The notes beneath the pieces are model-generated. The model did no database searches, was not told where the DNA came from, and saw only the letters and a list, made by a program, of their open reading frames with translations. A DNA stretch of 64,000 nt from an uncultured Candidatus Binatia bacterium. GTDB taxonomy: Bacteria > Desulfobacterota > Binatia > Bin18. The stretch lies in the NCBI GenBank assembly GCA_965243735.1, contig CBDEVZ010000008.1, forward strand, positions 3,995,180 to 4,059,179, given 5' to 3'. The translations under genes were made by a program, and so were the position numbers. The stretch's first letter is position 1; each line of letters starts with the position of its first letter. Below are positions 1 to 64,000 of the stretch, in pieces.

Positions 1-1078
1 CCAGACCGGCCACAACAGCGGCGTGATCCACTCCGGCATCTACTACCGGCCCGGCTCGCTCAAAGCCCAGACCTGTGTGCGCGGCTCGCAGGAATTGGTC
101 GCCTTTTGTGAGCGTCACGCCATCCCCTACCAGCGCTGTGGCAAGGTCGTGGTCGCCACCTCGACCGACGAGTTGCCGCGGCTCGAGGAACTCCACCGCC
201 GTGGCACAGCCAACGGGGTACAGGGTTTGGCCATGATCGGGCCGGAACGCCTGCGCGAGCTTGAACCGCACGCCACCGGCATCAGGGCTCTCCACGTGCC
301 GAGCACCGGGATTATCGACTTCTCCCGGGTAGCCCACACCTATGCCCGGCTGGTCGAGGACGGCGGCGGAACGATTCTGCTCAAACACCAGGTCCAGCAG
401 CTGCGCCACAGCCAGGGCGAGCTGGTCCTGGAAACCACCGGCGGCGCCATCCAGACCCGCTATCTGATCAACTGCGGCGGGCTGTTTTGTGACCGCCTGG
501 CGCGCCTGGCCGGGGCGCAGCCCGCGCTGCAAATCGTTCCCTTTCGGGGCGAGTATTATACCCTGACGACCGGGCGTCGCGGGCTGGTGAACACGCTGAT
601 CTACCCGGTCCCCGACCCGGCCCTGCCGTTTCTGGGCGTGCATTTCACCCGGACGATCGACGGCCTGGTCGAAGCCGGTCCGAACGCCGTCCTGGCTCTG
701 GCTCGGGAAGGCTATCGCAAATCCGACTTCAACTGGCACGACGCGCGGGAAACCCTGAGCTTTCCCGGCTTCTGGACCATGGCCCGCAGGTATTGGCAGA
801 CCGGCCTGGGAGAAATGTACCGCTCGTTCAGCAAACGGGCCTTTCTGCGCGCCCTGCAACGCTTGCTGCCGGACCTGACCGAGGCCGACCTGCAGCCGGG
901 CGGGAGCGGGGTGCGGGCTCAGGCGATTGCCGCCGACGGGGGACTGGTGGACGACTTCGTGATTTCCCGGACCGGGAATGCCCTGCATGTGCTCAACGCT
1001 CCATCGCCCGGCGCGACCGCCTCCCTGGCCATCGGCCGGATGGTGGTCGATCAGGCCGTGCAGGCCTTCGAGCTGTAG
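1..1078 (+). CDS. lhgO: L-2-hydroxyglutarate oxidase/dehydrogenase (FAD-dependent), 5' end truncated by window edge
   Basis: The ORF runs from base 1 in frame (TGHNSGVIHSGIYYRPGSLKAQ... motif typical of LhgO/YgaF FAD oxidases). It ends at 1078. Confidence 0.8.
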   Translation, partial: QTGHNSGVIHSGIYYRPGSLKAQTCVRGSQELVAFCERHAIPYQRCGKVVVATSTDELPRLEELHRRGTANGVQGLAMIGPERLRELEPHATGIRALHVPSTGIIDFSRVAHTYARLVEDGGGTILLKHQVQQLRHSQGELVLETTGGAIQTRYLINCGGLFCDRLARLAGAQPALQIVPFRGEYYTLTTGRRGLVNTLIYPVPDPALPFLGVHFTRTIDGLVEAGPNAVLALAREGYRKSDFNWHDARETLSFPGFWTMARRYWQTGLGEMYRSFSKRAFLRALQRLLPDLTEADLQPGGSGVRAQAIAADGGLVDDFVISRTGNALHVLNAPSPGATASLAIGRMVVDQAVQAFEL

Positions 1079-1111
1079 GGAGAAAATCCCTCCTCAATCC
1101 CCCCTGGCAAA

Positions 1112-1281
1112 CGTGTGATGCAAAAAGGCACCCACCCCGGCCTTCGGCCACCCCTCCGAGGAGGGGAACCACCTCCATCCCCTCCTGGGAGGGGTGCCGC
1201 GTGAGCGGCGGGGTGGGTTCTCTCCGGCCCAGCGGCTTCTGCACGGCTGGGAAGAGGAGATGCCGGGTAATGTGCATCACA
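1112..1281. repeat. Intergenic REP/MITE-like element, family 1, bounded by 12-bp terminal inverted repeats ACGTGTGATGCA...TGCATCACACGT
   Basis: About 170 bp of GC-rich sequence sits between lhgO and folK. It contains CACCCCGGCC and CCCTCCGAGGAGGGGAAC / CCCTCCTGGGAGGGG sub-hairpins. Near-copies occur at 15156-15316 and 34286-34439, with fragments at 18793-18850, 30586-30660, 42196-42300 and 55715-55738. Confidence 0.6.
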
Positions 1282-1307
1282 CGTGGCAAAGGGGGGAGGG
1301 CGGAAAC

Positions 1308-1820
1308 ATGGCTGAGACGATGTCACACCGGGTCTTTATCGCCCTCGGCTCCAACCTCGGGGATCGGCAGGCCTACTACCGCCAGGCCCTGGAGCGGATT
1401 ACCGGCCTGCCCGACACCGTCATCGTTCGCCAGTCTTCCCAGTATGAAACCCAGCCGCTGGGCGAGGCCCGCAACTGGTATCTGAACGGGGTGATTGAAA
1501 TCCGAACCGGGCTGGCGGCCGAAGCCCTGCTCGGGCGGCTGCAAGCCATCGAACACGCATTGGGACGTGTGCGCTCGACCGTGCGCTGGGCCTCCCGCAC
1601 CCTGGATCTCGACATTCTGTTCTTTGACGCCGCGCGGATTGACACCCCCCGTTTACGCGTCCCGCACCCCGAGCTGCACAAGCGGCGCTTTGTGCTCGAA
1701 CCCCTGTGTGAGATCGCTCCCGCCCTGTGCCATCCCGGCCTGGGCCGCACGGTCGCCGAGCTGCTGGCCGAGCTGGACGACGAGAAACACGTCATCAAGC
1801 TGGTACCCGAGCGCCGATGA
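1308..1820 (+). CDS. folK: 2-amino-4-hydroxy-6-hydroxymethyldihydropteridine pyrophosphokinase (HPPK)
   Basis: MAETMSHRVFIALGSNLGDR... is the canonical HPPK N-terminus. The ATG at 1308 is preceded by the RBS-like AGGGGGGAGGG. The upstream part of the listed ORF lies inside the repeat element. Confidence 0.85.
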   Translation: MAETMSHRVFIALGSNLGDRQAYYRQALERITGLPDTVIVRQSSQYETQPLGEARNWYLNGVIEIRTGLAAEALLGRLQAIEHALGRVRSTVRWASRTLDLDILFFDAARIDTPRLRVPHPELHKRRFVLEPLCEIAPALCHPGLGRTVAELLAELDDEKHVIKLVPERR

Positions 1821-1838
1821 GCCCCGGCCTCGGGCCGG

Positions 1839-2288
1839 TCAGGCTTCCTCCGCAGCCAGGGCCGCCTCGACCCGCCCAGCCCATTCCTGCACCAGAGCGG
1901 CCCGCTCCCGAAAGCCCGCCAGGTCGCCCTTCAGAACCCGCAGCCGCTCGGTCTCCTCAAGCAGGTCGGCATAGACGGCGAGCAGACGCTCGAACTGCTC
2001 GAGCGAGGTCCGTCCTTCGTAGAAGCGCTTAACGATCCGGACAAAATCCCGGGCACGCTCCAGGGGGTACAGAAATTCGTTCATCATCCGCGGCGTCATG
2101 GCTCGGTCGTCCTCCAGAAAGCTGCCCATTTTATCGGTCATGGCCAGCAGGAGTTCGACATGGGTGCGCATCAGCTTGGTGTATTTGATCCAGTAGCAGC
2201 CACCGAGGCTGACACCCGCGACAACCACACAGGCGACAAGCGCGACCCTGGCCCGCCGCCAAAGGGCAAACGTGCCAACATTTTTCAT
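1839..2288 (-). CDS. hypothetical lipoprotein
   Basis: Internal start MKNVGTFALWRRARVALVACVVVAGVSLGGCYW (signal peptide plus lipobox-like LGGC). The C-terminal part is charged and helical. RBS is weak. Confidence 0.4.
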   Translation of the reverse strand: MKNVGTFALWRRARVALVACVVVAGVSLGGCYWIKYTKLMRTHVELLLAMTDKMGSFLEDDRAMTPRMMNEFLYPLERARDFVRIVKRFYEGRTSLEQFERLLAVYADLLEETERLRVLKGDLAGFRERAALVQEWAGRVEAALAAEEA

Positions 2289-2430
2289 GGGCGGGGAGGA
2301 CACGTTTACCCTCTCCTGGTCTTGACGACCACGGAAAGCCGAGCCTAACATAAGACGCAGTTCAGAAGACTGAGCGCGACCGAGACGGTCGAACAGCCCT
2401 AGAACCGGGCCAAAGAGTGGGTATCCATCC

Positions 2431-3915
2431 ATGTTCCAGCTTCCTCCGGTGTACTTCGAACGTCTTCTTGAGAGCTTTCCCGACATCGTCATCGCAGTTG
2501 ATCGCAAGGGCCAGATCATCTTCTACAACGCCGGTGCGAGCAAGACCCTGGGCTACACCTTCGAGGAGTTGCAAGACGCCTACCAGCGTGGCCAGCGGGT
2601 TATGCTGTACTCCGATTTGGCCGAAGCCCGGCGAGTCCTGGAAGCCCTGCGCGGCGAGGAATTCGGCGAAAAAGGCACGGTTAAAAACTTTGAGACCACG
2701 CTCGTGGCCAAGAACGGCGAACACATCCCGGTGTCGTTCTCCGGCGCGCTGATCTATGACGAGGAGGGCCAAGAGATCGGCTCGATCGGCTTCCACCGTG
2801 ACCTGCGCGAAATCCACCTGCCCCCGGAATATTTCGAGCGGCTGCTCGAAAGCTCGCTCGATATCGTCATCGCGGTGGATCGCAAGGGCCAGATCATCTT
2901 TTACAACGACGGCGCCCAGCAAACCCTGGGCTACACCTCGGCCGAGATTCACGGCAAGCGGGTGTGGCCGACCATCTACCCCAGCCTTGAGGAAGCCCGC
3001 CGCGTCATGGACGCCATGCAGAGCGAAGACAACGGCGGCACGGGCAAGATCAAAAACTTTGAAACCACCCTGGTATGTAAAAACGGCGAGCACATTCCGG
3101 CCTCCATCTCCGGCTCGCTGATCTATGATAGCGAGGGCTATCAGGTCGGCTCGGTCGGCTTTATCAAGGATCTGCGCGACATCCGCCGCCGCGACCAGCT
3201 GGCCACCCTGGGTGAGCTGGCGGTCGGCCTGGCCCACCGGATCAACAATCCGCTGGAGATCGTGTTCAACAACCTCGATGTCCTCGACAAACATATGGCC
3301 CAGGTCTTTTCCGACGAAGAATACGTCGTCCAGGAAGAGCGGGTCGAGTCCATCCAGCGCGAGTTGCTGAAGATTCGGACGATCATCGGCCGGATTGACG
3401 AGATGGCCCACGGCGAGCGCTATGATACCACCGAGTACCTCCACGGCTCGCGCATGGCCGACCTGGGCCGCGACGAGCAAATCATCGCCCCCCACCACAG
3501 CCATCAGAAAGCCGCCAGCCAGGAGCTGACCGGTCTGACGATTCTGGTCGTCGATGACGATCTGGGCGTGTGTTACTCGCTGCGGGATGTCTTGCAGGAG
3601 GAAGGCGCGCAGGTCGAAGTCGCCACCGGCGGCCTGCCGGCGCTGAATATCCTGACCTACAAAACGGTCGATATCGTCCTCAGCGACGTGGTCATGCCCG
3701 ACCTGGACGGCTACGACCTGTATATGGAAGTCCGCGAGCGTTTTCCCGACACCCCGGTCGTCCTGATGACGGCCTATTTCTTTGACAAGGATCACGTCAT
3801 CAAGCGCAGCAAGCTCGAAGGTTTGCAGGAGGTCGTGTTCAAAAAACCGCTCGACCCGGAGAAGCTCAAAGAGATCATCCTGGAGCGCTGCCGCCCCGAA
3901 CGCACGCCCCGATAA
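2431..3915 (+). CDS. Signal-transduction protein with PAS-PAS-DHp(HisKA)-receiver architecture, lacking a HATPase_c catalytic domain
   Basis: Two PAS repeats both begin YFERLLES..DIVIAVDRKGQIIFYN. An H-box-like LAHRINNPLE follows. Only ~70 aa with no N/G1/G2 boxes separate it from a complete REC domain (ILVVDDD...SDVVMPDLDG...VVLMTAY...KKPL). Confidence 0.8.
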   Translation: MFQLPPVYFERLLESFPDIVIAVDRKGQIIFYNAGASKTLGYTFEELQDAYQRGQRVMLYSDLAEARRVLEALRGEEFGEKGTVKNFETTLVAKNGEHIPVSFSGALIYDEEGQEIGSIGFHRDLREIHLPPEYFERLLESSLDIVIAVDRKGQIIFYNDGAQQTLGYTSAEIHGKRVWPTIYPSLEEARRVMDAMQSEDNGGTGKIKNFETTLVCKNGEHIPASISGSLIYDSEGYQVGSVGFIKDLRDIRRRDQLATLGELAVGLAHRINNPLEIVFNNLDVLDKHMAQVFSDEEYVVQEERVESIQRELLKIRTIIGRIDEMAHGERYDTTEYLHGSRMADLGRDEQIIAPHHSHQKAASQELTGLTILVVDDDLGVCYSLRDVLQEEGAQVEVATGGLPALNILTYKTVDIVLSDVVMPDLDGYDLYMEVRERFPDTPVVLMTAYFFDKDHVIKRSKLEGLQEVVFKKPLDPEKLKEIILERCRPERTPR

Positions 3916-4066
3916 GCCGCCCTTCGTTCCTGCTCCAGCTGTCAGGTTTCGCCCCAGTGGCCGTCTCATGGTCTCCTATCTTGACGCCCCCGAACTCGCT
4001 GGATACAAGAACTTTTCCGCACACCTCCCGCATATCGCCAAGCCCTAGCAAGAGAGGACACGCTTC

Positions 4067-5812
4067 ATGCCAACACCCTTAGAACAGTGGGTTGAAGAAA
4101 CCGCCGCCCACACCAAACCCAAACGTATCCACTGGTGCGACGGCTCCGAGCAGGAAAATCAGCGTCTGATCGAAGAGATGATCGAGTCCGGCACCCTGCT
4201 TGAGTTGAACCGTAAAAGGTACCCCGACTGCTACCTGCACCGCAGCGATCCCAACGACGTGGCCCGCACCGAACACCTGACCTTTGTCAACACCGCCAAG
4301 CAGGAAGACGCCGGCCCGAACAACAACTGGATGCCACCGGCTCAGGCCAAAGACACCGCCGGCGCCCTGTTTGCCGGATCAATGAAAGACCGCACGATGT
4401 ATGTGGTGCCCTATATCATGGGCCCGCAGGCCTCGCCCTACAGCCAGCTGGGGGTGGAAATCACCGATAGCCCGTATGTGGCCGCCAGCATGCGGATCAT
4501 GACCCGTATGGGCCAGGCCGCGCTGGACCGCCTCGGCTCATCCGACAACTATGTCAAGGGGCTGCACTCCCTGGGCGACCTGAGTCCCGACCGGCGCTAT
4601 ATCATGCACTTCCCGGAAGAGCGGGCCATCTGGTCGGTCGGTTCCGGCTATGGCGGCAACGCCCTGCTGGGCAAAAAGTGCTTTGCCCTGCGGCTGGGCA
4701 GCTATATGGCGCGGGAAGAGGGCTGGTTGGCCGAGCACATGCTGATCATCGGGATCGAAGAGCCCAGCGGCCGCACGACCTATATCGCGGCCGCCTTTCC
4801 GAGCGCGTGCGGCAAGACCAATCTGGCCATGCTGGTCCCCTCAGCCAGCCAGCACGGCTATAAGGTCTGGACGGTCGGCGACGATATCGCGTGGATGAAC
4901 ATCGGCCCCGACGGGCGCCTGTGGGCGATCAACCCGGAGGCCGGCTTTTTTGGCGTCGCGCCCGGCACCAACTCCCACACCAACCCCAACATGATGGCGA
5001 CGGTCGACTCAAACTCGCTGTTCACCAACGTGGCCTTAACGCCGGACGGCTGCCCCTACTGGGAAGGCATGGACGGCCCGGCTCCGATTGAAGCCCTGGA
5101 CTGGCAGGGCCGGCCCTGGAGCCCGTCGAGCGAGACCAAGGCCGCCCATCCGAACTCGCGCTTCACCACCCCGGCGCGCCAGTGTCCGGTCATGTCGCCG
5201 GAGTGGGAAAGCCCCCAGGGCGTGCCGATTTCGGCCATCCTGTTCGGCGGCCGGCGGGCCGGCCTGATCCCCCTCGTGTTCCAGTCCCTGAACTGGCAGC
5301 ACGGCGTCTTTCTGGGTTCGACCATGGCGTCCGAGACGACCGCCGCCGCCACCGGCAAGGTCGGGGTGATCCGGCGCGATCCCATGGCCATGCTGCCCTT
5401 CTGCGGCTATAACATGGGCGACTATTTCGGACACTGGATGGACATGGGCACCCGGATCGCCAACCCGCCCAAGATTTTCCGCGTCAACTGGTTTCGCATG
5501 TCCGAGAACCTCGAATACCTGTGGCCCGGCTTCGGGGAAAACCTGCGCGCGCTCCGCTGGGTGCTGAGCCGCGTCCACGGCGAGGTCGAGGCGCGTGAAA
5601 CCGAAATCGGCTACCTGCCCTACCCCAAAGACATCGACACCAGCGGGCTGGACCTGAAACCCGAGACCATGGAAGAACTCCTGTCGGTCGACCGTGAGGG
5701 CTGGAAGCACGCCACAGAGGGCCAGCAGGAGTTCTTTACCCAGTTCGGGGATCGCATGCCGCAGGCCATGTGGCAGGAACACGACTCGCTCAAACGGCGT
5801 CTTGGCGTGTAA
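4067..5812 (+). CDS. pckG: Phosphoenolpyruvate carboxykinase (GTP)
   Basis: 581 aa. Contains the PEPCK-GTP kinase motifs GSGYGGNALLGKKC and AAFPSACGKTN. Confidence 0.95.
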   Translation: MPTPLEQWVEETAAHTKPKRIHWCDGSEQENQRLIEEMIESGTLLELNRKRYPDCYLHRSDPNDVARTEHLTFVNTAKQEDAGPNNNWMPPAQAKDTAGALFAGSMKDRTMYVVPYIMGPQASPYSQLGVEITDSPYVAASMRIMTRMGQAALDRLGSSDNYVKGLHSLGDLSPDRRYIMHFPEERAIWSVGSGYGGNALLGKKCFALRLGSYMAREEGWLAEHMLIIGIEEPSGRTTYIAAAFPSACGKTNLAMLVPSASQHGYKVWTVGDDIAWMNIGPDGRLWAINPEAGFFGVAPGTNSHTNPNMMATVDSNSLFTNVALTPDGCPYWEGMDGPAPIEALDWQGRPWSPSSETKAAHPNSRFTTPARQCPVMSPEWESPQGVPISAILFGGRRAGLIPLVFQSLNWQHGVFLGSTMASETTAAATGKVGVIRRDPMAMLPFCGYNMGDYFGHWMDMGTRIANPPKIFRVNWFRMSENLEYLWPGFGENLRALRWVLSRVHGEVEARETEIGYLPYPKDIDTSGLDLKPETMEELLSVDREGWKHATEGQQEFFTQFGDRMPQAMWQEHDSLKRRLGV

Positions 5813-6444
5813 TGGCTATTCGCATCACCAAGGTCTACACCCGCAGCGGCGACGCCGGCTTCACCAAGCTGGTCGGCGGCCAGCAAGTCGCCAAAGACGC
5901 GGCGCGGGTCGAGGCCTACGGCACGGTCGATGAGCTGAACGCCGTCCTGGGACTGGCCCGGGTCTTCAACGACGACCTCAAGGATCGCCTCAAGGCGTCC
6001 AAGGAGCTGGACAAAATCTTTCGCCGGCTGCAAAACCAGCTGTTTGACCTGGGCAGCGAGCTGGCCACGCCGTCCGATTTTTCCTACGAGGGCATGTTCC
6101 GGGTCGGCCCACGCGAGGTCCGGGCTCTGGAGCGGACGATTGATCGGCTGCAGAAAGACCTGCAAGCGCTGAACTCGTTTGTCCTGCCCGGCGGCGGCAA
6201 GGTCGGCGGCTTTCTGCACCAGGCGCGGACCGTGTGTCGGCGGGCCGAGCGCGATATCGTCCGGCTGTCGCGGGAAGAAGACCTGAGCCCCTGGCCGCTC
6301 AAATATGTCAACCGCCTGAGCGACCTGCTGTTCGTGCTGTCGCGCTGGGTGAGCACCCACCTGGACGAGCCGGAGTATTTGTGGGAGCGCGGTCTGCGCG
6401 GCCACGACAGGGCCAAGCGGGTCAAGAAGACCCGGCAGACCTGA
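5812..6444 (+). CDS. ATP:cob(I)alamin adenosyltransferase, PduO-type
   Basis: MAIRITKVYTRSGDAGFT...VEAYGTVDELNA is the PduO/MMAB-type signature. Its ATG overlaps the pckG stop (TAATG). Confidence 0.85.
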   Translation: MAIRITKVYTRSGDAGFTKLVGGQQVAKDAARVEAYGTVDELNAVLGLARVFNDDLKDRLKASKELDKIFRRLQNQLFDLGSELATPSDFSYEGMFRVGPREVRALERTIDRLQKDLQALNSFVLPGGGKVGGFLHQARTVCRRAERDIVRLSREEDLSPWPLKYVNRLSDLLFVLSRWVSTHLDEPEYLWERGLRGHDRAKRVKKTRQT

Positions 6445-6462
6445 CCCCAGAGAGGCCGAGCC

Positions 6463-7149
6463 ATGGCTGACTCACGCATCTATTTCAAGCAGATCGAAAT
6501 CGGGCCGATGCAGAACTTCGCTTATCTCATCGGCGACCCGGAGACCCGCGAGGCGCTGGTGATTGACGCGGCGTGGGATATTCCGGCCCTGGTCAATGTC
6601 GCCCAAGAGGACGGCTACACAATCAGCAAGGCGCTGGTCACCCACTATCACCAGGACCATCTGGGCGGCGAGTTTTCCGGCCACCATATTCAGGGCGCGG
6701 CCGAGCTGTTGGAGCAGGTCAAGGCCAAGGTCTATATTCACAAGGCCGAGGCCGAATTCCTGAACCGCATCGCCGGGCTGTCCGACTCCGACCTGGTCAA
6801 GGTCGAGGGCGGCGACACCACTGCGGTCGGCAACATTGAGGTCACCTTCATCCACACGCCCGGCCACACCCCGGGCTCACAGTGTTTTCTGATCGGCCAC
6901 AACCTGGTGGCCGGAGATACGCTGTTCATCAACTCGTGCGGCCGCATCGACCTGCCCGGCAGCAGCCCGGAAGACATGTACTACAGCTTGCAGACCCTGT
7001 CGAAGCTGGTCGACGAGACCCGGCTGTTTCCCGGCCACAACTACAGCGGTCAGCCGTCGGATACCCTGGGCAACCAGAAAAAGCACAACATGTATCTGCA
7101 CCTGACCACCCGCAGCCTGCAGGAATTCCTGTCCGTGATGGGCCACTGA
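6463..7149 (+). CDS. MBL-fold metallo-hydrolase (glyoxalase II / ETHE1-like)
   Basis: HYHQDHLGG (HxHxDH) metal-binding motif and TPGHTPGS. Confidence 0.85.
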   Translation: MADSRIYFKQIEIGPMQNFAYLIGDPETREALVIDAAWDIPALVNVAQEDGYTISKALVTHYHQDHLGGEFSGHHIQGAAELLEQVKAKVYIHKAEAEFLNRIAGLSDSDLVKVEGGDTTAVGNIEVTFIHTPGHTPGSQCFLIGHNLVAGDTLFINSCGRIDLPGSSPEDMYYSLQTLSKLVDETRLFPGHNYSGQPSDTLGNQKKHNMYLHLTTRSLQEFLSVMGH

Positions 7150-7157
7150 GCACGCCG

Positions 7158-8210
7158 ATGCGCAAGAAACGCGGCAATTTTCTGGAAGACTTTCGCGCCG
7201 GACAACACTTTCGTCACAAGGTCGGCAAGACGCTCACCGAGGGCCTGTTCAACGCCTTCACCGAGTTCGGCATGACGACCAACCCGCTGTCCAAAAACCT
7301 GCGCTACGCCACCCGCTACGGCTATCGCAGCCTGGTCGCCCCGCCGGGCCTGGTCATGAACATCGTCTTCAGCCAGAGCGTCGAGGATATTTCCGAGAAC
7401 GCCCGAGCCAACCTCGAGTATCAGGACATGCGTTTTGGCGTGCCCGTCCATATCGGCGATACGATCGAGGTCGAGACCCGCGTCATCGGTCTCAGCCCCT
7501 CGTCGCGCAACCCCGACCGCGGGGTGGTGCACGTCCAGACCACCGGCCGTAATCAGCACGAGGAGGTTGTGCTGACCCTGCGGCGCAAGGTCCAGATCTG
7601 GAAGGACGATATTGCGGCGCCGGTTGAGGCCGGCGAGCTGGCGAGCCTGCCCGACGTGCCGTGTGAGCTGGGCGTACCGGTCTACGACGCTAGTCGGGAG
7701 TACCGCGGACTGGCGCATCTGAGCAACGCCGATACCTATTTCGAGGATCTGTCGCCCGGCCAGACCATCGAGCACTCACGCGGCCGGACCGTGACCGCCG
7801 CCCACATGGACCTCACCGCCATGCTCGACAACACCTCGCAGGTCCACACCAACCAACACCTGATCGACCAGAACCCGGACAAATATATCGGCGGCCGGCT
7901 GATCGTGTACGGCGGCCTGGCCTTCAACCTGTGTCTGGGGCTGTCCTGCCCGGATGTGGCGGATAACGCGGTCGGCGATATCGTCTACGTCACCGGCCGC
8001 CACACCGGCCCGGTTTTTGTCGGCGACACGATCTTTGCCTCGACCGAACTCCGTGACCGACGCGACTATCCCGGTCGGCCGGACCTGGGCATCGTAGCCA
8101 CGACTCTGCGCGGCCATAAGTTTGTGGAAAAAGACGGCGGCTGGAACAAGACGGACATCTTTTATTTGGAGCGCGAGATGGCCGTCAAGCGCCGCAGCCA
8201 TTACGCCTGA
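7158..8210 (+). CDS. MaoC-like double hot-dog (R)-specific enoyl-CoA hydratase/dehydratase
   Basis: Two MaoC-like segments in ~350 aa, starting MRKKRGNFLEDFRAGQHF. The architecture resembles mesaconyl-CoA or itaconyl-CoA hydratases. Function is not resolved. Confidence 0.7.
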   Translation: MRKKRGNFLEDFRAGQHFRHKVGKTLTEGLFNAFTEFGMTTNPLSKNLRYATRYGYRSLVAPPGLVMNIVFSQSVEDISENARANLEYQDMRFGVPVHIGDTIEVETRVIGLSPSSRNPDRGVVHVQTTGRNQHEEVVLTLRRKVQIWKDDIAAPVEAGELASLPDVPCELGVPVYDASREYRGLAHLSNADTYFEDLSPGQTIEHSRGRTVTAAHMDLTAMLDNTSQVHTNQHLIDQNPDKYIGGRLIVYGGLAFNLCLGLSCPDVADNAVGDIVYVTGRHTGPVFVGDTIFASTELRDRRDYPGRPDLGIVATTLRGHKFVEKDGGWNKTDIFYLEREMAVKRRSHYA

Positions 8211-8225
8211 GCACGGGAGGCCGGC

Positions 8226-9008
8226 ATGTCCGACGACACCCGCATCGACGTCTATCTCATCTGCAATGCCAAGTATCACGACACCAACTTCGCCCGGCTC
8301 GAACTGCTCACGCTGCTGGCCGAACACGAGGACGTGGTGGTGCGGGTGGCCGAAGACTACCGGGATGTTGGGGCGATTGCCGAGTCCCGGCTGCTGCTCA
8401 CCTACACCTGCGACGTATGCCCGACCGTCGAGCAGCAGGACGCGCTAGGGCGCTTCCTCGACCAAGGCGGCCGCTGGTTTGGCCTGCACGGCACGAGCGC
8501 CATGCTGGAGTTTGTGGGCGAGCCCATGGAAACCGACGGCATCGTGATTCCGGGCAAGGTCGATACCCCCCGCAAGGCGCCGGCCCTGTCCGACATGCTG
8601 GGCAACCACTTTGTGTCCCACCCGCCCATCCAGCCCATTCGGGTGACCGTGGCCGACCCGAGCCATCCGCTGGTGCGCGGCATCGATCCCTTTGAGGTAC
8701 AGGACGAACCCTACTACTGTGAGTTCTACGGCCAGATTCACACCCTGCTGGAGTCGCGCTACACCGACCGGTCGGTGGGCTATGTGCGTGAAAGTCTGGA
8801 CAACGACGAGCCGCGGCCGCAACTCTACCTGCACCCCTACGGTCAGGGCCAGGTGCTGTATCTGACGCTCGGCCACTGTCGCGGAAAATACGACATGCAG
8901 CCGCTCATGCCGGTGTGCAGCGTCGAGCGCTGTTCGTGGGACGCGCCGGTGTACTACGAGTTGCTGCGCCGCGGCATCCGCTGGGGTATCGGCCAGCTCG
9001 GCGACTGA
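8226..9008 (+). CDS. ThuA-like (trehalose-utilisation / class-I glutamine amidotransferase-like) family protein
   Basis: 260 aa. The ICNAKYHDT...GGRWFGLHG pattern is typical of ThuA family. Confidence 0.7.
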   Translation: MSDDTRIDVYLICNAKYHDTNFARLELLTLLAEHEDVVVRVAEDYRDVGAIAESRLLLTYTCDVCPTVEQQDALGRFLDQGGRWFGLHGTSAMLEFVGEPMETDGIVIPGKVDTPRKAPALSDMLGNHFVSHPPIQPIRVTVADPSHPLVRGIDPFEVQDEPYYCEFYGQIHTLLESRYTDRSVGYVRESLDNDEPRPQLYLHPYGQGQVLYLTLGHCRGKYDMQPLMPVCSVERCSWDAPVYYELLRRGIRWGIGQLGD

Positions 9009-9214
9009 GCGCCCCGGCGGCCTGCGTCGCATGGGGCAGCCTCGGGACGGGCAGAAGAGTCAGCACGAAGAGACCACGCGCGCCTCAGACACCCAACACG
9101 AAGCCACGATGCGCACCTTGCGGGAACTCATCGCCCGGACCGCTCGATAGCTCCGCTCTTTTGAATTGCTCCCTGCCAGAAGGGTAGGAGCCTCCTATAC
9201 TTTGCTACCCATCC

Positions 9215-9523
9215 TTATTGCTGACGGAAGCGCCGTTCGGATCGGCCCGATTCGCCATCTTTGGTTGAGCGGGACTTCCTGCGGAGCAGTTCCAGTGCCG
9301 TGTACTGAAGGTCCCTCAGGTACGCATTGTCTCTCTTGCCCGTATGCCAATGGGCTATGTCGTTCCGATACTCCTTGAGTTCCTTCGGCGTCCTTTCGCC
9401 TGCGATCACCGTGTCAAGATTATCGAGTTGGAGATATCCGAGGCGTCTCTTCGCATCTTCAAGCGCCTGCCAGAACCGCAGATACCAAAGCCGCAAGTAG
9501 CCGTCGTCCTTGGTCTTGTCCAA
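9215..9523 (-). CDS. hypothetical protein in low-GC island
   Basis: Charged ORF (KELKEYRNDIAHWHTGKRD). It overlaps a less protein-like ORF on the plus strand. No recognisable family. Confidence 0.25.
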   Translation of the reverse strand: MDKTKDDGYLRLWYLRFWQALEDAKRRLGYLQLDNLDTVIAGERTPKELKEYRNDIAHWHTGKRDNAYLRDLQYTALELLRRKSRSTKDGESGRSERRFRQQ

Positions 9524-9576
9524 ATTGTATCAAAGAGGTTGAAAAATGCGGCAGAGAACGTTATTATTCCTAACGC

Positions 9577-9789
9577 ATGAGAAAGTATTTAACAACAGGA
9601 GAGGCTGCTGAATACCTTGGTGTTACACCCTCACGGGTGCGTCAGTATATCGTTGAGGAACGCCTCGAATCTGAGAAATACGGCAGGGACCACATGATTG
9701 AGGAGGATACTCTAGCCGAATTTGCAAGACACGGAAAAAAGAAAAGGGGCCGGCCTAAAAAACAACAGCAAACCTCGCGAATGCGTTGA
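9577..9789 (+). CDS. Excisionase/HTH_17-family helix-turn-helix DNA-binding protein
   Basis: LTTGEAAEYLGVTPSRVRQYI is the classic HTH_17 motif. A basic KKKRGRPKK tail follows. It lies directly upstream of the methyltransferase in the low-GC island. Confidence 0.6.
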   Translation: MRKYLTTGEAAEYLGVTPSRVRQYIVEERLESEKYGRDHMIEEDTLAEFARHGKKKRGRPKKQQQTSRMR

Positions 9790-9810
9790 GAGCATTCCAA
9801 GCTGAAAAAA

Positions 9811-10698
9811 ATGACGACAGTCCTTCAAACAACCGCCGAGACCAATATAGCCCTCCCAACTCGCCAGCATCCGGTCATGACGCTGCATGGGGATGCACGT
9901 GACCTGATTCGACAGTTCCCGGATGACACGTTTCAATGCGTCGTTACGTCGCCGCCGTATTGGGGTGTCAGAGACTATGGCATTGAGGAGCAGATTGGTG
10001 CTGAGCCAGACTTATCCCACTATATTGAGCATCTTGTCGACGTCTTTCGTGAAGTCCGCAGGGTACTGAAGCCTGACGGCACGTTTTGGCTCAATATCGG
10101 TAACACCTACTCATCCGGTGGCAGAAAATGGCGAGATACTGATGATAAGAATAAGGGTCGGGCCATGTCGTACCGCCCGCCAACCCCGCCCGGACTGAAG
10201 AAGAAGGACCTGATTGGGGTCGCCTGGCTACTAGCCCTGGAATGCCAAAAAGACGGCTGGTATCTACGGAATGACATTATCTGGCACAAGCCCAACTGCC
10301 AGCCTGAAAGCGTCAAAGACAGATTTACGGTTTCCCACGAATATCTGTTCATGTTTTCAAAATCCGAGCGATACTATTTTGACCAGGAGGCAATTAAGGA
10401 GAATACGACAAATGGTAACGGACGGAAAAACAGGCGGACGGTCTGGTCGATCAATACGGAGCCCTGTCCGGAAGCGCATTTTGCGGTCTTTCCCAGAGCC
10501 TTGATTCGCCCCTGCATTGTTGCTGGCAGTCGGAAAAACGATATTATCCTTGATCCTTTTTATGGGGCCGGCACGGTTGGGATCGTGACAAAAGAACTCG
10601 GGCGGCGGTGTATCGGCATAGAACTGAATCGTGAGTATCTGGACATCGCAGAGCGAAGGGCGGCAATGGTGCAAACGGTCCTCATTCCTGAGGTATAA
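9811..10698 (+). CDS. DNA methyltransferase, beta-class N4-cytosine/N6-adenine (SPPY motif IV, C-terminal FxGxG motif I)
   Basis: TSPPYWGV (motif IV) comes before DPFYGAGTVG (motif I), which is the beta-class order. SPPY favours an N4-cytosine methyltransferase. Confidence 0.9.
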   Translation: MTTVLQTTAETNIALPTRQHPVMTLHGDARDLIRQFPDDTFQCVVTSPPYWGVRDYGIEEQIGAEPDLSHYIEHLVDVFREVRRVLKPDGTFWLNIGNTYSSGGRKWRDTDDKNKGRAMSYRPPTPPGLKKKDLIGVAWLLALECQKDGWYLRNDIIWHKPNCQPESVKDRFTVSHEYLFMFSKSERYYFDQEAIKENTTNGNGRKNRRTVWSINTEPCPEAHFAVFPRALIRPCIVAGSRKNDIILDPFYGAGTVGIVTKELGRRCIGIELNREYLDIAERRAAMVQTVLIPEV

Positions 10699-11449
10699 AA
10701 AATTCCCACTGTGCATGCACTCGACAAGCATCTTTACTCAAGTTCTTGATCTGTAATTTTCTCTCACCTCCACCGTCAAAGTACAGACTGAAAATGATCT
10801 GGCCGTCCTCATTGCGAACATGACAGTAGCCGGGCTTTGGAAACTGTTTGCTGCCTAGTTTCATTTCCAACTGACCGCTATTGGCGAGCCTGAGGATATC
10901 TATCGGGATTTCAACAAGTTCATATTTCCAGCGCGGGGCCTTTCTGACAGCCCGGAGACTCAGTATCTTCTCATAGCGCTCCAGATGGTTGAGAAACTGG
11001 ATACGCAACCCTTCAAGGTCTCTTGGGTCATCGCCCCAATCTCCTCTCCCCAATTCCATGAATTTGCTGATCCATAAGACGTTTTCCTTAATATTTTTAT
11101 CCGCCTGCGTTTTCAGTGATAATTGGACCCCATCAACGTTAGCGTCATGGCCTGGATTGCCTTTTGGGGCGAGTTCCGCCTCATGGCCACTCATTTTCAG
11201 GACATGGACGAGAACGTATTCAAACTTATCTTTACTGAATGGTTCTGACGAGAAACTATGATGAACCCGCAGCGCATCTCCGAAGTTTTGTAGGATGGTT
11301 TCATCGAACAAATCACTCCCATTTAGGATAAATCTGTGATCGGCCGAGAAAACAGAGACCGCACGCTGAATCCAGTGGAGTTGGCCGGCGGTCAATTCTG
11401 GGATTGAGCGTACCAAGGATTCTATAAGCCGTCGTTTATCGTTATTCAT
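10682..11449 (-). CDS. Putative cognate Type II restriction endonuclease (no recognised family)
   Basis: 255-aa ORF convergent with the methyltransferase and overlapping its 3' end by 17 bp. Low-GC composition. No identifiable family. Assignment rests on context only. Confidence 0.4.
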   Translation of the reverse strand: MNNDKRRLIESLVRSIPELTAGQLHWIQRAVSVFSADHRFILNGSDLFDETILQNFGDALRVHHSFSSEPFSKDKFEYVLVHVLKMSGHEAELAPKGNPGHDANVDGVQLSLKTQADKNIKENVLWISKFMELGRGDWGDDPRDLEGLRIQFLNHLERYEKILSLRAVRKAPRWKYELVEIPIDILRLANSGQLEMKLGSKQFPKPGYCHVRNEDGQIIFSLYFDGGGERKLQIKNLSKDACRVHAQWEFFIPQE

Positions 11450-11489
11450 GCTTTTTCAGAGCTACCCATCAGAGAGAATTGGCTCGTGT

Positions 11490-11858
11490 TCACGCCGGGC
11501 CGTTGCGCAGAATCTGCTTGCGTTCTAACTCTTGTACCTGCTCTGGCGCATAGCCCAGCCATTGGGGCAGGATTTCCCTATTATGCTCGCCCAGTGTCGG
11601 GGTTTGCAGCTCGAAGGTCTGAAAGTCACTGACCAGGATGTAGCGCGGGCGACCGCGCTCGGGCAGGACGTCAAAATAGTCCCCGGCTTTCACGCTCCAG
11701 GCAGTAACTGGAACAACCTGGATCACGGGAACTCGCTCGTTGTATGTGTCGTTGGTGACGATGATACAGGGGCGAATCCTGCCCGTCTCCGAACCTTTCG
11801 TCGGATCAAGATTCACATCAATAACCGTCCCTCGCTTCAACGGGCTCACTTTGGCCAC
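11490..11858 (-). CDS. mazF: Type II toxin, MazF/PemK family endoribonuclease
   Basis: RGTVIDVNLDPTKGSETGRIRPCIIVTNDTYNERVPVIQVVPVT matches the PemK/MazF fold signature. Confidence 0.85.
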   Translation of the reverse strand: MAKVSPLKRGTVIDVNLDPTKGSETGRIRPCIIVTNDTYNERVPVIQVVPVTAWSVKAGDYFDVLPERGRPRYILVSDFQTFELQTPTLGEHNREILPQWLGYAPEQVQELERKQILRNGPA

Positions 11859-12079
11859 TCCGCTAGCGCGGATGTCGTCAGCTCCCGAGTTTCTTCGTCT
11901 TCTGTGTAGACCTCTGAGTAGAGGTCCGCAGACTCCCGTAAACGTTGCCGGGCGAATTCTTCACGCAGACGGTCGAGCGCCATCCGAACAACGGTGCTTT
12001 GATCCTTGAATCCATACGAGCGGCATTCATCGAGAAATTGCAGGTGCGATTCTTCGAGGCTGAATTTTGCTTGGACCAT
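11846..12079 (-). CDS. Antitoxin partner of MazF/PemK toxin
   Basis: 77-aa ORF immediately upstream of the toxin, overlapping it by 13 bp. Acidic C-terminus. Confidence 0.6.
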   Translation of the reverse strand: MVQAKFSLEESHLQFLDECRSYGFKDQSTVVRMALDRLREEFARQRLRESADLYSEVYTEDEETRELTTSALAEWPK

Positions 12080-12202
12080 AGTGACCTCCCTCAGAAGTTG
12101 CCCTTGAGAATGTATGCACCCTACTCCTCATTAGGCAGGTGCTCAATCACGGCTGCGGCTTCTGCTACGGCGCCGTTGGCAATGGGGGGCGTAATCGGCG
12201 TT

Positions 12203-15144
12203 TTAGGAGAAGCCGACGCTGACCCCGACGAACCAGTAGCGGCCCAGGGCGTCGTACAGGCCGGGGAAGGTGTTGCCGTTGCCGGCGATGGACGGCCCGG
12301 CCGCATTGCCGGCCAGCGGCGGCGCCTTGTCGAACAGGTTGTTCACGCCGACCCGGATGCTGGTGTAGTCGTTGTAATGCCAGATCGCGGCCAGATCGAA
12401 GTAGTGCCGCGCTCCGAGATCGACCTGGGTGGAGTTGAGGTCTTCGACGCCACTGATGTAGCGCCACATGACGCTCGGCCGCAGGCCCCACGGCGTCAGC
12501 CAGGTGGCGCGCAAATTGTTTCGAATATCCGGGGTCGGAAAGCCGCAGGTCGCCCCCCAGTTGCCATTGCAGTCAACCTTGCGCGCCCCTTCCAGCTCCT
12601 GCTGGTCCCAGGTGGCGGTGATGGACAGGATATCGCTCAGGCGCAGACTCCCCCAGCGGCCGATATCAAGCTCATAGCTGGCGGTCATGTCGTAGCCCTG
12701 CACCTCCTCGATGGCCAGGTTGTCCAGCAGGGATACGATGTGGCCGCTGTTATCGAGGTCGGAGCCCAGCCACAGGTCACCGCTCCGGCCGCGTCGGACC
12801 TTGGCGCACTGCGAGGCGTTGCCGTCCAGACATTCGTTGAGGATGAACTCCGGGGTCAGGGTGCTGATGCCTTTGCTGATCTCGATGGAATAGTAGTCGA
12901 AGCTGAAGTCGAGGCCGTCGAGAAAGCCGGGCGTCCACACCAGTCCGAAAGAGTAGGTGTCGGATTCCTCGGGCGCCAGGCCCGGGTTGCCGCCCTGCAG
13001 AAAGTTGTACTGGGCGGCCGGTGAATTTTCGATGTTGCCGAACTGCGCGGCGGTCACCCCGCTACGGGCGCATTGCTCAAAGCTGCGGCCCTCGGCCGTC
13101 CTGCCGTCGGTGACCGGCCCGGCGCAGGGGTCGGCGTTCATCTCGAACAGGTTGAAGCCCTGCGGCAGAAAGCGCTCCCGCACCTGCGGGCCGCGAATCG
13201 CCCGCTGGAAACTGGCCCGCAGCCTGAGGTCGGGATGGAGCGCCCAGCCGGCGCGGACGCCAAAGGTATGGGTGTGCTCACCGTAGTCGTAGTCGGAATA
13301 GCGATAGCCGCCGTCCAGCCGCAGTTCCTCCGCAAAGCGGACGCCGTCGATCAGCGGAATGCCGGCTTCGAGGAAAAACTCCGTCACGTCGGACCCCCCG
13401 CTGACGGGGTGGCTGGCGCCACCCTGGCCGGCCCCGTCACCGCTGCGGTAGGCCTGGTTGGGAGTGAACTTGAGGTTGTCGTCACGGTATTCGCCGCCCA
13501 GGACAAGGTCCAGCCCGGTGGCGGCAAGCGGCGATCTGAGGCCGTAGCGACCGAGATTGCCGGCGATATAGCCCGACACCACAGTCTGATCGGTAGCCCC
13601 ACGGGCAGACAGGGGCAGGCTCAGGTAGTTGACCATGTCCTGGGTCACCGCACCCTCACGAAAGATGTTCCAGGGGACGCAACCGGGATCGGAACCGTCC
13701 AGCACCGAGCGACACACGACCTGCCCGCTAGCCGGATCTCTGACCGCGTCCAGCGCCCGCCTGATGCGGGTGATCGACAGGTCGTTCAAATACGAGTTCT
13801 GCATGCGAACCTCAGAGTACTGGTAGTACAGGTCGTAACGCCAATTCTCGCTGAGGTCGCCGCGTAGCCCGAATACCCCCCGGTAAGAGGTGTGGCGCAG
13901 GTCGTTTTGCCGGCTGCCGCCTCGACGTTGCGACGACCGATAAAAACGTGCTGGCTGTCATCCCGCGTCAGACCGTAGGCGCCGCACAGGGCGTCAAACT
14001 GTTGCCGGGACAGGAAGGCGTTGCCGCAGTTCAGGGTGTTGGTCACAAAGAAGGCGCCCGAGGGCGCGATCTGGGCTACCGAGCGATTGTCCATGAACAT
14101 GAACTCGGCGTAGGTCTCAACCCGGTCGTGGAGGTCGTAGTGGGCAAACAGGCCGGCGGTCCAGCGTCGGTCGGGACGCTGAAAATAGTTCGACGGCCCG
14201 TAGTTGAACAGGGTCCCTTCGCGGGGCACGAAGCGGTCGCCCTCGACCTTGTAGTCAAAGCTGTCCAGACCCTGACTTCGCAGCACGCCGAAGTCGGCAA
14301 ACGTGCCCTGGGGCTGGGTCGCCGAGCCAGAGCACTCGGAGAGGTCGTTGCTCAGGGCGCACGAACTGTAATCGCGGTCACCCTGGAGCACCGGATCGAT
14401 ATCGCGGTAGGTGCCGTAGACTGTGACGTTGCCGCGGTCCCGGCCCAGGTTGCGGCCCGCGATCAGCGACACATTCGAGATATCACCATCCCATGTTGAA
14501 CCATCGGCGACCTCATAGCCGGCGTCGCGGACAATCCGCTGCCACCGGTCACTGCCGTTGTCGTGCTGGTACTGGCTGAACTGATAGTCGAGCTTGATGC
14601 CCTCAAAGTCGTCGCGCATCAGGAAGTTGACCACCCCGGCGATGGCGTCCGAGCCATAGGTGGCCGAGGAGCCGCCGGTCAGCACCTCAACGCTCTCGAT
14701 CAGCGCGGCCGGGATCTGGTTGATATCGGCGCCGACTCCGCCTTGCAGCGGCGAGCCGGCCGGCAGACGCCGACCGTTGACCAGCACCAGGGTGCGCTCT
14801 GCGCCCAGGTTGCGCAGATTCAGGGTCGCGGTCCCAGTCGCCCCGTTCGACTGGCTGGCGTTCTGGGTGGAGTACAGCTGGGGCAGGTTACGCAGCATGT
14901 CCTCGACCCGGACGGTGCCCAGCAAGGCCAGGTCTTCAGCCTCAACCTGGATGACCGGGCTGGAGCTGAACAGGTTGGTCTGCTGAATGCGCGAGCCGGT
15001 CACCACGACCGCTTCGAGCTGCTGCGGCTCTTCGCTACCCCGAGCCTCCGGTGGCTCGGCGTCCTGGGCAAGAGCGGTCGCTGCTACAATCAGGAGGAAC
15101 GCCAGCGCAATCCCTGTCCACGTCTTTCTTCTCAGCATGGGCAC
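12203..15144 (-). pseudogene. TonB-dependent outer-membrane receptor, split by an apparent 1-bp deletion near 13911
   Basis: N-terminal ORF 13786-15144 holds the signal peptide and plug domain. C-terminal ORF 12203-13804 holds the barrel and ends ...RYWFVGVSVGFS. Against the intact paralog (GTCGAGAGCGGCAAC), this copy reads GTCGAG-GCGGCAGC. Shifting frame by one base restores GSRQNDLRHTSYRGVFGLRGDL, which matches the paralog's GNRKDYLHHTSYRGVFGLRGEL. Confidence 0.65.
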
Positions 15145-15155
15145 CTCTCAACACG

Positions 15156-15316
15156 TGTGATGCACATTACCCGGACTCGGTTCTTACCAGCCGTGCGGAA
15201 GCCGCTCAGCTGGAGACAACCCACCCCGCCGCTCACGCGCATCCCCTCCTGGGAGGGGAACCGCCCGCATCCCCTCCTGGGAGGGGTGGCCACAGGCCGG
15301 GGTGGGTTTCTTTTCG
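15156..15316. repeat. Intergenic REP/MITE-like element, family 1 (inverted orientation)
   Basis: Bounded by ACGTGTGATGCA and GCATCACACGT. Contains CCCTCCTGGGAGGGG twice. Lies between the two TonB receptor genes. Confidence 0.6.
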
Positions 15317-15344
15317 CATCACACGTTCAACACGGGGCGACGCC

Positions 15345-18300
15345 TCAGGAGAGGGCCACGCTCACCCCGACAAACCAGTAGCGGCCCAGGGCGTCGTACA
15401 GGCCGGGGAAGGTGTTGCCGCCTCGGCCGGACTCGCCAACAATGGGCGGTTCCTTGTCAAACAGGTTGCGGATGCCAACCCGCAGGCTGGCATACTCGGT
15501 GACCTGCCAGACCGCAGAAAAGTCGAAATAGTGGCGGTCATCGACCGGAACCGGGCGGTCCGGGTCGGGGTCAGTGCTGGTGCTGATGTAGCGCCACAGC
15601 AGACTCGGCTGTAAGCCCCAGGGACTCAGCCAGGTGGCGCGCAGGATGTTGCGGATCCTCGGGGTTGGCGTGCCGCACGAGTAGCCCCAGCTGCCGGCGC
15701 AGGCGATCTTGGGAATATCCGCAGTTGCCTTCAGATCGTAGGTCTCAAGATACGACAGCAGATTCCTGAAGTTGAGGCTGCCGTAGCGGCCAAGACTGAG
15801 CACATAGTCGATGGCAAAGTCGTAGCCGCGGACCTCGGCGACGGCCAGGTTCTCCAGCACGGCCTCGACATGGCCGGTCGTCTCGACCCGGTCGGAAGGC
15901 AGCCACAGGTCGCCGCTCGGTCCGCGCCTGACCTTGTCACACTGGGAGAGTTTGCCGTCCAGGCAGCGGTTCAGCACAAGCTCCGGTGACAGGGCGCCGA
16001 CGCCGCCCTTGAGTTCGATGTCGAAGTAATCCACGGACAAGCTCAGGCCGTCGAGAAAACCGGGCGTCCAGGTCAGGCCGACCGAATAGGTGTCCGCGTC
16101 TTCGGGAGCCAAGCCCGGGTTACCTCCGATCAGGAAGTTGTACTGACCGGCCGGCGAGTCGGGAATGTGGCCGAACTGCTCGGCCGTCACCCCGCTGCGG
16201 GCGCACTCCTCAAAGCTGCGGCCGGCTGCGGTTTTGCCGTCAACCACCTCGCCGGCGCACGGGTCGGAGGTCATGTAGATCAGGCCCAGCCGCTGGGGCA
16301 GGAACTGTTCGCGGATACTCGGCGCGCGCACCGCCCGCTGGTAGCTGCCGCGCAGGCTGATGTCGTGGTTGATGGCCCAGCCGACCCGGACGCCGTAGGT
16401 ATCGGTCTGGACGCCGTACCACGAGGAGCGATAACCGCCGTTGACGATCAGCTGGCGGATGAACGGCACGTCCTCGATGAGCGGGATACCGGTCTCAATG
16501 AAAAAGGCCGGCACGTCGAAGCCGCCGCTGAGGGGCTGCGGCGCACCGCCCACGCCGGTGCCGTCCCCGCTCTGGGTGATCCGGTCGGGCCGGTATTTGA
16601 GATTCTCCTCGCGCCACTCGCCGCCCAGGGCGATGTCGATGCCATTGGTGGCAAACGGCGATACCAGGCCGTAGCGGCCGAGATTTCCGGCCAGATAGCC
16701 CGACACCACGGTCTGGTCGGTGGTGCCGCGCGTCCGGCGCGTCTGGGTCAGGTAGTCGGTCATCCGGCTGGTGACCGCGCCGTCTTCAAAGATGTTCCAG
16801 GCCACACAGTCGGGGTCGGTGCCGGTCAGCACCGAGCGGCACACGATGTTGCCGGTCGCCGGGTCGCGAACCGCATCCAGAGCCCGGTTCATCCGGCTGG
16901 TCGACAGGCCGTTGACGAACTTGCTCCAGGCGCGGACCGCCGCGTACTGGTAGTACACATTGTAGCGCCAGCTATCGCCGAGTTCGCCCCGCAGTCCGAA
17001 CACGCCACGGTAGGAGGTGTGATGCAGGTAATCCTTGCGGTTGCCGCTCTCGACGCTGCGCCGGCCGATGTAGACGTTCTGGATATCGTCCTCGGTCAAG
17101 CCGTACTGGCCGCACAGAGCCTGAAACTGCTGCTCGGACAGGAAGGCGTTGCCGCAGCGCAGGTGGCGCTGCCTGAAGAACGAGCCCGAGGGCGCGATCT
17201 GGGCGGTGGTGCGGTCGTCCATGAACATCAGTTCGGTGTAGGCTTCGACGTATTTGTGCAGGTCGTAGTGGGCAAACGCGCCGGCGGTCCAGCGCGTATC
17301 CGGGCGCTGAAAGTGGTTGGGGGGCGCGTAGTTGTAGAAGCGGCCGTCCCAGGGTGCGAACTCACCCCCCTCGACCTGGTAGAAGAACGGCCCGCCCGGG
17401 TCGTGGCCGGGCGCGACCTGACGGGCGCCGAAGTCGGCAAACAGGCCCTTGGGAATCGTGGCCGAACCCACGCACCGATCAAGCTCGGGGGTCAGATCGC
17501 AGCTGCTGTGATCGCGGTCGCCCAGAAACACCTTTCCGCCGTCGCGCCAGGTCGCGTAGGCGGTGATGTTGCCCCGGTCGCCCAGGTTTTTGCCCAGGAT
17601 GACCGACACGTTGGACAGCTCGCCGTCGGCGGTCGCGTCGTCGGCAACCTCATAGCCCTGGTCGGAGATCAGCCGCTTGAGGCGGCGGTTGTCGTTGTCG
17701 TGCTGGTGCTGGCTGAACTGGTAATCGACCTTGATGCCCTCGAAATCGTCGATCAGGATGAAGTTGATCACGCCGGCGACCGCGTCCGAGCCATAGGTCA
17801 CCGAGGAGCCGCCGGTCAGCACGTCGACGCGCTTGAGCAGGGCGCCGGGTATCTGGTTGATGTCCTCGTTGCCGGTCCCGCCCCAGGGTGAGCCGGCCGG
17901 CATGCGACGGCCGTTAATCAGCACCAGGGTGCGCGACGAGCCCAGGTGGCGCAGGTTGAGGGTGGCGATGCCGGTGGCGCCGTTGGCGCTGGAGGCGTCC
18001 TGACCGCCGGTAAACACCGAGGGCAGGGAGCGGACCAGCTCTTCGACCCGAACCGTACCCTGGTGCAGGATTTCGTCGGCGTCAATGCTGACGATCGGGC
18101 CGGTCTCGACCTGATCGACCGTCTGCCGCAGGCGCGTGCCGGTCACGACCAAGGCTTCCAGGGCTTCCAACTGCTGCGGCTCTTGTTCGGCCTCGGCGGC
18201 CTGTTGGTCGGCCTCGGCCTGTTGCGCCTCTTGTTCGGTCTGTTGGCCGGCCTCGGCCGGCGGCGGTTCCGTCTCCGCCTGCTGCGCGCCGGCCGGCACG

Positions 18301-18380
18301 ACACCGGCCAGGGCCAGCGCCACTGCCACAGCCACCAGCCTGGCTCCAGGTATGAGAGCAGCGTTTCTCAACATGGCCAT
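15345..18380 (-). CDS. TonB-dependent outer-membrane receptor (intact), with Q/E/A-rich low-complexity N-terminal extension
   Basis: 1011 aa. Signal peptide, plug motifs (VVTGTRL...) and a C-terminal barrel ending YWFVGVSVALS. An EAQQAEADQQAAEAEQEPQQLEALEA region is encoded by CTCGGCCTGTTG-type repeats at 18180-18260. Confidence 0.9.
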   Translation of the reverse strand: MAMLRNAALIPGARLVAVAVALALAGVVPAGAQQAETEPPPAEAGQQTEQEAQQAEADQQAAEAEQEPQQLEALEALVVTGTRLRQTVDQVETGPIVSIDADEILHQGTVRVEELVRSLPSVFTGGQDASSANGATGIATLNLRHLGSSRTLVLINGRRMPAGSPWGGTGNEDINQIPGALLKRVDVLTGGSSVTYGSDAVAGVINFILIDDFEGIKVDYQFSQHQHDNDNRRLKRLISDQGYEVADDATADGELSNVSVILGKNLGDRGNITAYATWRDGGKVFLGDRDHSSCDLTPELDRCVGSATIPKGLFADFGARQVAPGHDPGGPFFYQVEGGEFAPWDGRFYNYAPPNHFQRPDTRWTAGAFAHYDLHKYVEAYTELMFMDDRTTAQIAPSGSFFRQRHLRCGNAFLSEQQFQALCGQYGLTEDDIQNVYIGRRSVESGNRKDYLHHTSYRGVFGLRGELGDSWRYNVYYQYAAVRAWSKFVNGLSTSRMNRALDAVRDPATGNIVCRSVLTGTDPDCVAWNIFEDGAVTSRMTDYLTQTRRTRGTTDQTVVSGYLAGNLGRYGLVSPFATNGIDIALGGEWREENLKYRPDRITQSGDGTGVGGAPQPLSGGFDVPAFFIETGIPLIEDVPFIRQLIVNGGYRSSWYGVQTDTYGVRVGWAINHDISLRGSYQRAVRAPSIREQFLPQRLGLIYMTSDPCAGEVVDGKTAAGRSFEECARSGVTAEQFGHIPDSPAGQYNFLIGGNPGLAPEDADTYSVGLTWTPGFLDGLSLSVDYFDIELKGGVGALSPELVLNRCLDGKLSQCDKVRRGPSGDLWLPSDRVETTGHVEAVLENLAVAEVRGYDFAIDYVLSLGRYGSLNFRNLLSYLETYDLKATADIPKIACAGSWGYSCGTPTPRIRNILRATWLSPWGLQPSLLWRYISTSTDPDPDRPVPVDDRHYFDFSAVWQVTEYASLRVGIRNLFDKEPPIVGESGRGGNTFPGLYDALGRYWFVGVSVALS

Positions 18381-18507
18381 TTTTTAACCGATTCCAGGCA
18401 GCAGCGGTAGGAGGGGGGTTCAAACCCGCCCTTACAAAGAATTATCATAACATGTGATTAAAGTTCAAGCGTCCGTCGGCAGGCAGGCCGGAGAGCCCTC
18501 ACCCCAA

Positions 18508-18540
18508 CCCCTCTCCCTCACGGGGAGAGGGGCTTTTTTA
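18508..18540 (+). terminator. Rho-independent terminator-like hairpin (CCCCTCTCCC-TCAC-GGGGAGAGGGG followed by TTTTTT), plus strand
   Basis: Perfect 10-bp stem with a T6 tract. No plus-strand CDS lies upstream. This region is the 5' flank of the minus-strand TonB receptor gene. Confidence 0.4.
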
Positions 18541-18850
18541 CCCTCTCCCCGTGAGGGCTGGGGACACGACAGTTTGGCAGAGACAGGGAATCAGGGGGCC
18601 GGGAACCGCCTCTCCCCGCCTGGGAGGGCGGCCATCCTGGCCTGGCTCGTAGGGGCACGGCATGCCGTGCCCCTACACGGATCACCCCGCCCGGCCTTCC
18701 TCCAAACTGTCGTGCCGTGAGGGAGAGGGTGGCCCGCAAGGCCGGGTGAGGGCGCGCACGGACGGCCTGAAGAGAACAATCGGCCCAATATGCATCACAC
18801 GTCCTCGGGGGGGTGACCCGCAGGGCCGGGGTGGGTACGAGCCCGCTGCC

Positions 18851-19036
18851 TCAGTCTGCCTGCGAACGCCGAAGGAGTTCGTTCTGGCTTTGTAGGAGGG
18901 ATTCCAAGGCACGCCCCTGTTGGTCTAACTGTTTGTTACGTAAGTCGGACGCACGGTGCATCTGCCACAAGCCGGCGCCAATCACGAGGAGTTGAGTGTA
19001 ATACGCAATGATGGACAGCCATTCAAAGGTGGTCAT
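18851..19036 (-). CDS. Small hypothetical membrane/coiled-coil protein
   Basis: MTTFEWLSIIAYYTQLLVIGAGLWQ has a TM helix, followed by a Q/L-rich coiled-coil. AGGAG RBS lies 8 nt upstream. Located downstream of the luxR-like gene on the same strand. Confidence 0.35.
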   Translation of the reverse strand: MTTFEWLSIIAYYTQLLVIGAGLWQMHRASDLRNKQLDQQGRALESLLQSQNELLRRSQAD

Positions 19037-19099
19037 TGTTCGTGCTCCTGCGGTGGAGAAAAGTCTAGGCGTCTCTCCTGTCTTTGTCAAAGGAACGGG

Positions 19100-20239
19100 T
19101 CACCGGAACTCGGCGACCGACAGCACCAGCCGCACCAGGTCCGCCTGCCGGGAGAGGGACAGCTTGTGGTAGATCCGCTTCAGGTGCCAATAGACGGTGC
19201 CCTCCGTGCGCCCCGTCGTCACGGCCATGTCGCGCACGGTCCGACCCTCGGCCAGCCAAACCGCGATGTGGCTCTCTGACGGGGTGAGGTCCAGGGTGCG
19301 GGCCACAAGGTCAGGATCCAGGCGGGGCTGATAGTTCGGTTCAACCAGCAGCACGAGCGCGGCGACCCACCGTGCCCCAAAGTCCAGTTGGAGCCCGCCC
19401 ACGGGGGTGACGTGGACCACGAAGGCCGGCAACAGGGACGCGCGGCGCAGCAGCATCGAGCCGCTGGCGGGGGTGCCGGCAGTCGGCAGGGCGCGCGCCA
19501 CCAGCCGCGCCAACTGGTCCTGCTCGGTCGGCACGGTGGCCCGCAACAGCCCCTCCGGGTCTGACACTCCATCGCCGCGCCGCAGGAGGTCCCGGGCGCG
19601 GTCATTGGCCTCGATGACCCGCCCCTGACGGTCCAACTGGATGACGCCCACCCGGGTGTTGTTGAGCAGGGCGGTCGCGGAGGCGTCGAAGGCGTCGGCG
19701 CGGACCAGCGCCTGGCGGACACGAACAAACTGGCGCAGATGGGGCAGCAGTCCTCTGATCAGCGCCACCTGCGGAGACCGCCAACCGTCCGGGGCGAGAG
19801 GCTCATAGAGGCCCCAGACCGTGCTGGAGCCGTCTGGCTCGATCAGGCGCACGTTCAGGCAATTCTGGCTGTTGTAGCGGGGCAGGATCTCGTTGTACAT
19901 CGGCGAGGTCTTCAGCTCCTCCTCGGTGTACAGGGCCGTGTTATGCACGAGCTGGCTGTCCGCCAGATGCCGGTAGCGCGGGACGCGTTCGTCCAGGGAA
20001 AAGTAGTGTTCGAAGTACTCGCGCTCCCAGTCGGTGAGGCGCTGCCCCCGGTGGTACACTCCCACGAAGCTACAGCCCCCCAGGGCCTCGTCCTGCAGGC
20101 CTCCGCCGACCGCCAGGACATGGCCCCACAGGCCGCAGGCCTCATCAATCAGGGCCGAGGCCACCGGCCACCGGCCGTCGTAGAGCATGGCGTCGTACAG
20201 CGCGGTAACGATCCGGTCAAAAGCATCTTGGTCACTCAT
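19100..20239 (-). CDS. LuxR-family transcriptional regulator with ~300-aa N-terminal domain of unknown function (paralog 1)
   Basis: C-terminal LuxR HTH (LTPSESHIAVWLAEGRTVRDMAVTTGRTEGTVYWHLKRIYHKL). Start MSDQDAFDRIV is preceded by GGAGG-N7. Roughly 75% identical to the paralog at 53333-54478. Confidence 0.8.
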   Translation of the reverse strand: MSDQDAFDRIVTALYDAMLYDGRWPVASALIDEACGLWGHVLAVGGGLQDEALGGCSFVGVYHRGQRLTDWEREYFEHYFSLDERVPRYRHLADSQLVHNTALYTEEELKTSPMYNEILPRYNSQNCLNVRLIEPDGSSTVWGLYEPLAPDGWRSPQVALIRGLLPHLRQFVRVRQALVRADAFDASATALLNNTRVGVIQLDRQGRVIEANDRARDLLRRGDGVSDPEGLLRATVPTEQDQLARLVARALPTAGTPASGSMLLRRASLLPAFVVHVTPVGGLQLDFGARWVAALVLLVEPNYQPRLDPDLVARTLDLTPSESHIAVWLAEGRTVRDMAVTTGRTEGTVYWHLKRIYHKLSLSRQADLVRLVLSVAEFR

Positions 20240-20385
20240 CACACAACCTCCTCTCTCTCCATCTCTCTCCATTGGCCTTGCCACGCTGCCCACGCGGCCG
20301 CGCCCGCCGGACCACAGGGTCCGTCACTCGGAACGGCGCGGGGAGCAGACATGAACAACATTAGCGCCCCCCTATACCTCATCTC

Positions 20386-20605
20386 TGCACATTTTGTTCC
20401 CCCAAAATTGGTGGATAAATAATAAATTTTAGGGGACTCAGCAAAAAAATTGGGGGGAATTTCAGACGTGTGGCCGGGAATCGTCAGCCCTCCAAAATTG
20501 GAGGGTTTGCAGTTCTATATAGATCATAAAAAGTTATATAAATCGAGATTTTCAGAGACCTACCAAAATTGGAGGCTTGACGGTTCTGTCCATCTTTCAC
20601 AGATT
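20386..20605. promoter_or_regulatory. AT-rich divergent control region. It has the conserved module CACATTTTGTTCCCCCAAAATTGGTGGA...GGGGGGAATTT, four AAAATTGG boxes, and a TTGACGG-N17-CAGATT promoter
   Basis: The 560-bp intergenic region is ~40% GC in a ~65% GC background. The module recurs at 53141-53197 (reverse complement), 55331-55400 and 61612-61680. The TTGACGGTTC...TCTTTCACA promoter recurs at 26601-26647. Confidence 0.5.
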
Positions 20606-20852
20606 GCTACCTAAGTGCAGTTGCAATCAATTATCAATTGAATCACTGAGGCTAAAAATTTTTGCACCCAGCGCCCCGCAGGACACGCGTCGTGTCGGGC
20701 TGGGACTCGAACGAACTCGAAGTGACCTGGAGCAATTCATAGAGGAGGGAGGAAGGAGTGAGGAATGAAGACTTAATCAACGGCACCTAGAGGAACGAAG
20801 ACAAGTGGAAATGACCAAAAACCATTCCAAGAACGCAAAAGGAGAGCACGGA

Positions 20853-22487
20853 ATGCATCGACCGACCCGACTCCGACCCCTGACCCTGACCTTGGCACTG
20901 GGAGCGCTGGTAGCCCTGTTCGGCGCTGGCGCAGCACACGCAACCGACCCCGAAGCCTGTTCCGCTGAGCCCGCGGATGAGGTCCCCTCGAACCGCGTCG
21001 CCCTCTTCGATGTCTACTGGAACAATAGTGACGATAGAAATGACCCGAATTCCAAAACCCTGGTCAACAATCCCTGCCCGCCGACAGTCAGCCATACAGC
21101 AGGTGGTACTGACCCGATTACCGGGCTACCGACACCACCAACCACCACCCGCACCGCCTCCGACATCCACATCGACCACACCATCATCCATATTCCCGAG
21201 TCGGCCAAGCGGACGGTAACCAATAGTAACAGCGAAGATTACGGCGGAGGCTTCTACAATTTCTTGCGCCGTGGGCCGGATGAAGAAAACGGAGATGCCT
21301 CATACGCACCTTCAGCCGAGGTGTATATTGTCCCCGCCTGCGAGAAGACGGCCACGAACCCGTCCCTCTGCCTGGGTGCTTCCGCCGGCCTGCTGACCCC
21401 CGGAGACTGGGCCCCGGACCCCGCGAACCGGAATGAGGGGACCAAGATCCAGTATGAGTTCGAGGCCATTCGGGAACCGGGACACGCCACGCAAGGCTGG
21501 GGCAATGTCTTTGTCTTCAAGATAGAAGAGGACCCAGAAATCCAAGCCCAGAGACCGAGGATAATCTGGCGCACCGACGATGCCGACGACAACGAGTGGA
21601 AGGTCGCCCCCGGTGCCTACGACTATGCCTACTGGGCCTTTACCGAACCGGGTACCTACGTGTTTCACGTCCACGCCAAAGGCCACCCCAATAAGCAGCG
21701 TACCGGCGGTCCCCTCACCACTGCCGACACCGTGACCAGCGAGGTACGGCGGTACACCTTCCAAGTGGGCAATTTGCCCGTGAACCATGAACCGCTCTTT
21801 AATGTTACGCGGAAGGTGACGGAAAACGCCCCCGCCGGGACCAACGTGGGAGAACCCATATTGGTGAAAGACCTGGACGCCGACACCCTGTGTTTCGCCC
21901 TGGACGGACTCGGCGCCCATGAGAACTTTACCATTAACGGCGCTGCGAACGCCGAGAAATGCGGCACGCTGACTGCCGTGAACAGATCCGGGAACGGCCA
22001 GATGAGGGCCCAGATTCAGGTCAAGGCGGGCGCGGATCTGGACTATGAGAGCATCGACTTTTACGACATCAAGTTGTTGGTGAGCGATGGCCAGGACCAT
22101 GAGGGCAATGTCGACCTGTCCACCATCGACGACAGCGTCATAGTGTCCATCAGCCTGAGAGATGACACGTCAGATAATCCGGAAGGACCCAGCAGGAATC
22201 CCTTCTCGGTGACGGCTGAGTACCCATCACCATCAGCAGGAGAGGCAGGGTTTGACTTGGTCGCGACGTGGAATGGCCCCGCAGCAGGTGCGACATTCAG
22301 GTGGTACCGCCTTCCCCATGGCGACGAGGGGTTTCAGGCTGGTACGGACAAAAGGATCACCGTGCGACCCGGCCATACGGGAGCGTGGGAATACTGGGCA
22401 CGGGTGACCTATCGGAATGGCGGTGTCACAAGGACGCGGGAATCCAATCGAGTGAGAGTCGTCTGGCCCTGGCCGTCATCTGAGTAA
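20853..22487 (+). CDS. Secreted cadherin-domain protein
   Basis: Signal peptide MHRPTRLRPLTLTLALGALVALFGAGAAHA. GGAGAG RBS. Cadherin-like repeat (NHEPLFNVTRKVTENAPAGTNVGEPILVKDLDADTL...DYESIDFYDIKLLVSDG). Confidence 0.8.
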   Translation: MHRPTRLRPLTLTLALGALVALFGAGAAHATDPEACSAEPADEVPSNRVALFDVYWNNSDDRNDPNSKTLVNNPCPPTVSHTAGGTDPITGLPTPPTTTRTASDIHIDHTIIHIPESAKRTVTNSNSEDYGGGFYNFLRRGPDEENGDASYAPSAEVYIVPACEKTATNPSLCLGASAGLLTPGDWAPDPANRNEGTKIQYEFEAIREPGHATQGWGNVFVFKIEEDPEIQAQRPRIIWRTDDADDNEWKVAPGAYDYAYWAFTEPGTYVFHVHAKGHPNKQRTGGPLTTADTVTSEVRRYTFQVGNLPVNHEPLFNVTRKVTENAPAGTNVGEPILVKDLDADTLCFALDGLGAHENFTINGAANAEKCGTLTAVNRSGNGQMRAQIQVKAGADLDYESIDFYDIKLLVSDGQDHEGNVDLSTIDDSVIVSISLRDDTSDNPEGPSRNPFSVTAEYPSPSAGEAGFDLVATWNGPAAGATFRWYRLPHGDEGFQAGTDKRITVRPGHTGAWEYWARVTYRNGGVTRTRESNRVRVVWPWPSSE

Positions 22488-22663
22488 TGACGGGTGGCTC
22501 TCCGGTTCCACGCCTTCTGCGACTTCCCGCTTGAGGCGTGGACCTGCCCGGCCCTCCGTTCGTCCTGAGCGTAGCGTAGTAAAGTCGAAGGGCGAACGGA
22601 GGGTCAGAGGTGCAGCAGGGCTACACCTCCCACACACGTAGAGCAAATACCAATGCTGTTCTC

Positions 22664-22747
22664 GTCATTCCTGCTTCCGCAGGAATCCAGCCCCCGACTT
22701 CCAGACCCCGGATCAAAGCCGGACCCCGGACATGATCCGGGGTCCGG
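22664..22747. repeat. Intergenic repeat family 2 (hairpins GTCATTCCTGC..GCAGGAATCCAG and CCCCGGACATGATCCGGGGTCCG)
   Basis: A second copy lies at 52626-52716. Both have the same two palindromic hairpins in the same order. Confidence 0.5.
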
Positions 22748-22757
22748 CAAGACGAGA

Positions 22758-25700
22758 GTGGTTATATTGCGTCGCTTGTTCATCTCTCTGCTGACCCTTG
22801 TCGGTGTTGCCCTGAGCGGGGCGGTTGTCGGCCCTGGCACGGCTCATGCGCAAGGGAGTGACATTGACTTGGCTGTCAGCATAGTCCTTCAGGACAACGT
22901 ACAAAATCCAACCATTACCGTTGCGAATTATGGGTCTGACAACGCGTACCATGTACGGGTTGTGATGAAGGTTGACGGCATTACGCTCGGTACTACGCTC
23001 GGCCGCCCATCGCCAGGCACCGTTGCGCTCCACCCAACTGATTCCACCACTACACTGATTTGGAGCATTCCCCGGATGCCGGGGAATAGAACCTCATACA
23101 AGTATCTATTACGCACGACAGCTTCGACTTCGATAACAGTGGTTCAATATACAGCTACAGTCCATAGTGGCGTTTTCCTTGAGCCCGAGGCATTGCGGCA
23201 CAACAACCACGCCGAAGTCTGGCAGCTGAGAATCTCTGGGACTCGGACCGAGACGCCGGACCCTACATACGCTATCGAGGCGACAGTTGACAATCGTTTT
23301 CCGCAGGCCCAAGGGAGCGTGACCTTTACGCTGGTTGCCAGAAACTTGGCAACGGGAGGCACTGTGGGTCATCTTTCAGATGCTCGGGTAGACGTTCTTC
23401 TGCCTGCGGGGGGCTTGACCTATACATCGCATACCGCTCCAACAGGCACCAGCTATGATTCCAACACCGGGATATGGACCATTGGCGATTGGCGACAGAC
23501 TACCGCCACCCACTCGCTAACGCTGACGGCGACGCTGGCCGCCGACGCCGTGCTGAATGAGCAATGTGTGACCGCGGAAATATCGGCCAAGCCACCGGAA
23601 CCAATTGACGAGACGGTGAACAACCGGAGTACGGTTTGTTTGGGGGTGCTCAACGAGCCCGTGCTGTTCCAGAGCGAGCAGGTTAACCTGTTCACCCCCT
23701 ACCCATGCGTTGGTAATACTACCTCCCCATGCAATAGCCAAGACACAGTGGAAATGCTCGCACTCAAAGCAGAAGGAGAGCAATATATTCTGCCTCAGGC
23801 CACTACCGTTCAAGTATTGGACCCCGAGGGGCGCATCGTTGACGGCGCGAATATCGCGTGGAGGATTCCCTCTAGTGACACTCTCACTTTGAAACCCTCT
23901 ATAGATAATAGCTTGCTCTCTTCTTCTGATTGGACCAAGTGGCTGTGGAAAATAGCAGCAGTGCAACTGCCGACTGGGGGGCACCTCTCCATCGGCCCAG
24001 CAACAAGTACCGCCTTCGCCTATGTACACACTGGGACCAAGGCCCAGCATCCGCCTGGCGGCCTCACAGCCCTGCCCGCGGCCCTGAAGACAGCAGTACC
24101 GGTATGGATCAAATTCGAGGCCCTGGGAACTTACATCGTAAACTTCACTCAGGCAACCGCCCACGCCACCGCTAGTGGCGACTGCGACACCGACGGTGAC
24201 AACACCAACGACGCCCTCTGCGCCACCGAGGCCTACACCTTCCATGTCGGCCCGGTGGCTGAGTTGGCCGTGCGCGACGACGGTCCCAGCCCGGACGCCA
24301 CCTCCAGCCAGCGTGCCTTCACCATCATGGCCCTCAATACCGGCCCGGACTCCGCCCCCGCGGCCAAGGTGACCGTGGACCTGCAAGGCGCCAGTGTCAG
24401 TCCGCCCATTGCCAGCCAGGGCACCTACCGCAGCGGCGAGTGGTTCCTAGGCGAGTTGCAGACCACAGACTACTACCAGACCCTTGGCCAAACCGCCGGC
24501 CCGACCCTGACCTTCATCACCACCGACCCCGTGGATGCCCCCATCACCGCCACCATCACCAACACCCAGGACTACCAGGTGTGCATCGACAGCAGCGGCA
24601 ACGACCTCAGCCACACCACCCAAGCCACCTGCGAAGCCGACACCACCAACGGCGGCAGTTGGCACACCGCCAAGTACTACGACTACATTTCCACCAACAA
24701 CACCGCCACCGTGACCGCGCAGACGGGAACAGCCCCCCCACAGGCGGACATCACCGTCGAGTGGACCGCGCCGGCGGATGTCACCGTGTCCCGCTACCAG
24801 GTCTGGCGCCAGGGCAGCCCCTGGAAGCTGATCGCGGAGGTGCCGACGGGCCAGACCAGTTACACAGACTCCACTGCCGAACCCGGCCGGGCGTATCTTT
24901 ACATGGTCCGGGCCATGGACGCCCAGGGCATCCCTGTGTCGTCAGAGACACTGGTGGCCGCACCACCCCAGACCGGCGGCCAGGGCGGCCAAGACGGTTC
25001 GGGCGGTTCGACCCGTCCTCCCCCGACCGACCACCACGGCAACAGTCCGGCCACCGCCACTCCCCTCGCCCCCACCGCCCGCGTCGGTGGCCTGCTGCAC
25101 TACGGCGACCAGGATTACTTTCGCCTCGTCCTGCCCCACACCGGCCTGCTGTACGTCGAGACCACCGGCTGGAGCAACACCGTCGGCACCGTCTGGCAAG
25201 GCGGCGTCGAACTGGGCAGCGCCGAACTGGGCGGGCGACTGTACAACTTCAAGCTCGGCGTGCCCGTCCAGCCCGGCCCGGTCGTCATCCGGGTGACTGA
25301 GCGGTCGCCGACCGCCTTCGGGACCTACCGCTTGTACACGCGCTTCATCGCCGGGGCGGTCGAGCAACCGCGCCCCATCACCGTGCAGAACGGCCTGGGT
25401 ATGGTAGCCGGCTGGCTGTGTAGTGAAGACCCCGTCGTCCTGGAAATCGACGGCCTGCCCTATCACCCGGCCCCGCAGCCCGCCCCGGTTCCTCCCCCAC
25501 TCCCCCACGTGGTCGGAACCGGCGGCTCCGGGCTGCCGCCCCGGGCGGTTGATCCCCACGAGCTGTGCGACGACACGGCCACCGGCTTTGGCCTGCCCGT
25601 CAACTGGAACCTGCTGGGCGACGGCCAGCACACCCTCATCGCCTACCTGGACGGCATCGAATTCGCCCGCACCCTCGTAGACGTGACGACCCTGGGCGAG

Positions 25701-26291
25701 GAGTTCGTCCACGACGCCCACGGCACCTGTAGCGTGGCCGACTTTCCGCTGCCCGACCACAGCGTCAGCCTGGTGTGGCAGGAAGCCGGCCAGCACTTCG
25801 CCCTGAGCGACGGCCAGCCCCCGCCGTCCGTCGGCGCCACCAGCGCCAGCGATGTGCTCGGCCGGCTGGAAACCCCCGCGCCCAGCTCCTTTCAGAGCGG
25901 CCGGGGCAGCATCAGCGGCTGGGTGTGCGACGCCGAGGCCGTCAGTGTCGAGATCAACGGCACGCCGTATCCGGTCGCCTACGGCACGGCGCGGTTGGAC
26001 GTGGCGGCGGTGTGTGAGACCCCGGCGCCCGGCTTTGGGCTGAGCCTCGACTGGAATCGGCTCGGGCCGGGCGACCACGAGGTCGTGGCCCTGGCCGACG
26101 GGGCGGAGTTCGGGCGGGCCACAGTGCGGGTGACGACCCTGGGCGCGGCGTTCGCGCGCGACGCCGAATCGGCGTTTATACGGGGGCTGGCCGGGGAATG
26201 CGTGGTGGAGGACTTTCCAGCGCCCGGCGAGGCCGTCCATCTGGAGTGGCAGGAGACCACCCAGAACTTCGTCATTACCGGCGTCGAGTAA
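22758..26291 (+). CDS. Giant secreted modular protein: DUF11 repeats - FN3 - PPC-like domain - tandem ~115-aa Cys-containing C-terminal domains
   Basis: Signal peptide (RRLFISLLTLVGVALSGAVVGPGTAHA). Start is uncertain, either GTG 22758 or TTG 22767. DUF11-like (G.W.IGDW...TLT). FN3. PPC motif HYGDQDYFRLVL. Two C-terminal repeats (SGWLC/SGWVC...GFGL..NWN/DWN.LG.G.H..VAL.DG.EF.R..V.VTTLG..F...G.C.V.DFP..G..V.L.WQE..QNF). Confidence 0.8.
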   Translation: MVILRRLFISLLTLVGVALSGAVVGPGTAHAQGSDIDLAVSIVLQDNVQNPTITVANYGSDNAYHVRVVMKVDGITLGTTLGRPSPGTVALHPTDSTTTLIWSIPRMPGNRTSYKYLLRTTASTSITVVQYTATVHSGVFLEPEALRHNNHAEVWQLRISGTRTETPDPTYAIEATVDNRFPQAQGSVTFTLVARNLATGGTVGHLSDARVDVLLPAGGLTYTSHTAPTGTSYDSNTGIWTIGDWRQTTATHSLTLTATLAADAVLNEQCVTAEISAKPPEPIDETVNNRSTVCLGVLNEPVLFQSEQVNLFTPYPCVGNTTSPCNSQDTVEMLALKAEGEQYILPQATTVQVLDPEGRIVDGANIAWRIPSSDTLTLKPSIDNSLLSSSDWTKWLWKIAAVQLPTGGHLSIGPATSTAFAYVHTGTKAQHPPGGLTALPAALKTAVPVWIKFEALGTYIVNFTQATAHATASGDCDTDGDNTNDALCATEAYTFHVGPVAELAVRDDGPSPDATSSQRAFTIMALNTGPDSAPAAKVTVDLQGASVSPPIASQGTYRSGEWFLGELQTTDYYQTLGQTAGPTLTFITTDPVDAPITATITNTQDYQVCIDSSGNDLSHTTQATCEADTTNGGSWHTAKYYDYISTNNTATVTAQTGTAPPQADITVEWTAPADVTVSRYQVWRQGSPWKLIAEVPTGQTSYTDSTAEPGRAYLYMVRAMDAQGIPVSSETLVAAPPQTGGQGGQDGSGGSTRPPPTDHHGNSPATATPLAPTARVGGLLHYGDQDYFRLVLPHTGLLYVETTGWSNTVGTVWQGGVELGSAELGGRLYNFKLGVPVQPGPVVIRVTERSPTAFGTYRLYTRFIAGAVEQPRPITVQNGLGMVAGWLCSEDPVVLEIDGLPYHPAPQPAPVPPPLPHVVGTGGSGLPPRAVDPHELCDDTATGFGLPVNWNLLGDGQHTLIAYLDGIEFARTLVDVTTLGEEFVHDAHGTCSVADFPLPDHSVSLVWQEAGQHFALSDGQPPPSVGATSASDVLGRLETPAPSSFQSGRGSISGWVCDAEAVSVEINGTPYPVAYGTARLDVAAVCETPAPGFGLSLDWNRLGPGDHEVVALADGAEFGRATVRVTTLGAAFARDAESAFIRGLAGECVVEDFPAPGEAVHLEWQETTQNFVITGVE

Positions 26292-26600
26292 GACGCCAAC
26301 GTATCCCCTCCACGGAGGGGGGGCCGACCCGGGGACCCCATCCTCCCCCCCGGCCCGCTGCCCTTTCCCCTCCGGGCAGCGGGAGCCCGGCCCATTCTCC
26401 CCCGGGCGGGGCGGGTGCCACAGCAGCCCGCTCCGAGAGGGGCTGCTGTGGCGGGAAAATCCCCCTCACTCCCCCTTTGTCAACTGCACATGGCGTCATA
26501 CAACGCCGCGAGGCTGCGCTCAAAGGCGTCTCGGTCACTCACCACATAGCCTCTTCGCTCCACCGCCCCGCCAAACGGCCCGTGTCCGCAGGATCGACTG

Positions 26601-26647
26601 CCCCCTAAAATTGGAGGCTTGACGGTTCCATCGGTCTTTCACAAATT
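26601..26647 (+). promoter_or_regulatory. Conserved promoter CCCCCTAAAATTGGAGGCTTGACGG-N17-CAAATT upstream of the NHL-repeat gene
   Basis: Same AAAATTGGAGGCTTGACGGTTC...TCTTTCACA architecture as 20561-20605. Followed by a ~160-nt conserved leader. Confidence 0.45.
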
Positions 26648-26804
26648 AAATGAGATAAAGTTGCAATTACATATTAATGTCAATTAAGTCCTTACCTGTC
26701 CAGTGGAGGCCCTGACTGCGTACTGAGGCCCGCGGTCCCCGAACCGAGCGCTCGGTAAGACCAACGTCATACTGGGTGAAGGTGGAGGACCGGAGGAGCA
26801 AGAG

Positions 26805-29800
26805 GTGTGCAGTAGCGTCCGACCCATTCCCCCGCATCCGAGGCGTCATCCGTTCCGCTTCCCTATTGCGCTGAGTCTGATCCTGGCCGCACTGCTGGGC
26901 GGTACGGCAGGAGCGCAGCAACCTTCTTCATTGATACGCTGGCGGGCCCAAGCTGGCCCTATCCTGACTATCCCAATAGCGTGGCGGTCGCCAGCGACGG
27001 CACCATCTACCTGGCCGACCGCGACAGCCATACCGTCTTACGGGTAGAAACGGACGGGAGCCTCAGTGTCCTGGCGGGAACGGGATTCGCCGGCTACAGC
27101 GGCGACGGCGGAGCAGCAGCGGCAGCCCAACTCAACACGCCCACCGGCGTGGCGGTGACCGCCGATGACGCCACCGTGTACATTGCCGACCGAGCCAACA
27201 ACCGCATCCGCAAGGTCGATGTGGCCACCCGGATCATCACCACGTTCGCCGGGACGGGAAGCGCCGGCTTCAACGGCGACGGCGGGGCAGCAACGGCAGC
27301 CGTCTTGAACCTGCCCATTGGCGTGGCGGTGGACGGCGACGGCAACGTGTACATTGCCGACCTGAACAACCACCGCATCCGGAAAGTGACGGTAGCTACC
27401 GGAGTTATCGACACGATTGCGGGCTCGGGGGCTTACGGCTCCGGGCAGGGCGGCTACGGAGGGGATAACGGGCCGGCAACGGCGGCGCGGCTCAACAACC
27501 CCGTCGGTGTGGCGGTGGACGGCGACGGCAATGTGTACATCGGGGACTGGAGCAACAACCGCGTGCGCAAGGTAGATGTCAGTATGGACCCTCCGACCAT
27601 CACCACGATTGCGGGAAACGGGACCTCCGGTTTCAGCGGTGACGATGGCCAGGCGACTGCGGCTCAGCTTGCGAACCCCTATGGTGTAGCGGTGGCCAGC
27701 GATGGGACGGTGTACATCACCGATTCGACCAACCAGCGTGTGCGCAAGGTGGCCACCGACGGGGTCATTACCACGGTTGCGGGCTCGGGAGCGAGCAGCG
27801 GCGACATCTACGAGGACGGCATCCAGGCAACCGCAGCGCGGCTTGTGAATCCCCGCGACGTGGCGCTGGACAGCAGTGGCAATTTCTATATTGCTATGCA
27901 GGGTCAAAACGACCAAGGCGCCATCCGCAAGGTTGATACCAGCGGGATCATCACCACGGTCGCGGGGGGCTGGACCCGCGGCTTCAGCGGTGACGGCGGG
28001 CCGGCGAAGGCAGCCCGGCTTAATGGAGCCACTGACGTGGCGGTCGACAGCAGCGGCAACGTGTACATTGCCGATTACACCAACAACCGCATCCGCAAGG
28101 TCGATACCAGCGGGATTATCACCACATTTGCGTCTACGGGGATCACGAGCCCCCGTGGCCTGGCGGTCGACAGCAGCGACAACGTGTACGTTGCTCAGAA
28201 CCACCGTATCCTGAAGATTGATGGCAGCACGGCTCCCCCGACCATCACCACAGTCGCCGGAACGGGGAGCAGCGGCTTCAGCGGCGACGGCGGAGCGGCA
28301 ACCTCGGCCCAGCTCGACTCTCCCTATGGCGTGGCAATCGACAGCGCCGGCAACATCTACATCGCCGATGGGGGGAATCATCGTGTGCGGAAGGTCGACG
28401 TCAGTGCGGACCCGCCGACCATCGCTACGTTCGCGGGCTCGGGGAGCCATAGTTCCGGAGGGTTCAGCGGCGACGGCGGAGCGGCAACCTCGGCCCGGCT
28501 CGACTCTCCCTATGGCGTGGCAATCGACAGTGACGGCAACGTGTACATTGCCTGTTATTTCAATCACCGGGTCCGCAAGGTCGACGTCAGTGCGGACCCG
28601 CCGACCATCGCTACATTCGCGGGCTCGGGGAGCCATAATTCCGGTGGCTTCGGCGGCGACGGCGGGGCGGCGACCGCAGCCCGGCTTAACAGCCCCTACG
28701 GCGTAGCGGTGGCCAGCGATGGGACGGTGTACATCGCCGATGCGAACAACCGCCGCATCCGGGCCGTGGCGACCGACGGGACGATTAACACAGTGGCGGG
28801 AACGGGGACGGGGATCACCTTACCAGGCGTACCCGACGGCAGCCTGGCGACCGCTGCCACTGTCTATTTTCCCAGAAAAGTCGCAGTCTCCAGCACCGGC
28901 GCTGTGTACATCGCCTGGAGTAACCTGGTGAGCGTGTTGACGACAAACGGACCGCCACAGGCGCGTGACGCCAGCCCAATGACGCCAACAGGGACGCAGG
29001 CTATCATCGCTCTACCGGTATCCGACCCGAACGGTGATCCGATGACCGTAACGGTGAGCACGCCGCCAACAAACGGCACGACGACGGTCTCCGGCACTAC
29101 CATCTACTATACGCCGAACGCGGGCTTTACCGGCGTTGACACCTTCGCGTACACGGTCTCCGACGGCCAGGGCGGCAGCGCCACGGCAACGATCAGAGTC
29201 AGGGTGGGAGCCGAAGCCGGGGCCCCGCCCCCGCCCCCCGCGGACGGCGCAGGCGGCGCAGGCGGGGCGGGCCGGCGCCAGCCAACCGACCACCACGGCA
29301 ATAGCCCGGCCACCGCCACTCCGCTGGCTCCCACCGCCCGCGCCGGCGGCCTGCTGCACTACGGCGACCAGGATTACTTTCGCCTCGTCCTGCCCCACGC
29401 CGGCCTGCTGTACGTCGAGACCACCGGCTGGAGCAACACCGTCGGCACCGTCTGGCAAGGCGGCGTCGAACTCGGCAGCGCCGAACTGGGCGGACGGCTG
29501 TACAACTTCAAGCTCGGCGTGCCCGTCCAGCCCGGCCCGGTCGTCATCCGAGTGACCGAGCGGTCGCGAACCGCCTTCGGGACCTACCGCTTGTACACGC
29601 GCTATCTCCCTGGGTCGATTGACCACCCGCGCCCCCTCACCGTCCAGAACGGCCTGGGCATGGTAGCCGGCTGGCTGTGCAGCGCCGACCCCGTCGTGCT
29701 GGAGATCGACGGCCAGCCCTACTACCCGGCCCCGCTGCCCGCGCCGGTCTCCCCGCCGTCCGACCTCGTGATCAGCCTCGGCGGCTCCGGGCTGCCGCCC

Positions 29801-30550
29801 CGGGCGGTTGATCCCGATGAGCTGTGCGACGACACCGCTACCGGCTTTGGCCTGCCCGTCAACTGGAACCTGCTGGGTGACGGCCAGCACACCCTCATCG
29901 CCTACCTGGACGGCATTGAATTCGCCCGCACCGTCGTAGACGTGACGACCCTGGGCGAAGAGTTCGTCCACGACGCCCACGGCACCTGTAGCGTGCCCGA
30001 CTTTCCGCTGCCCGACCACAGCGTCAGCCTGGTCTGGCAGGAAGCCGGCCAGCACTTCGCCCTGAGCGACGGCCAGCCCCCGCCGTCCGTCAGCGCCACC
30101 AGCGCCAGTGAGGTGCTTGGCCGGCTGGAGACCCCCGCGCCCGGCTCCTTCCAGAGCGGCCGGGGCGTCATCAGCGGCTGGGTGTGCGACGCCGAGGCCG
30201 TCAGTATCGAGATTGACGGTACACCGTATCCGGTCGCCTACGGCACGGCGCGGTTGGACGTGGCGGCGGTGTGTGAGACCCCGGCGCCCGGCTTTGGGCT
30301 GAGCCTCGACTGGAATCGGCTCGGGCCGGGCAACCACGAGGTCGTGGCCCTGGCCGACGGGGCGGAGTTCGGGCGGGCCATGGTGCGGGTGACGACCCTG
30401 GGCGCGGCGTTCGCGCGCGATGCCGGATCGGCCTTCGTGCGGGGGCTGGCCGGGGAATGCGTCGTCGAGGACTTTCCAGCGCCCGGCGAGGCCGTCCATC
30501 TGGAGTGGCAGGAGGCCACGCAGAACTTCGTTATCACCGGCGTCGAGTAG
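26805..30550 (+). CDS. Giant secreted NHL-repeat beta-propeller protein with cadherin-like Ig domain, PPC-like domain and tandem C-terminal domains. The signal-peptide exon is out of frame with the body
   Basis: GTG 26805 with GGAGGAG RBS encodes signal peptide MCSSVRPIPPHPRRHPFRFPIALSLILAALLG in frame 0. The body from about 26930 is in frame 2 (..YPNSVAVASDGTIYLADRD). It has more than 11 NHL units (YIAD..NNRIRKVD). The C-terminus is ~95% identical at DNA level to the preceding gene. Confidence 0.7.
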
Positions 30551-30827
30551 GGGTGCCGCGGGCGTCTTCCCTCCCGGGCCGGCTACTGCAAAAAGGCACC
30601 CACCCCGGCCCTCCAGGCCACCCCTCCGAGGAGGGGAACTGCCCTCATCCCCGCCTTGGAGGGGCGATACAAATGAGATACAGTTGCAATTACATATTAA
30701 TGTCAACTAAGTCCTCGCCTGTCCGGTGGAGGTCCTGATTGCGTACTGAGGCCCGCGGTCCCCGAACCGAGCGCTCGGTAAGACCAACGTCATACTGGGT
30801 GGAGGTAGAGGACCGGAGGAGCAAGAG

Positions 30828-33800
30828 GTGTGCAGTAGCGTCCGACCCATTCCCCCGCATCCGAGGCGTCATCCGTTCCGCTTCCCTATTGCGCTGAGTC
30901 TGGTCCTGGCCGCACTGCTGGGCGTGGGCGCACCTCCGGTCCAGGCCGCGCCCAGCTTCACCGTTGACAGCATTGACCCGGTGGTCTTCACCACGTCGCC
31001 TGGGACCGGGTCGGGTTGTACGCAGCCCACCAACTCCGTCACCCTGCCCGACGCCACCGGCACGGGGACCATATCCTACACCATCACCCCCACCCTGCCC
31101 GCCGGCATCACGCTCTCTGGCAGGGATCTCACCGCCGCACCAGCGACGGTGCAGGCCCAGGCCGCTACGGCCTACACCTACACTGCCACCGACGACGCCG
31201 ACGCCCAGACGGCCTCCCTCACCTTGACCATTGAGGTCGTGGACGAGAGAGCCGTGTTGCAGACCCTCTACAATGCGACTGACGGCCCCAACTGGAAGAC
31301 CACAACCGGCGGCTGGGCCAATCCCATCACGGCCACCTGCCTGGCGGACTTGCAAGGCGTCACGCTCACGAGTGGGCGGGTAGCCAGAATCTCTCTCATA
31401 GAAAACAAGCTGACCGGCTCGATTCCCCCTGAACTGGGCAAGCTAACCGGCCTGACCCGTCTCTTCCTCAACAGCGTCGAACCGGCCGACCCGAATGACA
31501 ACCAACTGACCGGAGAGATTCCCCCTGAGCTGGGCAAGCTGACCAGATTGACCCAACTCCAACTCCACAACAACCAACTGACCGGAGAGATTCCCCCTGA
31601 GCTGGGCACCCTGACCGAGCTGACCTGGCTCTGGCTCTACAACAACCAACTGACCGGAGAGATTCCCGACCTGAGCAAGCTGGCCAAGCTGAGACTGCTC
31701 CACCTCCACAACAACCAACTGAGTGGGGCGATCCCCGCCGGGACGGATAATGCTAACAATCCGACCGGGTTGGCCAAACTCACCAACCTGGAGGTGCTTA
31801 GCCTCTCCGACAACCAACTGACCGGAGAGATTCCCCCTGAACTGGGCACCCTGGCCAACCTGCTAAATCTCTATCTCGACAATAACCAACTGAGTGGGGC
31901 GCTTCCCACAGAGTTGGGCAGCCTCGCCAACCTGAGCGGCCTCTTTCTCAACAACAATCGACTGGAGGGCGCGCTTCCCACGGAGTTGGGCAACCTGACC
32001 TACCTGACCTATCTCTGGCTCCACAACAACCAACTGAGCGGGACCATCCCGACCCAATTGGACAGCCTCACCAGCCTGATCTGGCTCTATCTCCACAACA
32101 ACCAACTGAGCGGGACCATCCCGACCCAATTGGGCAGCCTCACCAGCCTGCAACGGCTCTATCTCCACGACAACCAACTAACCGGGGCGCTTCCGACCCA
32201 ATTGGGCAGCCTCGCCAGCCTGCAAGGGCTCTATCTCTACAACAACCGACTGAGCGGGGCGCTTCCCACGGAGTTGGGCAGCCTCGCCAACCTGCAACAG
32301 CTCTATCTCTACAACAACCCCCTGAGCGGCCCGGTGCCGTCAGGATGGGGCGGCAGCACGTATCCTCTCACGAGCCTGACTGATCTTGACCTCAGCTACA
32401 CCAACCTGACCGGCACGCTGCCAACCGCCTTGGCCACCCGGCGGGATGCCGATCCCCCCACCCTCACCGTGACGTGGGACACCATCGTTGACCGGACCTC
32501 CCTGCCCACCGAAGTGGCGAGTGTCCGCATTGAGTGGGCTTCCCCCCCCGATCCGACCGTCACGGATCCCACCGCCTTCAGCGTGGGGCCGCCGGCCGGC
32601 ACCACCTTCCCCGAGCCCCGGCAAATCTATACCCTGACGGCCCTCGATAGTGGCGGGGACGCCGTAACGGACCGCCTGAGCGCCTCCATAGAGGTGTGTC
32701 TGCCCCGACCGGCGGGCCTGACGGCCCCACTCTATGTGTACCGCTACCAGCCGGCGGCGGACACGACCCAGCCGGGACGCTGGGAGCGTTTGACCGCGGG
32801 GTGGCGCGTCAGCGATAGGGAGGTGTGCGCCACAGTCTCGCAGTTCTCCGACTTCCAGGTCGGCACGTACACGCCTCCGCCGCCTCCGCCACCGTCACGA
32901 CAAGGCGGCGGGGGTGGTCGTCCCCGCGACGACCATGGCAACTCCGCCAGCCGGGCTACTCGGATTCCGCTGACCGCCCGCATGGTCGGACAGATCGGCA
33001 CCCGCAGCGATGTCGATTATTTCACGCTCACCGTGCCCCACGCCGGAATCCTGGTCGTCGAGACCACCGGCTCGACCGATACCCGCGGTACGGTGTGGCA
33101 GGACGGCGCACGGCTGGCCACCGCCGATAGCGGGGGGACGGGGCAGAACTTCCGGCTCAGCGTGCAGGCCGAAGCCGGACCGGTGGTGATTGCCGTACGG
33201 GGCAACGGGCGACAGACCGGCCGCTACGTCTTACAGACGACCCTGGTCGTCGGCTTTCTGGAGAACCCTAGCCCGGACTCCTTCCAGAGCGGTATCGGCA
33301 CCCTGTCGGGCTGGGTATGTGAGGCCGACGAGGTCGTGCTGGAAATCAACGGCACACCCTTTTCTGCCGCCTACGGCACGGCCCGCAGCGACACCCAAGA
33401 CACGTGCGGAGACACGGACAACGGCTTCGGCCTGCTGTTCAACTGGAACGAGCTGGGCGACGGCCGGCACGAGGTCGTGGCCCTGGTCGATGGGGTCGAG
33501 CTGAGCCGCACCAGCGTGACCGTCACCACCCTGGGCACGCCGTTTCTGCGGGAGGCAAGCGGGACGTGTGAAGCCACCGACTTTCCGAGCACGGGTGAGC
33601 ATGTGACCCTGGTATGGCAGGAAGCCAAGCAGAACTTCGTCATCACCGACGGCGGTAGCCCGCCCACGGGCAGCTCTGCCGTTGAAAGCGAAGTCACCGG
33701 CTTTCTGGAGAACCCCGCCCCCAACTCCTTCCAGAGCGGGGTCGGGCTGCTGTCGGGCTGGGTGTGTGAGGCGGATGGCGTCACCCTGGAGATCGACGGT

Positions 33801-34106
33801 CAGACGGTGACAGCTGCCTACGGCACTGACCGAGCCGACACGGCCGACGCGTGTGGCGATACGGACAACGGCTTTGGGCTGCTGTTCAACTGGAACGAGT
33901 TGGGCGACGGGGACTACGAGGTCATCGCCCGGGCTGACGGGGTAGCGTTTGACCGGGCCACAGTACGGGTGGTGACGCTGGGCGAGCCGTTTCTGCGCGA
34001 GGCGCGCGGGACGTGTGAGGTGGTGGACTTTCCAGAGGTCGGCGACACGGTGACGCTGACCTGGCAGACAGCCCAGCAGAACTTCGTCATCACCGCTGTC
34101 CGGTAG
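30828..34106 (+). CDS. Giant secreted plant-type LRR protein: putative Ig domain - LRRNT-like cap - ~20 LRRs - PPC-like domain - tandem C-terminal domains
   Basis: Intact 1092-aa ORF with the same signal peptide as the NHL gene. LRRs such as LTGEIPPELGKLTRLTQLQLHNNQLTGEIP are plant LRR-RLK-like. PPC motif SDVDYFTLTVPHAG. Two SGWVCEAD... repeats ending QNFVITAVR. Confidence 0.85.
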   Translation: MCSSVRPIPPHPRRHPFRFPIALSLVLAALLGVGAPPVQAAPSFTVDSIDPVVFTTSPGTGSGCTQPTNSVTLPDATGTGTISYTITPTLPAGITLSGRDLTAAPATVQAQAATAYTYTATDDADAQTASLTLTIEVVDERAVLQTLYNATDGPNWKTTTGGWANPITATCLADLQGVTLTSGRVARISLIENKLTGSIPPELGKLTGLTRLFLNSVEPADPNDNQLTGEIPPELGKLTRLTQLQLHNNQLTGEIPPELGTLTELTWLWLYNNQLTGEIPDLSKLAKLRLLHLHNNQLSGAIPAGTDNANNPTGLAKLTNLEVLSLSDNQLTGEIPPELGTLANLLNLYLDNNQLSGALPTELGSLANLSGLFLNNNRLEGALPTELGNLTYLTYLWLHNNQLSGTIPTQLDSLTSLIWLYLHNNQLSGTIPTQLGSLTSLQRLYLHDNQLTGALPTQLGSLASLQGLYLYNNRLSGALPTELGSLANLQQLYLYNNPLSGPVPSGWGGSTYPLTSLTDLDLSYTNLTGTLPTALATRRDADPPTLTVTWDTIVDRTSLPTEVASVRIEWASPPDPTVTDPTAFSVGPPAGTTFPEPRQIYTLTALDSGGDAVTDRLSASIEVCLPRPAGLTAPLYVYRYQPAADTTQPGRWERLTAGWRVSDREVCATVSQFSDFQVGTYTPPPPPPPSRQGGGGGRPRDDHGNSASRATRIPLTARMVGQIGTRSDVDYFTLTVPHAGILVVETTGSTDTRGTVWQDGARLATADSGGTGQNFRLSVQAEAGPVVIAVRGNGRQTGRYVLQTTLVVGFLENPSPDSFQSGIGTLSGWVCEADEVVLEINGTPFSAAYGTARSDTQDTCGDTDNGFGLLFNWNELGDGRHEVVALVDGVELSRTSVTVTTLGTPFLREASGTCEATDFPSTGEHVTLVWQEAKQNFVITDGGSPPTGSSAVESEVTGFLENPAPNSFQSGVGLLSGWVCEADGVTLEIDGQTVTAAYGTDRADTADACGDTDNGFGLLFNWNELGDGDYEVIARADGVAFDRATVRVVTLGEPFLREARGTCEVVDFPEVGDTVTLTWQTAQQNFVITAVR

Positions 34107-34285
34107 AGGCGGGCGCCCCGACCGGCACTTTGCACTTCCCCCTTTGCTAGAGCAGTTTCATCCTGTTGTGAGTCATGGGCGGAGGGGCGAAGTCGGCAGG
34201 GTATGGGGCGGGCGGGGAAGCCGGGAGCGCGGGCGTCCCGCCCGCCTCTTCTGACGCATCGGAAATCACCGAAACTGCTCTAACG

Positions 34286-34439
34286 TCTGATGCATATTGC
34301 GTTATCCAGCGCCTAGAAAGCACCCACCCCGGCCCTCTGGGCCACCCCTCCGAGGAGGGGAACCGCGCGAGCGGCGGGGTGGGTGATCTCCGGCTCAGCG
34401 GCACCCGGGCGCAAGTTCCTGGGAACGTGCATTACACGT
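34286..34439. repeat. Intergenic REP/MITE-like element, family 1 (degenerate terminal repeats)
   Basis: CACCCACCCCGGCC...CACCCCTCCGAGGAGGGGAAC...GCGGCGGGGTGGGT...GTGCATTACACGT. Closely matches the 1112-1281 copy. Confidence 0.5.
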
Positions 34440-34590
34440 TGCCAAAAGGGGATCGGGGAGGATTTGCCGGCACCGGCGCCGTTGGGAGCCGGTCCGGTCA
34501 AACCTGAGCCGCCGGCTCTTTCTTTTGCTCCCCTGAGAATGCTAGACGAAGGACAGTCCATATTCGTCCGCGACAAAGGAGGAAAGAGCC

Positions 34591-35076
34591 ATGGCACAAG
34601 ATCTCGAAGCCCGTATCCAGGCGCTGGAAGCCCAGGTGCAGGCTTTGCAGGACCGCGAGGCGGTCCGGGCGCTGCGCTACCGCTATCACGAGTGCGTCAA
34701 CGAAGGGCAACTGGACGCAATCCCGGACCTGTTTACCGAAGACGGCGACCTGGATTTCGGCTATCTGGGCAAGGCTCGGGGCCGGGAGGAGCTGACCAAG
34801 TTTTTCGGTGGTGTGTCCCAGCTGCTGTCGTTTGTCAAGCAGTTCGTCCATAACCACGCGGTTGAACTTGAGGGCGACGGCGGCACCGGCTACAGCTACC
34901 TCGAAGCCAAGACCATCTCCAAAGGCGAGGCATACGTGGTGGCCGCCCGCTACGACGACGAGTACGCCAAGGAGAACGGCCAGTGGAAGTTCAAGAAAAT
35001 GCACCTCACCCCGTACTTCACCGTACCGCTGAAAGAGGGCTGGGCCCAGGAAGACCGGCTCAAGATGGGCCGCTAA
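34591..35076 (+). CDS. SnoaL-like / NTF2-fold family protein
   Basis: 161 aa with an N-terminal coiled segment and an NTF2-like core (RYRYHECVNEGQLDAIPDLFTEDG). Confidence 0.7.
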   Translation: MAQDLEARIQALEAQVQALQDREAVRALRYRYHECVNEGQLDAIPDLFTEDGDLDFGYLGKARGREELTKFFGGVSQLLSFVKQFVHNHAVELEGDGGTGYSYLEAKTISKGEAYVVAARYDDEYAKENGQWKFKKMHLTPYFTVPLKEGWAQEDRLKMGR

Positions 35077-35092
35077 ACACGCGCTGAAAAAA

Positions 35093-35184
35093 GTGTAGTA
35101 GGTCGGATTAGCGGAGCGTAATCCGACACGCACGGGATGTCAGGTTACGCCTCCGGCTAACCTGACCTACACGGCTGCACCTAA
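35093..35184. repeat. Intergenic repeat family 3 (nested palindromes CGGATTAGCGGAGCGTAATCCG and CAGGTTACGCCTCCGGCTAACCTG)
   Basis: A reverse-complement copy lies at 48201-48299. A partial copy lies at 61955-61995. Confidence 0.5.
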
Positions 35185-35227
35185 TAGTCAATTGCTCTAG
35201 GCAAGCGCTGAAAAAAGGAGGACGAGC

Positions 35228-36115
35228 ATGGCCTACCAACAACTCAGTCTGGATCAGGTCACCACCGCAGCCACCGGCTTTAACGGCCCGGAAGGCGTGA
35301 GCGTCGACCGCGACGGCAACGTCTACGGCGGCGGGGCGGACGGCATCATTCGCAAGCTGGCCCCGGACGGCACGGTGACCGAGCTGGCCAACACCGGCGG
35401 CCGGCCGGCCGGCATGGCCCTGGACCGCGACGGCAACCTGTTTGTGTGCGACCCCGGCAAGGCTGCGGTCCTCAAGGTCAGCCCGGACGGCACGGTCAGC
35501 CTGTTTGCCGATCAGGTCGGCAGCATAAAACTGACCCTGCCGAACTTCCCGGTCTTTGACGCCGAGGGGAATCTGTACGTCTCAAACTCCAGCGACATCG
35601 GGGTCGGCGACTTTGACAAGCTGATGGCCGAGCTGGAAAATCCGTCGCCCAAGGGCAGCCTGGTCCGCTTGCGCCCGGACGGCAGCGGCGAGGTGGCCGC
35701 CACCGGCATTTATTTTGCCAACGGCACGGCCATCGATCCTAACGAAGAGGCGGTGTATGTGTTGCAGTCCAGCCACCACAACTGCGTCCGGGTGGCCATG
35801 CACAAAGACGGCAGCCACGGCCAGCCCGAGGTGTATGGCGACAACCTGGGCGGGCTGCCCGACGGCATGGCCTTTGACACCGAGGGCTATATGATCACCA
35901 CCCTGCCGATGATCAACCGGCTGGTGGTCGTCGCTCCCGACGGCAGGGTCTCGACCCTGATCGACGACCCGGACGGCACCAAGACCAAGGGGCCGACCAA
36001 CTGCGCCTTTGGCGGCCCGAACTTTGACGACCTGTATATCGCCCACCTCGAAGCCGACCATGTGGCCAAGGTCCACCTCGGCCGCAAAGGCCACCCGCTG
36101 TACGACCGGCGCTAG
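35228..36115 (+). CDS. SMP-30/gluconolactonase/LRE-like beta-propeller protein (paralog A)
   Basis: GPEGVSVDRDGNVYGG...GRPAGMALDRDGNLFVCD is the SGL-family repeat pattern. Confidence 0.8.
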   Translation: MAYQQLSLDQVTTAATGFNGPEGVSVDRDGNVYGGGADGIIRKLAPDGTVTELANTGGRPAGMALDRDGNLFVCDPGKAAVLKVSPDGTVSLFADQVGSIKLTLPNFPVFDAEGNLYVSNSSDIGVGDFDKLMAELENPSPKGSLVRLRPDGSGEVAATGIYFANGTAIDPNEEAVYVLQSSHHNCVRVAMHKDGSHGQPEVYGDNLGGLPDGMAFDTEGYMITTLPMINRLVVVAPDGRVSTLIDDPDGTKTKGPTNCAFGGPNFDDLYIAHLEADHVAKVHLGRKGHPLYDRR

Positions 36116-36268
36116 GGCGTTTGGGGCGGGTTTGAAACCCGCCCCGACTCAGATGCGACAGATAGCGCAGGGCCTGACGAATAAGCCATTGCGCTACTCG
36201 GACCTGATTGCGGAGTAGAGAAGAAAAAGCCCGACCGTTTTGTCGGGCTCTGTTTTGATCAGGTACGG

Positions 36269-36529
36269 CTATTTGATCAGCTTTAGCCGTCTCAAATGGT
36301 CTTCATCCCACCCTGCATCCTCAAGCAATTTCGTTAAGAGTTTTATGCCGTAGGTTTTCTTTGGGTGATAATGAATGACGATAGGTGGCAAGTCGCTTTC
36401 GGGCTTGACAAAGGCCCTTGTTGCTCCAGACGTTTTTTGCTCTTCCCACCCGTCACTCTTCAACGCACGGACTAAACGTGCAGCTGTGCATTTTTTTAGC
36501 TGGCGGCTAATTCGGTTTGGGTAGGCCAT
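36269..36529 (-). CDS. hicA: Type II toxin HicA (YcfA-like mRNA interferase)
   Basis: ALKSDGWEEQKTSGATRAFVKPE...IVIHYHPKKTYGIKLLTKLLEDAGW. Confidence 0.8.
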   Translation of the reverse strand: MAYPNRISRQLKKCTAARLVRALKSDGWEEQKTSGATRAFVKPESDLPPIVIHYHPKKTYGIKLLTKLLEDAGWDEDHLRRLKLIK

Positions 36530-36858
36530 TGCACGGTAATCTGCTGCTGCTGTGGAGGCTGAGAATTCGGTGCGCCACTATCTGATAGACCGACACCAAA
36601 CTCAGAAAATCCTCCATATGGACCTGCTATCGAACGAACCATGAGATCAGGTCCTACTGGCAAAGGCTTACCATTGTTTTGCAGCGTCTCCAGGTAGACG
36701 ACGATGCCCTCCCGAATCCGTTCAAGCGCTTCGTCCTTCGTTGCCCCGTCAATGTGGAGCCCAGGAAGGGCCGGAGCATGGGCATAAAATCCATCCTCGT
36801 CTGGCTCAACTATGACCTTAACGAGAATTTCGTACAGTGCTTCGGTTTCGTTCAACAT
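36496..36858 (-). CDS. hicB: Type II antitoxin HicB (UPF0150 family)
   Basis: YEILVKVIVEPDEDGFYAHAPALPGLHIDGATKDEALERIREGIVVYLE. Overlaps hicA by 34 bp. Confidence 0.8.
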   Translation of the reverse strand: MLNETEALYEILVKVIVEPDEDGFYAHAPALPGLHIDGATKDEALERIREGIVVYLETLQNNGKPLPVGPDLMVRSIAGPYGGFSEFGVGLSDSGAPNSQPPQQQQITVQWPTQTELAAS

Positions 36859-37320
36859 GACAAGTTCCTCCTGGCCATGTCGTTACGCCCCATTGTTCTC
36901 CTCATACCTCCACTGCTTCTTCGGCGGCTCTTGCATACAGGCGCGGGCAATGTGCTCCGGGATGTCCGGGATCAGGTCGGGCGTCGGTCGAGTCAGTCGG
37001 CCAAATAGGCTCTTTGGTCTAGAGCGTCGGGGTGGTGATTTGGCCTTAGTGGTCATACGCATCTCCTCCTTCTCGTCTTGTACCACTTTCAGCGTAACAT
37101 GGGCTAGCACGCCGTGCTACTGCGGGCCGCGTAATCCAACCGACCCTAGCCTGTCAAGAGGTCTGGCCCGCAGATCGTGCCTGACAGATCAGACCTCACT
37201 CAGTGTGTCATGGGGCTGCCCTACCTGGACAACACCGCATATCATTCCCGTCGCAAAAAGGAGGAAGCGCGCCAGTGCCGGGGGATTTCGGCGGGAGGTC
37301 GAGCGGTGGAGGGCGTTGGG

Positions 37321-37941
37321 CTAGAGGTCTTTGACCGACTGCTCAATCATAGTGTCGAGCTGCTCGGCCTCCTCCTTGGCCATCTGGGTACGCTGGGCCA
37401 GGATCTTGCCCCACGACTCGCCCTGGTATCTGTGGAAGCGCTCGGTGTTCCACAGCTCGGCGCGCTTAAAGGACTTCGGGCAGTGGAAGTAACACTCCTC
37501 AATCTCGACCTTGATCGCCATCTGGGCCGGACGGCCGCGCGCGCTGAGCTTTTCCAGCAGCGGCGGATCGTCCACAATGCTGGCCCGGCCGTTGACGCGC
37601 ATGGTCCACTCTTCGCCCGGAATGAGGAACAGCAGACCGACGTGCGGGTTAGCCAGGATGTTGCCGATGCTCTGAAACATCCTGTTACCGGCCCGGTCGG
37701 GCAAATACAGGGTGTGCTTGTCGCCGACATGGATGAAACCCGGCGGGTCACCCTTGGGCGAGGCGTCGCAACGGCCCTCGGCGTCAGCGGTCGAGACGAT
37801 GACAAACGGGCACTGGGCCAAAAAGCGCTCCGCGGCCTCGTCGATATACGGCAGCTTGTGCTCGACCGCCAGTTCATGGGGCGCGCCAAAACGGACGGCG
37901 AGGTCTTCGGTCGTGCTGGGAACGGTGGGCTGTGTTGACAT
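37321..37941 (-). CDS. Pyridoxamine 5'-phosphate oxidase-like FMN-binding family protein
   Basis: PNPOx-like split-barrel pattern (FVIVSTADAEGRCDASPKGDPPGFIHV...LLFLIPGEEWTMRVNGRA). Confidence 0.75.
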   Translation of the reverse strand: MSTQPTVPSTTEDLAVRFGAPHELAVEHKLPYIDEAAERFLAQCPFVIVSTADAEGRCDASPKGDPPGFIHVGDKHTLYLPDRAGNRMFQSIGNILANPHVGLLFLIPGEEWTMRVNGRASIVDDPPLLEKLSARGRPAQMAIKVEIEECYFHCPKSFKRAELWNTERFHRYQGESWGKILAQRTQMAKEEAEQLDTMIEQSVKDL

Positions 37942-38097
37942 CGTTCTCTCCTTCCGTGGGACACATGACTGTTTGATTCTGTCCTACTCCATCCCTTCAT
38001 CGCCCGTCAAGAGAAAATCCCCCGGCGGACCGGCGTCTTGACACGGGTCGGTCGGGTGTTCCATGCTACCGGCCAGAATCTAACAAGGAGGGACAGT

Positions 38098-38562
38098 ATG
38101 GCAACACAAGACATGCACACCACAGTGGCGCGTTTTGCGGATCTGGAACCGATCGACTACTCCAGCTTCATCAAGAACTACAGGCCGGACGGCACCCAGG
38201 GCTATGCCCTGATCGGCAAGGCCGGCAAGACCAAACCGCCCATCGCCGGCGACCACGGGTTCTATATGGGCATCAACAAAGTCAGCCCGGGCAAGGGAGC
38301 GCCGCTGCACAGCCATCCCAAGCCCGAGGTGTTCGTCGTCCTGGACGGCCAGTGGACGTTTTTCTGGGGAGAAAACGGCGAGAATGAGGTCAACCTGGGT
38401 CCGTGGGACACGATCTCCTTTCCGGCCCAGACCAACGAGGGCTTCCGCAACATCGGCGACGAAGAGGGCCATCTGCTGGTGGTGTTGAGCGGTTCCGAGA
38501 TCGGCAAGGTGACCTTCACCAAGAACACGGCCGAGGCCCAGACCGTCGGCGCCTCAGCCTAA
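38098..38562 (+). CDS. Cupin-domain protein
   Basis: GAPLHSHPKPEVFVVLDGQWTFFWGENGE cupin motifs. GGAGGG RBS before the ATG at 38098. Confidence 0.7.
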   Translation: MATQDMHTTVARFADLEPIDYSSFIKNYRPDGTQGYALIGKAGKTKPPIAGDHGFYMGINKVSPGKGAPLHSHPKPEVFVVLDGQWTFFWGENGENEVNLGPWDTISFPAQTNEGFRNIGDEEGHLLVVLSGSEIGKVTFTKNTAEAQTVGASA

Positions 38563-38580
38563 ACACAAGGAGCGACAGCC

Positions 38581-39486
38581 GTGGCGACATTTTCGGTTGA
38601 TCAGGTCGAAATTTTTGGCAAGGGCGTGCTGCAGGCCGAGGGCGTGGTGATCGACAAGGACGGCAACGTTTACGGCGGCGGGCGCAACGGCATCATGTAC
38701 AAGGTCAGCCCGGACGGCGCGGTCAGCGAGTGCGCGACCCTGCCCGAGGGCTCGATTCCGAACGGCATCACCCTGGACCGCGAGGGCAACATCGTGTACT
38801 GCGACCTGGGCAAACAGGCGGTGATGAAGGTCTCGCCCGACGGCCAGGTGTCGCTGGTGGCCGACCAGGTCGGCGACGTCAAGCTGACCCTGCCCAATTT
38901 TGCCAGCTACGACGGCGAGGGCAATCTGTATATCTCGAATTCGAGTACGGCCACGATTGATACCGCCCTGGCCGAAATGAAAACCCCGGGGCCCAACGGC
39001 GCCCTGGTCCGCGTCCGGCCCAACGGGCAAGGCGATGTCGTTGCCACCGGCATCTATCTGGCCAACGGCACGGCCATCGACCCCAACGAAGACGCCGTGT
39101 ACGTGCTGGAGAGCACCCGCAACGACTGTCTGCGCATCCAGATCAACAAGGACGGCAGCTTCGGCAAACCCGAGGTCTACTCCAAGGACTTCCCGGCCCT
39201 GCCGGACGGCATGGCCTTTGACACCGACCGCAACCTGTACATCACCCTGCCGGCCCGGATTGAAGACGGCGGCATGAGCCCGGCCCACCAGATCATCAAG
39301 GTCGATACCGACGGCAACTGGACCATGCTGGTCGACGATCCCCAGGGCCAGAAGCTCAACTTTCCGACCAACTGCGCCTTTGGCGGGCCAGGCCTCCAGA
39401 CCCTGTACTTTGCCAACCTGGAGGGCGACCACTTCAGCTGCGTGCAGACTGCGGTCACCGGCCATCCGCTGTACCACCAGCGCTAG
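38581..39486 (+). CDS. SMP-30/gluconolactonase/LRE-like beta-propeller protein (paralog B)
   Basis: About 50% identical to the 35228-36115 protein. Same repeat pattern. Confidence 0.8.
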   Translation: MATFSVDQVEIFGKGVLQAEGVVIDKDGNVYGGGRNGIMYKVSPDGAVSECATLPEGSIPNGITLDREGNIVYCDLGKQAVMKVSPDGQVSLVADQVGDVKLTLPNFASYDGEGNLYISNSSTATIDTALAEMKTPGPNGALVRVRPNGQGDVVATGIYLANGTAIDPNEDAVYVLESTRNDCLRIQINKDGSFGKPEVYSKDFPALPDGMAFDTDRNLYITLPARIEDGGMSPAHQIIKVDTDGNWTMLVDDPQGQKLNFPTNCAFGGPGLQTLYFANLEGDHFSCVQTAVTGHPLYHQR

Positions 39487-39500
39487 GACAGGAGGGCGCC

Positions 39501-40466
39501 ATGAAAGCCATGCGGGCTCACCAGGCCGGTGGGCCGGAACAGCTCCGCTATGAAGACGCCCCAGAGCCGTCGCCCGGCGCCGGCCAGGTTCTGGTGCGGG
39601 TCCGGGCGGCCGGCATCAACCCGGCCGACCTGGTCCGGCTGTCGGGCACGCTGGCTCCGCTGAAATTTCCGTATATCACCGGGACCGACGTGTGTGGTGA
39701 GGTCGAAGCGCTGGGTTCGGGCGTGACCGGCGTCACGCCCGGTGACCGCGTTTTTGGTCGCTCGCTCGGCGCCGGTTATGCGGAAAAGACCTGTCTGCTG
39801 GCCCGCGAGGCCATCCCGCTGCCCGACGGGCTGTCGTTCGAGGAGGGGGCGGCCATCCCGATTCCGTTTTACACCGCCTACTATGCCCTGCACCACAAGG
39901 CCGGCCTCAAGGCCGGCGAGACCGTGCTGGTCACAGCTGGCGGCGGCGGGGTCGGAGTGGCCGCGATTCAGCTGGCCAAGGTGGCCGGGGCGCGGGTCAT
40001 CACCACGGTCGGCTCTCAGGACAAAGCCGAGCGCACCCGTGGGCTGGGGGCGGATGTGGCCATCAATTACAAACAGCAGGACTTCGCCGCCGAGGTGCTC
40101 ACACATACTGACGGCAAAGGGGCGGACGTCATTGTTGAGAACGTGGCCTCGGACAATCTGGCCGCCGACTGCACGGCCGTGGCCCGCAGCGGCCGCATTG
40201 TGCTGATCGGCACCGGAACCGGCAAGGCGCCCGACGCCAGCTTCGGCGTGCTGCCGGCTCTGATCAAGGACATTACCTTTTACGGCATGAGTCTGATCAA
40301 CGCCGACGACGCGATTCCCGACATGGCGGCCGCCATCAGCCGGTTGTTTGAGGCGGGCAAACTCACCGCCCCGGTCAGCAAGACCTATCCTCTGTCCGAG
40401 GCGACCCAGGCCCTGAACGATCTGCTGGACGCCAAGGTGTTTGGCAAGCTCGTCCTCAGGCCCTGA
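39501..40466 (+). CDS. NADPH:quinone oxidoreductase / zinc-type alcohol dehydrogenase (MDR family)
   Basis: MKAMRAHQAGGPEQLRYED...GETVLVTAGGGGVGVAAIQLAK Rossmann motif. Confidence 0.85.
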   Translation: MKAMRAHQAGGPEQLRYEDAPEPSPGAGQVLVRVRAAGINPADLVRLSGTLAPLKFPYITGTDVCGEVEALGSGVTGVTPGDRVFGRSLGAGYAEKTCLLAREAIPLPDGLSFEEGAAIPIPFYTAYYALHHKAGLKAGETVLVTAGGGGVGVAAIQLAKVAGARVITTVGSQDKAERTRGLGADVAINYKQQDFAAEVLTHTDGKGADVIVENVASDNLAADCTAVARSGRIVLIGTGTGKAPDASFGVLPALIKDITFYGMSLINADDAIPDMAAAISRLFEAGKLTAPVSKTYPLSEATQALNDLLDAKVFGKLVLRP

Positions 40467-40490
40467 CTGACCAGACACGAAAGGAACGCT

Positions 40491-40901
40491 ATGGCACTGA
40501 CATTAGCCCTGGCCGAACAGTTTATCGCCGCCTGCAAGCAAAAAGCCCAGGACCAGGGCTGGCAGATGAGCTTTGTAGTGGTCGACGTGGCCGGCAACCC
40601 AGTCGCCTCGGCGCGCATGGACGGGGCGCGCTGGATGACCGCCGGCATTGCCCAGAGCAAGGCGTTTACCGCAGCCACGTTCAAGCGCAGCTCAAAAGAA
40701 GTCGGCGAATTGGCCCAGGCCAGACCGCAGCTTATCGACAATGTGATCAACATTGTCGGCCGGCCCCTGTTGCTGGCCGGCGGCGGCCTGCCGCTCATCG
40801 TGGGCGACGAACTGATCGGCGGCGTTGGCGCCAGCGGCGGGACGGAAGATGAAGACGTCGAGTGCGCCCAGGCCGGCCTAAGTGCGATCGGAGCGGAGTA
40901 G
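40491..40901 (+). CDS. GlcG/HbpS-like heme-binding (DUF336) protein
   Basis: 136 aa. MSFVVVDVAGNPVASARMDGA...LLLAGGGLPLIVGDELIGGVGASGG. Confidence 0.7.
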   Translation: MALTLALAEQFIAACKQKAQDQGWQMSFVVVDVAGNPVASARMDGARWMTAGIAQSKAFTAATFKRSSKEVGELAQARPQLIDNVINIVGRPLLLAGGGLPLIVGDELIGGVGASGGTEDEDVECAQAGLSAIGAE

Positions 40902-40907
40902 CCAGGC

Positions 40908-41972
40908 TTGCCGCCCCTCAATATCCTGCTGCTCGGCACCTTCGGCGAGGGAGCCGCCACGCGCGTCCAGGCCGTCGTTCCCGGGGCTCAGATCGTTGAC
41001 GCGCGCGGCAGGTTCGAGGTCGAGTACGCCGAGACCTGGCCGGCGGAGAGCGTCCAGCGCTATGTCTCGCAGCGCGCCATCGCCGACAACCCCTCGACCC
41101 GAGCCGAACGCGACGCGCTGTTGGCTGCGGCCGACATCATCTGCCTGCGCTTCCCCTTCCCGCTCGACCTGCGCTCCCGCGCCTCCCGCCTGAAGTGGCT
41201 GCACCAGACACCGGCCGGCGCCTCCAACCTGCGCCGGGGAGACCTCTGGGGCAGCGACGTGCTGGTCACTACCTCGCGCGGCCTGAACAACTGCCTGCCG
41301 ATTGCCGAGTACACGCTGGCCACGATTTTCAGCTTTGCCAAAGCCCTGCCCCAGGCTTTTCATGACCAGGCGCGGCGCCGCTTCGACCGGCGCCAGTACC
41401 ATTCGGTCCTGATTCAGGACAAGACCCTGGGCATCATCGGCCTGGGCGGCATCGGTAGCGAGGTCGCGCGGCTGGCCAAGGCCGTCGGCATGCGTGTGCT
41501 GGCCACCCGTCGGTCGGCGACCACAGCCCAGCCCAACGTACAGGGGGTGGACGAGCTCCTGCCGCCTGCGGACCTGCCGCGCCTGCTTGAACACAGCGAC
41601 TTTGTCGTGCTGAGCACCCAGTGGACGCCCCAGACCGAGAAGCTCATCGGCGCGGCCGAGCTGCGGCTGATGAAGCCGAGCGCCTGTCTGGTCAATATCG
41701 CCCGGGGAGAGCTGGTCGATCAGCCGGCCCTGGTCCGGGCCCTGGAGGACGGGGAGATCGCGGCGGCTGCGCTCGACGTGTATGTGGACGAGTTCAGCGG
41801 TCCGCCGCCCGAAGAGCTGTGGCGGCTGCCCAACGTCCTCATCACGCCCCACACCTCGGTCAGCACCGATGTCCAGTACGCGCGGGGGATTGAGCTGTTC
41901 TGCGACAATCTGCGGCGCTATGTGCAGGGCCAGCCCCTGCTCAATGTCCTCGACTGGGAGCGCGGCTACTAG
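40908..41972 (+). CDS. D-isomer-specific 2-hydroxyacid dehydrogenase family protein
   Basis: GIIGLGGIGSEVARLAKAVGMRV NAD-binding motif plus a catalytic His/Glu region. TTG start. Confidence 0.85.
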   Translation: MPPLNILLLGTFGEGAATRVQAVVPGAQIVDARGRFEVEYAETWPAESVQRYVSQRAIADNPSTRAERDALLAAADIICLRFPFPLDLRSRASRLKWLHQTPAGASNLRRGDLWGSDVLVTTSRGLNNCLPIAEYTLATIFSFAKALPQAFHDQARRRFDRRQYHSVLIQDKTLGIIGLGGIGSEVARLAKAVGMRVLATRRSATTAQPNVQGVDELLPPADLPRLLEHSDFVVLSTQWTPQTEKLIGAAELRLMKPSACLVNIARGELVDQPALVRALEDGEIAAAALDVYVDEFSGPPPEELWRLPNVLITPHTSVSTDVQYARGIELFCDNLRRYVQGQPLLNVLDWERGY

Positions 41973-42142
41973 GACTCCTTGGGGCCGATGTCTCGGTCCC
42001 ACAGGAACTTGGCAACCGGCATGACGGCGACACCCAGGGCAATCTGCAAGATGCCGTGCGACCCCTCCTGGCTCATGGTCTGGTAGCCGTTCATGATCCA
42101 GTAGCATCCAACAACAACCAGCGCCAGCGCCGTGGCTTTCAT
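41969..42142 (-). CDS. Small hypothetical membrane protein (57 aa)
   Basis: MKATALALVVVGCYWIMNGY... AAGGAG RBS sits 6 nt upstream of the internal ATG. Confidence 0.45.
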   Translation of the reverse strand: MKATALALVVVGCYWIMNGYQTMSQEGSHGILQIALGVAVMPVAKFLWDRDIGPKES

Positions 42143-42309
42143 GGGCGTCTCCTTGTGTCTCGTCCAGCTGCTGCACGTCCTATGGCACGAGGCCACGGGT
42201 CAGGTCAAGCGGTGTGTCACGACGGCACTCACCCCGGCCCGGCGGTCAGTACCCAACAGGAGAGCGCAGGTTCCTGGGAATGTGCACCGCACGCTGAGAC
42301 GGGACGATT

Positions 42310-43209
42310 TCAGTGCCGCGTCAGGCTGCGATGGATAATCGCAATCCAGCGCTCGGCGCTGATCATACCCGCCTGCCAGTCTTTCCACTCGTCCGGGAAA
42401 CCGGCCTGGGTGATCTGCTCCAGGCTCTGCTCGGCCGCAATCCGCTGGCGGACGATGTCGGTCGTCTCGACCAGCATACGGTGATAGGCCCGCAACTCGT
42501 CCTTGTTCGACAGGGGTCCGTGGCCGGGAATGACCTGTACGTCATCGGCCAGCTGATCGAGCACCGTGGCAATATTGGCGGTGAACTGCTCGACATCGCC
42601 CCCGCTGTCGAGATCGACAAACGGGAAGCCGCCGGCAAAAAAATGGTCGCCCATATGGACGACGTTTGAGCCGGTGAAGAACACCACGCTATCCCCGTCG
42701 GTATGGCCGCGCGGGAAATGCACAACCCGGATCTCCTCGCCGTTAAAATGAATCGACACCGACTCGTCAAAGGTGACGACCGGCCAGGCGGCCGGGGGAG
42801 CGGCCGGAATCGCGCGGCCGCCTATGTTCTGCTCGGTCATGAGCCGCTTGCGGACGTTGGTATGGGCGATGATCGGCGCCCGCTGGCCAAACGTCGCATT
42901 GCCGCCGGTATGATCGCCGTGCCAGTGGGTGTTCAGGATGAATCTGAGCGGCCCGTCGGCCAGCCCGGTCAGGGCGGCCTGGATCTTGTCGGCCAGGGGC
43001 GCAAACTGGTCGTCAACAATCAGCAGCCCGTCGGTCCCGACCGACACGCCGATATTGCCGGCCGCAGGGTTGGCCCTCAGCATGTGGACCGCCCCGTTGA
43101 CCGGGGTGGCGCTGACCTCCACCCCGCTGAAATCCTGCTGGGCGAGGCCGAGGCTGGCGCTCAGAACAAAGACGCCGAGCCAGACGCCGCAGTACATTAA
43201 CCGTTTCAT
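42310..43209 (-). CDS. Secreted MBL-fold metallo-hydrolase
   Basis: Signal peptide plus THWHGDHTGG metal-binding motif. Confidence 0.8.
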   Translation of the reverse strand: MKRLMYCGVWLGVFVLSASLGLAQQDFSGVEVSATPVNGAVHMLRANPAAGNIGVSVGTDGLLIVDDQFAPLADKIQAALTGLADGPLRFILNTHWHGDHTGGNATFGQRAPIIAHTNVRKRLMTEQNIGGRAIPAAPPAAWPVVTFDESVSIHFNGEEIRVVHFPRGHTDGDSVVFFTGSNVVHMGDHFFAGGFPFVDLDSGGDVEQFTANIATVLDQLADDVQVIPGHGPLSNKDELRAYHRMLVETTDIVRQRIAAEQSLEQITQAGFPDEWKDWQAGMISAERWIAIIHRSLTRH

Positions 43210-43236
43210 AGCCTGCTTCCCTCCCGCCCAGAGGCG

Positions 43237-44835
43237 TCAGCGGTTGACCAGCTCCCAGGCCAGTTTTTTGGCGGTCTCCAGGTCGGACACAAAATGTTCC
43301 TGCGGCAGGTGCTCACGGATACCGAACACCTCCAGGGCTTCCTCGGCCGGGCCGGACAGGCCGACCACAACGCACCCGCGGGTCTCCGTCTGGGCGGCCG
43401 CGGCCAGATCCTCGACGACGAGGGCTGCGCTATCGTCCAGGGAGGTCGTTTCTGAAAAATCGAAGATGACCGCCTCGTGCTCCCGAATATCCGCCGCGAT
43501 CAGCTGGGCCATTTCCCGCGAGGACGCCACGGAAAAGCGCCCGCGCAGGGCGACGAGGCCGACCCGGGCCTCGTACGACTCCGATGCCTCAGGAGACAGC
43601 AGCGTATCCATCAGCGGGACCGACACCACGTCCCGCAACTCCTCGGGTTCCGACCGCCGGGCCGAGACAAAGCCGGCCGCTATCAGCCCCACGCCGACTG
43701 CCATCACCAGGTCAACAAACACGGTCAACACCAGCGTCAGCAGCATGATGACGACATTTTCAACCGCCGCCCGAGGCAGCTGCCTCAGAAACCGCCAGTC
43801 GATGATATCCCAGCCAACCTTCAGCAGGATGCTCGCCAGACAGGCCTGCGGGATCCGCTCGACCAGCGGACCGAGGCCCAGACCGAAGGCCAGCAGGATC
43901 AGCGCGTGCAGCGCGCCGGACAGCGGCGTTCGTCCCCCGACCCGCACATTGAGCACCGTCCGCATGGTCGCCCCGCCGCCGGGCAGGACGCCGAGCAGCC
44001 CGGCGGCCACATTGCCGACCCCCTGGCCAAACAGCTCCCGGTTCGAGTTGTGCCGTGTTCGGGTCATGGAATCGGCAATGAGCGCGGTCAGCAGACTGTC
44101 GATGGAGTTGACCAGAGCCAGAATCAGGGCCGATTGCAGGATGTCGGCCAGCGCTCCCAAGGGCAACACCGGCCAGTGCAGGTCGGGAAGACCCATAGGC
44201 ACTGCGCCGAGCACCGGCGCCCCATGCTCCCACAGCCCGGCGACTGCCGTGCCCACAATCAGGGCCGCCAGCGGCGAGGGTAAGAGGTCGCGCAGCCGTC
44301 GGGGCCAGAAGACGGAGACGGCTAGTGAAACGCCGGCGATCATCACGGCGCCCGGATTGAGGTGGGCCAGCGCCTCCGGCCAGGCATAGACGGCGTCGCG
44401 CGGCTCGGCCTCAATCGGCGCGCCCAGACACGGCAGGATCTGGAGCAGAATGATGATGACGCCGATGCCCGACATGAAGCCCGAGACCACGGAGTAGGGG
44501 GTGTAGATGACAAAGCGTCCTACTCCGAGCAGACCGAAGGCAATCTGCAACAGGCCGCTCAGCACGACAATCGCCGCGACCTCGGCCGGATTGTGGGCGT
44601 GGTGAGCGACAATGACCGCCACGGCAATTGTTGCCGGCCCGGTGGGTCCGGAGATCTGCGACGGCGTGCCGCCCAATATCGCGGCCAGGAAGCCGACGAC
44701 TATCGCGCCGTACAGTCCGGCAACCGGCCCCAGACCGGAGGCCACCCCAAAGGCCAGGGCCAGCGGCAGCGACACCACCGCTGCGGCGATCCCGCCAAAA
44801 ATATCTCCGCGCAGGGTTTTCAGATCGAACCGCAT
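43237..44835 (-). CDS. SulP-family anion transporter with C-terminal STAS domain
   Basis: 532 aa. Multiple TM segments. Sulfate-transporter signature region and a STAS-like C-terminus. Confidence 0.9.
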   Translation of the reverse strand: MRFDLKTLRGDIFGGIAAAVVSLPLALAFGVASGLGPVAGLYGAIVVGFLAAILGGTPSQISGPTGPATIAVAVIVAHHAHNPAEVAAIVVLSGLLQIAFGLLGVGRFVIYTPYSVVSGFMSGIGVIIILLQILPCLGAPIEAEPRDAVYAWPEALAHLNPGAVMIAGVSLAVSVFWPRRLRDLLPSPLAALIVGTAVAGLWEHGAPVLGAVPMGLPDLHWPVLPLGALADILQSALILALVNSIDSLLTALIADSMTRTRHNSNRELFGQGVGNVAAGLLGVLPGGGATMRTVLNVRVGGRTPLSGALHALILLAFGLGLGPLVERIPQACLASILLKVGWDIIDWRFLRQLPRAAVENVVIMLLTLVLTVFVDLVMAVGVGLIAAGFVSARRSEPEELRDVVSVPLMDTLLSPEASESYEARVGLVALRGRFSVASSREMAQLIAADIREHEAVIFDFSETTSLDDSAALVVEDLAAAAQTETRGCVVVGLSGPAEEALEVFGIREHLPQEHFVSDLETAKKLAWELVNR

Positions 44836-44959
44836 TGTTCCTGTGTCTTGCTGGCGATTGTGGCCTCAGTTAGGATCGGCGGCGCGTCCCCGGATGCCGC
44901 CGTGGGGCGGTATCCTAGCTGAGGCAAACAGCCCGAACAATGGGCTACAAGGAGTCGCA

Positions 44960-45835
44960 GTGAACCTGTCCGCCCGGTCTTGGGCTCTGCTGTCAAGCGT
45001 GTTCCTATGCCTGGCCGTTCCAGGCTGCGGGTCGAACGACCCGCCCCAGGCGCAGCCCTTTGTGGTGTTTGCCGCAGCCAGCCTCCAGGACGTGGTGGCC
45101 GAGCTGGGGACGCGCTTTGCCCGAGACCAGGGTGTCGAGCTGGTCTACAATTTCGCCGCCTCAAACACCCTGGCCCAGCAGATTAAGGCCGCTCCGGTCG
45201 CGGATGTGTTTTTGTCCGCCAACGTCCGCTGGATCGAGTTTCTGGAACAGGCCGACCGGCTGGTTGCGGGCAGCCGGCGGAATTTCGCCTCCAACCGTTT
45301 GGTCGTCATCAGCCGCCACGATGCGCCCCTGGCCCTCAGCCGCCCCCGGCAGCTGGCCACGGCCCAGTTTGCGTTTCTGGCCCTGGCCGACCCGGACGCG
45401 GTGCCGGCCGGCCGCTACGCCAGGGCGTTTCTGCAATCGGTCCGGGTCGGCGAGCGTGAGCTGTGGCAGCTGCTCAGAGACCGGCTGGCGCCAACCTCGG
45501 ACGTGCGGGCCGCCCTGGGTCTGGTCGAGTCCGACCCGGCCATCGTCGGCATCGTCTACCGCACCGACGCGGCGCGCTCGTCCCGGGTCAAGGTGTGGTA
45601 TGAGGTGCCGGCCCAGCCCCGGAATCCGATTGTGTACTGTGCGGTCGCAGTTAAGGACCGACCCAAGGCCGTCCTGGCCGAGCGGTTTCTCGACCTGCTG
45701 GGCAGTGCGCAGGCCCGGGCGGTGTTGGCCGAGCACGGTTTCGTCACCACTCCGTCTCTTGCTTTCGACCCGGCCAGCGGGCACATAGAGGGGCGAGCAT
45801 GCTGCGTCAAGACATTGTCTCCATCCTGCTGCTGA
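44960..45835 (+). CDS. modA: Molybdate ABC transporter substrate-binding protein
   Basis: GTG start after an AAGGAG RBS. Lipoprotein-like signal (LCLAVPGCGS). VFAAASLQDVV...ADVFLSAN ModA motifs. The upstream part of the listed ORF is rejected. Confidence 0.8.
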   Translation: MNLSARSWALLSSVFLCLAVPGCGSNDPPQAQPFVVFAAASLQDVVAELGTRFARDQGVELVYNFAASNTLAQQIKAAPVADVFLSANVRWIEFLEQADRLVAGSRRNFASNRLVVISRHDAPLALSRPRQLATAQFAFLALADPDAVPAGRYARAFLQSVRVGERELWQLLRDRLAPTSDVRAALGLVESDPAIVGIVYRTDAARSSRVKVWYEVPAQPRNPIVYCAVAVKDRPKAVLAERFLDLLGSAQARAVLAEHGFVTTPSLAFDPASGHIEGRACCVKTLSPSCC

Positions 45836-46473
45836 CCCTCCAGACCGCCTCGGTTGCCACGGTGTGTATGATGGCGCCGGCCACCCTGCTGGGCTATGCC
45901 CTGGCCCGGCGCGATTTCCGGGGCAAAGACTTTGTGTCGGCCGTAGTCGGCCTGCCGCTGGTCTTGCCGCCGACTGCGGTCGGCTTTCTGCTGCTGCGTC
46001 TGTTCGCTGTCGATGGTCCCCTGGGACGCCACAGCCTGGGGCTCGACCTGGGCGTGCTGCTGAGCTGGAGAGCCGCCGCGCTGGCCGCTGCGGTGATGTC
46101 GTTTCCGCTCGTCGTGCGGACCGCCAAAGTGACGTTTGAGGGCATCGACCCACGGCTGGAGATGATGGCCAAGACCCTCGGCCACAGTACGCTGGCGACC
46201 TTTTTTCGCTACACCCTGCCGCTGGCCAAACGCGGTCTGCTGGCCGGCCTCATCCTGGGTTTCACCCGGGCGCTGGGCGAGTTCGGCGCCACCGTGACCA
46301 TTGCCGGCAATATCCCGGGCCGGACCCAAACCCTGTCCGCAGCCATCTTCAGCGCCCAGCAGCTGGGCGACACGGACCGCGCCTATGCCCTGATGCTACT
46401 GGCCCTGGGCCTGGGTTTTGTCGCCATCCTGAGCGCGGAACTCCTGTCCCGCACGCCAAGAGCAAGCCCATGA
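45799..46473 (+). CDS. modB: Molybdate ABC transporter permease
   Basis: ABC transmembrane type-1 domain with the EAA-like motif (LGEFGATVTIAGNIPG). Confidence 0.9.
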   Translation: MLRQDIVSILLLTLQTASVATVCMMAPATLLGYALARRDFRGKDFVSAVVGLPLVLPPTAVGFLLLRLFAVDGPLGRHSLGLDLGVLLSWRAAALAAAVMSFPLVVRTAKVTFEGIDPRLEMMAKTLGHSTLATFFRYTLPLAKRGLLAGLILGFTRALGEFGATVTIAGNIPGRTQTLSAAIFSAQQLGDTDRAYALMLLALGLGFVAILSAELLSRTPRASP

Positions 46474-47651
46474 CCAGCCCCATGACCGGCCTCCCGTCCC
46501 CGTCTCACACCCTGGTCGCGCGCGTACGCCTGGCGCTGGACCGCTTTGACCTGAACGTCGATATCACCACCCGTCACCAGGTAACCGCCATCTTTGGTGT
46601 GTCGGGCTCGGGCAAGACCAGCCTGCTCGAAACCATCTGTGGGCTGCGGCGCGAGGCTCAGGGCTACATCCGTCTCGACGACGAGGTGTGGCTGGACACG
46701 GCCAGGCGAACCTGTGTCAAACCCGAGCGGCGCAACATCGGCTATGTCCCCCAGGATGGCCTGCTCTTTTCGCATAAAAACGTCCGCCAGAATCTGCTGG
46801 CCGGCGCCAGACGGGCAATCCGCAACGGTCATCCGCTCCGGGTCACACTGGGGCTGGTAACCGAGATTCTGGAGCTCGGCCCCCTGCTTGAGCGCAGTGT
46901 GACCACGCTGTCGGGCGGAGAGCGCCAGCGCGTGGCGCTGGGCCGGGCGATCTGTTCCGGGCCGCGGCTGCTGCTGCTTGACGAACCGTTCGCCTCGCTC
47001 GATCTGGCCCTGCGGCGCAAACTGCTGCCCTTTCTGCGCCGTATTCGGTCCGAGTTCCGGATTCCCATGTTGTTTGTGTCGCACGACCCGCTTGAAGTCC
47101 AAGCCTTGTGCGACGATCTGATCGTGCTCAGAGATGGCGCGACCATCGCCCACGGTGAGCCGCGTCAGGTCTTGACCGACCCGGACATCTTTTCCGTGGC
47201 CGAACAGCAGGGCTTTGAAAACATCCTGGCGTGCCGTCTGATCGACACCCAGGCCAGCACCTGTCGGGTTCGTCTGGGACAGCGGCCGCTTGGGACAGAC
47301 GCGCAAGCCGGCTCTCGGCCGGTCGAACTGACGACCATGCGGACTGATGCCCAGCCGGGCGACCTGATGCTGGCCAGCCTGCCGGCCACCGACATCATGA
47401 TTGCGACCCATAAGCCCCAGGGGCTGTCGGCCCGCAATGTCCTGCCGGCGCGTATTACTCAGCTGCGGCTGGTCGGTTCGGTCGGGCTGGTCACGGCCGA
47501 GCTGTCCGCCGACCTGCCGCCCCTGACCATCGAGGTTACGGAGACGAGTTTTGTCGAGCTGGGCCTGCGGCCTGAGCGTCAGATTTTCCTGGTCATCAAG
47601 GCGACCTCGTGCCGCCTGTACGAGGGCGAGCGCCGCCTGGCGCCGGACTGA
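46470..47651 (+). CDS. modC: Molybdate ABC transporter ATP-binding protein with C-terminal TOBE/Mop domain
   Basis: Walker A GVSGSGKTS, LSGGERQRVAL signature, and a C-terminal Mop-like region. Confidence 0.9.
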   Translation: MTSPMTGLPSPSHTLVARVRLALDRFDLNVDITTRHQVTAIFGVSGSGKTSLLETICGLRREAQGYIRLDDEVWLDTARRTCVKPERRNIGYVPQDGLLFSHKNVRQNLLAGARRAIRNGHPLRVTLGLVTEILELGPLLERSVTTLSGGERQRVALGRAICSGPRLLLLDEPFASLDLALRRKLLPFLRRIRSEFRIPMLFVSHDPLEVQALCDDLIVLRDGATIAHGEPRQVLTDPDIFSVAEQQGFENILACRLIDTQASTCRVRLGQRPLGTDAQAGSRPVELTTMRTDAQPGDLMLASLPATDIMIATHKPQGLSARNVLPARITQLRLVGSVGLVTAELSADLPPLTIEVTETSFVELGLRPERQIFLVIKATSCRLYEGERRLAPD

Positions 47652-47670
47652 GCCGAGTCGCAGTGTGTCC

Positions 47671-47898
47671 TCATTCCGCCGCCCCCTTCCAGGTCCGGTA
47701 ACTGTCCGGGGTCATGACCTCCCAGTAGTAGCTGCACGCCCGGTTCTGACAAAAGGCCATGATCTGAGAGGTCAGGTGTCGCTTGCGGTAGTAGCGCAGT
47801 TCAAAGGGGTAGCGCTTGATTTTTTTGGTAAAACGACCGCACTCTGGGCAGCGTACGCTGACCAGCTTGTCTTTGTTCCAGACCTCTTGAATTGCCAT
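47671..47898 (-). CDS. Small zinc-ribbon protein (CPEC...CxxRAC)
   Basis: 75 aa with four Cys in a C-x2-C ... C-x4-C arrangement. ~50% GC. Confidence 0.4.
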   Translation of the reverse strand: MAIQEVWNKDKLVSVRCPECGRFTKKIKRYPFELRYYRKRHLTSQIMAFCQNRACSYYWEVMTPDSYRTWKGAAE

Positions 47899-47953
47899 CG
47901 GTCACAGGTGCAGCGCGCAGGTCAAACGGGCAAGACGCGATAAGGGAGCCAGC

Positions 47954-48193
47954 ATGGATCACGTCGTCGGGGTCTACCAGGGCATAGTACGGGATAACCG
48001 CGACCCGCAAAAGAGGCTGCGGCTCAAGGTCGAGGTGTTTGAGGTGCCGGGCGTGGCCGAGTGGGCGCTGCCGTGCCTGCCGCCGGGCGTGGAGAGCCTG
48101 CCCGGCGTCGGCGAAACGGTCTGGCTGGTGTTTCAGGGCGGCGACCGCCGCAAGCCGGTCTGGCTCGGCGTGCTGCCGGGTAGTCTGGCCTAG
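47954..48193 (+). CDS. Orphan phage baseplate protein V / gp5 N-terminal OB-fold-like mini-protein
   Basis: GVYQGIVRDNRDPQKRLRLKVEVF...LPGVGETVWLVFQGGDRRKPVWLGV matches the Phage_base_V pattern. Only 79 aa. No other phage genes are nearby. Confidence 0.45.
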   Translation: MDHVVGVYQGIVRDNRDPQKRLRLKVEVFEVPGVAEWALPCLPPGVESLPGVGETVWLVFQGGDRRKPVWLGVLPGSLA

Positions 48194-48200
48194 CGCGTTT

Positions 48201-48299
48201 CACCCTTAGGTGTAGCCGTGTAGGTCAGGTTAGCCGGAGGCGTAACCTGACATCCCGTACGTGTCGGATTACGCTCCGCTAATCCGACCTACCACACCC
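48201..48299. repeat. Intergenic repeat family 3 (reverse-complement copy)
   Basis: Reverse complement of 35093-35184 with the same nested palindromes. Confidence 0.5.
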
Positions 48300-48313
48300 T
48301 ATCGGGAAACGCG

Positions 48314-48775
48314 CTAAGCCGGCTGAAACGGCCCGGCATACGAGGCGCCATACTCCAGGGCCAGGCTCCACAGCTGATAGCCGAGCAGCAGCCCGCCGAG
48401 CAGCAGGCCGACCGCCAGCGCCAAGCTGGTGCCGGCGATGAGGCTGGCGCTGGCGCCGGTTCGGAGCCGGGTTGTCCACACCACCCGCATGCCCGGCGGC
48501 GGAACGCGGCCGGACCGCAAGACACGCACGGCAAAGCTGGCCAGCAGGGCGGCCAGGCCGCTGAGCAACAGCCCGCTACCCACCGCCCAGACCTGGTACA
48601 GCTGTTTCAGGCCGGCTGCGGCCATGCGGGGATAGATCGCCCGCAGTTCCAGCATCGAGTCGAAATACGCCTGGGTGTAGACCAGGGCGCCAAAGCCGAG
48701 GGCCAGCGTCAGCGCTGCGGTCAGTATCGCGCGGGTTCTGACCAGCGGGTCGGCGGGGATGAGTTGGGGTGTCAT
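48314..48775 (-). CDS. Hypothetical polytopic membrane protein
   Basis: 153 aa with 3-4 predicted TM helices. No family recognised. Confidence 0.45.
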   Translation of the reverse strand: MTPQLIPADPLVRTRAILTAALTLALGFGALVYTQAYFDSMLELRAIYPRMAAAGLKQLYQVWAVGSGLLLSGLAALLASFAVRVLRSGRVPPPGMRVVWTTRLRTGASASLIAGTSLALAVGLLLGGLLLGYQLWSLALEYGASYAGPFQPA

Positions 48776-48836
48776 AGTCCCGGTCCGGCGTCCGTTCTGT
48801 TACCTCACCATCACGATTATGCTAGCCTGTCGCCCC

Positions 48837-49130
48837 ATGGCAAACGACCCCCTGTCCGACACCCGCCGCCAGAGCTACTGGCGTAAGAATCTGGCGATTG
48901 TCGCCGCCCTGCTGAGCGTCTGGTTCAGCGTGTCTTTCGGCCTGTCAATCCTCTTTATCGACGCCCTGAATACCGTCCGGGTGGGTGGCTTCCGGCTGGG
49001 CTTCTGGATGGCCCAGCAGGGCTCGCTGTACATCTTCGTCATCCTGATCTTTGTCTACGTGTGGCTCATGAATCGTCTGGACCGGGCCTACGGCGTCCAC
49101 GAGCACGACCCAGCGGGCGGGGGAGCATGA
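48837..49130 (+). CDS. DUF4212 small subunit associated with solute:sodium symporter
   Basis: YWRKNLAIVAALLSVWFSVSFGLSILF. Its stop overlaps the start of the symporter gene. Confidence 0.75.
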   Translation: MANDPLSDTRRQSYWRKNLAIVAALLSVWFSVSFGLSILFIDALNTVRVGGFRLGFWMAQQGSLYIFVILIFVYVWLMNRLDRAYGVHEHDPAGGGA

Positions 49131-50872
49131 TGGACATCGATCCGGTCAGAACCTGGACCTTCATCATCGTCGGTCTGTCGTTTGCACTATACATCGGGAT
49201 CGCCTGGTGGGCCAAGGCCGAGTCAACCAGCGATTTTTATGTGGCCGGCTCGCGGGTCGGGGCGGTGGCCAACGGCATGGCGACGGCGGCCGGCTGGATG
49301 AGCGCGGCCTCGTTCATCTCCATGGCCGGCATGATGTCCTTTCTGGGCCGGGACGGCGCCATGTATCTGATGGGTTGGACCGGCGGCTATGTGCTGTTGG
49401 CCCTGTTGCTGGCCCCGTATCTGCGTAAGTTCGGCAAATATACGGTGCCGGATTTTGTCGGCGAACGCTATTACTCGCAGACCGCCCGGATCGTCGCCCT
49501 GGTGTGCGCCATCTTTGTCTCGTTCACCTATGTGGCCGGCCAGATGCGTGGCGTGGGAGTGGTGTTTGCCCGTTTTCTGGAGGTGCCGGTTGAGCTGGGC
49601 GTGGTCATCGGCATGGCGCTGGTTCTGGTCTATGCCGTGGCCGGTGGCCAAAAAGGCATTACCTATACCCAGGTCGCCCAGTACTGTGTGCTGATCTTCG
49701 CCTATATGCTGCCCAGCTTTTTCATTTCCCTGCTGATGACCGATACCCTGCTGCCCCAAATCGGCTTTGGCGCCGAACTGAAGACCGAGCCGGGCGTGTC
49801 GCTGCTCGACAAGCTCGACGGGCTGAGTCAGGAACTCGGTTTTGCCGCGTACACGGGCCGGGGGGCGAAGACCGTTATTGACGTGTTTTTCATCACCCTG
49901 TCGCTGATGGTCGGCACGGCCGGTCTGCCGCACGTCATCACCCGCTTTTTTACGGTGCCGCGGGTCAAGGACGCCCGCATCTCGGCCGGCTGGGCGCTGT
50001 TGTTCATCGTCATCCTGTACGCAACCGCGCCGGCCGTGGCAGCCTTTGCCCGCACCAACCTGTTGACCAGCGTCCACAACGCCGAATACGCCCAGGTGCC
50101 CGACTGGTTCTCCAAGTGGGAAGAGACCGGCCTGATCCGCTTTGCCGACAAGAATCAGGACGGCCGCATCCAGTACTACAACGATCAGAACCCGGCCTTT
50201 GCCGACCGCGCCGCAGCCCAGGGCTGGAACGGCAACGAACTGCACATCGACCGCGATATCATCGTGCTGGCCAACCCGGAAATCGCCCGACTGCCGGCCT
50301 GGGTCGTAGCCCTGGTGGCGGCCGGCGGCCTGGCCGCAGCCCTGTCTACGGCCGCCGGTCTGCTGCTCGTGCTGTCCACCTCAATCTCCCACGACCTGAT
50401 GAAAAACGTGCTTAGCCCCCACATTACCGAGCGCCAGGAGCTGCGTTACGCCCGGCTTGCGGCGGTCGTGGCGACTGTTATTGCCGGCTATTTCGGCATT
50501 CATCCACCGGGCTTTGTGGCCCAGGTCGTGGCCTTTGCCTTTGGGCTGGCCGCGTCGAGCTTCTTTCCGGTTATTGTCCTGGGCATCTTCTCCAAACGCA
50601 TGAACCATCTCGGCGCTATTGCCGGGATGATCTGTGGCATGAGTTTTACCAGCGCCTATATTATCTATTTCAAGTTCATCAGCCCCGAGACCAACACCGC
50701 CGCCCACTGGCTGTGGGGCATCTCTCCCGAGGGCATCGGCGGGGTCGGCATGCTGCTCAACTTCGGGGTGGCGATTATCGTCTCGTCCCTCAGCCGGCCC
50801 CCGGCCCAAGCCGTCCAGAACCTGGTTGAAGAGATCCGCGTCCCGCGCAAAGAAGAGCCGCTTTCCCCTTGA
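49127..50872 (+). CDS. actP: Cation/acetate symporter (sodium:solute symporter family)
   Basis: TWTFIIVGLSFALYIGIAWWAK...SDFYVAGSRVGAVANGMATAAGWMSAASFISMAGM is the ActP signature. Confidence 0.9.
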   Translation: MMDIDPVRTWTFIIVGLSFALYIGIAWWAKAESTSDFYVAGSRVGAVANGMATAAGWMSAASFISMAGMMSFLGRDGAMYLMGWTGGYVLLALLLAPYLRKFGKYTVPDFVGERYYSQTARIVALVCAIFVSFTYVAGQMRGVGVVFARFLEVPVELGVVIGMALVLVYAVAGGQKGITYTQVAQYCVLIFAYMLPSFFISLLMTDTLLPQIGFGAELKTEPGVSLLDKLDGLSQELGFAAYTGRGAKTVIDVFFITLSLMVGTAGLPHVITRFFTVPRVKDARISAGWALLFIVILYATAPAVAAFARTNLLTSVHNAEYAQVPDWFSKWEETGLIRFADKNQDGRIQYYNDQNPAFADRAAAQGWNGNELHIDRDIIVLANPEIARLPAWVVALVAAGGLAAALSTAAGLLLVLSTSISHDLMKNVLSPHITERQELRYARLAAVVATVIAGYFGIHPPGFVAQVVAFAFGLAASSFFPVIVLGIFSKRMNHLGAIAGMICGMSFTSAYIIYFKFISPETNTAAHWLWGISPEGIGGVGMLLNFGVAIIVSSLSRPPAQAVQNLVEEIRVPRKEEPLSP

Positions 50873-51023
50873 GACAGATGCCCCTGACGCGGATTCGCTC
50901 ACGGCTATCGGCCGGCTTCTGCTCCCCCGCTGACGACCTGAAAAGGCTTGGACACTGCTTGAGCGGCAATGAGTCGAGTAGTACTCTTACCGGTAATACT
51001 CAATGGCCGACAGAGGAGATGCC

Positions 51024-51248
51024 ATGAAAGTCACCGTGAAAGGTCAGGTCACCATACCGCTGCCGATTCGGGAAAAACTCGGTATCACGCCCAACAGCGA
51101 GGTGGATTTTGTTGAAGAGGGCGAGCGGGTGTACATCAGAAAAATTCTGTCCAGCCCATCAACCGGGCGCTTTCACCGATTCCGCGGAGCGGCGACCGTC
51201 AAAATGACAACACAGGAAATCCTGTCCTTGACCAGAGGCGAGGCATGA
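51024..51248 (+). CDS. AbrB/MazE/SpoVT-type antitoxin (VapB-like)
   Basis: MKVTVKGQVTIPLPIREKLGI swapped-hairpin motif. GAGGAG RBS. Confidence 0.7.
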   Translation: MKVTVKGQVTIPLPIREKLGITPNSEVDFVEEGERVYIRKILSSPSTGRFHRFRGAATVKMTTQEILSLTRGEA

Positions 51249-51379
51249 CCCCCTTTCTCGTGGACTCCAATATCCTGCTGGATATTTTTGAGGACGATGC
51301 ACAATGGGCGGACTGGTCGGAAACCACCTTGCAGCAGTATGCCGCGTCACACACCCCAACAATCAATCCGGTTATCTGA
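51245..51379 (+). pseudogene. Truncated PIN-domain (VapC) toxin remnant, 44 codons
   Basis: MTPFLVDSNILLDIF is a PIN N-terminus with the first catalytic Asp. ATGA start/stop overlap with the antitoxin. An in-frame stop at 51377-51379 comes long before a full PIN length of ~130 aa. Confidence 0.5.
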
Positions 51380-51509
51380 TTACCCCCACAGTCCGTTTGA
51401 ACTGACAGCCTGCCTTGGGTACACTGCGTCAGGATGGATACCGCGCGTGGCGGACCGGCTGCCCCCCGCCAGGTGCGGCGAGCCTATTGCTCAGAAAGGG
51501 GAAAGTGAG

Positions 51510-52520
51510 ATGCCTCACATCAGAGCGGAATACATCTGGATAGACGGCAACCAACCCACGGCCACACTGCGCTCAAAAACGAAAATACTTGACGGACCGG
51601 TCAGTAGTCTCGAAGAGATTCCTCTGTGGGGATTCGATGGTTCGAGCACCATGCAGGCCCAAGGCCATGACAGCGACCGCCTGCTCCGCCCTATCTACTA
51701 TGTGCCTGACCCCATTCGCCGCGGCGACAATATCCTGGTGATGAACGAGGTGCGGCTCCCGGATGGGTCCGTGCACGAGTCCAACACGCGGGTTCGCCTC
51801 GTCGAGTTGCAAGGCCAGTATCAAGACCACGAATCCTGGTTCGGCATTGAGCAGGAATATACGTTTTTCCGGGGGCGGTCGCCTCTGGGTTGGCCGGAGG
51901 GTGGCTATCCCGCGCCCCAGGGCCCGTTCTATTGCGGTGTTGGGGCCGATGAGGTCTTTGGCCGGGAAATTGTCGAGGCGCATATGAATGCCTGTCTGGA
52001 AGCCGGGCTGGCCCTCTCCGGCATCAATGCCGAGGTCATGCCCGGTCAGTGGGAATTCCAGATCGGCCCAATAGGGGCGCCCGATATAGCGGATCAACTG
52101 TGGGTCGCTCGCTGGTTGCTGTATCGCATCGCCGAAGATTTCGGCGTCAATGCCACCCTGCATCCCAAGCCGGTCAAAGGCGACTGGAACGGGGCCGGCG
52201 CCCACACCAATTTCAGTACGAAAGCCATGCGCGAGGAGGACGGCTTGCGGGTGGTGAAAGCCGCCTGCGAGGCGCTGGAAAAACGGCACGAGGAGCACAT
52301 TGCGGTGTACGGCGCCCACAACGAAGAGCGCCTGACCGGCCTGCATGAGACGTGCAGCATCCACGAATTCCGCTACGGTATCAGCGACCGGGGCGCCTCG
52401 GTGCGTATTCCGATGGCCACAGCCAACGAGGGACGCGGCTATTTGGAGGATCGGCGGCCGGCCGCCAATATGGACCCCTATCAGGTCTGCGCCGCGCTGC
52501 TTGAAACCACGTGCGGCTGA
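51510..52520 (+). CDS. glnII: Glutamine synthetase type II (eukaryote-like)
   Basis: 336 aa. MPHIRAEYIWIDG...DPYQV GSII signature. The upstream part of the listed ORF is rejected. Confidence 0.85.
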   Translation: MPHIRAEYIWIDGNQPTATLRSKTKILDGPVSSLEEIPLWGFDGSSTMQAQGHDSDRLLRPIYYVPDPIRRGDNILVMNEVRLPDGSVHESNTRVRLVELQGQYQDHESWFGIEQEYTFFRGRSPLGWPEGGYPAPQGPFYCGVGADEVFGREIVEAHMNACLEAGLALSGINAEVMPGQWEFQIGPIGAPDIADQLWVARWLLYRIAEDFGVNATLHPKPVKGDWNGAGAHTNFSTKAMREEDGLRVVKAACEALEKRHEEHIAVYGAHNEERLTGLHETCSIHEFRYGISDRGASVRIPMATANEGRGYLEDRRPAANMDPYQVCAALLETTCG

Positions 52521-52625
52521 ACCCGGTCCGCCCGCAATGGGCGGACTAGGTGAACGAGCCGGTGCCCGGTTATTCCAAGCGCCCGGTTCCCTGTTAGAGC
52601 AAATAACGATGCTCTGTAGCCGCCT

Positions 52626-52716
52626 GTCATTCCTGCGCAAGCAGGAATCCAGGCTCCCAGCCCCCCGGCCTCTGGATGCTGGCTCGTAGCCTGCCCCGGA
52701 CATGATCCGGGGTCCG
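52626..52716. repeat. Intergenic repeat family 2 (second copy)
   Basis: GTCATTCCTGCGCAAGCAGGAATCCAG...CCCCGGACATGATCCGGGGTCCG. Confidence 0.5.
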
Positions 52717-53140
52717 ACATGACGAAAGCGTACTGGCAAGGCTACAACTTATCGTAAACCGTTCCAGGACCTGCGCCCGGCGCGCCCGCTTGCGCCATAC
52801 CTGCCACCCTCGGCTATTCTTGCCCACCGCAAAGAACAGCGGCTCTGCCATATCCAGCCCGATTGTTGTCGCCTGCATCGTGCTCCCTGCTGTGACTCCC
52901 GATGGATGTCGTTGGTCTCCATCCTGGCTCACTCGAAGCCATAATGGAAACGGGAGGGTCCATCCCATCGCCCGACACGGCTACACTGTCGCGCTTCCCC
53001 CTTTGGCAAAGCCTGCCCTGAGCTATGTGTCGAAGGGGGGAGTGCGGGGAATGTACCCGACACAGCAGCCACCCTCGGAGCGGGAGGGACAGGAAGACCG
53101 GCCATTTTTCCGGCTGTCTGACTCGGTCCACTAAATTTTG

Positions 53141-53197
53141 TAGTGAATCCCCCTAATTTAATGGCTTTATCTACCAATTTTGGGGGAACAAAGTGCG
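53141..53197 (-). promoter_or_regulatory. Conserved AT-rich promoter module upstream of LuxR paralog 2 (reverse orientation)
   Basis: Reverse complement reads CACTTTGTTCCCCCAAAATTGGTAGATAAAGCCATTAAATTAGGGGGATTCAC. Confidence 0.45.
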
Positions 53198-53332
53198 AAT
53201 GGATGGAGTATGGACATGTGCTAGCATTATTGATGTCTGCCTCTCACGCCGTCCCGAGGAGCGGCCTCCGTGGTCCGGCGGGCGCGGCCGCGCGGGCAGC
53301 GTGTCAATGCGATGGAAGGAGGAAGATGTGTG

Positions 53333-54478
53333 ATGAGTGACCAAGACGCCTTTGACCGGATCCTCGCCACCTTGTACGACGCCATGCTCAACGATGCCTC
53401 CTGGCCGACCGCCTCGGCCCTGATTGATGAGGCCTGCGGCGGCCTGCAAGGCCATGTCCTGGCGGTCGGCGGGAGCCCGCAGGACGAGGCCGTGGGCCGC
53501 TGCAGCTTCGTGGGAGTGTACCACCGGGGGCAGCGCCTCACCGACTGGGAGCGCGAGTACTTCGAGCACTACTTTTCCCTGGACGAACGCGTCCCGCGCT
53601 TCAAGAGCCTGCCGGACAACCAGCTTGTGCATAACACGGCTCTGTACACCGCCGAGGAGCTGAAAACCTCGCCGATGTACAACGAGGTCCTGCCCCGCTA
53701 CAACAGCCAGAATTGCCTCAACGCGCGCCTGGCCGAGCCGGATGGATCTCACATCATCTGGGGCCTCTATGACCCGATCGCCCCGGACGGTTGGCGGTCT
53801 CCCCAGTTGGCGCTACTCAGTGGGTTGCTGCCCCATCTGCGCCAATTTGTCCGCGTCCGAAAAGCCCTGGCCAGCGCTGGGGTGCTGGAGGCGGCCGGGA
53901 CCGACCTGTACGACACCCCGCGGCTGGGCGTCATCTCTCTGGACCAGCACGGGCGGATCGTGGAGGCGAATGACCGCGGCCGGAACCTCCTGCGGCGCGG
54001 CGATGGAGTGTCAGACCGGGCCGGGCTGTTGGAGGCCGCCGTGCCGACCGAGCGGGACCGGCTGGCGCGGCTGGTGGCGCGCGCCCTGCCGCCGACCGCC
54101 GGCACCCCCGTCAGCGGCTCAATGCTGCTGCGCCGCGCGTCCCTGTTGCCGCGCTTTGTGGTCCACGTCACCCCCGTGGGCACGCCCCGGCTGGACTTTG
54201 GGGCGCGACGGGTCGCCGTGCTTGTGCTGCTGGTCGAGCCGGGCTATGAGCCCCGCATTGATCCCGCCTTCGTGGCCCAGACCCTGGACCTCACCCCGGC
54301 GGAGAGCCACATCGCGGTCGGGCTGGCCGAGGGCCGGACTGTGCGCGACATGGCCGTGATGACGGGGCGCAAGAAGGAGACCGTCTATTGGCACCTGAAG
54401 CGGATCTACCACAAGCTGGACATCTCCCGGCAGACGGACTTGGCGCGGCTGGTGCTGTCGGTCGCCGAGTTTCGGTGA
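53333..54478 (+). CDS. LuxR-family transcriptional regulator with N-terminal domain of unknown function (paralog 2)
   Basis: GGAAGGAGG RBS, then ATG. MSDQDAFDRILATLYDAM... C-terminal LuxR HTH. Confidence 0.8.
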   Translation: MSDQDAFDRILATLYDAMLNDASWPTASALIDEACGGLQGHVLAVGGSPQDEAVGRCSFVGVYHRGQRLTDWEREYFEHYFSLDERVPRFKSLPDNQLVHNTALYTAEELKTSPMYNEVLPRYNSQNCLNARLAEPDGSHIIWGLYDPIAPDGWRSPQLALLSGLLPHLRQFVRVRKALASAGVLEAAGTDLYDTPRLGVISLDQHGRIVEANDRGRNLLRRGDGVSDRAGLLEAAVPTERDRLARLVARALPPTAGTPVSGSMLLRRASLLPRFVVHVTPVGTPRLDFGARRVAVLVLLVEPGYEPRIDPAFVAQTLDLTPAESHIAVGLAEGRTVRDMAVMTGRKKETVYWHLKRIYHKLDISRQTDLARLVLSVAEFR

Positions 54479-54651
54479 ACGGGCGGAACACCTGCCGTCC
54501 ACGACACTGAACAGCGGCGTCCCGGTCGGGTGGTGGTTGTGAGTCACCCGGCCGGGACGCCATGCCGCCTGCGCGGGTCAGAGGTGCGCACAGACGGCAT
54601 CCGTCGGGGGCAGACGGTCACGCCGCTGCCCGCTTGAGGTGTCCCTGAGGC

Positions 54652-55257
54652 TCACTGCTCCGCCGGGCGCAGCCCCTCGAAGACCCGGATCAGTACAGTC
54701 GTCATCTCGGCCTGGGCCTGCGCTCGGTTCTCCGCCGCCGCGATGTACGTCCCCGCCGTAGAGAAGACCGCCCACAACAGTGCGACGAGGGGCTCGAGGG
54801 GCTGCGGCTTCATCAACCCGGCCTCCATCAGCCGCGCACACAGCCGCCGCAGGAGGTCCAGCCCGGGGTCCTGCTCCCGGCGCGCGGGCCGCGCCAGGAC
54901 GGCCGGGCCGTCCACATACACGATGCGGTGAACCGTCGGCTCGGACAGCGTTGCCACAAACGCCCGGCAGCCCGTCACCACGAGGCGCTGCCACAGGTCG
55001 CCGTCGGCCGCCTCGATCACACGCTCAAGATGGGCCACGCGGTCGGCGCGCACGTCGACAAAGACGGCGGCGAAGAAATCCGTCTTGTCCCGAAAGTGGT
55101 AGGAGAGCGCGGCGTGCGTCAGGCCCGTCCGCTGGAGAATCTCTGTTGTCGTGGCGTGGGCATAGCCCTTTTCGGCAAAGAGAGCCCGGCCGGCATCCAG
55201 GAGCAGGCGGTGGGTGCGGCGGGAGCGTTGCGCATAGGAGAGGGGTGTGTCACTCAT
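54652..55257 (-). CDS. TetR/AcrR-family transcriptional regulator
   Basis: N-terminal TetR HTH (GYAHATTTEILQRTGLTHAALSYHF). Confidence 0.85.
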   Translation of the reverse strand: MSDTPLSYAQRSRRTHRLLLDAGRALFAEKGYAHATTTEILQRTGLTHAALSYHFRDKTDFFAAVFVDVRADRVAHLERVIEAADGDLWQRLVVTGCRAFVATLSEPTVHRIVYVDGPAVLARPARREQDPGLDLLRRLCARLMEAGLMKPQPLEPLVALLWAVFSTAGTYIAAAENRAQAQAEMTTVLIRVFEGLRPAEQ

Positions 55258-55330
55258 CGGGGCAGTCCTTTCACATCAGGGGCTACAGCCCACCGTGGGG
55301 CATGCCAGCGCACCCCTATACCCCATCCGC

Positions 55331-55400
55331 TTACATTTTGTTCCCCCAAAATTGGTTGACTCAGCAAGAAAAAGGGGGGAATTTTCTCGGAAAAGGGGGG
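55331..55400 (+). promoter_or_regulatory. Conserved AT-rich promoter module (copy 3) upstream of the tetR-like gene
   Basis: TTACATTTTGTTCCCCCAAAATTGGTTGACTCAGCAAGAAAAAGGGGGGAATTTTC. Nearly identical to 20386-20462, including the ACTCAGCAA and GGGGGGAATTT sub-motifs. Confidence 0.45.
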
Positions 55401-55754
55401 GGCGACCGCCCTGCCTCGGCCGCCCTTGTGGAGCGAGGCGGGGCGCTGATGACGACCTGCCGGGCGCGAGCAGCAGACCTTGCGCAGGCGCGTCGTCGCG
55501 CTGCCCACCTCTTGCACGCCGTTCTCAAAGAGGCGTGTCATCCGACCGCATGAAACGGACCGGCCCTTCCTTCGACTTGAGTAGGGGCGACCGGCCGGTC
55601 GCCCCTACATCGGTGAATCTGATGACGGCCGCCCAGCTGAACCCCTCGCTCAGCAAATACAAAGGCACCCTGCGTCGTTGTCGGTCGAAAGGGATCATGC
55701 GGGGTGGCGGGGTGGATTGCTTTTTGCATCACACGTCTGGAGAAGGGCGCGCCC

Positions 55755-58700
55755 TCAGTCCAGCCCGGTGATGACGAAGTTCTGCTGACGCTCCTGCCAC
55801 TCCAGCGTCACCGTCTCGTCGGGCGTCGGAAAGCCCGCCAGCTCCACCCGCTTCGTCAGCCCCCGCACGAACGGCGCCGTCGCGTCCACCAGCGTCACCG
55901 TGACCGTCGCTCGGCTCAACTCCAGCCCATCGACCAGGGCGACCACCTCGTGCGCGCCCGCCCCGAACTCGGCCCAGTTCACCAACAGGCCAAAGCCGGT
56001 GTCCACGTCGCCACACACGTCCAGCGTGTCTGCCCGCTCCGTGCCCGCAGCTGCGGCAATGGCCTGCCCGTCAATCTCAATGACGACTTCGTCGGCTTCA
56101 CACACCCAACCCGAAATGACGCCGATGCCACTCTGAAAGGAGGCCGGGCCGGGGTTCTCCAACACGCCTTCGATTCCACCGGAGCTTGGCGCAGGCGCGC
56201 CTGTTGCTCCCCCCTCCACCGGGGCCAGCACGAAGTTCTGCTGGGACTCCTGCCACACCACCCGCACCTGCTCGCCCGCGCGGGGAAAGTCTGCGACGAG
56301 AAAGCTGCGTTGGAGCCCTTCGACAAACTCCGCCTCCAGCGTCGTCACCGTCACCGAGGCGCGGCTCAGCTCAATTCCATCGACCAGGACGACGACGGCA
56401 TGTGTGCCGTCGCCCAGCAGGTTCCAGTTGAACAACACGCCAAAGCCGTTGTCCGGGTCCCCGCAAATCGCGGCCGTGTCCGCCCGCGCCGTGCCATACG
56501 CCGTCGCCAGTTCCACGACGGTTCCGTCCGCTCGCTCAATCTCGACCGCCACCCCTTCGGCTTCGCATACCCAACCCGAGATGACTCCAATGCCGCTCTG
56601 AAAGGAGTGGGCCGCAGGATTCTCCAGATAGCCCACGATGAGCCGTGCGCTCAGCCTGTAGGCGCCCGTCCGGCCCTGCTCTCCAGCCACGGCGATGACG
56701 ACCTCCCCAGCCTCGACCGGCACGCTGAGGCGGAAGTTCTGCCGCTCCCCGCCGCGGGTGGCCGTGGCCAATTCTGCGCCAGCCTGCCACACGCTGCCCT
56801 GCGTATCGGACGAACCGCTGGTCTCGACCACGAACACCCCGGCCCAGGGCAGGCTGAGCCGAAAATAGTCCCGATCACTCCGGGTGTTGATCCGCCCCGC
56901 AGTGGTGACGGTCCGGGGTGTGACGCGACTGAACGACACGCGGGTCGCCCGCTCGGCGGTGTTGCCGTGGTCGTCGCGGGGGCGGCTGACCTGCCCGCCG
57001 CCACCGCCCGTGGACGGCCGGACGACCTGCTCGGTCTGCTCACTCGTCGCCTCTTTGGCCGTTCCGTCGGCGTCAGTATAGGACGCGGTTGCCCGCAGAG
57101 AGTGGCCAAGATCGTTCGCACTCGGCGTGTAGGTCGCTGTCGTGGCCTCATCAAGCAGCTCCCAGGTCGTGCCATCCTCCGACCGCTCCCAGCGCCACGT
57201 CGCAATCGAGACGGGCGCGTCGGGGTCGACCACGGTCGCGGTGAGGGCCCGCCCCACGAGCGGGCGCGTCGAGGAGACGGTCACCGTGCCTGGCGCATCG
57301 GTGACGGTCACGGTCACGGCGATGGAGGCGGAGTCCGGGGTGGGATCATGCGCCGTGGCAGGGTCAGTGGCCGTGACGGTGACGGCGTAGCTGGTCCTGG
57401 TCTCGTAGTCAAACGTCGTCCCCGAGGCCACCGACAGTTGCCCGCTGCTGTCGTCGATATCAAACGCACCGGCATCCGTGCCCGAGAGCGTATAGGTCAG
57501 CGTCGTGTCATTGGGGTCGGTGGCGGCGACCGGAGCACCCACAGGCGTCCCTGCTGTGGCCGTCTCAGTAACGCTGCGGGTGGTGGTGGCGCCCTCCGCA
57601 AAGGAGGGCGCCTCGCTGAGGGGCGTCTCCGTGAGGGTGGATGACCAGACGCCGTCGCCCTGGGCGTTGACCGCCCGCACCTGGACATCGTACCCCACGG
57701 GCTCCAAGCCGCTGAGGGTGTAGGACAGCGCGCCGCCGGCAGTCCAGCCGGTATCCACCTCGGTCCAGTTGGCATCGACCGTCTCATCTGCGGTGGTCTT
57801 GATGTAGCGCACCTCGTAGCCGGTGACCGCGGAGGCGCCGGGGTTGGTCGGGGCCGTCCAGACAACGGCGAGTGAGCTGTATCCTGGGGTCAGCGAGTCG
57901 AGGCTCGGAGCCCCGGGGGTGGACCGATGCCCGTAGACGGTCAGGCTCCACGAATTCAGCGTGCCGGTGTCCTCATTCCAGACATCGAGGAGGCGCAGCG
58001 TCCACGTCCCGGCGGGGTTCTCACCCAGGTGCTTGGCCGAGCCGAGCCGCACGCTTCCCGTGAGTGGACTGAAAGATCCACCGGCTGGAACGGACAAGAC
58101 GGACACCTTCTCCGACGGGGAGACCAGTTCTACCTGCAAGTCCCGGAATCTCATGTGGCTGAGGTTGACATTGATATCGACGAACTCGATGAACTCGACC
58201 TCAGCGCCCATCGGGAGGCTGCTGCTGACCGGGTCGCTGGTGAAGCAACCGGAGGGGTCGGGGCAGTCGGGGATACTCAGGTTGAGAGTGGCGGCCGAGT
58301 CGACCTTCTGCTCCACGAACGTTGGCAGCGTGGTCCAATCGGCGGCCACATCCACGGCGGCCCTGGCATCCACCACCCCAAAGCCGTACTTGTGGTTGAA
58401 GTGGTAGCGGTCCGTGTTCGCGCCGTACTTGAGCGCCCCGTCCTCCCAGCCGGTGTCGTCCGCGTCATTCTTGCGGGCCGACGCCGCCAGGATGAGCTTC
58501 ACGTCCCGCCAGGTCAGGGCGGTGTTGGCGCTGCGCACCAGCGCGGCCACGCCGGAGACGATGGGCGTGGCCGCGCTGGTGCCGGTGAAGCCATCGCTAT
58601 AGATATATCCGTCGTCGTTGTCGGTGGTGATGATTCCGTGGCGATCATCGTCAGTCTTCTGGAGTCCGGCCTGCGAACCCGACGGTGCGCAGACCCACAG

Positions 58701-60884
58701 GTTGGAGCCCTGTTCCGAATACGGGGCGTGCTCCCCTTGGTCAGTCACCGCACAGACTGTGGTCACGCCGTAGTGATTGGTGACCCCCTCCAAGCTGGCA
58801 TATTTCCGTGGGCCTGCGTTCCCGGCGGCAAAGACATAGACGGTGCCCTTATCCCCGGCACCCTGCGCCAGTCCTGTCTCTATCGCCGTCTCCCAGATGG
58901 CGGGGATGAGCTCCACTCCGGCGCCGCTGCGAGCGGTGCCCCAACTGTTGTTGGAGACATGCGTCTCCACCAAGTTGCGTTGCATGGCGTTCGCCATGTT
59001 TTCATCGGTCGGAGCCTGGATGAAGTTGTAGCCGTAGATCGTCGCCCTGGGCGCGACGCCGCGCACGCCCAGACCGTTATCCCGCGCGGCGATGATCCCT
59101 GCGACTGCGGTGCCGTGGTTATTGTCGGGATTATAGATATCGGTCGGGTCTTCGCCCTCTTTGGCGGTGTAATCGTGGTTCCGCGTCGCCTCGACGTTGG
59201 CGCTCAAGTCTTCGTGGTCAGCATCCATGCCGGTGTCGACCACGGCCACATTGATTCCGGCTCCCAGGATGCCGGCGGCCCAGACCGCTTCGACGTTAAT
59301 GTCCTCGTCTGACACGCCGCCTTTGCGTTGCCCCGCGTTATTCAGATGCCACTGACAGCCGTACAGCGGGTCGGTGATCGAGGCCGGGGTGGCGACGCCC
59401 TCACACAGCGCCGCAAATCTGTGGTAGCTCGGATCGGCAAGGGCGAGAATGGTGTAGTTTCCGGTACTGGAGGCCGTGACCTTGATGTAGTAGGTGCCCA
59501 CGGTTAGGCGGGTGGCGGAGAATACGGCGTCGGAGGCCGTAGACACCGTGACCGCGTTGCCGTCCGCATCAAGCAACGCTCCGCTGATACTCACCCCTAC
59601 GGCTACGACGGCCCTCACGACGATGTCCGTGGTTTCGGTGACCTCGAAGCGAAAGTGATCCACATCCGACGTGGAGGCGATGTCCCCTCCGCGCGCTTCA
59701 CCAAGGCGCAGGAGAGTGGCGGTCGCGGTGGTGTCGCCTGGATCCGTCACGGTGTTAACGTGCACGTTGTAGAACCCGTCCTCACCATCATACTGACGGC
59801 TATTGATCTTAATGTAGTAGGTCCCGGCGTTGAGTGAGTGGCGGACCAGAGCCGGATTCTCTTTAGGACGGCCCGGCCACAGCGAGCTGCCGCGGTTGGA
59901 AGTGATCTCCGTTGTTCCGTTGCTTTGCAGGAGTGTCACGACCGGACTTTCAATACTGCCGGTAGTATGAATGATGACCTTGGTCGTTGCCGAGAGCGTG
60001 AGCTTGAAGTAATCCTCGTCATCGTTAAAGCCACCGCCGGGAACGAGGATCCCCTGCTCTACGGCGATTCCGTCACTATCGAAGGTGATCTCGTGCGCGT
60101 CGGCAGTACCGCTGCTATCGACTATCGCCCTGGTATGCAGGACGTAGGCCCCCGTCGTCCCTCCATAACTGGCAACCTTGATGTAGTAGGTGCCTGCGGC
60201 GAGGGTTTTCCACACGAAGAAGTTCAACGGGGCGCTGGACAGCGGGTCGTCATCGGAAAACGGGGTGTCATCGTTACTGGCAAGCACCGTGCCGCTGCTG
60301 TCCTGGAGTTCTCCTACGGTATCGAGATCACCAGCCGTCCAGATAAACAGGCCGGTCTGTTGCGTCAGCGTGAACGTGAAGTAGTCCACATCGGTCCCAG
60401 GGGTGATCCCGCCTGCCATATCGGTGTCCAGGGTCAGGGCCGTCGCGGTTGAGGTACTGTCCCCATGATCCAAAGTGGTCCCCGTGACCGTGCCGGACCA
60501 GTCTCCGTCGCCGGTGGCGTTGACCGCTCGCACCTGCACGTCGTACTGGGTGCTTTCAGTCAGCCCGGAGATGGTGTAGGTCAGGCTGCCGGTAGTCCAG
60601 GCGTCGTCTTCCTCGGTCCAGTTGGCGTCGTTCGTCTCGTCGTCGGCGGTCTTGATAGAGCGCACGTCGTAGGCGGTGATGGCCGAGCCGCCGGTGTTGG
60701 TGGGCGCGGTCCAGGTCACGGCCAGGGTGAGCCCGGAAGTGTTCCTGCCGGCCGTCACGGTGGCGATGGTGGGAGCGCCGGGCACGGTGGGGGTCTGGGC
60801 CTCGACTGCGCCGGTAATCAGCAGCAGCCCACACACGCCCGCCACTGCCGTCCGCAGCAGGGTTTTCACGACGCTCAGGCGCAT
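55755..60884 (-). CDS. Giant secreted kexin-like subtilase (S8 with P-domain). It carries FN3, three N-terminal PPC domains, cadherin-like domains, a PPC-like domain and tandem C-terminal domains
   Basis: 1709 aa. Signal peptide. S8 catalytic triad context VAVVDTGMDADHEDL / HGTAVAGIIAA / GTSAATPIVSGVAAL. P-domain (GTWTLRLLDVWNEDTGTLNSWSLTVYGH). PPC motifs DVDYFTF, DEDYFKL, DVDHFRF. C-terminal cassette ends QNFVITGLD. Confidence 0.9.
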   Translation of the reverse strand: MRLSVVKTLLRTAVAGVCGLLLITGAVEAQTPTVPGAPTIATVTAGRNTSGLTLAVTWTAPTNTGGSAITAYDVRSIKTADDETNDANWTEEDDAWTTGSLTYTISGLTESTQYDVQVRAVNATGDGDWSGTVTGTTLDHGDSTSTATALTLDTDMAGGITPGTDVDYFTFTLTQQTGLFIWTAGDLDTVGELQDSSGTVLASNDDTPFSDDDPLSSAPLNFFVWKTLAAGTYYIKVASYGGTTGAYVLHTRAIVDSSGTADAHEITFDSDGIAVEQGILVPGGGFNDDEDYFKLTLSATTKVIIHTTGSIESPVVTLLQSNGTTEITSNRGSSLWPGRPKENPALVRHSLNAGTYYIKINSRQYDGEDGFYNVHVNTVTDPGDTTATATLLRLGEARGGDIASTSDVDHFRFEVTETTDIVVRAVVAVGVSISGALLDADGNAVTVSTASDAVFSATRLTVGTYYIKVTASSTGNYTILALADPSYHRFAALCEGVATPASITDPLYGCQWHLNNAGQRKGGVSDEDINVEAVWAAGILGAGINVAVVDTGMDADHEDLSANVEATRNHDYTAKEGEDPTDIYNPDNNHGTAVAGIIAARDNGLGVRGVAPRATIYGYNFIQAPTDENMANAMQRNLVETHVSNNSWGTARSGAGVELIPAIWETAIETGLAQGAGDKGTVYVFAAGNAGPRKYASLEGVTNHYGVTTVCAVTDQGEHAPYSEQGSNLWVCAPSGSQAGLQKTDDDRHGIITTDNDDGYIYSDGFTGTSAATPIVSGVAALVRSANTALTWRDVKLILAASARKNDADDTGWEDGALKYGANTDRYHFNHKYGFGVVDARAAVDVAADWTTLPTFVEQKVDSAATLNLSIPDCPDPSGCFTSDPVSSSLPMGAEVEFIEFVDINVNLSHMRFRDLQVELVSPSEKVSVLSVPAGGSFSPLTGSVRLGSAKHLGENPAGTWTLRLLDVWNEDTGTLNSWSLTVYGHRSTPGAPSLDSLTPGYSSLAVVWTAPTNPGASAVTGYEVRYIKTTADETVDANWTEVDTGWTAGGALSYTLSGLEPVGYDVQVRAVNAQGDGVWSSTLTETPLSEAPSFAEGATTTRSVTETATAGTPVGAPVAATDPNDTTLTYTLSGTDAGAFDIDDSSGQLSVASGTTFDYETRTSYAVTVTATDPATAHDPTPDSASIAVTVTVTDAPGTVTVSSTRPLVGRALTATVVDPDAPVSIATWRWERSEDGTTWELLDEATTATYTPSANDLGHSLRATASYTDADGTAKEATSEQTEQVVRPSTGGGGGQVSRPRDDHGNTAERATRVSFSRVTPRTVTTAGRINTRSDRDYFRLSLPWAGVFVVETSGSSDTQGSVWQAGAELATATRGGERQNFRLSVPVEAGEVVIAVAGEQGRTGAYRLSARLIVGYLENPAAHSFQSGIGVISGWVCEAEGVAVEIERADGTVVELATAYGTARADTAAICGDPDNGFGVLFNWNLLGDGTHAVVVLVDGIELSRASVTVTTLEAEFVEGLQRSFLVADFPRAGEQVRVVWQESQQNFVLAPVEGGATGAPAPSSGGIEGVLENPGPASFQSGIGVISGWVCEADEVVIEIDGQAIAAAAGTERADTLDVCGDVDTGFGLLVNWAEFGAGAHEVVALVDGLELSRATVTVTLVDATAPFVRGLTKRVELAGFPTPDETVTLEWQERQQNFVITGLD

Positions 60885-60901
60885 GGTCTGGAGTCAGCCG
60901 C

Positions 60902-61486
60902 TCACCGTGTTGTGAGTTCTCTCCACCAGTTGGGGCTGGCGATGCGCACCCCGTCCTGGGCGGCCAGGGTGTTGGCCAAGTCCAGGGATGGAAAGCCCGG
61001 CGCGGTCTCGACGAAGAAACTGTTGGTGGTGACTTCCATGACCGACACCCGGTCCAGCGTGATCCGGTTGCGGGCGAAAAAGGCATGCGTCTCCGCCGTG
61101 CTCCACTCCGCCTCCAGCACCAGCAGCACGCCGCCGGGCAGGGTCATCAGGGTGCCTGAGGATTCAGACCGGAAGACCGGTTGTCCGGTGCTTCTCCCGG
61201 CACTGTCCTTGGCGACGATGTGCTCCCCCGTGCTTCTGGTGCTGCTCCCGCTCACCTCCAGGTCGGACTGGAGCACCACCCGCACGGTCCGGTCGCCGTC
61301 CTGGTAGGTGTAGACCTGTCCCTGGACGCCTTGGCCGGCGTCGCCGGGCGTCTGAGGGCTGCGCTGTTGCAGGGCGGGGGCACCTGCGGAAGGCCGGTCG
61401 GTTGATTCAAACTCAAGCGGCTGCGCCCACGCGACCGGCGAGGCAATCACTGCCACCACAGCCACAGCGATACCGACCGTGCTCAT
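60902..61486 (-). CDS. Secreted ~195-aa protein encoded just upstream of the subtilase. It is a candidate stand-alone I9-like propeptide, inhibitor or chaperone
   Basis: Start MSTVGIAVAVVAVIASPVAWA has a signal peptide. The C-terminal ...NSFFVETAPGFPSLDLANTLAAQDGVRIASPNWWRE loosely follows the I9 propeptide pattern. Family not recognised. Only 18 bp separates it from the protease start. Confidence 0.45.
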   Translation of the reverse strand: MSTVGIAVAVVAVIASPVAWAQPLEFESTDRPSAGAPALQQRSPQTPGDAGQGVQGQVYTYQDGDRTVRVVLQSDLEVSGSSTRSTGEHIVAKDSAGRSTGQPVFRSESSGTLMTLPGGVLLVLEAEWSTAETHAFFARNRITLDRVSVMEVTTNSFFVETAPGFPSLDLANTLAAQDGVRIASPNWWRELTTR

Positions 61487-61611
61487 CTCACCTCGCGGTC
61501 GGGCACCCCGGTCCCGGTTTGCCTCAAGACTGGAACCGCGCATCCAATGACGACCAGTCTGCTTTGCAAAGGTTCCGTGAGTGTGCATCTCTTCCCCATA
61601 CTCCATACACT

Positions 61612-61680
61612 CACATGTTGTTCCCCTAAAATTGGTGGATTCGGTAAGGAAAATGAGAGAATTTTTCCCGGAAAAGGGGG
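61612..61680 (+). promoter_or_regulatory. Conserved AT-rich promoter module (copy 4) upstream of the propeptide-like/subtilase operon
   Basis: CACATGTTGTTCCCCTAAAATTGGTGGATTCGGTAAGGAAAATGAGAGAATTTTTCCCGGAAAAGGGGG. Confidence 0.45.
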
Positions 61681-62036
61681 AAGCCGGCCCGAGACCGGCG
61701 GGGCGTGTCTCACAGTGTGGCGCGTTCCCCCCCGCGTGCGGCACGCCCGTGACGAGATGTCGGACGGGGGCGTGTCTACGGAGCGAACCGGCTAAAGACC
61801 CGACTGGGGGGAGTGGCAGGTCGGATGAGCCGCAGGCGTAAGCCGACAAGACGATCCGCTCGGACTGTATATCCGTTCAGGAGGGAAGATGCTCGCAGAA
61901 CACGACCGTTACGCCCGGTCGCTCGCACAGACATCACCCATACAAGACAGATCAGCTCGGGGTAGGTCGGGGTAGGTCGGATTAGCGAAGCGTAAGCCGA
62001 CACTCTCGATAGAGAGACGCGCAGCGGAGTTCGGCG

Positions 62037-62072
62037 CGATGTCTTGGTCGATGTCTTGGTCGATGTCTTGGT
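62037..62072. repeat. Three tandem copies of the 12-bp unit CGATGTCTTGGT beside the tRNA 3' end
   Basis: CGATGTCTTGGT x3. A GGTAGGTCGG x2 duplication lies at 61960-61980. Confidence 0.5.
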
Positions 62073-62078
62073 GAAGAG

Positions 62079-62151
<73 letters not shown>

Positions 62152-62415
62152 ACGGCTGAGGCCGCAGACTCTACCAGCCGGCCCCGGCTTTTGCAAGCCA
62201 CGCCGGCCCGGGCTACTGCGTCAGTTTGAAAATGCTTGCCTATCTCATCCCCAGCGGCCCGCGCCGAGGGACGCTCCGTACGCCGGAAAAATCCCCCTCA
62301 GTCCCCCTTTGGCAAAGGGGGAAGCGCGAAGCGCAGGGGGATTTCTGCGTCAGGAGTGTTCTCCTCGAAGAGGGAAGTTCAAAATGACGCACTACCCGAC
62401 CCGGATGTGGGCCGC

Positions 62416-63609
62416 TCAGGTGAGGCCGACTTGCAGAAAAGTCACAATCGCTCTGAGGCCCAGGTTGTCGTACTGGGCGTCGATATCGGAGCGGAAGATA
62501 AAGTGAATCAAACCGTCTTCGGCCCGGGCTTCCGGCGGGGGATTCTGATCCCAGGCACCCTGCTCACAGGCGTGCAGCAAGGATTCGTCGATTGAATAGC
62601 TGCCGGACCGGCCGCGCAAGACCAGCCCGACCAGATCACCGTCCAGCGAGAGCTTGGCTTCGATGGTCACCCAGTCGCGGGCCGCAATCACATCGTCAAG
62701 CTTGAGGTTTCTGCGCTGGTCGATCACCAGGTGCTGAAACACGCGCTCGGCTACCCGACGGACAAACGGGGCAAACCGGGACGCCTTGGTGTTCAAGAAG
62801 GTCATGTTGCCGCGACGCACGTCGGGCAGGTGGTCCGGCGTTCCGGTCGGTCCGGGCAGGGATAGCATGCTATTCCGGGCCGGCGGAGCCATGCTCAGCA
62901 GCTCGTTGCCGGTCGGGGTACGCCGTTCGTCTTGTTGCTCCTGCTCCCTGCCTCGGTCTTTGATAAAGCCCTGGGCTAACAAATCGGCGGGGCTGGCAAA
63001 CAGTTGGGGCGTCGGTTTGGGGGCGTCGGGCGCACCGGGTTGGAGGGCCTGCGGGCTTTCCTTTGGCGGGGTGTTCTCGGGCTCGCTGTCGAGCGGACGG
63101 TCAAACGGCGGCGTGAGGGCGGCCAGCTGGGTGGGCTCTTTGGGCGGCTCGGCCGGTTTCTGGGCTTCGCTGTTGGGTTGTTCCTGTTGTTCGGGGTTCG
63201 TGCTCGGCAGCGGGGTGCCGACCGCAACCGTTTCTTCCTCGGCGGTGGTATTGCGGTCGCTCAGAAAACGCGTCTGGTCCGGGATCTGCTCGTTGACGAC
63301 ATCGGGCGGATTCACAATCTGCTCGGGCAGGGGCGCGGGTGGCGGTTCGGCGGTTTTCTCCTCGACCGGCTCTTCTTTCGGCACTGCCTCGGGCTCAGCC
63401 TGGGCGGGCAGCTCAGCCTGGGCCAGCTGCTGGGGCTCCTCCGCCGGCAACAGCTCCACCTCGGTCAACTGTTCCGTCTCGGGCGGGAAGATCGGGTTTG
63501 GCACGGGGAACAGCAGAAGCAGGAGCAGGTGAAAGAGGAGCGAGAAGAGCAAAAAAACGACCAGCGGGTCGCGCTGCTGGGGACGGATGGAGAGACTGGC
63601 CGTTGACAT
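62416..63609 (-). CDS. TonB-family energy transducer-like protein (N-terminal TM anchor, long Pro/Glu-rich linker, TonB-C-like domain)
   Basis: [34 protein letters not shown] is the TM anchor. Then ~200 aa of P/E/Q-rich linker. C-terminal [35 protein letters not shown] is TonB_C-like. Confidence 0.6.
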
Positions 63610-63702
63610 CGGCCGTATTCTAGCCTTCTTGACCGATGCCCGCAAGAAAAGCGTGTGTCCGCCTTGCCCGTGGGCAGAGACCTCGCGTATAGTGGGAAAA
63701 CT

Positions 63703-63897
63703 ATGTTTGGTCTTGGTGTGGGAGAACTGCTGATCATTCTGGTCATTGTCCTGGTCATCTTTGGCGCAGGGAAATTACCGGCGATTGGCGAGGGACTTGG
63801 CAAGGGGATTCAAAACTTCCGGAAATCGGTCAAGTCGCCGGAGATTGATGTCACGCCGGACGGCGAAACCGACAAGCGGTCCGACAACTCCTCCTGA
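63703..63897 (+). CDS. tatA: Twin-arginine translocase subunit TatA/E
   Basis: [41 protein letters not shown] is the canonical TatA N-terminus. Confidence 0.85.
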
Positions 63898-64000
63898 CGG
63901 TCTGGCCTCGACGCTGTCAGGCTCGATAGACCCGCACCACCCCTAGGCGCCTTCAAACTGGACAGACACCACCCGTCCTACAATCTCCGCAACCGAGCCG

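Follow-up and report, generated by a model that had tools for sequence, protein, structure and literature searches.

A small secreted protein encoded upstream of a propeptide-less kexin-like subtilase in an uncultured Binatia bacterium: a candidate trans-encoded propeptide equivalent

Two adjoining genes and their domains

The window analyzed here is a stretch of 64,000 nucleotides from an uncultured Candidatus Binatia bacterium. Its minus strand carries, between positions 55755 and 61486, a small gene immediately followed by that of a large secreted protease. The original prediction described a 1709-aa protease with an S8 catalytic domain and a P-domain, and both open reading frames were confirmed. 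The upstream protein is indeed secreted and encoded just ahead of the protease, although it counts 194 residues plus a stop codon rather than 195 residues, and the spacer measures 17 nt instead of 18. The features of the locus are as follows.

60902-61486, minus strand: gene for a 194-aa secreted, putatively propeptide-like partner protein, stop codon included (ORF, translation, homologues)
61424-61486, minus strand: Sec signal peptide of the small protein, residues 1-21 (MSTVGIAVAVVAVIASPVAWA, followed by QP; read from the sequence)
61322-61423, minus strand: poorly conserved linker, predicted disordered, residues 22-55 (pLDDT, alignment)
61136-61321, minus strand: conserved beta-rich N-terminal subdomain, residues 56-117 (invariant columns, model strands)
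60926-61135, minus strand: ferredoxin-like beta-alpha-beta-beta-alpha-beta body, residues 118-187, with SPNW at its end (AlphaFold2 model)
60905-60925, minus strand: tail at the C-terminus, WRELTTR (residues 188-194), proposed to form P7-P1 (tail statistics)
60885-60901, minus strand: 17-nt spacer between the two genes (sequence)
55755-60884, minus strand: gene for a secreted kexin-like subtilase of 1709 aa, multidomain and lacking a cis propeptide (ORF, Pfam, PDB search)
59415-60776, minus strand: non-catalytic N-terminal part, with FN3 at residues 37-135 and three PPC-like segments at 136-490 (Pfam)
58377-59372, minus strand: S8 catalytic domain, residues 505-836 (Pfam Peptidase_S8)
57939-58187, minus strand: proprotein-convertase P-domain, residues 900-982 (Pfam P_proprotein, furin alignment)
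57015-57917, minus strand: FN3 (about 990-1090), cadherin (1104-1195) and an Ig-like segment without assignment (1199-1290) (Pfam)
55758-57014, minus strand: cassette at the C-terminus (residues 1291-1709), made up of a PPC-like segment and two repeats of about 150 aa (common to other ORFs)

The small gene has a GAGG ribosome-binding site, and its product a signal peptide that reads as cleaved between AWA and QP. No promoter-like or terminator-like site was found in the spacer. In the AlphaFold2 model of the small protein, residues 1-53 score a pLDDT below 50, and the linker varies in length and sequence across the family alignment. The beta-rich subdomain (consensus YTYxDGDRT..LQxDL...PVFRSE..LMTLP) is modelled with strands at residues 58-63, 66-79, 89-92, 102-107 and 113-115.

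Pfam recognizes Peptidase_S8 over residues 541-836 of the protease (3e-43), P_proprotein over residues 900-982 (5e-16), a cadherin domain at 1104-1195 and fn3 twice, at 37-135 (6e-21) and at about 990-1090. Of the three N-terminal PPC domains announced by the original prediction, PPC-like segments were found at residues 136-490 (31.8, 24.7 and 18.2 bits); the third falls under the Pfam cut-off and an FN3 domain precedes them all. A motif marking the mature start, DPLYGCQWHL, begins at residue 505. The catalytic residues D550, H590 and S770 and the oxyanion residue N689 are all kept; across the protease family, 76 of 76 members have the triad and 75 of these 76 the oxyanion Asn. Furin (8e-46) comes first among the solved relatives, ahead of kexin (8e-44) and Aeromonas ASP (2e-40); the kexin/ASP-like matches span E values from 1e-46 to 1e-40, and the furin alignment continues through the P-domain. 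The protease thus combines an S8 domain bearing the Asp-His-Ser triad and oxyanion Asn with a following P-domain, the arrangement of the kexin/furin type (S8B). It differs from furin and kexin in having no N-terminal prodomain, in keeping the acidic S1/S2 residues only partly and in its bacterial-type extensions (FN3, three PPCs, cadherin, cassette). This combination of domains had been called uncommon in bacteria, a view that is not supported: 19 plasmid records, one archaeal and the others from a variety of bacteria, match the S8+P query, 16 of them across 80% or more of its length.

The absence of an I9 propeptide inside the polypeptide, also foreseen, was borne out: neither Inhibitor_I9 nor S8_pro-domain was detected in the window protease at E<=0.1. 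The signal peptide, FN3 and PPC domains wholly occupy residues 1-490, and a hidden cis propeptide could on these grounds be dismissed. In 10 diverse partner proteases the N-terminal extensions likewise revealed no cis propeptide, only PPC, FN3 or Spondin_N domains.

Among the acidic S1, S2 and S4 subsite residues of furin, which confer specificity for basic residues, D233 is conserved in the window protease, D306 and D264 are replaced by Glu, D154 by Thr and D258 by Arg. Its S1 loop reads SWGTARSG and is devoid of the Asp found in most of the family (SWGP-xDG), so that the Glu equivalent to furin D306 is the sole acidic S1 residue left. Most family members keep both the loop Asp and an Asp or Glu at the furin 306 position.

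The C-terminal cassette of about 420 aa, previously described as shared, recurs in three other ORFs of the window (22653-26291, 26981-30550 and 30828-34106), at 44-57% identity. It is present in at least 764 database proteins, and no Pfam family fell on the module among the 120 proteins listed. Both repeats were modelled as tandem Ig-like beta-sandwiches, a generic result from which modelling and structure search yielded no specific function. Among related loci, the cassette is confined to the Binatia group (L003, L005-L011); the record of L003 is titled Thermodesulfobacteriota.

A small-protein family paired with S8+P proteases

Searches recovered 453 homologues of the small protein among 90% clusters and 940 representatives at 50% identity. 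No Pfam or NCBIfam family corresponds to it, and 30 members gave no Pfam match even at E<=10. The small-protein family is a large and unnamed one, whose members adjoin proteases of this type in Binatia, Dehalococcoidia and Acidimicrobiia, all uncultured. Its core contains 31 invariant columns among 30 aligned sequences and is as well conserved as the catalytic domain of the protease. Of 268 family proteins collected, 46 have a lipobox-like L-A-G-C motif at the N-terminus instead, and some homologues resemble lipoproteins, their linkers being long and rich in Pro and Thr.

Related loci, 82 in number, derive from Binatia, Dehalococcoidia, Acidimicrobiia and others. An S8+P protease lies downstream of the small gene on the same strand in 78 of them, usually directly adjacent, its ORF starting within about 100 nt of the stop codon of the small gene in most loci. 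This synteny across phyla, together with the 940 clusters that match the profile and the strongly conserved core, rules out a fortuitous adjacency or a spurious small ORF, an explanation whose probability we regard as negligible. Pairing is 1:1, including paralogous pairs inside one genome. The partner proteases range in length from 1000 to more than 2900 aa and carry PPC and FN3 domains ahead of S8; their architecture varies widely (FN3, PPC, Spondin_N, cadherin, the cassette being present in some and absent in others) and the S8+P core alone is constant.

Fusions are rare among the relatives of the small protein, and the small domain is N-terminal to the protease in every one. In P0134, P0128 and P0241 the order is small domain, PPCs and S8, with a P-domain match also in P0134 and P0128; at loci L023 and L040, small domain and protease share one ORF. 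The fusions P0134, P0128, P0124 and L040, as well as the truncated P0110, display Lys or Arg at tail position 7 followed by Q(D/E)PGE, as would be expected of an autoprocessing site (EVGTR followed by QDPGE in the L040 type); the junction of P0241 has no such basic residue. Unlike a canonical propeptide, the small domain of the fusions is set apart from S8 by 300 aa or more of PPC domains.

The two proteins also co-diverge (Mantel r 0.865, p 0.001), and a functional link between them is well supported.

Fold and C-terminal tail of the small protein

The C-terminal part of the small protein was originally described as loosely following the I9 pattern. The AlphaFold2 model does place a beta-alpha-beta-beta-alpha-beta body, the propeptide topology, at residues 120-185 with a pLDDT above 90 (strands 120-124, 147-150, 156-159 and 180-185, helices 130-139 and 165-175, pLDDT 90-97), whereas no I9 HMM, profile or significant fold match accompanied it. 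Inhibitor_I9 (PF05922) and S8_pro-domain (PF16470) were absent from 30 members of the family even at E<=10. A Foldseek search against the PDB gave a best E value of 0.046, which is not significant, with ribosomal protein S6 and RRM domains leading; the PCSK9 prodomain ranked 26th and the I9 inhibitor POIA1 42nd, all matches being generic to ferredoxin-like folds.

Homology was also tested with ORF2 of Aeromonas sobria, the partner of the kexin-like protease ASP (Pfam PF18492, ORF_2_N; PDB 3WQB, 2MK4). A true ORF2-family gene beside an ASP-like protease was recovered from Vibrio campbellii and an ORF2 alignment was built; profile-profile comparisons included a 261-sequence core alignment of the small family. 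PF18492 matched Vibrio ORF2, the positive control, at 1e-25, and it matched neither the window small protein at E<=0.1 nor any of 30 members at E<=10. Compared with ORF2 by hhalign, the small family reached probabilities of only 0.2% and 0.1%. Searches of PDB chains with phmmer and hmmsearch found nothing relevant overall and no hit to ORF2 (3WQB_B, 2MK4_A) at E<=10, and 3WQB_B is absent from the Foldseek top 50. The small family shows no detectable similarity to ORF2 in sequence or profile.

The tail has a fixed length: exactly seven residues follow PNW in 236 of 236 family members. Its last residue is Lys (138) or Arg (68) in 206 of these 236 (87%) and non-basic in the remaining 13%; three of four non-basic tails pair with proteases devoid of acidic S1 residues. 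A tail of fixed length ending in Lys or Arg would suit a product-like segment lodged in the S1 pocket. Read in this way, the sequences predict that the proteases cleave after Lys or Arg, the consensus being roughly R-E-x-T-(T/P/A)-(K/R).

Tail and catalytic domain were also scanned for covariation by mutual information. The pair formed by tail position P6 (R/K) and the column equivalent to furin Asp233 (D627 in the window) ranked second of about 44,000 column pairs, with counts of 41, 13, 4 and 10 (Fisher p 0.003, uncorrected for phylogeny). Asp233 of furin contacts P4-P6 (PMC2820236), and the pair is charge-complementary and physically sensible. Since cleft columns in general are not enriched among the top partners of the tail (3 of 21, about 2 expected), this covariation counts only as a hint.

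A proposed trans-encoded propeptide equivalent

We propose, with a probability of about 0.62, that the downstream kexin-like subtilase has in the 194-aa protein the detached, trans-encoded equivalent of a propeptide. The trans-acting propeptide-like partner originally suggested is partly supported, by the five independent lines of synteny, fusions, co-divergence, the invariant tail and the propeptide-type topology; its membership of I9 is not. Binding to the protease, insertion of the tail in the cleft, foldase activity and inhibition are what we infer for the small protein. Both proteins, whose signal peptides were read from their sequences, would be exported by Sec. Outside the cytoplasm, the beta subdomain and ferredoxin-like body of the small protein would bind S8, and the WRELTTR tail would occupy the substrate cleft as P7-P1 and place its terminal Arg or Lys in the S1 pocket, resembling the product end of a cleaved propeptide. 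The small protein would template the folding of the propeptide-less S8 domain and hold it inhibited until its later release or degradation yields the active protease.

Such a mechanism is the one established for Aeromonas ASP and ORF2 (PMC5638518). ORF2 serves as a temporary inhibitor and folding helper of ASP (PMC5638518; PMC9549277), and its C-terminal Lys sits at the catalytic center of the protease (PMC5638518). In both systems, a propeptide-less kexin-like protease with S8 and P-domains adjoins a co-oriented gene for a small secreted protein, whose body is flanked by an N-terminal extension and a C-terminal tail with a basic end. The window protease is similar to ASP itself (2e-40) and shares the start motif DPLY..QWHLNN.GQ with a Vibrio ASP-like protease. 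The systems differ in gene order, the small gene lying upstream of the protease here and ORF2 downstream of ASP. The small family possesses an additional conserved beta-rich subdomain as well as lipoprotein-like and fused members, and its proteases, of 1000 to over 2900 aa, bear PPC and FN3 domains before S8, unlike ASP. The hosts are also distinct: Aeromonas, Vibrio, Shewanella, Chromobacterium as well as Pseudoalteromonas for ASP/ORF2, and Binatia, Dehalococcoidia and Acidimicrobiia MAGs here. With cis propeptides (PF05922, PF16470) the small protein, as modelled, shares the beta-alpha-beta-beta-alpha-beta order and a C-terminal strand followed by a tail that would provide P1 of the cognate protease as its last residue; in the rare fused relatives its domain precedes the protease, on the N-terminal side, and the junction is K/R. 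It departs from them in having its own gene and signal peptide, in a resemblance limited to a generic fold without HMM match, and in a domain that is non-contiguous with the catalytic domain even when fused.

The small protein might instead be a dedicated inhibitor or immunity protein only, comparable to fungal POIA1 or Plasmodium SUB1-ProM, that protects the periplasm or surface and is dispensable for folding. Synteny, tail and topology would fit such an inhibitor as well, lipoprotein-anchored homologues would suit surface protection, and POIA1 figures among the Foldseek matches. Stand-alone propeptide-like inhibitors encoded beside subtilase genes are moreover documented, SUB1-ProM being an example (PMC6993865), and both POIA1 and SUB1-ProM are small separate proteins with a propeptide-like fold. 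Their targets, however, retain their own propeptides, making them regulators and not replacements, whereas the partner proteases described here have none; subtilases generally need a propeptide to fold, the exception being ASP with its external chaperone ORF2 (PMC9549277). Fusions that place the small domain exactly at the propeptide position with a K/R junction, and the 1:1 pairing that extends to paralogs within one genome, also fit an obligate partner better, and we consider a purely inhibitory role unlikely.

We hold it to be more improbable still that the protein is a co-transcribed accessory acting away from the active site, whether as surface tether or adaptor of the giant adhesin-like protease, as secretion helper or as substrate. 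This reading accommodates the lack of significant similarity to any propeptide, the very common occurrence of the ferredoxin-like fold, a beta-rich N-terminal subdomain without counterpart in I9 and the distance of the small domain from S8 in the fusions. An invariant tail length and a terminal Lys or Arg would nevertheless be hard to explain in a tether, the S8+P core is the sole constant among widely varying partner architectures, and the charge covariation between P6 and the Asp233 equivalent points to the substrate cleft.

A broader proposal can be put forward tentatively, at slightly less than even odds. The family would be a second one of external propeptides for subtilases, either evolutionarily separate from ORF2 or diverged past recognition. 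With its 940 clusters at 50% identity it would be far larger than the ORF2 family, spanning three or more phyla of bacteria, uncultured and probably associated with sponges. The split and fused states would document how the gene of an intramolecular chaperone undergoes fission or fusion, the foldase would be a membrane-tethered lipoprotein in some homologues of Dehalococcoidia-type loci, and the tail would report directly the cleavage specificity of each cognate eukaryote-like protease.

Subtilases are the textbook case of folding dependent on an intramolecular chaperone. A survey of 2022 named ASP as the only exception to this dependence (PMC9549277). Should our reading be true, external propeptides would be a widespread solution rather than a curiosity of a few Gammaproteobacteria, with a second family, unrelated to ORF2 in sequence, counting hundreds of members. 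Naturally split and fused pairs would offer a ready system for separating the folding catalyst and inhibitor from the enzyme, and heterologous expression of these proteases would probably need the small gene. The partner tail (R-E-x-T-x-K/R) would predict the specificity of kexin-like proteases equipped with FN3, cadherin and Spondin_N, which are eukaryote-like adhesion domains; in likely sponge symbionts, such proteases may process host proteins at basic sites.

A two-gene operon with a propeptide-less subtilase

The small secreted protein and the kexin-like protease are encoded by co-oriented genes separated by 17 nt, a spacer in which promoter-like and terminator-like sites were sought and not found. 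The close adjacency had been recognized from the outset, with a length of 18 bp that the sequence corrects.

Operon and other features in the window
60902-61486, minus strand: small-protein gene, 194-aa ORF with a GAGG ribosome-binding site and a Sec signal peptide (…PVAWA/QP)
55755-60884, minus strand: protease gene, 1709-aa ORF
62078-62151, minus strand: tRNA-Ala(CGC) gene, just upstream of the operon
55758-57014, minus strand: shared cassette, C-terminal part of the protease
22653-26291, 26981-30550 and 30828-34106, plus strand: large secreted proteins carrying the cassette

Domains of the window protease (Pfam)
Residues 37-135: fn3 (6e-21, both fn3 copies combined)
Residues 136-490: three PPC-like segments (31.8, 24.7 and 18.2 bits)
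Residues 541-836: Peptidase_S8 (3e-43)
Residues 900-982: P_proprotein (5e-16)
Residues ~990-1090: second fn3
Residues 1104-1195: Cadherin

The S8-P core finds its closest solved structures in furin (8e-46), kexin (8e-44) and Aeromonas sobria ASP (2e-40), and keeps the catalytic D550, H590 and S770 together with the oxyanion N689. The original prediction of an S8 and P-domain protease devoid of an I9 propeptide was confirmed, as the Pfam scan returned no I9 or S8_pro-domain match at E<=0.1. Its three N-terminal PPC domains were recovered as well, the third being weak, and an N-terminal FN3 had been overlooked. The rarity ascribed to the S8 and P-domain combination in bacteria was overstated, an S8+P query matching 19 plasmid records from varied bacteria plus one archaeon. 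The mature-start motif DPLYGCQWHLNNAGQ lies at residue 505, immediately past the third PPC, which leaves no space where an alpha/beta propeptide might hide; with the N-terminus filled up to that point and no prodomain match, a cryptic cis propeptide is rejected.

The final ~420 residues of the protease form a cassette sharing 44-57% identity with the three other large ORFs, whose N-terminal parts are unlike each other and the protease (DUF11/FN3, NHL propeller plus Ig, and LRR). It consists of a PPC-like segment and two ~150-aa repeats with two conserved Cys each; in the model the repeats form two Ig-like beta-sandwiches in tandem, whose PDB matches are all generic. The cassette is present in at least 764 database proteins, and no Pfam family covers the module among the 120 matches listed. 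Among related loci it occurs in the Binatia group only (L003, titled Thermodesulfobacteriota, and L005-L011) and is absent from the Dehalococcoidia loci. The cassette may serve for anchoring, sorting or adhesion.

The tRNA-Ala(CGC) gene lies ~590 nt upstream of the small-protein gene on the same strand. After it, a 12-nt unit is repeated three times in tandem without mismatch (62037-62072), and a ~34-nt element occurs twice, 155 nt apart (61815-61848 and 61971-62002). The repeats, which together with the tRNA gene span 61815-62151, may represent a small repetitive element or the scar of an old integration beside the tRNA.

Relatives of the pair and of the small protein

Species-representative genomes yielded 282 loci when scanned, and 80 of these were fetched for analysis. 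Among these, the closest (65-77% identity) are mostly titled Candidatus Binatia metagenome-assembled genomes (MAGs), the nearest of all being L003. Most others (~50% identity) come from Dehalococcoidia MAGs, joined by a single Acidimicrobiia and a single Candidatus Multivorans MAG. Because similar Binatia MAGs have been reported from sponge metagenomes, the window DNA may itself originate from a sponge.

In 78 of 82 loci the small gene is followed, on its own strand, by an S8+P protease 47-65% identical to that of the window, and in most the protease ORF opens within ~100 nt of the small-gene stop. These partners span roughly 1000 to more than 2900 aa. Their N-terminal extensions carried PPC, FN3 or Spondin_N in all ten scanned (in one only as a weak sub-threshold match) and an I9 or prodomain match in none of the ten. 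The partner proteases generally bear eukaryote-like adhesion domains; in the Candidatus Multivorans MAG (L051:8556-10706), Spondin_N (2.6e-38), a domain of animal extracellular matrix, precedes FN3, PPC and S8.

In two loci (L023, L040) the small domain and the protease share one ORF, a layout found also in protein matches P0134, P0128 and P0241. From the signal or N-terminus onward, the small domain is followed by PPCs, S8 and the P-domain; in P0134 and P0241, the two fusions that were read, the parts are joined without a second signal peptide. The small core and the S8 domain co-diverge: their pairwise distances are correlated (Mantel r 0.865, p 0.001) and their mean divergence is the same (0.39 and 0.38).

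The small protein found no match in Pfam, NCBIfam or PDB sequences. Its family comprises 453 clusters at 90% identity, and the family profile matches 940 representatives at 50% identity. Conservation is confined to residues 56-194, with 31 invariant columns in 30 sequences down to 46% identity. The AlphaFold2 model (mean pLDDT 71, above 90 across the C-terminal half) places a disordered part at residues 1-53, beta hairpins at 58-115, a beta-alpha-beta-beta-alpha-beta unit at 120-185 and a short C-terminal tail thereafter. Subtilase propeptides have this order, yet so do many other ferredoxin-like domains. A Foldseek search of the PDB gave no significant match, the top hit being ribosomal protein S6 (E 0.046), with the PCSK9 prodomain at rank 26 and the I9 inhibitor POIA1 at rank 42, neither significant; membership in I9 is not supported, there being no I9 match either.

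A lipobox-like motif occurs in 46 of 268 family proteins. P0080, P0086, P0090, P0097 and others in the family alignment combine a lipobox (…LAGCG…) with a long Pro/Thr/Ala-rich linker ahead of the core, and many of the more distant homologues, ~50% identical to the window protein, bear the motif. Such partners look like lipoproteins and would be membrane-tethered; the window version has a plain signal peptide.

The C-terminal tail and the substrate cleft

All 236 family proteins that end shortly past the SSPNW motif have exactly seven residues after PNW (consensus W-R-E-x-T-x-K/R). Lys is the final residue of 138 and Arg of 68 (together 87%); Gln comes third, with 14. A product-like ligand of a Lys/Arg-specific S1 pocket requires a fixed distance from body to basic C-terminus, which this constraint fits. 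At exactly that position K/R is retained in four fused relatives, as well as in the truncated P0110, and Q(D/E)PGE comes next, the pattern that an autoprocessing junction would show; it is absent from P0241 and from the P0132/L023 type.

The family proteases all share the triad, and 75/76 keep the oxyanion Asn. D or E occupies the furin Asp306 column in 56/76, and the Asp of the SWGP-xDG loop is present in 55/76. Three of the four loci with a non-basic last tail residue have proteases without acidic S1 residues. The S1-lining loop of the window protease (residues ~650-662, SWGTARSGAGVEL) reads SWGTARSG, against SWGP-xDG in almost all relatives: Asp is lost and Arg gained at the furin Asp258 position, leaving the Glu at the furin 306 position as the only acidic S1 residue, and the partner still ends in Arg. 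The window protease is atypical within its family, and its cleavage specificity may differ from that of its relatives.

A mutual-information scan of small-protein by S8 column pairs ranked P6, the sixth tail residue from the end (Arg189 in the window), with the furin Asp233 column (window Asp627) second-best of ~44,000. Furin Asp233 is counted among the P4-P6 contacts (PMC2820236). The pairing is charge-complementary: basic/acidic 41, basic/non-acidic 13, non-basic/acidic 4 and non-basic/non-acidic 10 (Fisher p 0.003, ignoring kinship of sequences). No cleft-column enrichment appeared at other tail positions, and the scan only hints at tail/cleft covariation.

A probable external propeptide equivalent

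We put at about 0.6 the probability that the small protein serves in trans as the equivalent of a propeptide. Exported separately, it would bind the nascent catalytic domain, and its tail would occupy subsites S7 to S1, the last residue (Arg or Lys) in S1; it would assist folding and block the protease until the partner is lost. The trans-acting chaperone or inhibitor of the original prediction holds in substance, carried by export signals, adjacency and synteny, fusions, co-divergence, tail constraint, topology and the absence of a cis propeptide; binding of the protease, foldase action and inhibition are steps that we infer. The main rival, a pure inhibitor like Plasmodium SUB1-ProM (PMC6993865), is unlikely, as it leaves the folding of a propeptide-less subtilase without explanation. 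An accessory with an unrelated role is less probable still and does not account for the tail.

For this mechanism the literature offers a precedent in ASP, a kexin-like subtilase that has no propeptide and whose maturation needs ORF2, encoded directly downstream; ORF2 places its C-terminal Lys at the ASP catalytic centre and acts as a temporary inhibitor (PMC5638518). Homologous operons were reported only from Vibrio, Shewanella, Chromobacterium and Pseudoalteromonas (PMC5638518), and a 2022 survey named ASP the exception among subtilases (PMC9549277). A genuine member of the ORF2 family was recovered beside an ASP-like protease in Vibrio campbellii (L083), with a PF18492 ORF_2_N match (1e-25) and weak matches to 3WQB_B and 2MK4_A. 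An ORF2-family alignment was built for profile-profile comparison with the window family, which gave a probability of 0.1-0.2%; with no PF18492 or I9 match, membership in either family is not demonstrable. By analogy, the small protein nonetheless probably works like ORF2. The Vibrio ORF2-family proteins (L083:4768-5214 and its alignment) end in ...GKYRAQ, with Gln in place of the Lys described for A. sobria.

In contrast to ORF2, the window small gene lies upstream of the protease and its product carries an extra beta subdomain that is conserved; some homologues resemble lipoproteins and have long linkers, and fused forms exist. The partners, unlike ASP, are giant multidomain proteases, and the host phyla differ. 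Several paralogous pairs occur in single genomes (L005, L006 and L010 on OY761159.2; L022, L029 and L064 on CBDDEI010000002.1), and the family extends across Binatia, Dehalococcoidia, Acidimicrobiia and Ca. Multivorans MAGs at ~50% identity, which suggests that the pair expanded and was passed on, both genes together, among unrelated bacteria that share a habitat. The external-chaperone concept has been known since ASP/ORF2. Judged from sequence, the window family would be a second family of external, propeptide-like partners for kexin-like subtilases, large and unannotated, and noteworthy to the subtilase specialist for its size and spread and for its split and fused pairs.
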